Shown here: positions 1 to 39,569 of the stretch, one piece after another
Layout: each line of letters opens with the position of its first letter
Position numbering within the stretch: position 1 is the stretch's first letter
Source: a virus
Taxonomy: Duplodnaviria > Caudoviricetes
DNA length: 39,569 nt
IMG/VR virus record: IMGVR_UViG_3300025018_000275
Coordinates: 1 to 39,569 of that record
Direction: 5' to 3' (one strand)
Notes under the pieces: generated by a model
The model's database searches: none
What the model was told of the DNA's origin: nothing
The model's input: only the letters and a program-made list of their open reading frames with translations
Program-made: the position numbers and the translations under genes

Positions 1-168
1 CCCGCCGGTCGTCTCCCGCCACCAGTGATACCAGTTCGACATGTACAGGCGCATCAGTTGCTAACCCGAACCTGCCGACTTCGCGGGCCGATATTCGGTG
101 GTTCGGCGTTATCGTAGGCGGCAACATCGCAAGTCACCGGAAGTTCGGGACGTTCATCGAACAGCAGC
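1..168. repeat. Terminal direct repeat, left copy (circular overlap with 39402-39569)
   Basis: Positions 1-168 equal 39402-39569 except T42 vs G39443. Confidence 0.97.
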
Positions 169-596
169 ACGGAGGCCTCCGGACTCGCCATGTCGGCAAC
201 GAGCTCTTCGTTGCAGTAAATCTTGAAGCCGGCCAGGTCATCGAGCGCCGAACCGTCGGTATTGACCGTCGGTGCCTGCCACTTTATCCCGGTCGGCGAC
301 AGTGGTGTCTTTCGCCAGGCGGGGGTTTTGACCGGCATCCACGACCAGTAAACCTGCTGACTCTCGGTCACGAGAAAGTTGCCAGGGCAATCCGATCCGG
401 CCAGCGTCGTCTTGTCGCCGACATCGATGCCGCCTCGATAGCAGCGCCAGTCAAGAGCCGATTTGCCGTAAAACTGCTGGTAACACGCCTGTCCGACGCA
501 AAGAATCGGCTCGTCTGCGTTGGCATCAGGCAGGTCGGCACGTGCGAATGCGATCGTGGCAAGAAGAACGGTTAGCAGGGAAAAGAAACGGGTCAT
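54..596 (-). CDS. Secreted/periplasmic protein with signal peptide and possible C-terminal FN3-like beta-sandwich
   Basis: N-terminus MTRFFSLLTVLLATIAFARA looks like a Sec signal ending in AxA. GGAGGA RBS upstream on the - strand. WQAPTVNTDGSALDDLAGFKIY resembles FN3-like modules. Its stop overlaps the ATG of the 39000-39455 gene across the circular junction (TGATG). Confidence 0.7.
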   Translation of the reverse strand: MTRFFSLLTVLLATIAFARADLPDANADEPILCVGQACYQQFYGKSALDWRCYRGGIDVGDKTTLAGSDCPGNFLVTESQQVYWSWMPVKTPAWRKTPLSPTGIKWQAPTVNTDGSALDDLAGFKIYCNEELVADMASPEASVLLFDERPELPVTCDVAAYDNAEPPNIGPRSRQVRVSN

Positions 597-695
597 GACT
601 TCCTCCGGGCTGAGGTTGATACAGTAAAAATACAGTACTTTTGTTGCCCGCGAAGATTATCAAAAATCCAGCATTAGCGACTGACAGAGCTCGGC

Positions 696-728
696 CATTC
701 TTATTGCATTGTTATTACATTGTTATTA
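696..728 (+). repeat. Three tandem AT-rich 11-mers, putative DNA unwinding element
   Basis: CATTCTTATTG (696-706), CATTGTTATTA (707-717), CATTGTTATTA (718-728). Confidence 0.8.
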
Positions 729-745
729 TTAAGCAGCCCGTTTTC

Positions 746-754
746 TGTGGATAA
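746..754 (-). promoter_or_regulatory. DnaA box (perfect, R1-like position)
   Basis: TGTGGATAA, i.e. TTATCCACA on the - strand. Confidence 0.85.
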
Positions 755-773
755 CTACAACAATCGATTGAAA

Positions 774-786
774 TATCAAATACTTG
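774..786 (+). promoter_or_regulatory. IHF binding site
   Basis: TATCAAATACTTG matches WATCAANNNNTTR exactly and has an AT-rich upstream flank. Confidence 0.75.
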
Positions 787-789
787 TCC

Positions 790-840
790 TGTGAATAAAG
801 CGTGGATAAAACGTGGATAAGTCGAAATTCCTGTGGATAA
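790..840 (-). promoter_or_regulatory. Array of four co-oriented DnaA boxes
   Basis: TGTGAATAA (790), CGTGGATAA (801), CGTGGATAA (812), TGTGGATAA (832). The first three are at an 11-bp period. Confidence 0.8.
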
Positions 841-899
841 CTTTCATCTTTCAGAAAAAAAACGCTGGAACCTTAAACAAACCTGGGGTTTCAACATAA

Positions 900-1142
900 T
901 CAGGCACCGGGATCGCCATCCACAAGATCAAATATCGGGTCGTGGATCGCGCCCAGGCTGAGCGCCCGGTCGTAATAAAAATAAAGGCAGCGGGCGTCAG
1001 GGCGCGACAGTGCGCTCGCGCCGACCTCGGCCCGGGACAGCGTTGAATACGAAATGCCGGTGTCCTGAGCGACCTGTCGCAGCGTCAGGCCGAGTTCCTC
1101 CCGATGCCGGCGCAAGCGGGTTTTCTGTCGGGGTTTTGCCAT
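900..1142 (-). CDS. XRE-family HTH regulator (Cro/CI-like, DNA-binding domain only)
   Basis: LRRHREELGLTLRQVAQDTGISYSTLSRAEVG is a typical HTH_XRE pattern. The gene is divergent from the early operon. Confidence 0.88.
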   Translation of the reverse strand: MAKPRQKTRLRRHREELGLTLRQVAQDTGISYSTLSRAEVGASALSRPDARCLYFYYDRALSLGAIHDPIFDLVDGDPGA

Positions 1143-1176
1143 GATCTGGATCCTTCAAAAAAAGTGACCTCGAGGG

Positions 1177-1205
1177 TTGCATGTTGCGGATGTAGCAACT
1201 AAAGT
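1177..1205 (+). promoter_or_regulatory. Rightward sigma70-like promoter whose spacer is an operator-like palindrome
   Basis: TTGCAT (1177-1182), 17 bp, TAAAGT (1200-1205). The spacer is GTTGC-N7-GCAAC (1183-1199). Confidence 0.6.
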
Positions 1206-1238
1206 GCAACAACGCTACAGCAACAACGAGGCCAGAAT

Positions 1239-1523
1239 ATGAAATCCGCAGATCTGATTCTCAAGCGCAATGCCGACGTGGAGGCGATGGCCGCCATCCT
1301 CGATATCGGTGCTGCCCGGGTCGCCGGCAAGGGCAGGCCCGCCCGGGCCGAGTGCCGGGACTACACCATGAATCGCATGTGCTCGCTGTCGCCGGCCACG
1401 CGCGCGTTCCTGGTACGGCTCGAGGCCAACACCACTGCCGAGCAGCTGGTCGCGCCGATCGAGTACGCCGGCGAGTACGTCGAGCGCATCACGGTCGGCC
1501 TGCTACGGAGGACTGCCGCATGA
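1239..1523 (+). CDS. Hypothetical protein, first early gene
   Basis: GAGG RBS. ATGA overlap with the next gene. Confidence 0.65.
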   Translation: MKSADLILKRNADVEAMAAILDIGAARVAGKGRPARAECRDYTMNRMCSLSPATRAFLVRLEANTTAEQLVAPIEYAGEYVERITVGLLRRTAA

Positions 1524-2392
1524 ACGATCAATCAGTCAAGGTGTACGCGAAGATGCACCTGCCGATGTCGGCCGAGGACGTTTCCGACCAGGTGCAGGCT
1601 ATCCAGCAGATCATGAGTCGAGTCATGAAGCCGGACGTCCATTACGGGGTCATCCCGGGAACCGGCAAGAACGCGAAGCCGACGCTGCTCAAAGCCGGCG
1701 CCGAGGCGCTGCTGTCGGCGTTTCGGATCGCCGTCGATCCGCAGATCGAAGACCTGTCGACCGAGGACGAGATACGCTACCGGGTCAAGGCGCGCGGCAT
1801 CCACATGATGACCGACACGCTGGTCGGCGTTGGCGTCGGCACGGCGTCCTCGCGTGAGGAAAAATACGCCTGGCAGGGCGCCACCGACACCGAGTACGAG
1901 GCCACCGAGACAAAAAACCGGCGAATCAAATACGGGTCGAAATGGCACCCGACCAACCGCGGCGAGCGGATTGAGACGCAGATCAAGCAGGTGCGCACGA
2001 ATCCTGCTGACAAAGAAAACACGATCCTGAAAATGGCCAAGAAGCGTGCTCAGATCGATCTTTGTCTGACCGCCCTGGCCGCGTCCGATTGCTTCTCGCA
2101 GGATCTGGAGGATCCGCACACGCTCGGCGAAGGCGCGCAGCCGCCAGCGCACCCGAAGGCCGCCAGCGCGCCACCACAGGCGCGCTCGAACGGCAATGGT
2201 GGAGGCGGCGGCCCGGGAAAAATCAGCGAAGCGCAATGCCGGCTGCTGCGCGTCAAATGCGACGATGCCGGCGTCAACGAGATCGACCTGGTCGCGCATT
2301 TCCACCTGACGGAGCTCGAGCAGATGCAGGCGTCGGAGGTCAACTCGGCGCTGGCCTGGCTCAAAGCCATTCACGAACCGCCCACCGCGTAG
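1520..2392 (+). CDS. Putative single-strand annealing protein/recombinase (Rad52/Erf/Sak-like superfamily, tentative)
   Basis: Start reassigned to ATG 1520 (GGAGG RBS). Conserved phage motifs HYGVIPG..KPTLLKAGAE and NTILKMAKKRA...SDCFSQDLED. Disordered linker plus a small C-terminal domain. Exonuclease genes lie nearby. Confidence 0.6.
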   Translation: MNDQSVKVYAKMHLPMSAEDVSDQVQAIQQIMSRVMKPDVHYGVIPGTGKNAKPTLLKAGAEALLSAFRIAVDPQIEDLSTEDEIRYRVKARGIHMMTDTLVGVGVGTASSREEKYAWQGATDTEYEATETKNRRIKYGSKWHPTNRGERIETQIKQVRTNPADKENTILKMAKKRAQIDLCLTALAASDCFSQDLEDPHTLGEGAQPPAHPKAASAPPQARSNGNGGGGGPGKISEAQCRLLRVKCDDAGVNEIDLVAHFHLTELEQMQASEVNSALAWLKAIHEPPTA

Positions 2393-2404
2393 GAGTAAAG
2401 CAAA

Positions 2405-2608
2405 ATGACCCGAGGAGAATTCGAACGCCTGGTCGAGGACGGCCCGTTCAACCTGACCGACCTGCAGGTGCAGGCGTGCAACCGCAACCAGCTGATCTCG
2501 CTGGTCGGGCTGATGCGCGCCGAGGCTTTGCGCGCCGAGGCCGCCCACGAGAGCGAGATCGATATGCTGGCAGGGATTGCCCTGCGCCGGGAACGCCGCC
2601 ATGCGTAG
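2405..2608 (+). CDS. Hypothetical protein
   Basis: AGGAG RBS. Fits operon packing. Confidence 0.65.
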   Translation: MTRGEFERLVEDGPFNLTDLQVQACNRNQLISLVGLMRAEALRAEAAHESEIDMLAGIALRRERRHA

Positions 2609-2876
2609 GCCATTTGCCGCCGATTACACCTGGCACATCAACGGCGCCGGGGACATCCACATCGTCGACCGGAATCTCGGCAACAAGTCGGTGACCAACG
2701 ACGCCGAGGGTGTCGTTGCGGACATGCTCGAGGCGGTGCGCGCGAAGTTCGGCCCGGAAGCATCGCTGGTCGGCAGGGTGATCACCTACACCGACAGCGA
2801 TGGCTCGATCGACCGCCTGCGCGTCGACGAGAACAGCCGGTTTGCCGGGTTCTCGCCGGCCCCGGTGCGCATATGA
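2601..2876 (+). CDS. Hypothetical protein
   Basis: ATG 2601 overlaps the upstream gene end. ATGA overlap downstream. Contains D..LGNKSVTNDAE.VV and YTDSDG.ID motifs. Confidence 0.65.
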   Translation: MRRPFAADYTWHINGAGDIHIVDRNLGNKSVTNDAEGVVADMLEAVRAKFGPEASLVGRVITYTDSDGSIDRLRVDENSRFAGFSPAPVRI

Positions 2877-3190
2877 GCCGGCCGGGCAAGGAGGCGCGTC
2901 GGTATACCAGCCGCGGCCGGGAGGTGCGCCTGGATCGTGCCGACAACCCGATCGAGACCGGCGTTGTCGAAACCATCCGGCGCTGTGGCGATCGGGAGAA
3001 TCTGCGCACCTACGGCGTGTTCGAGGTCAAGTTTTTTGACGACTCCGGCCGACGCAGGACCAAGACATTCAGCTACGGGCGCATCGAAACCTACACCAGG
3101 CGGCGACGCTTCGAGGCGATGCACGACGCCATCGAGTTCCGGCGCCGGTACGCGCAGGCGGTCATCAACGGGGAGAGTTTTAATCCATGA
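2873..3190 (+). CDS. AP2-like DNA-binding domain protein
   Basis: TGV...F..KF.DDSGRRRTKTFSYG...A...AIEFRR resembles phage AP2 domains. No HNH domain is attached. Confidence 0.5.
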   Translation: MSRPGKEARRYTSRGREVRLDRADNPIETGVVETIRRCGDRENLRTYGVFEVKFFDDSGRRRTKTFSYGRIETYTRRRRFEAMHDAIEFRRRYAQAVINGESFNP

Positions 3191-3414
3191 GCATGTACGA
3201 AAAAACCGAGGAATCGGTGTTCATCACGGCCAGGGTGCTGCGAACGACCGACAAGGCAATCCGCATCGCAACCCCGGATCGCGGTGGTCACGAAACGGCC
3301 TGCTGGATCCCGAAGTCGCAGATCCTGCAGTCCGATCCGCCGGAGCCGATGCCAGGCGATGAGCCGACCATGGAAATCTCCGGCTGGATCGCAGACGTAA
3401 AAGGGTTGATATGA
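3187..3414 (+). CDS. Conserved small phage protein
   Basis: TDKAI...WIPKSQI...I.GWIA..KGL pattern. ATGA overlap. Confidence 0.7.
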   Translation: MSMYEKTEESVFITARVLRTTDKAIRIATPDRGGHETACWIPKSQILQSDPPEPMPGDEPTMEISGWIADVKGLI

Positions 3415-3441
3415 CCGCCGATAATGGCATGATGTCGAAGA

Positions 3442-3494
3442 GCCGGGCGCGCTAACGCCCGGCCCTCCTGGTCAGAGCAGTCAGCAGAGGAGAC
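3442..3494. promoter_or_regulatory. Structured leader: GC hairpin plus possible anti-SD/SD pairing
   Basis: GCCGGGCG-cgctaa-CGCCCGGC (3442-3463), followed by CTCCT, which is complementary to the downstream AGGAG Shine-Dalgarno. Confidence 0.5.
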
Positions 3495-3498
3495 CGCC

Positions 3499-3543
3499 AT
3501 GACGTTCGCAAACAATACCAAATCCCCGGCCGGAGCGGTCTGA
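3499..3543 (+). CDS. 14-aa leader ORF (MTFANNTKSPAGAV) coupled to the nuclease gene
   Basis: GAGGAG RBS 6 nt upstream. Its stop overlaps the next ATG (TGATG). Confidence 0.45.
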   Translation: MTFANNTKSPAGAV

Positions 3544-4145
3544 TGCCGCTCGTCCAGGGCCTGTCGTTCGAACCGGACGACCACGTCTACCGCTATCGCG
3601 GCGCAAAAGTGCCGAGCGTCACCCAGATCCTCGAGCCATACGATGGCCTTGGCTTTGTCGACCCCGATCACCTGGCCATGCTCGCCGAGTTCGGCAACCA
3701 CGTGCACCAGGCGGTGCACCTGTGGAATATCGGCGACCTGGACGAGTCCACGCTGGCCCCGGCATTGTTGCCGTACCTGAACGGATGGCGACAGTACATC
3801 GAGGACACGCACGCCCAAATCATCGAGTCGGAAATGCGCGTGTTCAGCCCGACCATGCGCTACGCCGGCACGCTCGACTCGATCCTGCGAATCAAAAACG
3901 CCGAGCGGCTGGTGGATCTGAAAACAGGCGCGGCAATCCCGCGCACGGTCGGCCCGCAGACGGCGGCCTATGACCATGCTCGCCGAGAAGCGGCCGGCGG
4001 CCGGCTGATGAAACGCGGCTGCCTGCGCCTGACCGGCAAGGACGACGGCATTGGCTACACGTATCACCCGCTGAACGATCCGCGGGATTTCGAGGTGTTC
4101 AAGGCGGCGTTGTCGCTGCACCGTTGGCAACATGGAGAAAGGTGA
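3543..4145 (+). CDS. PD-(D/E)XK exonuclease (lambda-exo/Cas4-like phage nuclease)
   Basis: Motifs PSVTQIL, G..VH, ESE.RV, YAGTLD, LVDLKTG, Q.AAY. Confidence 0.85.
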   Translation: MPLVQGLSFEPDDHVYRYRGAKVPSVTQILEPYDGLGFVDPDHLAMLAEFGNHVHQAVHLWNIGDLDESTLAPALLPYLNGWRQYIEDTHAQIIESEMRVFSPTMRYAGTLDSILRIKNAERLVDLKTGAAIPRTVGPQTAAYDHARREAAGGRLMKRGCLRLTGKDDGIGYTYHPLNDPRDFEVFKAALSLHRWQHGER

Positions 4146-4150
4146 AAATC

Positions 4151-4717
4151 ATGAATGAAATAATGTTCTTCGATACCGAGACGACGGGGATTCCCGACTG
4201 GCGGCTGCCGTCAGACGATCCGGTTCAACCGCACCTGGTGCGCCTGGCAGCGGTTGTCGCCGATGCCGAGTCTCGCACCATCACTCAGCAGCTGGACTGT
4301 GTCGTGCGCCCGGACGGCTGGCAGATCCCGCAGGAGACGATCGACATCCACGGCATCACGATGGAAAAGGCGCAGGCCGACGGCATGCCCGAAAGCCTCG
4401 CGCTGCAAAATTTCCTCGCGCTCTGGAACGACAAGCACCGCGTCGCGCACAACACGACCTTCGACAATCGCATCATCAGGATCGCGACCAAGCGTTACAG
4501 CGACCAGGACACCATCAACGCCTGGCACAAGGGGGCCTATACCTGCACCGGGATCATGGCACGCAAGGCGATGGGCCTGAACAAAATGCCGAAGCTGACC
4601 GAGGCATACGCGCACTTCATGCGCCGTGAACTTGACAACGCCCACGACGCGATGGCTGATGCTGTTGCCTGCATGAACATCTATTTCGCCATGCAGGACA
4701 TCGAAGCGCGCGCCTGA
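4151..4717 (+). CDS. DEDDh 3'-5' exonuclease (DnaQ/Pol III epsilon-like)
   Basis: ExoI FDTETTG, ExoII AHNTTFD, ExoIII AHDAMAD. Alternative GTG start at 4142. Confidence 0.9.
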   Translation: MNEIMFFDTETTGIPDWRLPSDDPVQPHLVRLAAVVADAESRTITQQLDCVVRPDGWQIPQETIDIHGITMEKAQADGMPESLALQNFLALWNDKHRVAHNTTFDNRIIRIATKRYSDQDTINAWHKGAYTCTGIMARKAMGLNKMPKLTEAYAHFMRRELDNAHDAMADAVACMNIYFAMQDIEARA

Positions 4718-4751
4718 TCGGCCGCCGAAACCACCACCACAGGAGACGACT

Positions 4752-5687
4752 ATGGAAACCGCAAATGAACTGCCCGCCGAGGCCCGCAGCCCGGAGGTGC
4801 AGAAACTGACCAGCAGCGCCCTGCAGCTGGCCGACAATTACGAAAACTATTCGATCACCAATGCCGACGATTACCAGCTGGGTGCCGAGCATCTCAAGCA
4901 GATCAAGGCCGCGCAGGCCACGCTGAAGGGCAAACGCCTGGCAATCACCCGGCCGATGGACGCGGCCAAGAACGCGGTCATGGCGCTGTTCTCCGGGCCG
5001 CTCGCGCGCCTGGATGCAGCAGAGACACACGTCAAGCAGGCCATCGGCCAGTACCGCGACGAACAGCAGCGGATCGCCGACGCCAGGGCCCGGGCCGAGC
5101 GCGAGCGCGTCGAGAAGCAACAGCGCGAGCTGCGCGAAAAGGCTCGCAAGGCCGATGAGGCGGCGGCCAAAAAGCGCCGCGAAAAGATCGCGCGCGAGAA
5201 GGCCGAGGCCGAGGAAAAGGCCCGCATTGAACGCGAACGCCTGGCTGAGGAGCAGCGCCGGATCGATGCCGCCAAGAAACAGGCAGACGCCGAGGAGCGC
5301 GCGCGCCTGGAGGCCAAGCAGCGCCGGATCGACGAGGAACGCCGGCGCGAGGCCGAGCGAGAAGAGCAGGAGCAGGCCCGGTTGCACCAGGAGCAGATGG
5401 ACGCCGAGGCCGAGCAACTCGAGCGCACCGCGCGCGCCGAGGCGCTGGAGGCCAAGGCAGAGGCGATGGCGGCCACGCCGATCGCCAGCGAGGCGCCGAA
5501 GGTCGAGGGCATATCCGGCCGCAAGGTGTGGAAATACGCCGTTACTGATGCCGAGAAGATCCCGCGCAAATACCTGAAGATCGACGAAAAGAAACTCGGC
5601 CAGGTGGTCCGGGCCCTGAAGGACGACTGCGATATTCCGGGCATCCGGGTGTACGCAGAGACATCGATCGCGGCGCGCAAGGCGTGA
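4752..5687 (+). CDS. Long coiled-coil phage protein
   Basis: AGGAG RBS. E/K/R/A-rich helical middle. Conserved C-terminus W...V.D..KIPRKYL..DEKKL..VV...IPGI.VY. Confidence 0.75.
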   Translation: METANELPAEARSPEVQKLTSSALQLADNYENYSITNADDYQLGAEHLKQIKAAQATLKGKRLAITRPMDAAKNAVMALFSGPLARLDAAETHVKQAIGQYRDEQQRIADARARAERERVEKQQRELREKARKADEAAAKKRREKIAREKAEAEEKARIERERLAEEQRRIDAAKKQADAEERARLEAKQRRIDEERRREAEREEQEQARLHQEQMDAEAEQLERTARAEALEAKAEAMAATPIASEAPKVEGISGRKVWKYAVTDAEKIPRKYLKIDEKKLGQVVRALKDDCDIPGIRVYAETSIAARKA

Positions 5688-5989
5688 GCCAGGCGCAGCT
5701 GCAATTTAACGACGGGTATCCGGCCGGGTTTTTCTGGTGGCTCCGCAAGAACCGCCACATCTACCGGAAGTTCGTCGCGCTGTCGCTGCAGGCCAAACGG
5801 GCAGGCCAGAAACACTGGTCGGCCCGGGCGGTCATTCACGTCATGCGCTACCGGATGCAGATACGACAGCGCGGCGACCCGCTGTTTAAGATCAACAACA
5901 ATTACACGCCCGGCCTGGCACGCCTGGCAATGTCAGAAAACCCCGAGCTTTCCGGGTTTTTTCAAACCCGCGAACGCGCCGGGCAATAA
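5684..5989 (+). CDS. Conserved hypothetical phage protein (possibly DNA-binding)
   Basis: GTGA overlap. FKINNNY.P..AR..M...P...GFF..R motif. Confidence 0.7.
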   Translation: MSQAQLQFNDGYPAGFFWWLRKNRHIYRKFVALSLQAKRAGQKHWSARAVIHVMRYRMQIRQRGDPLFKINNNYTPGLARLAMSENPELSGFFQTRERAGQ

Positions 5990-6006
5990 CCACACGAGGA
6001 AATACG

Positions 6007-6648
6007 ATGAACAACATGGATCCCGCTCTGAAAAACGTTCTCGACAGCGACCCGATCATGGCATCGGCCGAAAAGGTCGGCCTGCGCCTGGTCGAAACGC
6101 TGATCAACGAGCTCACGCTGATTCCGCACCCGACGGTGAGAAACCAGTCGGTCTGGTCGGCGATGCCGGAGAACATGCAGGCCGACGTACTCGACCGCAT
6201 GCAGAGGCGCATTCGCAACGAGATCGAGCTCGGCTATGAGCAGATATTCCGGTACGAGACGCCGGCCGTGCGCGCCGAGCTTGCGAAGGTAACCTTCCAG
6301 GCCGGCAAGGTGCAGGGCACGCTGGAGATCCCGACGACGTCCAAGCACCGGCACGAGCTCTCGGATTTTGCCGGCCGCCACGTGATCGTCGTGTTGCCCG
6401 CGGACCTCGAGGAGTATTTCGAGGACATGGCCGACATCGTCGCCGAAGCCGACCAGGCCGAGCTCGATCTGAACGACCCGGACGAAAACTACGATGCCGA
6501 CGGGCCCGGCGATCTTAGCGCCGAGGAACGCCGCGCGGCCGGACTTCCGGATCCTGGCTGCAAGACCTGCGCTGGCACCGGCGAGGTGAAGGCCAGCAAC
6601 CGCGACGGCACGTTTGTGATCGAGCCTTGCCCGGTCTGCATGTCATGA
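6007..6648 (+). CDS. Hypothetical protein with C-terminal DnaJ-type Cys zinc finger
   Basis: GAGGA RBS. CKTCAGTG...CPVC at the C-terminus after an acidic linker. Confidence 0.7.
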   Translation: MNNMDPALKNVLDSDPIMASAEKVGLRLVETLINELTLIPHPTVRNQSVWSAMPENMQADVLDRMQRRIRNEIELGYEQIFRYETPAVRAELAKVTFQAGKVQGTLEIPTTSKHRHELSDFAGRHVIVVLPADLEEYFEDMADIVAEADQAELDLNDPDENYDADGPGDLSAEERRAAGLPDPGCKTCAGTGEVKASNRDGTFVIEPCPVCMS

Positions 6649-6977
6649 GCGCCGAGGCGAGGAAAAACCCGTTCGATGATCCGGTCGTGTTTGATCAGCT
6701 TCGGCATATCTCCGAGTCCGGGCGCAAGGCGGTGTGCGCTGATCAGATTGCCGTTTTTGTATCCAAATCGGACGGCACGGAGTCCGGGGTTTACTCGACG
6801 CTGTGCGTTGGCGGCGATCCGGGCAAGGACGCTAACCTGCGGATAATCATGCGGCTGGCAGAAACCATCGGAAAATTTTTGCAGGTCGCGTCCGACGGAC
6901 AGGTCAGATTGAAAATGATCTCCCCGACGAAAGAGATCGTCCTTGGCGAGACCGATATCACCGGAGAATTCAGATGA
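6645..6977 (+). CDS. Hypothetical protein
   Basis: ATGA overlaps at both ends. Confidence 0.6.
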   Translation: MSAEARKNPFDDPVVFDQLRHISESGRKAVCADQIAVFVSKSDGTESGVYSTLCVGGDPGKDANLRIIMRLAETIGKFLQVASDGQVRLKMISPTKEIVLGETDITGEFR

Positions 6978-7591
6978 ACGTGCGCCCGATCATGTTCAGA
7001 ACATCGATGGTGCAGGCCCTGATCGAAGGCCGGAAGACACAAACGCGAAGAATTGTGAAGCCGCAGCCGAACGATAAGCCACAAGAACCGGAATTTTTAT
7101 CGGCGTGTAGATACGGCCGCCCCGGCGACCTGCTGTGGGTCAGAGAGACGTTTTGTGAATCGCCCGACGGCCCAATCTATCGGGCATCGAAAGAAGAGGC
7201 CGGACAGCTAGAGCCCGCCGATCGAATCGTCTGGAAACCGTCCATTTTCATGCCGCGCGCCCTGAGCCGACTGACGCTTCGAATCACCGATGTTCGCGTG
7301 CAGCGGGTGCAGGATCTGAGCGCCAACGAAGTGTTTGCCGAGGGTGTGCAGATTCCGTGCGACGCCGACACCGGGCGACCGCTAATGCAAATATCTGGCA
7401 AGCACGCCCCATCGTCCTATTTGCCGAATCCGCCTTATCCGGGTGACATCCCCGAGCATGATTTTGTACTGGCGCACTGGGGCGCGTTGTGGGGCTCGGT
7501 AAACGGCCGGGACAAATGGAACGAAAATCCATGGCTCTGGGCGCTGACGTTCGAGGTCATCAGGGCGAACGTCGACGAGGTGTGCAAATGA
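6974..7591 (+). CDS. ASCH/PUA-like phage protein
   Basis: Motifs PIMF...MV.A...GRKTQTRR, G.PGD.LWVRETF, WKPSIFMPR..SR.TL.ITDVRVQR.QD, NPW.W..F. Confidence 0.8.
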   Translation: MNVRPIMFRTSMVQALIEGRKTQTRRIVKPQPNDKPQEPEFLSACRYGRPGDLLWVRETFCESPDGPIYRASKEEAGQLEPADRIVWKPSIFMPRALSRLTLRITDVRVQRVQDLSANEVFAEGVQIPCDADTGRPLMQISGKHAPSSYLPNPPYPGDIPEHDFVLAHWGALWGSVNGRDKWNENPWLWALTFEVIRANVDEVCK

Positions 7592-7872
7592 CCAAAGACA
7601 CGGAAATTCCGCCGGAGGTCCGGGCCTGGGCAAACGAAATAGCCACGATCATCGAGTCGGCGCTTCCGGAAGGCGCGCTGTTTCCACTGATCATCACGCT
7701 GCTTGCCCGTGCAGAAGGTGAAGGTCGAATGAACTACATCAGCAACGCTGACCGAGCCTACATGGCGTGCCTGCTCAGGGAAGTGGCTGCCAGGCTCGAA
7801 GGCCAGCCGGAAATGAGCGGAACCGTCGGACGGCTCCGGGCCATTCTGCTGCTGGCCCGCATTCTGGGATAA
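7588..7872 (+). CDS. Hypothetical protein
   Basis: ATGA overlap at 7588. R.NYISNA.R..M...L.E..AR.EG motif. Confidence 0.65.
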   Translation: MTKDTEIPPEVRAWANEIATIIESALPEGALFPLIITLLARAEGEGRMNYISNADRAYMACLLREVAARLEGQPEMSGTVGRLRAILLLARILG

Positions 7873-7953
7873 CCAGGCGCGCGCGGACATCTCCATCAAG
7901 GCAGAAAAGATCGCAAGAATCGGCGGCGACCCGATGGACGCGGTGCCGTGGCG

Positions 7954-8169
7954 ATGAAGACATTTACCGTGATTCTATCTGCGGTGCTGGTGTTCGTGAC
8001 GATGCTCCTGGTCGGCACCGTAGAGCGATTGGTGCGGACGGAGCGGCCGATCACCCTGGTTCACAAATGCGAGGGCGGTGTGACGATCATCGAGCCGCAG
8101 GACGACGGATCGATCCTGCTGACCGGAGAGCCGTTCTGGAACCGGAAGTTTGCGGGGGTCGGGCCGTGA
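7954..8169 (+). CDS. Small membrane/secreted protein
   Basis: Hydrophobic N-terminus MKTFTVILSAVLVFVTMLLVG. Confidence 0.5.
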   Translation: MKTFTVILSAVLVFVTMLLVGTVERLVRTERPITLVHKCEGGVTIIEPQDDGSILLTGEPFWNRKFAGVGP

Positions 8170-9005
8170 ACGACGTTACGCGCAAATACCCGCGTTTGGA
8201 GTTTGGCGTCGAGAGGCTGACGCCGGAACTGGCGAACGAGTACCTGTGCAAAAATCCGAGCAATCGGAAATTGTCAAAGGCCGCTGTCAGGCGATGGGCC
8301 GATGCGATGCGCGCCGGCCACTGGCAAGTCAACGGTGAATCGATCAAGTTCAACACCGCCGATGAACTGGTCGATGGCCAGCACCGGCTGAAAGCTGTTG
8401 TCGTTTCTGGCGTCACCATCGATTCGATCGTGATCCGCGGACTGGAAAAGACGGCATTCGAAACGCTCGACGCCGGCAAGGGACGAAGCGGCGGCGACTG
8501 CCTCTATATTCTCGATTACAAGAACCCCAATGCGCTGGCTGCCGCCGCCCGGATGCTCATCAAATACGAAACGCCATACTGGGGGAAAACGGCGGTCAGG
8601 CACATGGCAAAGCCAAGCAATAATGATCTGTTGGCCGCTGTCGAACGGCACCCGGGTTTGTCCCATTTCGGCAATAAATACATGCTGCGCCCGCAGTTCA
8701 CGTCACTGATCCCGCATAGCGTTGGAATGTTTTGCTATTACCTGGCGACCCGGGTCGACGAGGCGCGTGCGAAGGAATTCTTTGTGGCCCTGTCGTCCGG
8801 CGAAGGCCACGAGGTGCCGGTGCGCCTGCATGAAGTCCTCGAAGAACGGCGGCAGGAATACATCAAGCCGACCAGCGACGAGAAATGCGCCTGGGTGATC
8901 CAGGCATGGAACGCCTATTACAACGGCAAACCGCTGCGTCGCCTGTCGAGAATCGTCGAGACCGTGCCTCGCTTTCATCCTGATCCGGTGCCGGCAAAGG
9001 CATGA
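8166..9005 (+). CDS. ParB/Srx-like (DGQHR) N-terminal domain protein
   Basis: GTG start with GTGA overlap. NR.LS...V...A.AM..G.W..NGE.I.F...L.DGQHRL.AVV.SG. Confidence 0.8.
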   Translation: MNDVTRKYPRLEFGVERLTPELANEYLCKNPSNRKLSKAAVRRWADAMRAGHWQVNGESIKFNTADELVDGQHRLKAVVVSGVTIDSIVIRGLEKTAFETLDAGKGRSGGDCLYILDYKNPNALAAAARMLIKYETPYWGKTAVRHMAKPSNNDLLAAVERHPGLSHFGNKYMLRPQFTSLIPHSVGMFCYYLATRVDEARAKEFFVALSSGEGHEVPVRLHEVLEERRQEYIKPTSDEKCAWVIQAWNAYYNGKPLRRLSRIVETVPRFHPDPVPAKA

Positions 9006-9373
9006 CCGCAGGAAAACGCAAGCCCGCGCGGCGCAAGTACCGCAACCAGCCGACGAACATCGACGGCATCCGGTTCGACTCGAAACGCGAGGCAAAACGC
9101 TACGCCGAGCTGCTCACGCTGCAAAAAGCGCGCATGATCAGCGGCCTGAAGACACAGCCGAGATTCCCGATCGAGATCGGCGGCGTGATCGTCCGGCACG
9201 TCTCGCAGCGCGGAGCGACCGGCGTGCAGGTAGTCTACGTTGCCGATTTTCAATACCGGGATCTGGAAACCGGAAAAACCGTGATCGAGGACTCGAAAGG
9301 CGTCCGCACCGAGGGCTTCAAACTGAAAAAGGCCATGATGAACGCCATGGGCCTGGAGGTAATCGAGACATGA
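9002..9373 (+). CDS. DUF1064-like putative endonuclease
   Basis: KY.N...DGI.FDSK.EA.RY..L, Y.ADF.Y, EDSKG..T..F.LKK. Confidence 0.85.
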   Translation: MTAGKRKPARRKYRNQPTNIDGIRFDSKREAKRYAELLTLQKARMISGLKTQPRFPIEIGGVIVRHVSQRGATGVQVVYVADFQYRDLETGKTVIEDSKGVRTEGFKLKKAMMNAMGLEVIET

Positions 9374-9594
9374 GCGCAGACGACACAGAAGTGAAAAACA
9401 TCAAGAATCTCAACGACAAGGTGCTGCTCAAAGCCGGCCAGGACTGCGTCAAGGGCCGCATCATTCACGTCGGCATCGACTCGGGCGGGCCGATCTACCT
9501 GGTCGAATACGCCACCGTCGAGGGCCTGATTCTCGAACGCTGGACCAGACCGGCCGACCTGATCGACTTGGACGGACCACACGAGACATTCTAA
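9370..9594 (+). CDS. Hypothetical protein
   Basis: ATGA overlap with GGAGG upstream. Confidence 0.6.
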   Translation: MSADDTEVKNIKNLNDKVLLKAGQDCVKGRIIHVGIDSGGPIYLVEYATVEGLILERWTRPADLIDLDGPHETF

Positions 9595-9604
9595 AACCAG
9601 CGCC

Positions 9605-9778
9605 ATGCCCAGAGACGAACATCGCGGCTGCAGAAAGGTGCCGTACAAAACGCAGGCCAAGGCCCGCAAGGCGATCAAACGCGTGCACAGCCGCGCCGAG
9701 ACCGCCGTGTACTGGTGCCAGCCGTGCCAGGCGTATCACCTGACCAGCAGCCGGCCATGGGACCGGGAGACGAAATGA
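9605..9778 (+). CDS. 57-aa basic zinc-finger protein (absent from the ORF track)
   Basis: Translates to MPRDEHRGCRKVPYKTQAKARKAIKRVHSRAETAVYWCQPCQAYHLTSSRPWDRETK. C...CxxC...H ligands. Fills the gap and overlaps the next ATG (ATGA). Confidence 0.75.
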   Translation: MPRDEHRGCRKVPYKTQAKARKAIKRVHSRAETAVYWCQPCQAYHLTSSRPWDRETK

Positions 9779-10212
9779 AAAAAACAAATGTGATGTGTCC
9801 ATATTGCGCCAAGCCGGCGGTGTTGGCCGATAGTGCCGAGGTGTACCACGGCCGCAGCTACGGAATGATCTGGATCTGCAGGCCATGTGGCGCGTACGTC
9901 GGATGCCACAAAAACAGCAAGGATCATGCGCCAAAAGGGTCGCTGGCGAACGCAGAACTTCGGCCGCTACGGATCGCGGCACATGCTGCATTTGACCCTC
10001 TTTGGAAATCTGGAGATATGAAGCGAAAGGAGGCATACGCATGGCTCAAGGCCGCGCTGGATGTTGATTTCCCCATTCATATCGGCGAGAGCGATGTCGA
10101 CATGTGTCACCGAATCATTACCGCCTGTGCTAATCATCAGGACGTTCCACGTGAAACCATCCAGCGGTCGTCATTGACGGACCGACAGCCCAAGGACAGA
10201 ATCGATCGATGA
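9775..10212 (+). CDS. DUF3268-like zinc-finger protein
   Basis: CPYC...C..C.AYVGCH...P.G.LAN.ELR..R..AH..FDPLW...AY.WL...HIG. Confidence 0.85.
   Translation: MKKTNVMCPYCAKPAVLADSAEVYHGRSYGMIWICRPCGAYVGCHKNSKDHAPKGSLANAELRPLRIAAHAAFDPLWKSGDMKRKEAYAWLKAALDVDFPIHIGESDVDMCHRIITACANHQDVPRETIQRSSLTDRQPKDRIDR
10143..10158. promoter_or_regulatory. Chromosomal-type parS site
   Basis: cGTTCCACGTGAAACc versus consensus TGTTNCACGTGAAACA. The 14-bp core matches and only the outer positions differ. Confidence 0.6.
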
Positions 10213-11558
10213 AAAAGAAAACGACCGCCCGGAAAAAGCCGCTCCCACTGCCTGTCGACATGCCTGACGGCGTAACCAGGGAAGACGTCACGCTCGATCC
10301 GCTGACGCTGATCCCGTACATCAACAATGCCCGAAAACACACCGAGGAACAGGTGCTCGAAATCGCTGCATCGATCCGAGAATGGGGATTTACCAACCCC
10401 ATCCTGATCGACGAAAACAACGAGATGATCGCCGGCCACGGGCGCCAGCGCGCCGCCATCAAACTGCAGCTAACGGCCGTTCCATGTGTCCGCCTGGTCG
10501 GGCTTAATAAAACCCAGAAAAGGGCGCTGATCCTTGCAGATAACAGGATTGCCGAAAATGCGTCATGGGATGAAGACCTGCTCAAACTGGAGCTTGCCGA
10601 TCTCAATCTGAACGATTTCGATCTATCGCTGATCGGCTTCGGCCAGGATGAATTGGACCGGCTGCTGGCGCCGGAACCGGCGGATGAAGATCACGCCAAC
10701 TCAATACCGCAGCTGGAAGATGTCGCAATTACCCGTGCTGGAGATGTTTGGGTATTAGGCAGCCACAAAGTCATGTGCGGTGACTCATCGATCGCAGAAA
10801 ACTGGTCTATCGTCATGGCGGGCCTGCATGCGGCGCTGTTAATCACGAGTCCGCCGTATAACCAAAAACTGGACACATTCAAGCCGAGCGGGATGCAGAA
10901 GGAAAATCCAGCATGGGTGCAACGAATGGCGCAGAGCTATTCGGACTCGTTACCTGAAGAAGAATATCGCACAAAACAGATAGAACTAATGACGACGATT
11001 CGTGCATTCATGACTGACGATGCATCGCTGTTTTATAACCATAAAATCAGGTACCGAGACAAACAGATCATGCATCCAATTGAATTCGTATCGAAATTTC
11101 CTTACAGAATCAGGCAGGAAATCGTCTGGGCGCGGCCTGGATCGATCACTTTGAATGCAAGAATGTTCATGCCCAGGGACGAAAGAATTTATTGGCTGAC
11201 TTGCAGCGAGACATTCAAATTCAACGATTCCACGGATATCAAAAAGCTGTCATCAGTATGGGATATCGTGCCCAATGTAGACGTTAAGATCAGCGCACCA
11301 TTTCCGGTATCGTTGCCGACGCGATGTATTGATGCATGTTCCGTGGCTGGCGATATCGTTGTCGATCCTTTTTGCGGGAGCGGTACGACCCTGATCGCGG
11401 CAGAGTCGAAGCGTCGCCAGTGCATCGGCATGGAGGTCAACCCGCATTATGTCGACGTTATTATCAGACGCTGGCAGGATTTCACCGGCAATGAGGGTGT
11501 ATTGGAGGAAACCGGGCAGACGTTCGCCAGTGTCCGCGACGATCGGGCGAAGTCATGA
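10209..11558 (+). CDS. ParB-N domain fused to an amino-DNA methyltransferase (N4C/N6A, beta order)
   Basis: N-terminal NNARKH...GFTNPILID...IAGHGR...ADNRIAE. Catalytic TSPPY precedes SAM-binding DPFCGSGTT. Located just upstream of TerS. Confidence 0.9.
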   Translation: MKKKTTARKKPLPLPVDMPDGVTREDVTLDPLTLIPYINNARKHTEEQVLEIAASIREWGFTNPILIDENNEMIAGHGRQRAAIKLQLTAVPCVRLVGLNKTQKRALILADNRIAENASWDEDLLKLELADLNLNDFDLSLIGFGQDELDRLLAPEPADEDHANSIPQLEDVAITRAGDVWVLGSHKVMCGDSSIAENWSIVMAGLHAALLITSPPYNQKLDTFKPSGMQKENPAWVQRMAQSYSDSLPEEEYRTKQIELMTTIRAFMTDDASLFYNHKIRYRDKQIMHPIEFVSKFPYRIRQEIVWARPGSITLNARMFMPRDERIYWLTCSETFKFNDSTDIKKLSSVWDIVPNVDVKISAPFPVSLPTRCIDACSVAGDIVVDPFCGSGTTLIAAESKRRQCIGMEVNPHYVDVIIRRWQDFTGNEGVLEETGQTFASVRDDRAKS

Positions 11559-12013
11559 GCGAAGACGACACAGGCGTCAAGATCGGCCGGCCGACAAAAT
11601 ACTATCCGGAACTGTGCGACGAGCTGCCGCACATGTTCAAGGACGGAGAGTCGCTGGCCGAGGTGTGCGCCTACCGGCTCGGCGTCACCCAGAAAACCTT
11701 CCTCGAATGGGTGCATAAATACCCGGAGTTTGCAGAGGCATACGATGCTGCGCGCACGATATCGGAAGCCTGGTGGACCAAGTGCGGCCGGGCAATGACG
11801 CTCGGAAAACTGCCGGGCGCAATTCCAGCGTCATGGATATTCAACATGAAAAACCGCTTCGGATGGCGCGACAAGATCGATCATACTGTTCGTGACGGCA
11901 CCAACGCGCCGCGACTCATTGAAGGCGACATGACCGAGGCCGAGGCCGCCGAGGCGTATCGTGCCGAACTGCGCAACGACCCGATCGAGGGCGAGGCGAA
12001 GCGAATACACTGA
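11555..12013 (+). CDS. terS: Terminase small subunit
   Basis: GRPTKY, an HTH-like segment, WIFNMKNRFGWRDK. Directly upstream of TerL. Confidence 0.8.
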   Translation: MSEDDTGVKIGRPTKYYPELCDELPHMFKDGESLAEVCAYRLGVTQKTFLEWVHKYPEFAEAYDAARTISEAWWTKCGRAMTLGKLPGAIPASWIFNMKNRFGWRDKIDHTVRDGTNAPRLIEGDMTEAEAAEAYRAELRNDPIEGEAKRIH

Positions 12014-14652
12014 TGGCCGGCGGCGCACAGCTGCAGGAGTTGGCCGAAGAGTACATTTGGCCGCCTGAAACGGTGGATGAATTTGCCAGGCGACAGAGAT
12101 TGATCAGGCGCGTTCGAGCAGACACCGAAGGCCCTGCTAAGGCCCGCGCGTTCTACAAACACCATCCGGTCGAGTTCATTTGTGATTTTGCGATCACCTA
12201 CGATCCGCGCAACGTCGCACTCGGCCGCTCGCCGACGATGCCGTTCACGCTGTTTCCGATACAGGTTCTGCTCGTCGAGTGGCTGCACGAGCGCATCAAG
12301 ACCGAGCGGTCCGGACTCATCGAAAAATCCCGCGACATGGGCGCGACGTTTACCGCCTGCGCGTTTGCGGTCTGGCTGTGGCTTTTCTGGCCCGGCGCGT
12401 CGGTCGGGTTCGGATCGCGTAAGGAAATGCTGGTCGATACGAAGGGCGACCCAGACAGCATCTTCGAGAAAATCCGCATGATCATCGCCAATCTGCCGGA
12501 CTTCCTGTTGCCGGCCGGCCTGTCGCCACGTGATCATCTGACCTACATGAAATGCATCAACCCGGAAACCGGGTCGACCATCACCGGGGAGGCAGGCGAC
12601 AACATTGGCCGCGGCGGGCGCAAACTGATGTATTTCAAAGACGAGGCGCAGCCGCTCAGCGCCCGGGTGCTGACGCCGTCCGGCTGGACCCGCATGCGCG
12701 AGCTTCACGTCGGTGGCCAGGTGATCGGGCGCGACGGCAAAGCGCAGGCGATTACGCACATCAACGACTGCGACGGCGCCCAGGTCTATCGATTCCGGTT
12801 TAGCGACGGCTCGACCGTCGAGTGCAGCGAAAACCATTTGTGGAGCGTCGAGAAATCGTGGGGCAAAAAGAAACCGCTTACCCTGCGCGCGCACGAGATT
12901 GCCGAGACATTTGTCTACGACTCGCCGCTCGGACAACGGCAGTACCGATACAGGATCCCGGCATGCGCGCCGGTCGTGTTCGAGGCTGGCAAACGACCGC
13001 TGTCGCTCGATCCTTACGTCGTCGGAGTACTGCTCGGCGCCGGGACCGTCCACCGGGCGCCGACGTACCGGCCGACGTTCCTGGCAGCAGACCCGAGAAT
13101 CGCGGACCAGGTCGACATGCTGCTGCCGGAAGGCTGTCGATGCCGGGAAATGGCCCGGGATGGCCAGTACGAGATCGGGCCACCGCCCGGCTCGTCGACG
13201 GTCGGCAGGATCAGCGTGATCGGCAACGCGGTCGTGCGCTCCGGGATCGCCGGGCAGGCGGAGGATTCAAAATCAATCCCGCACCGCTACCTGACCGCGT
13301 CGAAAAACAAGCGCCTGGCACTGCTGCAAGGCCTGTCCGACGCTGTCAGCGGATGGTCGAGCGACGTCACGCAGTTCCGGTGCCGCTCGGTCCAGCTGGC
13401 CGAGGACGTTCGATTCCTGGTCGAGTCCCTGGGTGGAATCGCGACGATCAAGAAGCCGGCGGACCGACTGGCAAAGGCCGCCACGTTTATCGTCAAGATC
13501 ACGATGCCGACGTCTGGAAAGAAGCCGCTCTACCGGACGATCACTGGCGTGACCGCGATCGGGGTCCAGCCCGTCCGCTGCATAACGGTTGCCAACGACG
13601 ACGGCCTGTATCTGACCGACCACTGCGTCGCCACGCACAACAGCGCCCACTACGAGCGCCCGGAGCTCATCGAGGCGGCGCTGGCCGATAACACGAACGT
13701 GCAGATCGACATGAGCAGCGTCTGCGGCGCCGAGAATGTGTTTTTCCGCAAGCGCCACAGCGGCATGGTCGATCTGTTCATCATGGACTGGCGCGATCAC
13801 CCGGCCAAAACGCAGGAATGGCACGACCGGCGGTTTGCCGAGGCCGAGGCGGCGGGCCTGTCGCATATCTTTGCCCAGGAGGTCGACCGTGACTACACGG
13901 CGGCCGTCGAGGGCATCCTGATCCCCAGAAAGTACGTGGATGCCGCTGTCGACGCACACGAGCGGCTGGGGCTGGAAATCGTCGGGTCCGAGCGCGTCGG
14001 GTTCGACGTGGCCGATGAAGGCGGCGACACCAACGCGCTCGTGCGCACCAAGGGCATCCTCGTCCACCATGCGGACCAATGGGCCATGGGCGACCCGGCA
14101 CAATCGACCCTCCGGGTGTTCAACTACTGTATCGAGAACGGCATCGACCGGATGACCTACGACTCTGTCGGCGTCGGCGCCGGCGTCAAGGGCAAGGTGC
14201 GCGAGCTGCTGGCGATGGAGCAGTACCAGGACGTGAAACTGCAGGTCGAGCCGTTTTCGGCCGGAGGGAAGGTCTGGCAGCCAAAAAAGGAATTTGTCGA
14301 GGGCAAGCGCAACGAGGATATGTTTTCGAATATCAAGGCGCAGGTATGGTGGTGGCTGTTTCTGCGATTTCAGAAAACCTATCTGGCTGTGCACCACGGA
14401 AACGAATACCCGGCTGACGAGCTGATTTCGTTATCGTCGAAGATGCCGCTGCTCAACGAACTCAAGACCGAGCTTTCTCGGCCGAAACGGGATGAGGACG
14501 GTGCGGGCCGGATCAAGGTAGAATCCAAGCGCGACATGAAAAAGAGAAACGTATCTTCCCCGAACATCGCCGAGGCACTGGTCATGTGCTATGCGCCGGC
14601 TCAGGCGCGCCGTCGACAGGTTCGCGTCATGACGGTCGGGCCGCGAACATGA
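12013..14652 (+). CDS. terL: Terminase large subunit containing an intein (about 547 aa after splicing)
   Basis: Walker A-like EKSRDMGAT, GRGGR, Walker B MYFKDE|SAH split by the intein, nuclease GFDVADEGGD, C-terminal SPNIAEAL. Confidence 0.93.
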   Translation: MAGGAQLQELAEEYIWPPETVDEFARRQRLIRRVRADTEGPAKARAFYKHHPVEFICDFAITYDPRNVALGRSPTMPFTLFPIQVLLVEWLHERIKTERSGLIEKSRDMGATFTACAFAVWLWLFWPGASVGFGSRKEMLVDTKGDPDSIFEKIRMIIANLPDFLLPAGLSPRDHLTYMKCINPETGSTITGEAGDNIGRGGRKLMYFKDEAQPLSARVLTPSGWTRMRELHVGGQVIGRDGKAQAITHINDCDGAQVYRFRFSDGSTVECSENHLWSVEKSWGKKKPLTLRAHEIAETFVYDSPLGQRQYRYRIPACAPVVFEAGKRPLSLDPYVVGVLLGAGTVHRAPTYRPTFLAADPRIADQVDMLLPEGCRCREMARDGQYEIGPPPGSSTVGRISVIGNAVVRSGIAGQAEDSKSIPHRYLTASKNKRLALLQGLSDAVSGWSSDVTQFRCRSVQLAEDVRFLVESLGGIATIKKPADRLAKAATFIVKITMPTSGKKPLYRTITGVTAIGVQPVRCITVANDDGLYLTDHCVATHNSAHYERPELIEAALADNTNVQIDMSSVCGAENVFFRKRHSGMVDLFIMDWRDHPAKTQEWHDRRFAEAEAAGLSHIFAQEVDRDYTAAVEGILIPRKYVDAAVDAHERLGLEIVGSERVGFDVADEGGDTNALVRTKGILVHHADQWAMGDPAQSTLRVFNYCIENGIDRMTYDSVGVGAGVKGKVRELLAMEQYQDVKLQVEPFSAGGKVWQPKKEFVEGKRNEDMFSNIKAQVWWWLFLRFQKTYLAVHHGNEYPADELISLSSKMPLLNELKTELSRPKRDEDGAGRIKVESKRDMKKRNVSSPNIAEALVMCYAPAQARRRQVRVMTVGPRT
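12646..13641 (+). mobile_element. Class 3 intein (332 aa) with degenerate LAGLIDADG homing endonuclease
   Basis: Starts AQPLSARVLTPSGW. Block B CSENHLW, block F VRCITV, block G ATHN followed by Ser. HEN motifs VLLGAG and GLSDAVSG. Confidence 0.9.
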
Positions 14653-14981
14653 ACGACGTAGAAATCGCTGTTGCCAAGGACTACGACCTGCTGCTCTCGC
14701 GCGCCATTCTGGTCGTGACCGGCGCAGGCCTGTTGTCGGCCGGCGTCGTGGCGGCGCTGTCCGGGTATCGTGTCGCCGTGTTGGTCATGGCAATCGGTGC
14801 GGCCGTCGGGCTGGCATTTTCGTTGCTCTACCTGGCACTGGTCGGCATCAGTGTCGCGCCGACGATTCGCGCCGATACTGGCCATTCTGCTATTCTCCAT
14901 GCCCTGAAGATGGCCGCACAGCTGGCCGCGATGTTCGCGCTACTCGTCGAGATCATCGCCGCGGTATTTATCGTCGTCTGA
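14649..14981 (+). CDS. Membrane protein (about 3 TM segments)
   Basis: ATGA overlap with terL. Three long hydrophobic stretches. Confidence 0.65.
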   Translation: MNDVEIAVAKDYDLLLSRAILVVTGAGLLSAGVVAALSGYRVAVLVMAIGAAVGLAFSLLYLALVGISVAPTIRADTGHSAILHALKMAAQLAAMFALLVEIIAAVFIVV

Positions 14982-14996
14982 TTTTAGGGACAGCCC

Positions 14997-16442
14997 ATGT
15001 TCGACACACGATCCCTCGGGGCGGCATCGTTCCAGAAGAAGTCTTACAGTGGCATCACTCCAGTCGATCTTTCGTTTGCTGATTTCCTGATCCAGGGCGG
15101 CAACTTCGATCTGGCCGCCTACGAGGCGATCCGGCTATACATGTCGGTGATGCCATTCTTCAACGCCGTCGACCTGCGCGCGCGCCTGTTCGCACAGGTG
15201 CCGATTCGCGTCTGGGACAAAAAGGCCGAGAAGTGGATTGATGATCACGACAGCGCCGAGCTGTTGGCCATGCCGAATGCGGACAAGACCCAGAACGAGT
15301 TTCTGACCGCACTGGCGTCGTTCTACGATATCACCGGCAACAGCTACATCGTCGCCACCGGCCGCCCGGACATGCCGCCGCTCGAACTGGCGGCCATTTC
15401 CCCGCAGCGTATTTCCTTTGGCTCAGGTCAGCGGTTCGGGTTTCTCAATGTCCCGGACGTCATCTGGGTGAATACGCTTGGCAGTGGCGGCCTCGGCCGG
15501 CTGGTGTTTCGTGCCCAGGAGACACGCAACGGCATCGTGCACCGGGCAACGGCTGCCGGCGCCGGCGAGGACGAGCTGCAACTGTGGCACGTCCGCCAGT
15601 TCAATCCGCTGCAGTCAACAGCGCGCTTTACCGGTATGTCACGAGCCAGCCCGATCTATCTCGAGCTGCAGCAGTATGCGTCCGGCAACACCAGCAACCT
15701 GTCGAACCTCAAGCGCGGCACTCGGATTTCCATGGCCTGGGTGAACAACCGCGCCGAGGAGCTGACCGAGGCTCAGTGGGAGCGCATGCAGGAGGAGGCC
15801 CAGAAATACGCCGGCGACGCCAATACCGGCGGCACCCCGATCCTCGACGGCATGGACGTGAAGGAAATCGGCACGAAGAATCGCGACATGCAGTTCAAGG
15901 AGCTGCAGGAGGCGGTGCTGTCGCGTATCTCGATCCAGTACGGCGTCCCGCTGGCGCTGATGCTCAGCCAGTCGATGACGCTCAACAACCTGGAGACCAG
16001 CTATCTGCAGCTGTACGACGGCGCCGTCATTCCGCTGATCAACGTGCTGTATCCGGAACTGACGCGGTTCCTGATGCCCCGGTACAAGGGCAGCGAGAAC
16101 CTCGAGTTCCGATTCAACCCGCACGACATCGAGGCGCTGAAGGTTCGCAGCACCGAGAACGCGAAGCGGGAAAAGGACATCGGCGCGACCTCGATCGACG
16201 AGCTGCGCGCCGAGCTCGGGCGTGATCCCATCGACGGTGGCGACGTTGTCCTGCATCCGGCGTCCAATGTGCCGCTCGGCACCTCGTTGTTTGATTCATC
16301 TTCCGACTCGGACGAGGAGGCGGCCAAATCCCGGTTCGTTGCCATCCTCGCTGGCGTCAAGGACGAGGCGGGCAACCGCAAGTACTCGGACGATGAGATT
16401 CAGCAAATCGCCGAACGCAACGGGCTGGCGGCCGTAAAATGA
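14997..16442 (+). CDS. Portal protein (HK97-like)
   Basis: PN...T..EF, GNSY, H...FNP...G.S, G.P.IL.G, DMQF.E, YGVP, E.RAELG.DP..GGD. Position after terminase. Confidence 0.9.
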   Translation: MFDTRSLGAASFQKKSYSGITPVDLSFADFLIQGGNFDLAAYEAIRLYMSVMPFFNAVDLRARLFAQVPIRVWDKKAEKWIDDHDSAELLAMPNADKTQNEFLTALASFYDITGNSYIVATGRPDMPPLELAAISPQRISFGSGQRFGFLNVPDVIWVNTLGSGGLGRLVFRAQETRNGIVHRATAAGAGEDELQLWHVRQFNPLQSTARFTGMSRASPIYLELQQYASGNTSNLSNLKRGTRISMAWVNNRAEELTEAQWERMQEEAQKYAGDANTGGTPILDGMDVKEIGTKNRDMQFKELQEAVLSRISIQYGVPLALMLSQSMTLNNLETSYLQLYDGAVIPLINVLYPELTRFLMPRYKGSENLEFRFNPHDIEALKVRSTENAKREKDIGATSIDELRAELGRDPIDGGDVVLHPASNVPLGTSLFDSSSDSDEEAAKSRFVAILAGVKDEAGNRKYSDDEIQQIAERNGLAAVK

Positions 16443-16624
16443 CGCAGAACAACCAGTTCGGGCTGTACATTCCAAAGCGCGGCATCTGGCTGACCGACAA
16501 GCATTTCGTCAGGCGCACCGGATCGCGTCAGGAAATGGAGTTTCTGCGCCGCGCGATGGAGAAAAACAACGCCGGACTTGCCTATGAAGTTCGGCCAATT
16601 TCCGGCAGCATGGAGACCAAATGA
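16439..16624 (+). CDS. Small hypothetical protein
   Basis: ATGA overlaps on both sides. Confidence 0.55.
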   Translation: MTQNNQFGLYIPKRGIWLTDKHFVRRTGSRQEMEFLRRAMEKNNAGLAYEVRPISGSMETK

Positions 16625-16812
16625 GCGCACCGACCGGATGGGTAGTTGCCGATTGCAGCAACCCGACAAAGTACCTTGCGGCGGACGGCGATGACCTGGT
16701 CTGGTCAGAGGACATCGACACCGCCATTTTTGCTGCCCGCGAAGTGGACGCGGCGCGGCTGGCCGAGATACTGGGAGGCGATTGCGAGTATCTCGAACTG
16801 GAGCTGTACTGA
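16621..16812 (+). CDS. Small acidic hypothetical protein
   Basis: GGAG RBS. Overlaps on both sides. Confidence 0.55.
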   Translation: MSAPTGWVVADCSNPTKYLAADGDDLVWSEDIDTAIFAAREVDAARLAEILGGDCEYLELELY

Positions 16813-17756
16813 TGGCCCTGAACGACTCAGCTGCCGAGCGTGCCAGGACAGCCGCAAACGATCTTGCGAAAAAACTGCTGCTCGAGGCCCGCGCCGACCG
16901 CGAGTTCCGCGAGCTGTTCCGGACCATTGCCGCCGACCTTGCCGCAACGGTCGAGGAAACCGGATCACCGCCCCGGGCCGATGAATACGATGACGACATC
17001 CGCGGCCTGCTGATGCGCCAGAACCGGCGCGTGTCGGCGGCCTTCACCGGACAGCTGGTCGCGTACCTGGAAGAGCACGTCGATGACGAGGACGATCACA
17101 CGGCCGTCGGACTGGCCCTGATCGCCGCCGCGCTTGGCGTGACGCCGACAGACCTCATTGCCGGCATCCGGTCGCGCACGCGCACGGCCATCGCCGCGTT
17201 CAACCGCGACCAGGCAAACGCCGATGCGGCGCTTATTTCCCGCACCAACCAGTCCGAGATCGATTACCTGGTTGCGCGTGCCCGGGAGGACGCGCCGGAT
17301 GCCACCGCCCGCCAGATCGGCCGTCGCGCCGGCAAGGAGTTCGCGCAACGCGGGGCCGGCCGGGCGGCGACCATCGCGGCCACGACCACGCAAAAGGCCG
17401 CCGAGAGCGCCAAGGACATCGAGCGGCAGCAGTTCTTCCAGGTGCGTAACGGGCTCAACGCGATTGTCAGCGATGTGCCACAGCAGGCCGAGGTCGAGGT
17501 CTGGGAAACCATCGGTGACTCGGTGGTGCGCGAGGCGCACGTTGCGGCCGACGAAACGCGCAAGGTCGATGGCTTTTTCACCGTCGGCGGCGAGCAGCTG
17601 CGCTACCCGGGCGACCCGCTCGGTTCTCCGGCCAATGTGATCAACTGCCGGTGTTCGGCCGTGCTGGTGTTCGGTAAACGCGCCGACGAGGCGTTCGTGC
17701 CGGAGCAAATCGCTGTCGAGCCGGACGACGAAAACACACCGGCCGCCTTCGTCTAG
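16812..17756 (+). CDS. Head morphogenesis protein (Mu gpF / SPP1 gp7-like)
   Basis: W.TIGD..VR.AH...F.VGGE.LRYPGDP.GS..NVINCRC. Confidence 0.88.
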   Translation: MALNDSAAERARTAANDLAKKLLLEARADREFRELFRTIAADLAATVEETGSPPRADEYDDDIRGLLMRQNRRVSAAFTGQLVAYLEEHVDDEDDHTAVGLALIAAALGVTPTDLIAGIRSRTRTAIAAFNRDQANADAALISRTNQSEIDYLVARAREDAPDATARQIGRRAGKEFAQRGAGRAATIAATTTQKAAESAKDIERQQFFQVRNGLNAIVSDVPQQAEVEVWETIGDSVVREAHVAADETRKVDGFFTVGGEQLRYPGDPLGSPANVINCRCSAVLVFGKRADEAFVPEQIAVEPDDENTPAAFV

Positions 17757-17757
17757 T

Positions 17758-17786
17758 TTGCAAAAACCAAGGCCCGGCCGGATAAT
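17758..17786 (+). promoter_or_regulatory. sigma70-like promoter upstream of protease/capsid genes
   Basis: TTGCAA, 17 bp, GATAAT in the intergenic gap. Confidence 0.5.
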
Positions 17787-17823
17787 CGCGACCAGCAAGG
17801 TATTGCAACGCCCGGGGACCGCG

Positions 17824-18669
17824 ATGCGCCAATCCCTCGAACACAAACGCAACGACGCCCAAATCAAGCATCTGAGCGTCGCGTTCGAGATCAAAAAAAT
17901 CACCGAGAATGACGCGGATTTTTTTGTGTTCGAGGGCCTTGCCAGCACGTTCGAGATGGACCAGGGCAAGGACATCGTCATGCCCGGGGCTTTCAAGAAG
18001 TCGCTGAAGGCCCGCACGCCGGTGCTGCTGTGGCAGCATTCGAGATACGAGCCGATCGGCATGCCGGTGGAAATCCGCGAGACCGCAGACGGGCTGTACC
18101 TGAAAGGCAAGCTGCCGCGCGAGGACACGTTCGTCAGCGGCCGGGTGATCCCGCAGATGAAGATCGGCAGCATCAAATCGATGTCGATCGGCTTTTACAC
18201 CAAGGTGTCCGAGTACGATAACGAGACCGAAATCCGCAAGCTGATCGAGATCGATCTGCGCGAGGTGTCTCTGGTGACGTTCCCGATGAACGAGGGCGCA
18301 CTGATTTCCGATTTCAAGGCGGCGCGTGATCTTCCCGCGCTGCTCGATGCTCTGAACCTGAAATCCGACGCGAGAGAGAGTCTCGAATCGAGTATCAGGC
18401 GTGTGACGTCGCCGGGGTATACCGTCGACGCAGTCAAGGCGATGACGCGCCGCGATCTTGAGCGAAGCCTGCGAGATGCAGGTTTTTGCTCAAACGATGC
18501 GGCCAAAATGATCGCCGGTCAGTTTGAGCAGCGGAGCGAGTCCGCCGGCGACGACGACGACGAACAAATCAAGGCGGCGCTCGGCGAAATTGCCGGCATG
18601 CTCGAAAGTTTCGAGCGCGACGCTCTTCTTCGGTCAATCTCACGACAGGTGGAAAACCATGGACCTTAA
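17824..18669 (+). CDS. HK97-family prohead protease
   Basis: D.V.PGAF.KSL, LLWQH...PIG, SMSIGF, L.EVSLV.FP.N. The exact start is uncertain. Confidence 0.92.
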   Translation: MRQSLEHKRNDAQIKHLSVAFEIKKITENDADFFVFEGLASTFEMDQGKDIVMPGAFKKSLKARTPVLLWQHSRYEPIGMPVEIRETADGLYLKGKLPREDTFVSGRVIPQMKIGSIKSMSIGFYTKVSEYDNETEIRKLIEIDLREVSLVTFPMNEGALISDFKAARDLPALLDALNLKSDARESLESSIRRVTSPGYTVDAVKAMTRRDLERSLRDAGFCSNDAAKMIAGQFEQRSESAGDDDDEQIKAALGEIAGMLESFERDALLRSISRQVENHGP

Positions 18670-19984
18670 CGAAATCAAAGCCATCAACACCAAGATGGAA
18701 CAGGTGCTCAAGGGCGTTTCTGAAATTCAGAAAACCGCTGACGAGGCGGTGCAGAAATGCGGCACCATCGACACCGAGACCAAGGCGGCGCTGGAGAAGA
18801 TGCAGGCCGATGCTTCCACAACGGCCGGCGAGCTGCAGGAACTCAAGCAGAAAGCCACCGCTGCCGAGAAGACCGGCGAGTACATCGAAAAGATGCTCTC
18901 GCGCATGCCTGGCGCCGCCGGTGCCGAGCAGAGCGAAATCGAGCAGCAGGCCAAGGAAGAGACGACGCGGTATCTGCGCACCGGCCGCCTGATGTCCGAC
19001 AAGACCGTCGAGGCGGTGGTCACGGCGATGGTCGGCAAGTCCATGCACGGGCTGTCCGAGGACGATCGCGCCAGCGAGATCAAGTCGCTGATTGCAGGCT
19101 CTGGTCCGGACGGCGGTTACTTCATCCGCCCCGAGCGCAGTGCGACGATGATCGGCCGCATTTTCGAGACCAGCCCGATGCGCTCGGTCGCGGCGATTGA
19201 CACGACCAGCACCAGCGCGATCGAGTACGTCATCGACGATGACGAGTCGACGTCCGGCGGCTGGACGGGTGAAACCGATGCCCGCTCCGATACCGCCACG
19301 CCGAAGGTCGGATTGCTGACGATCCCGGCGCACGAGCAGTATGCGCAGCCCAAGGCCACGCAAAAGATGCTCGACGACGCCGGTTTCGACATCGAGGCCT
19401 GGCTGGCCCGCAAGACGGCCGACAAGCTGTCGCGCACCGAGAACACGGCGTTCGTGGTCGGCGACGGCAGCCAGAAGCCGCGCGGGTTCCTGAACCTTCC
19501 CGCCTGGGCGGCAGCCGGCGTCTACGAGCGATTCAAACTCGAACAGATCAACAGCGGCGCCGCCGCGGCCCTGACCGGCGACGGTCTGAAAAAGCTGCAG
19601 AACGCGGTCAAGGAGGCGTACCAGAACGGCTCGATCTGGGCAATGAAGCGCGGCACCTGGGGCGCGGTCATCCTGCTCAAGGACGGCGCCGGCAACTACC
19701 TGCTGCCGCCGAACTCGCTGACGGGCCTCAAGGAAAAGGACGACCTGGTCCTGCTGTCGCGCCCGGTGCGGTTCTTCGACGACATGCCGGTCGTCCAGGC
19801 GAACTCGCTGTCGGTCGCCTACGGTAACTTCGGTGTCGGCTACACGATCGTCGATCGCATCGGTTTCCGGGTGATCCGCGACAACGTGACGCAGAAGCCG
19901 TACATCAAGTTCTACACGACCAAGCGCACCGGCGGCGACGTCACCAACTACGAGGCCATCAAGATCCAGAAAACCGCGTCCTGA
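18659..19984 (+). CDS. Major capsid protein, HK97 fold with N-terminal delta domain
   Basis: Coiled-coil N-terminus, G.DGGY, SPMR..A, TQKMLDDAGFDIEAWL, E..AF..GDG..KPRG, KR.GGDV...EAIK. Confidence 0.95.
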   Translation: MDLNEIKAINTKMEQVLKGVSEIQKTADEAVQKCGTIDTETKAALEKMQADASTTAGELQELKQKATAAEKTGEYIEKMLSRMPGAAGAEQSEIEQQAKEETTRYLRTGRLMSDKTVEAVVTAMVGKSMHGLSEDDRASEIKSLIAGSGPDGGYFIRPERSATMIGRIFETSPMRSVAAIDTTSTSAIEYVIDDDESTSGGWTGETDARSDTATPKVGLLTIPAHEQYAQPKATQKMLDDAGFDIEAWLARKTADKLSRTENTAFVVGDGSQKPRGFLNLPAWAAAGVYERFKLEQINSGAAAALTGDGLKKLQNAVKEAYQNGSIWAMKRGTWGAVILLKDGAGNYLLPPNSLTGLKEKDDLVLLSRPVRFFDDMPVVQANSLSVAYGNFGVGYTIVDRIGFRVIRDNVTQKPYIKFYTTKRTGGDVTNYEAIKIQKTAS

Positions 19985-20040
19985 TCGGCGCGGCGTTTCT
20001 GAGTCGAAGATCAATCGAACAATCTCGCGGAGATAACATC

Positions 20041-20448
20041 ATGGCGATACGAGACCTGAAAAACCGTGTGCTGCAGAAAATTGCAGACTTCACGGCCATC
20101 AGCGGCAACGGCACGACCGTTGGCGCAATCATCGACACGGCGAACTTCGACAACGGCTACATGGTCGGCGTCGCGGTCCCGGTCTGGACGGACGGCACCT
20201 ACACGCTGCTGATCGAGGAATCTGACGATTCTGGCATGTCGGGAGCCGTAGCCGTAACAGGCGACAAGCTGCTCGGCGACCTTCCGGCGGTCGGTGCGGC
20301 GAATGCGGACGGCAGTACGATCGCAACGGTCGGGTGTATCGGCACCAAGCGATACGTCCGCACCAGCATCGTTGCTTCTGGCGTGAGCGTCGGTGCCACG
20401 GTGGCAACGATCGTCACGATGGGCGCCGAGCAGGAACCGGCTGCCTGA
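20041..20448 (+). CDS. Putative capsid-associated/decoration protein
   Basis: GGAG RBS. G..IDTA.F...EESDD...G.KRYVR pattern typical of genes directly after HK97 capsids. Confidence 0.7.
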   Translation: MAIRDLKNRVLQKIADFTAISGNGTTVGAIIDTANFDNGYMVGVAVPVWTDGTYTLLIEESDDSGMSGAVAVTGDKLLGDLPAVGAANADGSTIATVGCIGTKRYVRTSIVASGVSVGATVATIVTMGAEQEPAA

Positions 20449-20492
20449 TCTTCCCCGTATAACCACTGAAGCTGAAACTGACAGCTGAGAAA

Positions 20493-20528
20493 CCCGGGGA
20501 GTCGATGTGACGACATTGGCTCCCCGGG
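20493..20528. other. Long intergenic hairpin (16-bp stem)
   Basis: CCCGGGGAGTCGATGT-gacg-ACATTGGCTCCCCGGG with two G-U wobble pairs. No + strand U-tract. Confidence 0.6.
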
Positions 20529-20548
20529 CAATGAAGGGAGAACGATCA

Positions 20549-21070
20549 ATGAAAATCATCGCCTGCAAAACCGAGTGGTTCGCCGACTCCAACCCGGCGC
20601 TGCCGAGCCACGCGCTGGTCGAAGGCCAGGTCTTCGACGTCTCGGATGCGACCGGCGAGGCGATCTGCCAGGCCGGTTACGGCGAGCCGTGCGAGGACGA
20701 GGTCGCCGTCGAAGGCGAGCCCGCACTGCTCGAGGACATGCCAGAAGCCGCCCTGCTGGTGACCATTCCGGACGTTTCTGACCTTGACGCCCTGCAGGAG
20801 CTCTACCTGTCCGAGGACAGCCGGGAAGGCGACGACCGGCGCGAGGACGTCATTGCCGCACTAGATCTGCGCATTGCCGAGATTTCGGCAGAGATTCTGA
20901 TGGGCGAATATCCGAAGGCCGCGGACCTGTGTGTGGCGATCGCCGAATCGTCGGACCCGCAGATGATCATGGCGCTGCACACGCTCGAATCAGCCGATAC
21001 CGGCGGCAACCGCAAGACGGTGCTGGCCGCCATCGATGCCAGGATGACCGCCTTCTCCGACGAGGAGTAG
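20549..21070 (+). CDS. Acidic protein with two internal helical repeats
   Basis: GGGAG RBS. Repeats EDSREGDDRREDVIAALDLRI and ESADTGGNRKTVLAAIDARM. Confidence 0.65.
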   Translation: MKIIACKTEWFADSNPALPSHALVEGQVFDVSDATGEAICQAGYGEPCEDEVAVEGEPALLEDMPEAALLVTIPDVSDLDALQELYLSEDSREGDDRREDVIAALDLRIAEISAEILMGEYPKAADLCVAIAESSDPQMIMALHTLESADTGGNRKTVLAAIDARMTAFSDEE

Positions 21071-21082
21071 AGCGCAACCAGC

Positions 21083-21724
21083 ATGCGCCTCGCTCCAGCC
21101 GATCATCGGGCCTACACCTACCGGGTGACGACGGGCCCGGTCAATCCTGCCATCGACAAGTCCGACCTGGTCCTGGCATTGAAGCTGCCGGCGGCAGCGG
21201 CCGCCGCAGACGACGCCTACCTTGACCTGGTCATTGCCGCGGCCACCGGCTATGCCGAGCGGTTCACGCGCCGGGACTTCATCACACGAACTTACAAGAC
21301 GTTTCGTGACGGGTTTCCGACCGTTGCCAGCGGCGAGGGGTATTACATCGCCGCCGGCATCGAAATCCGCCGATCTCGCCTGCTCAGCGTCGTTTCGATC
21401 AAATACTGGATCGATGACGTCCTGACCACGCTGGCCTCGTCCGTCTACTACGCCACCGACGAGAACGACTACAGCGAGATTCACCTGGCCGCCGGGCAAA
21501 GCTGGCCGTCGACCGACAACCGTCTGCAGGCGGTCGAGATCGAGTTCACGGCAGGATTCGGCCCGGACACGGTCAACGTTCCAGTCGATCTGCAGCTGTC
21601 CATCCTGCAGCTGGCGCAAGCCATGTATGTGAATCGCGGCGACTGCTCGGACGATGCGTGCGCCAAGGCGATGCCGTCGTCGGTGCGGTCGGTGTTGCAG
21701 CAGTACCGGATCGAGAACCTGTAG
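21083..21724 (+). CDS. Head-tail connector (HK97 gp6 / SPP1 gp15-like)
   Basis: DD.YL..VI.AA..YAE.FT.R.FI, V.SIKY, AV.IEF.AG.G, VP.DL..IL.L...Y.NRGD. Confidence 0.85.
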   Translation: MRLAPADHRAYTYRVTTGPVNPAIDKSDLVLALKLPAAAAAADDAYLDLVIAAATGYAERFTRRDFITRTYKTFRDGFPTVASGEGYYIAAGIEIRRSRLLSVVSIKYWIDDVLTTLASSVYYATDENDYSEIHLAAGQSWPSTDNRLQAVEIEFTAGFGPDTVNVPVDLQLSILQLAQAMYVNRGDCSDDACAKAMPSSVRSVLQQYRIENL

Positions 21725-21734
21725 AATCGAGCGC

Positions 21735-22121
21735 ATGCCCAGGTGCGTGAACATCAAGAAAAAGGCCCGCCGCGTTTGCGTTGGCGACATGGTGGACCTG
21801 ATCACCCTGCAGAACCGCCAGCTGCAGACCAACCTGTCCGATGTTGACCTCGACGAGGCGTTCTCCACGCATGAGGTCGTCTGGTCGATGGTCGAGACGA
21901 TCTCCGGCGAGACCATTTTCGACGGCGTCGGCATCGAGCGCGACGTCACCCACCGGGTTTACATCTACCACGACGCCGCCGTGACCGAGGAAACATGGAT
22001 CCTGTTCGGCACCGAGCGGCTGGACATCATCACGGTTGAAAACCTCGACGAGCGCGGACAGTTCATGCTCTTGCGGTGCACGAACCGCGGCAGCAGCGCG
22101 CTCGCCGCAGGGGATGCCTGA
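21735..22121 (+). CDS. Head closure / head-tail adaptor
   Basis: GD....ITLQ...VW..VET.SG...THR.YI...I..VENLDER. Synteny. Confidence 0.75.
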   Translation: MPRCVNIKKKARRVCVGDMVDLITLQNRQLQTNLSDVDLDEAFSTHEVVWSMVETISGETIFDGVGIERDVTHRVYIYHDAAVTEETWILFGTERLDIITVENLDERGQFMLLRCTNRGSSALAAGDA

Positions 22122-22123
22122 CC

Positions 22124-22609
22124 ATGCGAGTCGTGGCCGACAACCACAACCGCCGCGTGATGCTGGTGCTGCGCGATCAGCAAAACGCGACGCGCCGGGG
22201 TATCCGGCAGGGGTTTTTCCGCCTCGGAAAAGACCTGGTCAAGGACGCCAGGCAACTGATCATCAAGGGCCCAAAGACCGGCCGCCTGTACCGCCTGCCG
22301 GGCCGAAAGAAGCGCCACCGGGCATCGGCCCCGGGTGAGCCGCCGGCGAACCGTACAGGGGCCCTGCAGCGGTCCATCGATTTCCAGATCCACGGGGCCG
22401 ACTCCATGGAGTTCGGGTCGAACCCGAACGCCAATCTGCTGGCGCGGGCAGCGGCCCCGGCCGGCGCCTCGATCAGCGTCTACCCGGCGGCGCTCGAGTT
22501 CGGCACCGGGCGCATGGCGCCGCGGCCCTATCTCCGGCCCACAATCGAGAAAAACAACCGGCGCGCGCGGGCGCATTTCGAAGCCGAGATTCGGCGGGCG
22601 CTGCAGTGA
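22124..22609 (+). CDS. HK97 gp10-like neck/tail component
   Basis: TGRLY...HRASAPGEPPANRTG.L..SI and Y..ALEFGT..MAPRPYL. Confidence 0.85.
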   Translation: MRVVADNHNRRVMLVLRDQQNATRRGIRQGFFRLGKDLVKDARQLIIKGPKTGRLYRLPGRKKRHRASAPGEPPANRTGALQRSIDFQIHGADSMEFGSNPNANLLARAAAPAGASISVYPAALEFGTGRMAPRPYLRPTIEKNNRRARAHFEAEIRRALQ

Positions 22610-23709
22610 AGATCGCCGACGTCATCGCGCAGCTGCGGGCCGTGGTGCCGCAGCACACGTCGCTGTTCACCGATGCCGCGCCGGCCGTGCTGACATTCGT
22701 GGCCGACGTGCCGGGCCCGGGCGGGCTGGTCACCGGCGACACGAGCCCGGATCCGCACAACCTTTCGCCGGGGCAGGTCGTGACGATCTCCGCGGCCCGC
22801 AATCCGTATGCGGTCGGCTCACTGACGTTTGATTCTGCCACTGGCCTGGTCACCGGCGTGACGACCAACGACCATGATCTGACCGAGGGCTGGCAGAGCG
22901 AGATCGAGATCGTCGGCGCGGATCAGGCCGAGTACAACGGCACCTGGCCGCTGGTGTCGACCGACAACCGCCGGACGTTCGTTTACGGGCCGATTGCAGG
23001 ATCCCCGGCCGCTGCTACCGGGACCATCAAGATGGTCGATCCGCTCGGCACGTCGTTCATCGGATCGTTCCAGGTCAACACGACGCCGACCGCGACCACG
23101 TTCACCTACCAGATCGCCTCGAACCCGGAGTCGGCCGGCGGCGTGAACGCCGTCCTTCACCTGGCACCGCGCATCAGCGGGGCCATCACCGAAGACCGGC
23201 TCGCCGAGGCGTACACCAAGCGCGACACCGACGAGTACTTTGCGTTCGTCGTCATGGGTGATGTGACCACCAGCAGGGACCGCGCGATCGAGACCGACGC
23301 GAACCAGCAGATTGCCGATGACACACACAAGCGCCTGCGGCAGATCGAGCCGTTTTCCGTGTACGTTTTCGCCAGGACATCGCAGGAAATGAGCGCGCGT
23401 GCAGTGCGAGATTCGATGGACGATGTAAAGCAGGCGCTGCTCAAGGCACTGTTCGGGGTCAAGCTGCCGACCGTTTTCTCGGATTCGGTATGGTGTACAA
23501 TCTCGCCGACAGGAGATGGCTTCGCCGCCTACAACTCAGCGGTCTACGTGCACCGATTTGATTTTGAGCGTTCCATCGACCTGGTCGAGGCTGATGCTGT
23601 TGAACCCGGATTTACCCGCGCATGGCGTGACACCAACATCCAGCAGCTGAACGACTTCGACGAGACGATCATGGAGACGGATATCAACATGGACAGGGTT
23701 GCGCTGTGA
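22606..23709 (+). CDS. Putative tail terminator/completion protein with inserted beta-barrel modules
   Basis: Synteny before the sheath gene. Insert with H.L..G..V.I.GA...YNG...TF.Y motifs. Confidence 0.6.
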   Translation: MKIADVIAQLRAVVPQHTSLFTDAAPAVLTFVADVPGPGGLVTGDTSPDPHNLSPGQVVTISAARNPYAVGSLTFDSATGLVTGVTTNDHDLTEGWQSEIEIVGADQAEYNGTWPLVSTDNRRTFVYGPIAGSPAAATGTIKMVDPLGTSFIGSFQVNTTPTATTFTYQIASNPESAGGVNAVLHLAPRISGAITEDRLAEAYTKRDTDEYFAFVVMGDVTTSRDRAIETDANQQIADDTHKRLRQIEPFSVYVFARTSQEMSARAVRDSMDDVKQALLKALFGVKLPTVFSDSVWCTISPTGDGFAAYNSAVYVHRFDFERSIDLVEADAVEPGFTRAWRDTNIQQLNDFDETIMETDINMDRVAL

Positions 23710-23975
23710 TCTTCATCCGGGTTAACAAATCCCTCGGCCAGTACGAGGCCGGATCTGTGGTGCGTATCGAGGCGCTGCCAAACGGCCAGCCAAAATCGTC
23801 TTACTGGCGCCGCCGCCTCAAAGACGCTCAGATCGACAGCTGCTGCGAAATCTGCTCCGACCCTCGCGCACGACAGGAGTCGCCGCCGCCAACGCAGGGC
23901 CGCAAGAAAACCACCAAAAAAGAACAGGTCGTCGAGAAACCAACGGCTGGCGTCGACAAGAAGCCGTCAACGTAA
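23706..23975 (+). CDS. Small pre-sheath protein (DUF2635-like)
   Basis: YWRRRLKD motif immediately upstream of a Mu-like sheath gene. Confidence 0.65.
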   Translation: MIFIRVNKSLGQYEAGSVVRIEALPNGQPKSSYWRRRLKDAQIDSCCEICSDPRARQESPPPTQGRKKTTKKEQVVEKPTAGVDKKPST

Positions 23976-23998
23976 TCCATTACTGAGGATCGAAGATC

Positions 23999-25567
23999 AT
24001 GACAGGAGCCAGCACCATCAGTCGCCCCGAGGTGACGATTGCCATCGAGGGCGCCAACCAGTCCGTCAGCAATACCGACCAGCTGGTCCTGCTCGTCGGC
24101 GTCATGGATAACGCGAACGGCACGGCAGTGCCTGGCAACCTGGCCGAAAACGTGCCGATCGATTTCGCCAGCATCGATGCGCTGTTCGGTCCCAAGTCCC
24201 CGGTGGCATCGGCCGCGCGCGCGTTCCGCAAGGTCAACCAGGTCACGCAGCTGGATGTGATCCCGCTGGATCCTGCCGTCGGCGCCAACGCCGCGGGCCT
24301 GGTGACGTTTACCGGCACCGCGACCGAGGACGGCGAGATCACGGTGGTCGTCGGTTCCGAGGACGACCATTCCTACACGCTGACGATCAGCAGCGGCGAC
24401 ACCGCCACGGTCATCGGCGATGCGCTGGAGGCGGCGATCACCGCCGATGCGCGATCGCAGGTGACGGCAAACAACACGGCCGGCGCGGTTGCGCTTACCG
24501 CTGTTTTCGATGGCCTGGAAGGCAACGACATCCCGCTGCGCGTCATTGGCGGCGCCGGACAGGTCGCCGGCGTCACGGCCGTCGTCACGACGGCGATGTC
24601 CAGCGGCTCAGGCGATCCGTCGTCCGCATCCACGTTTGACGTCGTCGCCAACCAGCGATACCAGACGGTGGTGTTCCCCGGATCGTGGGACGTCAGCGTC
24701 CTGACGGGGTTTCTCGACCCGCGGTTCAACGTCACCAACGACGTGCTCGACGGCGTCGGCATCGTCACCCAGACCGATACGCTGGCCAACCTGCTGTCGG
24801 CCAACAATGCACTGAACTCACAGAGCCTGGTCACGCTCAACTTTAATACGGTCGCGGAAACGGACTTCCGCGGCAGTTCGATGCTCGAGTTCGAGCTCAA
24901 CGTGTCGGCGCAGTTTGCCGGCGCGCGCTCGGCACGACTGACCGACGGCGCGCTGATCTCCGAACTGCTGGTCGGCCAGCAGGCGCTCGATGCTCGCGGC
25001 GGCCCTGCCCTGGCATCGCGGCCGTACTTCAACACGCCGTTTCCGAACCTGCCGCTGATCGGCATCGACAAGGGCTGGAGCGAGGTGGAGATCGGCCAGC
25101 TGGTCGCCGCCGGCGGCTCGACGATCGGCGTCAACAAGACGCGCACGCTGGCCATCGCCGGCACGATCGTCACGACGTACAAGACCGATGCCGCCTCCAA
25201 TCCGGACACGAGTTTCGATTTCCTGAACAAGGTCGACACCGCGTCGAATGCGCGCGAGTTCATCTTCAACAACCTGAAAGCGGATTTCTCGCAGTTCCGT
25301 CTGACGACCGGCTCGCTCGTGCCAGGACGGCCGATGGCCAACTCGCAGCTGATTCGCGGTACGCTGATGTCCTACTACCGGACTCTCAGCGGCCCGGACT
25401 ATGTGCTGACGCAGGCCGGAGCCATTGCCGAGGCGACGTTCTCGGAAAACATGACGATCTCGCTGGATCTGAATACCGGACTGGTCACGGTCGTTTTCGA
25501 CAAGGTGCCGCTGGTCAGTCAGTTCCGCGAATTCTTCGGGACGTTCCGCGTTTCGTTCGACGTTTAA
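23999..25567 (+). CDS. Contractile tail sheath (Mu gpL-like)
   Basis: LFG..S, A.G.VTFTGTATEDG.I, V.LTA...G..GNDI, VTTYKT.A....D.SF. 522 aa. Confidence 0.9.
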   Translation: MTGASTISRPEVTIAIEGANQSVSNTDQLVLLVGVMDNANGTAVPGNLAENVPIDFASIDALFGPKSPVASAARAFRKVNQVTQLDVIPLDPAVGANAAGLVTFTGTATEDGEITVVVGSEDDHSYTLTISSGDTATVIGDALEAAITADARSQVTANNTAGAVALTAVFDGLEGNDIPLRVIGGAGQVAGVTAVVTTAMSSGSGDPSSASTFDVVANQRYQTVVFPGSWDVSVLTGFLDPRFNVTNDVLDGVGIVTQTDTLANLLSANNALNSQSLVTLNFNTVAETDFRGSSMLEFELNVSAQFAGARSARLTDGALISELLVGQQALDARGGPALASRPYFNTPFPNLPLIGIDKGWSEVEIGQLVAAGGSTIGVNKTRTLAIAGTIVTTYKTDAASNPDTSFDFLNKVDTASNAREFIFNNLKADFSQFRLTTGSLVPGRPMANSQLIRGTLMSYYRTLSGPDYVLTQAGAIAEATFSENMTISLDLNTGLVTVVFDKVPLVSQFREFFGTFRVSFDV

Positions 25568-25600
25568 CCGCGGACCTTGCCGCCTGAGTAGGAGATACAC

Positions 25601-25984
25601 ATGGGTGCCCTGAATGTCGTCCAGATGACCATCAACAACGAGGCCATCGGGATCAAGCCGAACACGTTTGAATTCACGCCCGGTCGTGGCGACCGCCGGG
25701 TGCGCACGAAGATGTCCGGCAACAACAAGCAGACGGTGCTGAGCGTCGACAAGGAGACCGAGTTCTCCAAGGTCATGTTCACGCTGATCACCGAAACCGA
25801 TACGGCAAAAAAGATCATGGAATGGCAGGACAACTTCGACGCCAACGTCATCGTTGCCCAGGACGACGGCGGCAACACCTACACCTTCAACCAGGCGATC
25901 CTGCTGACCGACCCCAGTATCAAGTCAGGCGTCGACGGTGAGACGCCGATCGAATTTCAGTCCGAGACCGTCGCCAAGGGCTGA
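25601..25984 (+). CDS. Tail tube protein
   Basis: AGGAG RBS. 127-aa beta-rich protein directly after the sheath gene. Confidence 0.8.
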   Translation: MGALNVVQMTINNEAIGIKPNTFEFTPGRGDRRVRTKMSGNNKQTVLSVDKETEFSKVMFTLITETDTAKKIMEWQDNFDANVIVAQDDGGNTYTFNQAILLTDPSIKSGVDGETPIEFQSETVAKG

Positions 25985-26014
25985 GACCCAAACAATCACA
26001 ACGAGCAATGAAAC

Positions 26015-26542
26015 ATGAAAATCGCCAACCTGCGGGAGACCGCAGAGCATAGGCTCTCCGAGCCGGTAGAGTACGCCGATCACGGCGAAACCAAGCAGAC
26101 GCTCGAGCTCTCCCTCGTCTGCCCGTCGACCGACCAGTGGGGCGACGCGACCAAACTCCGCAAGGCATTCTCCAAGGCGATCGTCGAGCACATCGCCTTC
26201 ATGCAGGACCGCATGGACATCGATGCCGTCGAGGCCGCCAAGCTGGCTGCAGCCGAAAAAACCGCTGCCGACGCCAATGACCAGGACGACGGCTACCAGT
26301 TCGACCGCGATGACGTCTGCCGCATTGTCGAGCTTTCCGATACGTTTGATCTGCCGAAAAACATCAAGGTACTCGGCCGGCTGCTGACCAGTGGCTGCGG
26401 GCTCGTCGAAGGCAAGACGATGAACCAGATCCAGTGGTCGAAAGTGACGCCCGAGGACCGGGAGGAGGTGCTGATTTCGTTTCTGGAAAATTTTATCCAG
26501 CCCTTCGCATTGAGGGCGACAGGGCTGCTCTCGACTACCTGA
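26015..26542 (+). CDS. Tail assembly chaperone (gpG-like)
   Basis: Lies between the tube and tape measure genes. Slippery site near its 3' end. Confidence 0.75.
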   Translation: MKIANLRETAEHRLSEPVEYADHGETKQTLELSLVCPSTDQWGDATKLRKAFSKAIVEHIAFMQDRMDIDAVEAAKLAAAEKTAADANDQDDGYQFDRDDVCRIVELSDTFDLPKNIKVLGRLLTSGCGLVEGKTMNQIQWSKVTPEDREEVLISFLENFIQPFALRATGLLSTT

Positions 26543-26664
26543 CAGCGGCGCTGATAAAATTCTACGAGGGCGGCATCACGCTGGCCGAATTTCGCGCAAT
26601 GCCGGTGGCCACGCTGTTTCGATATCGGCGCTACGCCGAGCAACTGAACGCGCCGAGGGAATGA
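26488..26664 (+). CDS. -1 frameshift extension of the tail chaperone (gpGT-like)
   Basis: In-frame heptamer A AAT TTT (26488-26494). The -1 frame is open to TGA 26664, 3 nt before the tape measure ATG. Confidence 0.7.
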   Translation, partial: KFYPALRIEGDRAALDYLTAALIKFYEGGITLAEFRAMPVATLFRYRRYAEQLNAPRE

Positions 26665-26667
26665 TCG

Positions 26668-28242
26668 ATGGCATTTAGCGTCAGCTGGGTTTATAAGGCC
26701 GTCGACAAGTTCTCCGGCCCGATGCTGAAAATGCGCCGTTCCAGCGAGAAGCTGGACCGGGCCGTGGTCAAAAACGAAAAAGCCGTCCGGCGCCTTGGCA
26801 CAACAAGCACCCGAACCTCCGCGGCCCTTAAATCCGGCGCCAGGCGCATGCTGGCGGCCGCCACGGTATTTCTGAGCGCCACCGCGGTATTCCGCAAGGG
26901 GATGGCCTTTCAGGACGCCGCAGCCGATCTGTCGGCGATTACCGGGGCCATGGGTGATGACCTTGAGATGCTCCAGGCCGAGGCGTTCCGGATGGGCAAG
27001 GCCGGTGCCGTGGCCGGCAACGAGGTGCTGACCGGCATGAAGCTGGTCGCCAGTGCCAAGCCCGAGCTGCTCAAGAACCTGCCCGCGCTCGCAGCGATGA
27101 CCGAGCAGGTCATTACGCTCAAAAACGCCGCCGGCATGGACATGCCCGCCGCCGCGGAGGCCGCCGCGACTTCGCTGAATATTTTCGGCAAAGAGGCAAA
27201 CCAGGCCGGCAAGTTCATCGACATCCTGGCGGCCGGCGCGAAGTTCGGCTCCAGTGAGATCACCAACAGCTACCTGGCCGCACGCGATGCAGGCCCGGCG
27301 GCCCATGCTGCGGGGCTGAGCTTTTTGCAGCTGAACGCGGCCATCCAGACGACGGCGCGCGGCGGGTTTGTCGGAACCCGGGCAGGCACCGCGCTGAACG
27401 CGATCTTTTCCCGGCTGAAAAAATCCGGCATCGATATCCAGAAAATTGGACTCGAGCGCACGTTCGAGCTGATCGGCAAGAATCTCGAAGCGCAGACCAG
27501 CCTGACCGCGCGCGCGGCGATGGAAGAGAAGCTGTTCGGCATGGAGCATGCCAAGGTCGGGCTGGCGCTGGTGAAAAACCGCCGGTTGCTGACCGAGTTC
27601 GAAAACGTGCTCGGCACGTCCGGCGTCGCACAGGAGCAGGCGACGACGCGCCTTGGCACGCTGAGCGCGAAACTTCGCACCGTCGGGGTGGTAATCGAGG
27701 AAAAGCTGGTGCGCCTGTTCATCCGGCTGGAACCGCGGATCAATACGATGGTCGATCGGTTCGGCGCATGGATCGACAGCATCGATGACGACAAGATCGA
27801 CAAGTTTGCTGATTCGGTGAGCTCACTGGTTGGCGTGATGTCGAACCTGGCAACCGTTGCGGGCACGGTGCTTAAACTGTTCGATCTGCTGGCGCTGAAC
27901 CCGATCAGCAAGGCGATCGATTTCTCGTTCGGCGGCGCCGGCAACTTCGGCGAGCTGATGGAGGAATCCGGAGCTACCGACGCCACGAAGGCCAAGCGAC
28001 GACAGCGCCGCATGGAGCAATACCGATCGATGCAGGCGGCCGACCTGGTCCGCTCAATGCTGACCCTGCAGGCCCCGGACAATCGCGTCGGCGCGCACGC
28101 GGTCCTGGCGCCGGCTTACCGGGCGCAGTTTGACGCCAACATCAACCTGAACGATCCGGGGCGCTATGTCCGCTCTGTGGAGAGCAAGGGCCCGGCCGCC
28201 ATTGCCCTGAACCAGGGGCCGAACCTGGCCGCGGGGCGCTGA
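26668..28242 (+). CDS. Tape measure protein (TP901-like core), short
   Basis: AVDKFSGP, F.....DLSAITGA, D.LAAGAK.G..EI, AGTAL..IF, A.EQA..R..TL. Confidence 0.9.
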   Translation: MAFSVSWVYKAVDKFSGPMLKMRRSSEKLDRAVVKNEKAVRRLGTTSTRTSAALKSGARRMLAAATVFLSATAVFRKGMAFQDAAADLSAITGAMGDDLEMLQAEAFRMGKAGAVAGNEVLTGMKLVASAKPELLKNLPALAAMTEQVITLKNAAGMDMPAAAEAAATSLNIFGKEANQAGKFIDILAAGAKFGSSEITNSYLAARDAGPAAHAAGLSFLQLNAAIQTTARGGFVGTRAGTALNAIFSRLKKSGIDIQKIGLERTFELIGKNLEAQTSLTARAAMEEKLFGMEHAKVGLALVKNRRLLTEFENVLGTSGVAQEQATTRLGTLSAKLRTVGVVIEEKLVRLFIRLEPRINTMVDRFGAWIDSIDDDKIDKFADSVSSLVGVMSNLATVAGTVLKLFDLLALNPISKAIDFSFGGAGNFGELMEESGATDATKAKRRQRRMEQYRSMQAADLVRSMLTLQAPDNRVGAHAVLAPAYRAQFDANINLNDPGRYVRSVESKGPAAIALNQGPNLAAGR

Positions 28243-28243
28243 C

Positions 28244-29533
28244 ATGCCGCTGCCGGACCAGAAAAAAATCCGTGCGGCCTCGTGGCGTGGCGTCGAATTC
28301 CTGCTCGACTCGGTCACTACCGAGGGCGGTCAGAAAACGGTCGTGCACGAGTACCCGAACCGCGACGCGCGCACGGTCGAGAGCCTCGGCATCCTGGAGG
28401 ACGTTTTCACCGTCACGGCAATTATCACCGGGACCGACTATTACGCGCGCAAAAAGGCGCTGCGCAACGCGATCCGCACCGCCGGCATCGGCGAATTCGT
28501 GCATCCGTGGGACGGCTCGGTGCTGTGCGAGGTCGACGGCGGGTACTCGTACACCGAGACCGACCGGACCTTTGGCGAGGCGGTGTTTACCTTCAAGCTG
28601 GCGCGCGCGGACGCGATCTTCATTCCCGAGACGTCCGGCTCAGGCCTTGACGACGTTCTCAACCAGGTGACCGCAGCCAAGGACTCGCTGGCCGAGGGCG
28701 TCGGTTCGATCTTCGGCGTCTCCGCCGGCTTTCCCAAGAACTTCGAAGAGGCAAAGTCCCTGCTGGAAAGCGCCGGCGACTGGATGAACGAAAAGCGCCA
28801 GATTTTTGTCCAGGCGCAGGAGGAGGTGAGCTCTGTCACCCGGGTCATCGACGATTTCACCGCCGATATCAACGCGCTGATCACCGCCCCGGCGCAGCTG
28901 GGCACCCGGCTGATCAGCCTGTTCACCGCGACGGTCGAGCTCTTCACGACGCCTGTGGAGCGATTTGACGCGACTTTGCAGTTTTTCGGGTTCGGGGTAG
29001 ACGCTCCGGCGATCTCCACGCAGAGGACGTTTCAGGGCGTCACGCTGGACGCCGCGCCGCTGATCGAGCGCCTGAACAACCAGTCGAACATCGTCAACAC
29101 CATGAATGCGGCGGCCCTGGCCGAGTCCTATGCGGCGGCCGTGCAGCGCCAGTACCTGACGACGGCCGAGCTCGACGCCGCACAGCGGGCCATGGAGGCG
29201 CAGTTCGAGGCGGTGTTCGGCGATCTGGACCTGTCCGAGACGTCCAGCAGCGCCCTGTTCGAGGACATCGCCAAGTTCCAGAACATCGGGTTCGGCCTGA
29301 CCGAGGACACCCGGCAGGCGTTTTCTGACCTGCGCGACGGCGTGCGCGCCTTTCTCGATTCCGAGCGCCTGCGCACCAGCCAGGTGGTCGGCATCCACAC
29401 GCGGCAAATGCCGGTGTCCGTGCTGGCGTTTCAGTATTACGGCGACAGCGCCCGGGCCGCCGATATCATCGCGCTGAACAAGATCAGAGACGTCAGCTTC
29501 GTGGCCGGCGATGTTGACCTGCTGAGCCAATGA
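28244..29533 (+). CDS. Mu gpN-like DNA circularisation / tail protein
   Basis: ASWRGV.F...G...VVHEYP.RD...E.LG N-terminus. C-terminal P..VLA..YYGD..RA..I..LN. Confidence 0.88.
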   Translation: MPLPDQKKIRAASWRGVEFLLDSVTTEGGQKTVVHEYPNRDARTVESLGILEDVFTVTAIITGTDYYARKKALRNAIRTAGIGEFVHPWDGSVLCEVDGGYSYTETDRTFGEAVFTFKLARADAIFIPETSGSGLDDVLNQVTAAKDSLAEGVGSIFGVSAGFPKNFEEAKSLLESAGDWMNEKRQIFVQAQEEVSSVTRVIDDFTADINALITAPAQLGTRLISLFTATVELFTTPVERFDATLQFFGFGVDAPAISTQRTFQGVTLDAAPLIERLNNQSNIVNTMNAAALAESYAAAVQRQYLTTAELDAAQRAMEAQFEAVFGDLDLSETSSSALFEDIAKFQNIGFGLTEDTRQAFSDLRDGVRAFLDSERLRTSQVVGIHTRQMPVSVLAFQYYGDSARAADIIALNKIRDVSFVAGDVDLLSQ

Positions 29534-30645
29534 TCACGCTCGAGGTCGATGGACGGCCGTACAAAAACTTTACCTCGATCGAGGTCGGCAAATCGCTGGA
29601 CAAACTGACCGGGTATTTCGAATTCCGGGCGACCTCGACCATCGACCAGCAGGCACGCTTCCCGATCAAGACCGGCCAGGCGTGCACGATCACGGTCGAC
29701 GGCGAAACGGAGCTGACCGGCTTCATCGAGGTCGTTGGCGGCAGCTACGCCAGCAGCGAACACGAGATCGTGATCCAGGGCCGCGACAAGACCGCGGACG
29801 TCGTCGACAGCACCATCGGCGGGGATATCGGCTTTAACGAGCAGAACATCAGCATCGAAAAGGTCACGGCCACGGTGTTGAAAACGCTCGGCATCACCGG
29901 CATCGGCGTCTCGGTCTCCAGCGCCACGCCGGTGGCCGGATTCGGCACCAGCGAGATCGTCGATGCCGACACCGGCGACACGGTTTTCGAGTACCTGGAG
30001 CGGTACAGCCGCAAGCGGCAGCTGCTGATGACGACCGACCAGAACGGCGACATCCTCTATCAGCGCGCCAGCGGCGTCCTGCTCGAGGGGTTTGCCCTGC
30101 GGAATGAGCCGGGCGGCAAGAAAAACAACATCCTGAGCGCCTCATGGACCAACAACGTCGGCCAGCTGTTCAACCAGTACATTATGAAATCGCAGGGAAA
30201 CGCGGTGGCGCTGAACCTGACCGGCATCCCGGTGGTGTCGGAGGTGGTTGCCACGCAAAACCCGCCGGTGGTCGATGACCTGATCCGCAAATCACGGATC
30301 TACCACATGGTCGCCGAATCGTCATCGAGCCGGGAAAATCTCGAAAAGCGCGCGAAGTGGGAGGCCAACATCGCGCGCGCGCGGGCGTTTGCCTACCAGT
30401 GCATCGTGCAGGGACATTCGCGTCCCGGCGGCGGCCCGTGGTTGCTGAACCGGCTGGTGCGGATCGTCGACGTGTTTGCCGGCAAGGACGAGCATTACCT
30501 GCTCAACTCGATCACCTGGCGCGTCGATACGACACGCGGCTCGACCACCTCGCTCGGATTTGTGCCGAAGGACTCGTACCTGGTCGAACTCTCGGAACCT
30601 GAAAAAGCCGTGAAATCAGCGGCTGTGGAGTTTAACTTCAACTGA
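29530..30645 (+). CDS. Baseplate hub (Mu gp44/gpP-like)
   Basis: L.VDG..Y..F, G..C...VDG...LTG.I, GRDKTADVVDS, RA.WE.N..RAR, W..N.LV...D. Confidence 0.88.
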   Translation: MITLEVDGRPYKNFTSIEVGKSLDKLTGYFEFRATSTIDQQARFPIKTGQACTITVDGETELTGFIEVVGGSYASSEHEIVIQGRDKTADVVDSTIGGDIGFNEQNISIEKVTATVLKTLGITGIGVSVSSATPVAGFGTSEIVDADTGDTVFEYLERYSRKRQLLMTTDQNGDILYQRASGVLLEGFALRNEPGGKKNNILSASWTNNVGQLFNQYIMKSQGNAVALNLTGIPVVSEVVATQNPPVVDDLIRKSRIYHMVAESSSSRENLEKRAKWEANIARARAFAYQCIVQGHSRPGGGPWLLNRLVRIVDVFAGKDEHYLLNSITWRVDTTRGSTTSLGFVPKDSYLVELSEPEKAVKSAAVEFNFN

Positions 30646-31277
30646 TGAGACACCTGATCAAAGCGATGATCCGGCTCGCGCAGAAAACGCGCACCACGGA
30701 CACCACGACCAACTTCCCGGCCGCGCAGGCCTCCTGGCTCGGAAAATCCGGCAATTTCATCGTCTGGCAGCCATACGGGACATTCGGCAACGCGCCGGTC
30801 GACAGCTATACGCTGCTGATCAACCTGATGGGCCAGGAGGAAAACCGCATCGGGCTGGAAACCGCGCTGGCCTCAGAGGTCGCCGGGCCGATGGTGCAGG
30901 CGCTCGAGGGCGGTCTCGTGGAGGGCGAGTACCTGATCGGCAATGTCGTCACCGGCGCTTATCAGAAATTCAGACAGGACGGGGTGATCGAGATCAACTC
31001 GCCGGCCGGTCTTGAGATCGACATCACGGGCCCGGCCGAGATCACGGCCAGCGGCGACGTGACGATCAACTGTGCCAGTGCCAGCGTGACGGCCAGCGGC
31101 GACGTCGATGTCAGCGCGACGAACTGCAACCTGGACGCCAAGTGCAATCTTGGCTCGGGCGGCCCGGCGATCGCGCGCCTGGGCGACGCCGTGCAGGTGA
31201 CGGTCGCCTCCGGGTCGAGCGCCGGCAACTGGACGGGTACAATTACCGCCGGCAGCGGCAACCACACGGCAGATTAG
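30645..31277 (+). CDS. Baseplate spike (Mu gp45/gpV-like)
   Basis: QPYG...P, L.EGE, beta-helix ITASGDV repeats, C-terminal IARLGD.V...G.I..GS. Confidence 0.85.
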   Translation: MRHLIKAMIRLAQKTRTTDTTTNFPAAQASWLGKSGNFIVWQPYGTFGNAPVDSYTLLINLMGQEENRIGLETALASEVAGPMVQALEGGLVEGEYLIGNVVTGAYQKFRQDGVIEINSPAGLEIDITGPAEITASGDVTINCASASVTASGDVDVSATNCNLDAKCNLGSGGPAIARLGDAVQVTVASGSSAGNWTGTITAGSGNHTAD

Positions 31278-31280
31278 GCG

Positions 31281-31739
31281 ATGGCCGAAATCATCGACGT
31301 CCGGATATCCCAGGAGCAAAACGGCTCCTTCGACCTGTCGGTCGGGGCGAACGGGGATCTGGAAACGGTGGCCGGGTTCGACACCGCCATCCTGATGTCG
31401 GTTTTCTGCGAGCGTCGTGCCAGTGCCGACCAGGTGCCGACGCCGCGGCTGCGGCGCGGCTGGATCGGCAACGAGGACGGCGATGATCCGGATTTCGAGA
31501 TCGGCTCGCTGATCTGGCTTTACGAGCAGGCCAGGCTGAACTCAGATACAGCGAACGGTGTAGAATCGCATGCGAACACGGCACTTGCCTGGTTTCTCGA
31601 GGACAACCTGCTGACGCAGATTGAGACCGAGGCGTCCTTTTCCGGCGCCGGTGTATCGCTGCTGGTGATCTTCAGGACGGAAACCGGCCCGGTCGAAACG
31701 CGCAACTTTGAACTCTGGAAAAATACGGGGATCGGTTAA
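31281..31739 (+). CDS. Baseplate protein (Mu gp46-like)
   Basis: TA...S.F.ERRA, RRGWIG, GS..WL..Q..L, AL.W..ED. Confidence 0.88.
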   Translation: MAEIIDVRISQEQNGSFDLSVGANGDLETVAGFDTAILMSVFCERRASADQVPTPRLRRGWIGNEDGDDPDFEIGSLIWLYEQARLNSDTANGVESHANTALAWFLEDNLLTQIETEASFSGAGVSLLVIFRTETGPVETRNFELWKNTGIG

Positions 31740-33049
31740 TGCCGCTGAATTTGCCAGGCACATCGCGCGAGGTGGTCCAGCGCAGCAAGACGGACGTCCA
31801 GCGCGAGCTTCCATCCTCCAACCCGTTTTTGCGCAATTCCGCGATCAGCGCCCTGATCACCGCCTGTGCCCGCCGGGTGTTCGATTTTTACGTTCAGCTG
31901 TCCGAGGCCATCAAGCAGATGACCTGGTCGACCGCGACCGACGACGCGCTGGATGACTGGGCCTCTGTGTTCGGCATCGTGCGCAACCCGGCTACCGCCG
32001 GGGCCGGTGATGTTGTCGCCACGGGCACGCTGGCCAGCATCATTCCGCTCGGCACGGTGCTGACGTCCAGCGATGGGCTCGAATACACGGTCGATGCGAC
32101 GGTGGCCATTTCCAACCTGGCGCTGAGCATTACCAGCCTGACGAGCTCGGGCACGACGGCGACGGCCCAGACGGCCAGCGCCCACGGCCTGGCAGATAAC
32201 GTCGACACCACGATCAGCGGCGCGACCTATTCGCCATACAACGGCACGTTCGAGATCTCGGTGGTCGACGAGACGACGTTCACCTACGAGATGGCCTCGT
32301 CGACGACCAGCCCGGACACCGGCTCGCCGAGCCTGTCGGCCGATATCGCCGTGCTTGCGCTGACCTCCACGGCCGAAGGGCTGGCCAATAACCAGCTGCC
32401 CGGCACGCCGCTGACGTTCTCCGCGCCCATTGCCGGCGTCGATACCATTGCCACGGTTGGCTATCCGGGGATCGATGGCGCGGTCGACATCGAGTCTGAC
32501 GCCGATTTCCGGGTTCGGTTCTTCGAACGGACGCAGAACCCGGTGGCGCACTTCAATGTCGCCGATATTGTGCAGCAGGCCAAGCGCGTCGAGGGCGTCA
32601 CGCGCGTGTTCGTCCAGGGGGTCACGCCGGCGGTCGGACAGGTCACCATCTATTTTACGCGCGACAACGACACCAGCCTGATCCCGAGCGCCGGCGAGGT
32701 GACCACGGTCAAGAACAAGATTCTGGAGATCAAACCGGCCAACACCGCAGACGCCGATGTGATCGTCGCCGCGCCGACCGGCGCGTCGCAGGACTTCACC
32801 TTCACCGCGCTGTCACCAAACACGGCCACCATGAAGGCGGCGGTCGAGGCCAGCCTTGACCTGTTTTTCCGGGAGGAAACGGTCGTCGGCGAGGACGTCG
32901 ACGAGGACGCCTATCGGTCGGCGATCTTCAACACCATCGACACTGAGACGGGCAACCGGGTCACGACGTTCACGCTGTCAACCCCGAGCGGCGATATCTC
33001 GCGAGCAGCCGGTGAGATCACCACGCTCGGCACGGTGACTTTCCCATGA
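31739..33049 (+). CDS. Baseplate wedge J-like (Mu gp47-like)
   Basis: A....LD.WA...GI.R.PAT.., G.D.ESDA.FR.R, A..V.GVTRVFV, G.V..YF.RD. Confidence 0.92.
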   Translation: MPLNLPGTSREVVQRSKTDVQRELPSSNPFLRNSAISALITACARRVFDFYVQLSEAIKQMTWSTATDDALDDWASVFGIVRNPATAGAGDVVATGTLASIIPLGTVLTSSDGLEYTVDATVAISNLALSITSLTSSGTTATAQTASAHGLADNVDTTISGATYSPYNGTFEISVVDETTFTYEMASSTTSPDTGSPSLSADIAVLALTSTAEGLANNQLPGTPLTFSAPIAGVDTIATVGYPGIDGAVDIESDADFRVRFFERTQNPVAHFNVADIVQQAKRVEGVTRVFVQGVTPAVGQVTIYFTRDNDTSLIPSAGEVTTVKNKILEIKPANTADADVIVAAPTGASQDFTFTALSPNTATMKAAVEASLDLFFREETVVGEDVDEDAYRSAIFNTIDTETGNRVTTFTLSTPSGDISRAAGEITTLGTVTFP

Positions 33050-33600
33050 CCATCCGGCTGTTTCGTGGGCACAACGTTGACGAGCATGCCAACTCGACGG
33101 CCGCGTACCTGCCGGGCGGCCGGCTGTTCGCCGCCGGCTGGACGCCGGGATCGGTGCTGCGCGGGCTGATTCGCGGGGTTTCGGCCGAGTTCAAGCGCGT
33201 CGAGGACTTTCTGCGCAGCCTGGCCGTCGAGCTGGACCCGCGCACCACCAGCCTGTTCATCACCGAATGGGAGCGCAACGTCGGCATCCCGGACACCTGC
33301 TACCAGGGAACCGGGACGCTCACCGAGCGGCGCCGCGACGTGCTGGCGAAGCTGGTGTCGTCGGGCCTACAGACCGAGCAGGATTACATCGATTTCGTGG
33401 CTTTGTTCGGCTGGACCGCGACGGTTTCACAGGGCGCATCGAAGTTTGAGATAATCATCACGTTTATCGGCACGGCGCCACAGGTATTTCCTTTGACGTA
33501 CCCGATTCCGTTCGGAGACCCGCTGCTCGCGACAATGTCATGCATACTCAGCAAGCTAAAACCGGCCAACTGCACGATTTCATTCGTCGCCACACCCTGA
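33046..33600 (+). CDS. Baseplate protein (Mu gp48 / DUF2313-like)
   Basis: LP.G, E.DPRTT....EWE...G.PD.C, T..ERR..V.AKL, C....LKPA. Confidence 0.88.
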   Translation: MTIRLFRGHNVDEHANSTAAYLPGGRLFAAGWTPGSVLRGLIRGVSAEFKRVEDFLRSLAVELDPRTTSLFITEWERNVGIPDTCYQGTGTLTERRRDVLAKLVSSGLQTEQDYIDFVALFGWTATVSQGASKFEIIITFIGTAPQVFPLTYPIPFGDPLLATMSCILSKLKPANCTISFVATP

Positions 33601-33610
33601 CGGAGATCGC

Positions 33611-34561
33611 ATGGAACTACTGAACAACAAGATCCTTGGCGGGCAGCTGACGCATACCGAGTGGAACCAGGTGCCGAGCGAGCTGCAGAACATCATCACC
33701 TCTGCAGGCATTTCGCTGTTAGCAGGCGACGTAAACCAGCTGGGCAAGGCGATCACGATGATGATCTCCTCGGGCCAGTATTACACCGAGGGCGGCACGG
33801 CCAATTCCAGAATTCTGACGCACGCAGGGCCAGGCCCTGGTCCGTATCAGTATCGCGACAACATGATCGTGATGTTCGTTTCGTCGCTCAACAACACCAA
33901 CACCTGGCAGGTGAACGTCAATACTCTCGGTGCCAAGGACGTCGTTGTCGGCGCCTACGATTCCAACTCTGCCGATGTCCTGGCTGGCGACCTCGTGATG
34001 CTTCGATACGATGCGGGCGCCGGTAATTTTGTGCTCGTGAACCAGAGCAATCCGGTGGCATCGCCGTTTTTCCGCCAGCGTGTTCGCGGTGCGTCGACCG
34101 GGCCTGCATGGACGATGATCCAGGCGGTAATCGATTCTGGCACCAAGCTGTTCACGACAGTCGGTGATGCCAACGGCATCCTGCGACTGGAATCCGGCGC
34201 CGGTGAAGGTATCCAGATAAAACATCTCGGCGGCATTGCCGCCTACCGGAACATTTTTTCAGTGTTGCCGCACGCCATGGCCATTATTAACGGCACGACT
34301 GCCGCAATCATTGGCGGCGGCCTGAACGTCGGCACGGTCGTTCGCGCGTCTGCCGGAGTTTACGACGTGCCTTTACCGACAGCCGTTTCATCGATTGCGG
34401 CATCGTCAGTGCATGTGACGCCGCGGGACAACACCACGACCGGATTCATGGCAGTCGCATTGCCGACGACAATATCAAACGTGCGGGTGCGCACCTTCAA
34501 CGCCGCCGGAACACCGGCAGATGTAGACTTTTCAATCGACGTTTTCGACAGGGGCATATGA
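33611..34561 (+). CDS. Tail fibre protein
   Basis: N-terminal W...ELQNII..AGI.L...D..QL.KAI anchor. Position after the baseplate genes. C-terminal V.R.SAGVYDV domain. Confidence 0.75.
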   Translation: MELLNNKILGGQLTHTEWNQVPSELQNIITSAGISLLAGDVNQLGKAITMMISSGQYYTEGGTANSRILTHAGPGPGPYQYRDNMIVMFVSSLNNTNTWQVNVNTLGAKDVVVGAYDSNSADVLAGDLVMLRYDAGAGNFVLVNQSNPVASPFFRQRVRGASTGPAWTMIQAVIDSGTKLFTTVGDANGILRLESGAGEGIQIKHLGGIAAYRNIFSVLPHAMAIINGTTAAIIGGGLNVGTVVRASAGVYDVPLPTAVSSIAASSVHVTPRDNTTTGFMAVALPTTISNVRVRTFNAAGTPADVDFSIDVFDRGI

Positions 34562-34866
34562 TGGCAAGCACCAAACTACTCGATGCGGCGAGCGCCAACG
34601 GTTTCGGCCCGGCTGTCGCATGGAACCCGAAAGGCAATAATGCGACCGAGCTGCGCGTCTGGCCAGATCGCAACCTGGCATTCGGTGCGACGAGCGTGAA
34701 GATTTACATCCGCGACAAGGACGACACCGACGCGCAGGCTGCGTATACCGGCGTTGAATTCACGGCCGCGACCGATGAAGGGAAAATGATCTCGGTGCGC
34801 CCAGACGACGTGGTTATCGCCCTGGTTGCCGGCATTTCGTCGACCGTCACGGTTCTAATCCAGTAG
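34558..34866 (+). CDS. Hypothetical beta-rich protein (probably virion-associated)
   Basis: ATGA overlap in the late operon. Confidence 0.6.
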   Translation: MMASTKLLDAASANGFGPAVAWNPKGNNATELRVWPDRNLAFGATSVKIYIRDKDDTDAQAAYTGVEFTAATDEGKMISVRPDDVVIALVAGISSTVTVLIQ

Positions 34867-34875
34867 CGGGTCGCC

Positions 34876-36510
34876 ATGAAGACGACGATAAATATCGAGC
34901 GGTCTATCGGACGAGCCGCGTTGGTATCGAAGCCGGTATTGCCGATCGAGGCGCTTCCATCCAGATTTATATCGTCAGTTGAAATCTCGGCTTTGGATTA
35001 CGTCGGCGCTTTCTGGCTTGCAGAGTCGCAAAATCGATTCGGCCTGCCTAGCGATCCCATTTTTGCTGTCGGGCAGAATTTCGATGTTTTTGCCACGATA
35101 TTCGGCAGTCAAACTGACTGCATCGGCTGCCTGAGTTTTGCGCCGGATATTCCCGCCGATGCGTTTATTTACAAGGCCACTATCAGTGTCGCGGTGCGTA
35201 CTCGAGGTAGCAGCGGCGTGCAGACGTTCGACGTTTTTGCAGAGCAGGCATATCCGGCAGCCGACCCGCCTGCACTATCGGACAAGCCCGAAACTGACTG
35301 GACGCAGACCACGAGAACGAACCATGCGGGGCCGACGGCCACTGGAAATTTCGAGATAGACGTTACTCAGCAGGTCCGGGATGTGCTGGACAACACTGCG
35401 TGGATCCCAGGTGCACGCATGAACTTTGCGCTGTCTCCTGATTCGACGGGAGCGAATATTGGTTGGGACATCGAGGATCACGCTTTTAATGTTCCAGCTG
35501 GTGCAAACTCGCCAACATTAACCGTTGACTATATTTCCGCCGGAAACGAAGAGAAATTCAGGATCGCCGACGGTTTTCGAGCGACGCATCTCGTCCTTGC
35601 GGACGCAGATCTGGCATACAGTGATCGCCTGCTTTTTCTGAAAGGCGACTCAGGAGAGCGGGGAGTTTACAGGGCGCAGTCCTGGTCTGGGAATCCATCG
35701 GTCGACGCTGCGTATTCAGATCATGCCGGAACGCTAACGCCGTCGCTGTCAAATCACACGATGGCGCTTTCCGCATCTCTCAAGGAACTGCCGCAGGTCA
35801 AGTGGGAAAACGAAGCCGGGGATCAGTCACATTACGTGCCCTCAAGCGGTGCGGGGAATGACCCAGTGGGCCTGATCTACGACGCAGATGATCTGTATGC
35901 TTTCGACGCATTTATGGCATCACACTATGGTCCCGGCCTCAAATGCGATCTATATGATAAATATTTATTAATGTTCTACGGGCTGCGCACCGGCGTGAGC
36001 GCGCCCGCCAGCGCGCCAATTGCAATCGACGTCAATAACCTGACGTGGAACTGGCCATGGATCGACAGCGTCGCGACAAACAAAATCCAGTACAAATGGG
36101 GGATTGGCTTTGGAGGCACACCGATTGAAGTGACGATCGATCACGGTGCGCATGCATCCGGTCGCGATCTATTTGGTGCAATGATCTGTCATTCCGGCAC
36201 ATGGAAGATGTGGGATTGGTACAACGGAACCGAAAAATCCTATGGCCTCGGCCTCACGGATGAGACACCAACCGGGTCAGTGCCGGTCAGCGTCGCGCCG
36301 TCGAGCAGAAATATTGCTGAGTCTCGACAGTGGAACGTCGGATTCTCAGGATTTGTTTTCGGTGCTCACGAGTATTACGGGGTAGCTGCTGTTGTGTTTG
36401 ATGCGATTCCAAGTGACGCCGATCTGGTCGACGGATTTCGATGGATGAAAGACAACTGGCCGGCAGGAAACAAGGTAATCGCACCTGGGTGGGGTCAGGT
36501 TTCGACGTGA
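34876..36510 (+). CDS. Putative virion adhesion/decoration protein with a DNRLRE-like N-terminal domain
   Basis: L.F...IPA.A.I..ATI...AE...IDVT..V..V.....W...M.F...P.LTV.Y domain, followed by an unrelated Trp/Gly-rich domain. Confidence 0.55.
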   Translation: MKTTINIERSIGRAALVSKPVLPIEALPSRFISSVEISALDYVGAFWLAESQNRFGLPSDPIFAVGQNFDVFATIFGSQTDCIGCLSFAPDIPADAFIYKATISVAVRTRGSSGVQTFDVFAEQAYPAADPPALSDKPETDWTQTTRTNHAGPTATGNFEIDVTQQVRDVLDNTAWIPGARMNFALSPDSTGANIGWDIEDHAFNVPAGANSPTLTVDYISAGNEEKFRIADGFRATHLVLADADLAYSDRLLFLKGDSGERGVYRAQSWSGNPSVDAAYSDHAGTLTPSLSNHTMALSASLKELPQVKWENEAGDQSHYVPSSGAGNDPVGLIYDADDLYAFDAFMASHYGPGLKCDLYDKYLLMFYGLRTGVSAPASAPIAIDVNNLTWNWPWIDSVATNKIQYKWGIGFGGTPIEVTIDHGAHASGRDLFGAMICHSGTWKMWDWYNGTEKSYGLGLTDETPTGSVPVSVAPSSRNIAESRQWNVGFSGFVFGAHEYYGVAAVVFDAIPSDADLVDGFRWMKDNWPAGNKVIAPGWGQVST

Positions 36511-37118
36511 GCATTGTGCGGCCAATATCCCGACCAATCGCCAGGTCAATTTCCCGGCAGATAGTAAAATCTGGCGGCGCTGCAGGGCCGACGGTTTCCG
36601 TCGTCAGCGTGCCGAGCACCATGTACGACGGTGTCTACTATACCGGACTGACCACGTGGGCGGCCGGTGTTGGATGTGGCTGGGGTCGACAGGCAAGCAC
36701 TGCGCCAGTTCTCGATTGGGGTGGACTCGGGTTCGATAATATTCCGTGCTCAAACGCTGCGAATATTATCTCCGCAACAATCACAGGAACGATCGCCGTT
36801 ACCGATCCAACCGCAGGAACCGCGGTGATTCGTGCCGAAGACGTAGACGACATTCCCGGTTCGCTGAGCGGAAGAACGGCGCCGTCGACGTGGACGCTGA
36901 CCACGGCCCAGGTGACCGGCGTGCAATACACCGCGACCGGACCTTTCTCCGAGGACGTGACAGCGATCGTTCAGGAGATCGTCGATCGAGCCGGATGGGC
37001 AGCCAACAATGGCATGACATTCGTTTTCGATCCGACAGGCGGAGGATGGCCGGCGACGTTTGTGTCGACCGCGTTCGCGAACCTGAACCCGGTCCTGACG
37101 GTCACTTGGGAGCCCTGA
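36507..37118 (+). CDS. Putative virion adhesion/decoration protein, paralogous to the N-terminal domain of 34876-36510
   Basis: GTG start (GTGA overlap). L.F..IP...A.I.SATI...AED...DVT.IVQEIVDR.GW...M.F...P.LTV.W. Confidence 0.6.
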   Translation: MSIVRPISRPIARSISRQIVKSGGAAGPTVSVVSVPSTMYDGVYYTGLTTWAAGVGCGWGRQASTAPVLDWGGLGFDNIPCSNAANIISATITGTIAVTDPTAGTAVIRAEDVDDIPGSLSGRTAPSTWTLTTAQVTGVQYTATGPFSEDVTAIVQEIVDRAGWAANNGMTFVFDPTGGGWPATFVSTAFANLNPVLTVTWEP

Positions 37119-37150
37119 TGGTGAGTATTTGTTGTTCAGGAATCGTATGA

Positions 37151-37468
37151 ATGCCAGAGGCCTCGTTGTTCGACAAAATAAACGGTTGGCTGGTCGCCGC
37201 CGCCATGGGTGCAGTCAACTTGCTGTTTGCTAACTGGCGATCGCAGGAAAAAAAGCAGCGCGCGGCCTTGTCCGATCGTGTAGATGCCATCGAGGCGCGC
37301 AAAGCTGAGGCGGCCGACTGTGACAAGCTGAATGCGACGGTCTGCAAAAAGGTCGATGAAATCCACCGCAGGATCGACAATGTGTTCGAGAAAATCGACG
37401 ATTCGAGAAAAGAGTCCAACACCCGCATGGATACCATTGCCGGGTTGATTCGAACGGAAAAGCAATGA
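37151..37468 (+). CDS. Single-TM coiled-coil protein of the lysis region (holin/antiholin-like)
   Basis: N-terminal TM followed by a coiled coil. Confidence 0.55.
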   Translation: MPEASLFDKINGWLVAAAMGAVNLLFANWRSQEKKQRAALSDRVDAIEARKAEAADCDKLNATVCKKVDEIHRRIDNVFEKIDDSRKESNTRMDTIAGLIRTEKQ

Positions 37469-37722
37469 AGGTCTCCATCGTGACAGCAATCGCGATGATC
37501 GGGCTGCTTGGCGGCTCGATGGGATTTGTCGATGCGACGTATGTGCGCAACTCCACGTTCGGCGATTTTCAGGACGATTACCGATACGGGCTGGCGCTCG
37601 ACATCAAGCGGGAAATCCGCCGCCTGCGCCGCGAACCGCAGGACCAGCGGACGCGCGAGGACATTGCCGAGCTTGTTGATAAACTCTGCCTGTTGCTGCC
37701 GGAGGACCGGGAATGCCACTGA
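37465..37722 (+). CDS. Small membrane-anchored protein
   Basis: Hydrophobic N-terminus. ATGA overlap. Confidence 0.55.
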   Translation: MKVSIVTAIAMIGLLGGSMGFVDATYVRNSTFGDFQDDYRYGLALDIKREIRRLRREPQDQRTREDIAELVDKLCLLLPEDRECH

Positions 37723-37907
37723 ACGAACGATTGACCTCGAGAAAATTCATCCTGGCGATGATATTCACCGCGGTCGGCTGCACCGGGTTGCTGGCCGGCG
37801 CGATGTCCGGATCCGAGTTCATCGCATTGGCCGGCGTCATCCTGGGCCTGTACGGTGGCGCGAACGTCGGCGCCGAGGCGGTCAAGGCGCGGCAGATTGG
37901 CGGCTAA
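37713..37907 (+). CDS. Holin (2 TM)
   Basis: LTSRKF motif followed by two TM segments, 64 aa, in the lysis cassette. Confidence 0.65.
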   Translation: MPLNERLTSRKFILAMIFTAVGCTGLLAGAMSGSEFIALAGVILGLYGGANVGAEAVKARQIGG

Positions 37908-38265
37908 CCTGTACTGGAAACTGGCCGTGCTGGCGGCGGTCGCCGTGCTGGCCGGGTTTTCCGGGTTCAAGGTCGGCAATTGGCGCTGTGCGGCACAGCA
38001 GGCCGCGGCGATCGACCAGATCAGGGCCGAATTGGGGCGCCAGGCGGCCGCTCATGCCCTACAGCAAGAGATCGACGCCAAGGCGGCCCGCAGGCTATCG
38101 GACGACTTGGCCGCGTCACGGCGCTTTACGGCGGCCCTGCGGAGGGAACTGGAACATGCGAACCTGGCGACCGGCGATTGTGATCGCCCTTTCGGTGCTG
38201 ATTTTGCCCGGCTGTTCAACGACGCTGTTCACGCCGCCGGAGCTTCCCCGCCCGCTGCCGACTGA
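37897..38265 (+). CDS. i-spanin (Rz-like)
   Basis: N-terminal TM, Ala/Gln coiled coil, C-terminal C...F.RLFN. The TTG start is uncertain. Confidence 0.7.
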   Translation: MAANLYWKLAVLAAVAVLAGFSGFKVGNWRCAAQQAAAIDQIRAELGRQAAAHALQQEIDAKAARRLSDDLAASRRFTAALRRELEHANLATGDCDRPFGADFARLFNDAVHAAGASPPAAD

Positions 38266-38437
38266 GGCGCTGGTCGTCACCTGGCGCCTGCAGGAGCTCC
38301 CTGCGGGCTTTTCCGATCTGCCGGCCGAGCAGGCCATGCGCACCCTGCTGGACGTCCACATCGCCAATATGGAGGCCCTGGCCGAGCTCGCGCGCAAGCA
38401 CGCGGCGCTGGCCGAATGGATCGAGGGAGAACGCTAA
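38156..38437 (+). CDS. o-spanin lipoprotein (Rz1-like)
   Basis: MRTWRPAIVIALSVLILPG-C lipobox. Pro-rich. Starts in the +1 frame inside the i-spanin gene. Confidence 0.75.
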   Translation: MRTWRPAIVIALSVLILPGCSTTLFTPPELPRPLPTEALVVTWRLQELPAGFSDLPAEQAMRTLLDVHIANMEALAELARKHAALAEWIEGER

Positions 38438-39003
38438 TGGCCCGGTTTCGCGTCGCCTACGACCTGACGATGAGTTACGAAGGCGTTTATTCGCTGGATC
38501 CTGCCGATCCAGGCGGCGAGACCTTCTGCGGCATCTCCCGCGTGCACTGGCCGGACTGGGACGGCTGGCCGATCGTCGACCAGGTCAAGGCCGCCGGGCA
38601 GCTGGCCTCGATCGGGTCGAACCAGGTGCTGCGCACGCTGGCGCGCGGGTTCTACAAGGCCAATTTCTGGGACGCCTGGCGCGGCGACGATATCCACAGC
38701 CAGCCGATCGCCAACAAGCTGTTTGACCTGCGCGTGAACCTGCCGCCGCGGCGCTCGCCGGAGTTCCTGCAGGAGGCGCTGAACCTGGCCAACCGCGACC
38801 AGGCGAAATGGCCGGACATCAAGGTCGACGGGATCATCGGTCCGGCAACGATCGCCACGCTCAACCGGGCGGTTGACGGCGGCGATGAAACGCTGGTGCT
38901 GAACCTGATCCGGCTACTGCACGGCGAGTATTACCTGGGCCGGTTTCGCGCCAGCCCGAAGATGGAAAAATACGTGGGATGGATCGCCCGGGCCCTGGCC
39001 TAA
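38437..39003 (+). CDS. Endolysin, glycoside hydrolase family 108
   Basis: EG.Y..DP.DPGGET..GIS, FY...FWD, LQ.ALN, VDG.IGP.T, C-terminal GWI.R peptidoglycan-binding segment. Confidence 0.92.
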   Translation: MARFRVAYDLTMSYEGVYSLDPADPGGETFCGISRVHWPDWDGWPIVDQVKAAGQLASIGSNQVLRTLARGFYKANFWDAWRGDDIHSQPIANKLFDLRVNLPPRRSPEFLQEALNLANRDQAKWPDIKVDGIIGPATIATLNRAVDGGDETLVLNLIRLLHGEYYLGRFRASPKMEKYVGWIARALA

Positions 39004-39455
39004 ATCACCACCGACAACAGCCGAAAAATTAACATCGGCACCGACCAGTCGAAATCCAGCCGGATCAGCGACGAGAGCGTCGACCAGGTCACCAGCAGCC
39101 CGAACACGATGGCCACGCCCTGCAGCGGGTTGGGCAGCGTCCGGTCATGGCTCGATCCTTCACCGTGGTGCGGCCAGTCCTTGTCGCCGGGCCCGTCGCG
39201 GTGAAACACCACGCTGAGCAGCCAGTTGAAGGCCCGCAGCAGGACGTTGTGGCGCCGGTCGCGCCAAACACGGCCGGAGATCGTCATGTACGGATCGCCG
39301 CCGTACAGCGTGTTGAGTCCGCGATCGAGCAGCTGCTGCCAGAACCAGCGCCACCAGAAAGCGCGCGCGGTCGGGAAAATATCTCGCCAGGTCTCGGCAA
39401 ACCCGCCGGTCGTCTCCCGCCACCAGTGATACCAGTTCGACAGGTACAGGCGCAT
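39000..39455 (-). CDS. Trp-rich membrane protein (D..LN.L.GG.P..TIS.R family)
   Basis: LDRGLNTLYGGDPYMTISGR motif plus C-terminal TM segments. Coupled to 54-596 across the junction. Convergent 4-bp overlap with the endolysin. Confidence 0.65.
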   Translation of the reverse strand: MRLYLSNWYHWWRETTGGFAETWRDIFPTARAFWWRWFWQQLLDRGLNTLYGGDPYMTISGRVWRDRRHNVLLRAFNWLLSVVFHRDGPGDKDWPHHGEGSSHDRTLPNPLQGVAIVFGLLVTWSTLSSLIRLDFDWSVPMLIFRLLSVVI

Positions 39456-39569
39456 CAGTTGCTAACCCGAACCTGCCGACTTCGCGGGCCGATATTCGGT
39501 GGTTCGGCGTTATCGTAGGCGGCAACATCGCAAGTCACCGGAAGTTCGGGACGTTCATCGAACAGCAGC
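39402..39569. repeat. Terminal direct repeat, right copy
   Basis: Matches 1-168 with one mismatch. Confidence 0.97.

Follow-up and report, generated by a model that had tools for sequence, protein, structure and literature searches.

The window analysed here, the whole 39,569-nucleotide stretch of IMG/VR record IMGVR_UViG_3300025018_000275, belongs to a contractile-tailed phage whose profile matches assign its head genes to the HK97 type and describe its tail genes as Mu-like. CheckV treats the record as linear and 74% complete, and a 168-bp end repeat with one mismatch bears out the 39,401-bp circle proposed in an earlier sequence-only reading of this DNA. The features with which we are concerned lie near the left end of the record, between an uncharacterised gene and an HTH gene (Table 1), and each element that the earlier reading had listed between 696 and 840 was recovered at its coordinate. 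The 11-mers of the predicted DUE are CATTCTTATTG at 696 and CATTGTTATTA at both 707 and 718, and the last TTATT of this element lies at -20 from the DnaA box at 746. Read on the plus strand, the DnaA boxes of the module are of the TGTGGATAA type; the box at 790 matches TTATNCACA without mismatch and those at 801 and 812 with one mismatch each. Two further repeats were noted nearby: a TACAGTA direct repeat with an 11-bp period, possibly a protein site, at 620-637 about 60 bp to the left of the DUE, and GTTGC/GCAAC inverted and direct repeats, likely operators, at 1177-1232 between the divergent HTH gene and the early operon.

Table 1. Features of the putative origin module and genes referred to in the text, by position in the window.
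Feature	Position	Strand	Remarks
Uncharacterised gene, 180 aa, hydrophobic N-terminus	54..596	-	Transcribed away from DUE, start 100 bp off
Predicted DUE, AT-rich	696..730	+	Three tandem 11-mers; TTATT/TTGT motifs on upper strand; 80% A+T
Spacer, 15 bp, last TTATT to first box	731..745	+	Length equals E. coli oriC spacer
DnaA box, perfect, R1-equivalent	746..754	-	Sequence match
IHF consensus TATCAAATACTTG, exact	774..786	+	19 bp past box 746; offset +28
Three co-oriented DnaA boxes, 11-bp period (+44, +55, +66)	790..820	-	0-1 mismatches
DnaA box, perfect	832..840	-	Offset +86
XRE-type HTH gene, 80 aa	900..1142	-	Faces array; marker of slot compared in relatives
RAD52-like single-strand annealing protein (predicted), not initiator	1520..2392	+	Best ten matches RAD52, E 0.014-0.031, none <0.001
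Two exonuclease genes, PD-(D/E)XK-like and DnaQ-like	3543..4717	+	Profile matches
ParB/Srx-fold protein (predicted), not initiator fold	8166..9005	+	Best matches ParB/Noc, best E 0.0037
Holliday junction resolvase	9002..9373	+	phrog_190, E 2.6e-29

The signal of the module is the clustering and spacing of its motifs, which singly are weak. Across the window, 12 boxes with at most one mismatch correspond to chance level (24 of 100 shuffles), as does one IHF match (28 of 100 shuffles). The only two occurrences of TTATCCACA, the only three of TTATNCACA and the only exact IHF consensus in the 39.6-kb window are nevertheless all found in the module, with both perfect TTATCCACA boxes and the IHF consensus packed within 95 bp. 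At least three co-oriented boxes arose in none of 5000 dinucleotide shuffles of 597-899, compared to the five observed, and simulation of 3 Mb from this AT-rich stretch produced no relaxed box-IHF-box layout. The least stable 100-bp window of the whole circle is the one at 700, and at 25-40 bp the 11-mers rank second in instability to a site at approximately 35,940-35,950; this least stable 25-40-bp stretch of the genome (35939-35978) sits within a 544-aa late gene. Cumulative GC skew on the circle, put forward with the earlier reading as a check, proved uninformative and gave no sign of an origin at the module: in GC, AT, purine and keto skews alike, coding-strand bias dominates and no usable origin signal was found.

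For comparison with a chromosomal origin, offsets were measured from the first DnaA box (746 in the phage), using E. coli oriC as the reference. In the phage, TTATT lies at -20, the IHF site at +28 and co-oriented boxes at +44, +55, +66 and +86; in E. coli oriC, TTATT lies at -20, IHF at +27 and R5M at +55, with weak sites at +44, +66, +77 and +88 that we take to be tau1, tau2, I1 and I2, respectively. The sequence-only reading had likened the module to the left half of an E. coli-type oriC, and the agreement turns out to be closer than it had stated (-20/-20, +28/+27 and +55/+55). The module has the upper-strand TT[A/G]T motifs in its DUE, the DUE-to-R1 spacing and an IHF site between R1 and a box at the R5M position (+55) that characterize the oriC unwinding module, and of the 11-bp array that runs through the I1 and I2 positions it occupies +44, +55 and +66, leaves +77 empty and has its last box, at +86, 2 bp off +88. 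Element order, orientation and the strand that bears TTATT and TTGT are likewise shared with the oriC left half ('Left-DOR'), as are the directions of the flanking genes, one of which leaves the DUE and the other faces the array. Because spacer identity between the phage and E. coli oriC is only 0.33-0.35, it is the spacing that has been kept and not the sequence. As a side observation, the arrangement of genes 54-596 and 900-1142 resembles that of mnmG and mioC on either side of E. coli oriC, with the DUE-side gene starting about 100 bp off.

The module also departs from E. coli oriC in several respects. It has 11-mers where E. coli has 13-mers, and its boxes are near consensus where the E. 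coli sites are weak (0-1 mismatches each at +44, +55 and +66 versus 4, 1 and 5 in E. coli). It has no +77 box, and the middle box (R2) and inverted right-half array of oriC are absent, 841-1240 holding only two isolated inverted sites with two mismatches. The GATC cluster used for Dam/SeqA control, a feature of Dam-positive gammaproteobacteria, was not found in 597-899, which contains no GATC versus 11 in E. coli oriC, a zero that in 303 bp is not significant alone; genome-wide, 378 GATC sites were observed and 365 expected. The chromosomal context of dnaA and mnmG/gidA was not found either, as phage genes lie on both sides of the module and there is no dnaA. E. coli datA and DARS2 combine DnaA boxes with an IHF site, as does the module, but datA has its boxes far to either side of the IHF site and no adjacent DUE. 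Judged by its layout, the predicted module is akin to the oriC left half and differs in kind from a complete chromosomal oriC, from O/P and iteron replicons and from datA. According to the available text of one study, unwinding is blocked when 1 bp is inserted or 2 bp are deleted between DUE and R1, and a truncated left part of oriC is able to load DnaB (PMC3287180); the accessible portion of another describes the oriC left half as driving unwinding and binding one DnaB, with DnaA binding TTGT and TTATT (PMC9198467), and excerpts of a third mention boxes equivalent to tau1 in the origins of Vibrio and Pseudomonas, with IHF outcompeting DnaA at tau1 (PMC10325909).

Comparison of 59 ORFs with PHROGs and Pfam and of 30 ORFs with NCBIfam revealed no initiator, helicase, primase or polymerase, and DnaA, integrase, PolA, DnaB and HTH_36 gave no match when searched for in six frames. 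The same PHROGs threshold does detect the initiators of relatives; profile absence is a weak sign, in that DnaB was detected in only 8, and HTH_36 in only 2, of 22 near-complete relatives. No iteron array was found in 1-12,000, among the best 20 of 52 direct-repeat families, or in the sequence of 600-900. The earlier suggestion that the phage has no initiator or iterons is supported by the ORF, six-frame and repeat searches; a small unrecognised helper may still exist. The companion suggestion, that host DnaA, IHF and DnaB suffice alone, agrees with the finding of no phage initiator but leaves out further host factors that are needed besides these three, namely the helicase loader, primase and polymerase III.

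Turning to the remaining genes, the 290-aa protein is RAD52-like and the 279-aa protein ParB-like in fold, both by matches above E 0.001. ParB-fold proteins are thus present, and neither ParA nor a plasmid-type Rep was found among the 59 ORFs with PHROGs and Pfam. For a 213-aa early protein, 2 of the 30 homologues examined bear an FtsK-gamma domain. For the 94-aa first early ORF, Protein Atlas gave no usable match, several early ORFs of 60-110 aa have no assignment, and a PDB sequence search with alignment A1 returned no match. A tyrosine integrase was absent from the six-frame search and a serine recombinase from the 59 ORFs; because the HTH gene is placed like cro, and cI and integrase were not found, the gene content suggests a lytic phage. 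The large terminase gene (12013-14652, 879 aa) probably contains an intein at about residues 216-570, as indicated by a weak Hint-domain match and by split terminase matches, and a 'DnaC-like' PHROG match falls inside it.

Relatives were sought through the annealing protein, the capsid and the ParB-like protein, which reached only distant, mosaic phages. The annealing protein led to 160 other loci and the ParB-like protein to 80, of which none had the full module, and a close DnaA-box pair was present in 3 of 50 whole records and in none of 22 near-complete relatives. Among all loci fetched, the flanking HTH gene was matched only in L242, L252 and L162 (36-42% identity). In L252 and L162, an O-like initiator gene (PHROGs E 5e-4 and 2e-7) that contains internal DnaA boxes and short repeats lies beside the HTH gene, and a tblastn search of the window with these initiators gave nothing better than E 0.12. 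The L242 slot contains no gene but a pair of converging DnaA arrays with an 11-bp period; this contig starts inside the left array, so any DUE or IHF site is not visible. Lambda O/P-type replicons such as those of L252 and L162 share with the window the slot beside the HTH gene and the orientation of the DnaA boxes. Their origin, however, is contained in an O-like initiator gene that has repeats, whereas the slot of the window is gene-free with a DUE and an IHF site. As L252 and L162 are close kin, slot exchange rests on two lineages, and it appears to be the best indirect sign that the slot is a replication module.

In viral contigs more broadly, a box-IHF-box pattern matched 30 contigs. Although the pattern allowed five offsets, the IHF site was at +27/28 in each of the 16 non-redundant matches, 9 of which also had a box at +55; by our reading these 16 represent about nine lineages, which corresponds to approximately 3e-4 under a flat null. 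The upstream stretch was at least 76% A+T in 8 of the 16; two are cut by contig ends. We annotated 14 representatives (133 of 149 ORFs) using PHROGs, which is not a test for host genes, and found packaging or phage replication genes in 13, the exception, L004, having only unknown and sugar-modifying phage families. The layouts closest to that of the window are in L013 (+43, +55, +67 and +86) and L027 (+43, +55 and +85). The two complete carriers that encode PolA have no AT-rich DUE, most other carriers are fragments, and a DnaB-like helicase is encoded by 9 of 20 box-IHF-box carriers. In five podovirus-like contigs (L024, L020, L012, L007 and L019), genes for a short DnaB-like helicase, ERF and ribonucleotide reductase lie downstream of a complete DUE-box-IHF-array module. 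Two tandem box-IHF-array units 148 bp apart, with a strong DUE only at the first, occur in L013 (7881-8081), L014 and L021.

Flat box-to-IHF spacing and the abundance of bare DnaA arrays weigh against generalising from these matches. An unbiased box-IHF scan found flat spacing, with 9 of 95 pairs at +27/28 and no enrichment in viral contigs, and an unbiased two-box scan, sampled at 121 loci (108 non-redundant), found 11-12-bp phasing with IHF at +27/28 in 3. Phased DnaA arrays with peaks at multiples of 11-12 bp are estimated at about 3500 stretches in viral contigs. A DUE-anchored scan returned 12 loci, made up of 5 A+T-rich giant-virus-like coding matches without arrays, 6 contigs already matched and 1 partial match (L440). 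Matches to DnaA-box-like arrays also came from Lactococcus 949-type phages, from gokushoviruses and other Microviridae, from T5-like phages and from the left ends of Microbacterium phages, and the end region of the T7-like Berlinvirus Escherichia phage nasanit (PV245933.1, L439 4011-4113) holds six co-oriented DnaA boxes and no exact IHF site.

An oriC-like layout in a genome with no recognisable DNA-copying genes makes it likely that replication is started by host DnaA, and we consider that 696-840 is probably a replication origin that is fired by host DnaA and IHF, copies the left half of oriC and works without a phage initiator. This reading builds on the layout, the circular genome, the gene content and the slot in relatives, and takes each protein-DNA step from the E. 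coli ssDUE-recruitment model. It is further favoured by the recurrence of the box-IHF-box layout in viral contigs and by the missing AT-rich DUE in the two complete carriers with PolA. It is weakened by the lack of the whole module in the relatives' loci, by the flat box-to-IHF spacing in viral contigs, by DnaA arrays in phages that have their own replisome, by the DnaB-like helicase of 9 of 20 carriers and by the GC skew. Host ATP-DnaA would occupy box 746 and the phased array, IHF would bend the DNA between them, and the AT-rich 11-mers would melt, with their TTATT/TTGT strand held by DnaA through ssDUE recruitment. Host DnaB would then be loaded by the host loader and the circle copied by host primase and polymerase III; with a left half only, the simplest prediction is one helicase and one fork. 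Near-consensus boxes and the lack of GATC would allow repeated firing and let the phage outcompete the host origin, and the annealing protein, exonucleases and resolvase would yield concatemers for packaging. We also lean, with some reserve, towards a broader proposal in which phages of this kind form a class of tailed phages that have lost their own initiator, each in effect a viral minichromosome running on an up-tuned oriC left half with host DnaA and IHF alone. In this proposal the cassette is interchangeable with O-like initiator genes at a single slot and would be found again in several phage lineages that are unrelated.

The module could instead be an origin at which DnaA and IHF only assist, while a small unrecognised phage protein, such as the 80-aa HTH protein, the product of the 94-aa first early gene or that of another short ORF, licenses firing or loads DnaB, as in iteron plasmids. 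The iteron replicons P1, pSC101 and F are assisted by DnaA and IHF and need their own Rep protein and iterons; they share with the window DnaA boxes, AT-rich repeats, a bending-protein site and use of the host replisome, but their Rep and iterons were not found in it. A phage helper would fit with the relatives that pair their own initiator with DnaA boxes, with the unassigned short early ORFs and with the TACAGTA direct repeat at ~620-637, and because lytic growth needs many firings such a helper may be required. We nonetheless hold this arrangement to be unlikely, given that no iteron array appeared among the best 20 of 52 repeat families of 1-12,000, that tblastn placed none of the relatives' initiators in the window at an E value below 0.12 and that the layout is already complete for the DnaA-only opening described in the available text of PMC9198467 and PMC3287180.

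A second possibility is that the boxes disturb host initiation, acting either as a datA-like DnaA sink or decoy or as a site at which DnaA is used while the DNA enters, with the phage replicating by another route such as recombination-dependent restart. The boxes are indeed near consensus, the phage has a full recombination set, and phased arrays are common in viral contigs, including those of T7-like and T5-like phages. The T5 injection-stop region holds DnaA boxes, according to the portion of PMC13250531 available, and both it and the T7-like end region are, like the module, non-coding DnaA-box clusters in phages; these phages differ in encoding their own replication proteins, and the T7-like array has no exact IHF site. 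Against a sink, datA sets its boxes far to either side of its IHF site, a sink has no need of a DUE at a fixed 15-bp distance, and no other origin or initiator was found in the genome. We regard this role as quite doubtful, although titration of DnaA could be a side effect of the module.

Very little speaks for the module being a DnaA- and IHF-controlled promoter region that ties expression of the leftward gene 54-596 to the host cell cycle: it fills the only space upstream of this gene, but no sigma-70-like promoter was found in 500-1235, promoter control does not require oriC spacings and the flanking genes differ among other carriers. It is just as implausible that the module arose as an assembly chimera or is a functionless remnant of a host chromosome origin, a reading left some room by the facts that the sequencing run (X1, labelled aquifer metagenome) may be of the same sample and that the host oriC lay outside the comparison, but countered by a separately assembled contig of this run that covers 1-4000 unbroken, by short contigs from two other studies that are identical over 373-675 and 633-783, by the absence of host genes flanking the module and by the same layout among phage genes in other contigs. 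Two contigs of run X1 (23,821 and 15,589 bp) cover the circle except for about 16 bp and one of them crosses the ends of the record, while runs X2-X7 contained only small shares of the stretch. A chimera is thus unlikely because contigs of a second assembly span both the module and the ends of the record; historically, the module may descend from a captured oriC.

To our knowledge, the phage replicons described in textbooks encode an initiator or polymerase of their own. The nearest precedent that we encountered for an origin fired by host DnaA is Pseudomonas phage PseuGes_254, in which a region with DnaA boxes and AT-rich repeats is likewise proposed as an origin (PMC11512268); this origin is an Ori-Finder software prediction only, the phage encodes its own primase and PolA, and the available text of the report describes no IHF geometry. 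A tested initiator-free DnaA phage origin was not found in the full-text literature searched, which includes few subscription papers or older reviews. If true, firing by no more than host DnaA and IHF would be a further way for phages to replicate and could be the reason why some phage genomes have no replication genes. The module would also constitute a natural 145-bp left-half origin with strong boxes, in which the sufficiency of the left half can be tested in vivo, and it bears on how repeated firing escapes cell-cycle control.

An origin of this kind would further tie host range to compatibility with DnaA, IHF and the helicase loader and would make the phage a direct competitor of the host origin. 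Host searches gave no host and no cultured relative was found; a blastn search with 690-850 against cultured phages and plasmids gave short chance matches only. Dependence on IHF would point to Proteobacteria, Nitrospirae or Nitrospinae, going by the available text of PMC10325909. A strict phage-like pattern had two matches in 185,579 prokaryote genomes, in Moorellaceae and Persephonella bins, and these offered no clue to the host. The match in the Persephonella bin (L158, 2501-2564) is an intergenic box-IHF-box cluster with many inverted boxes and may be that bacterium's own origin.
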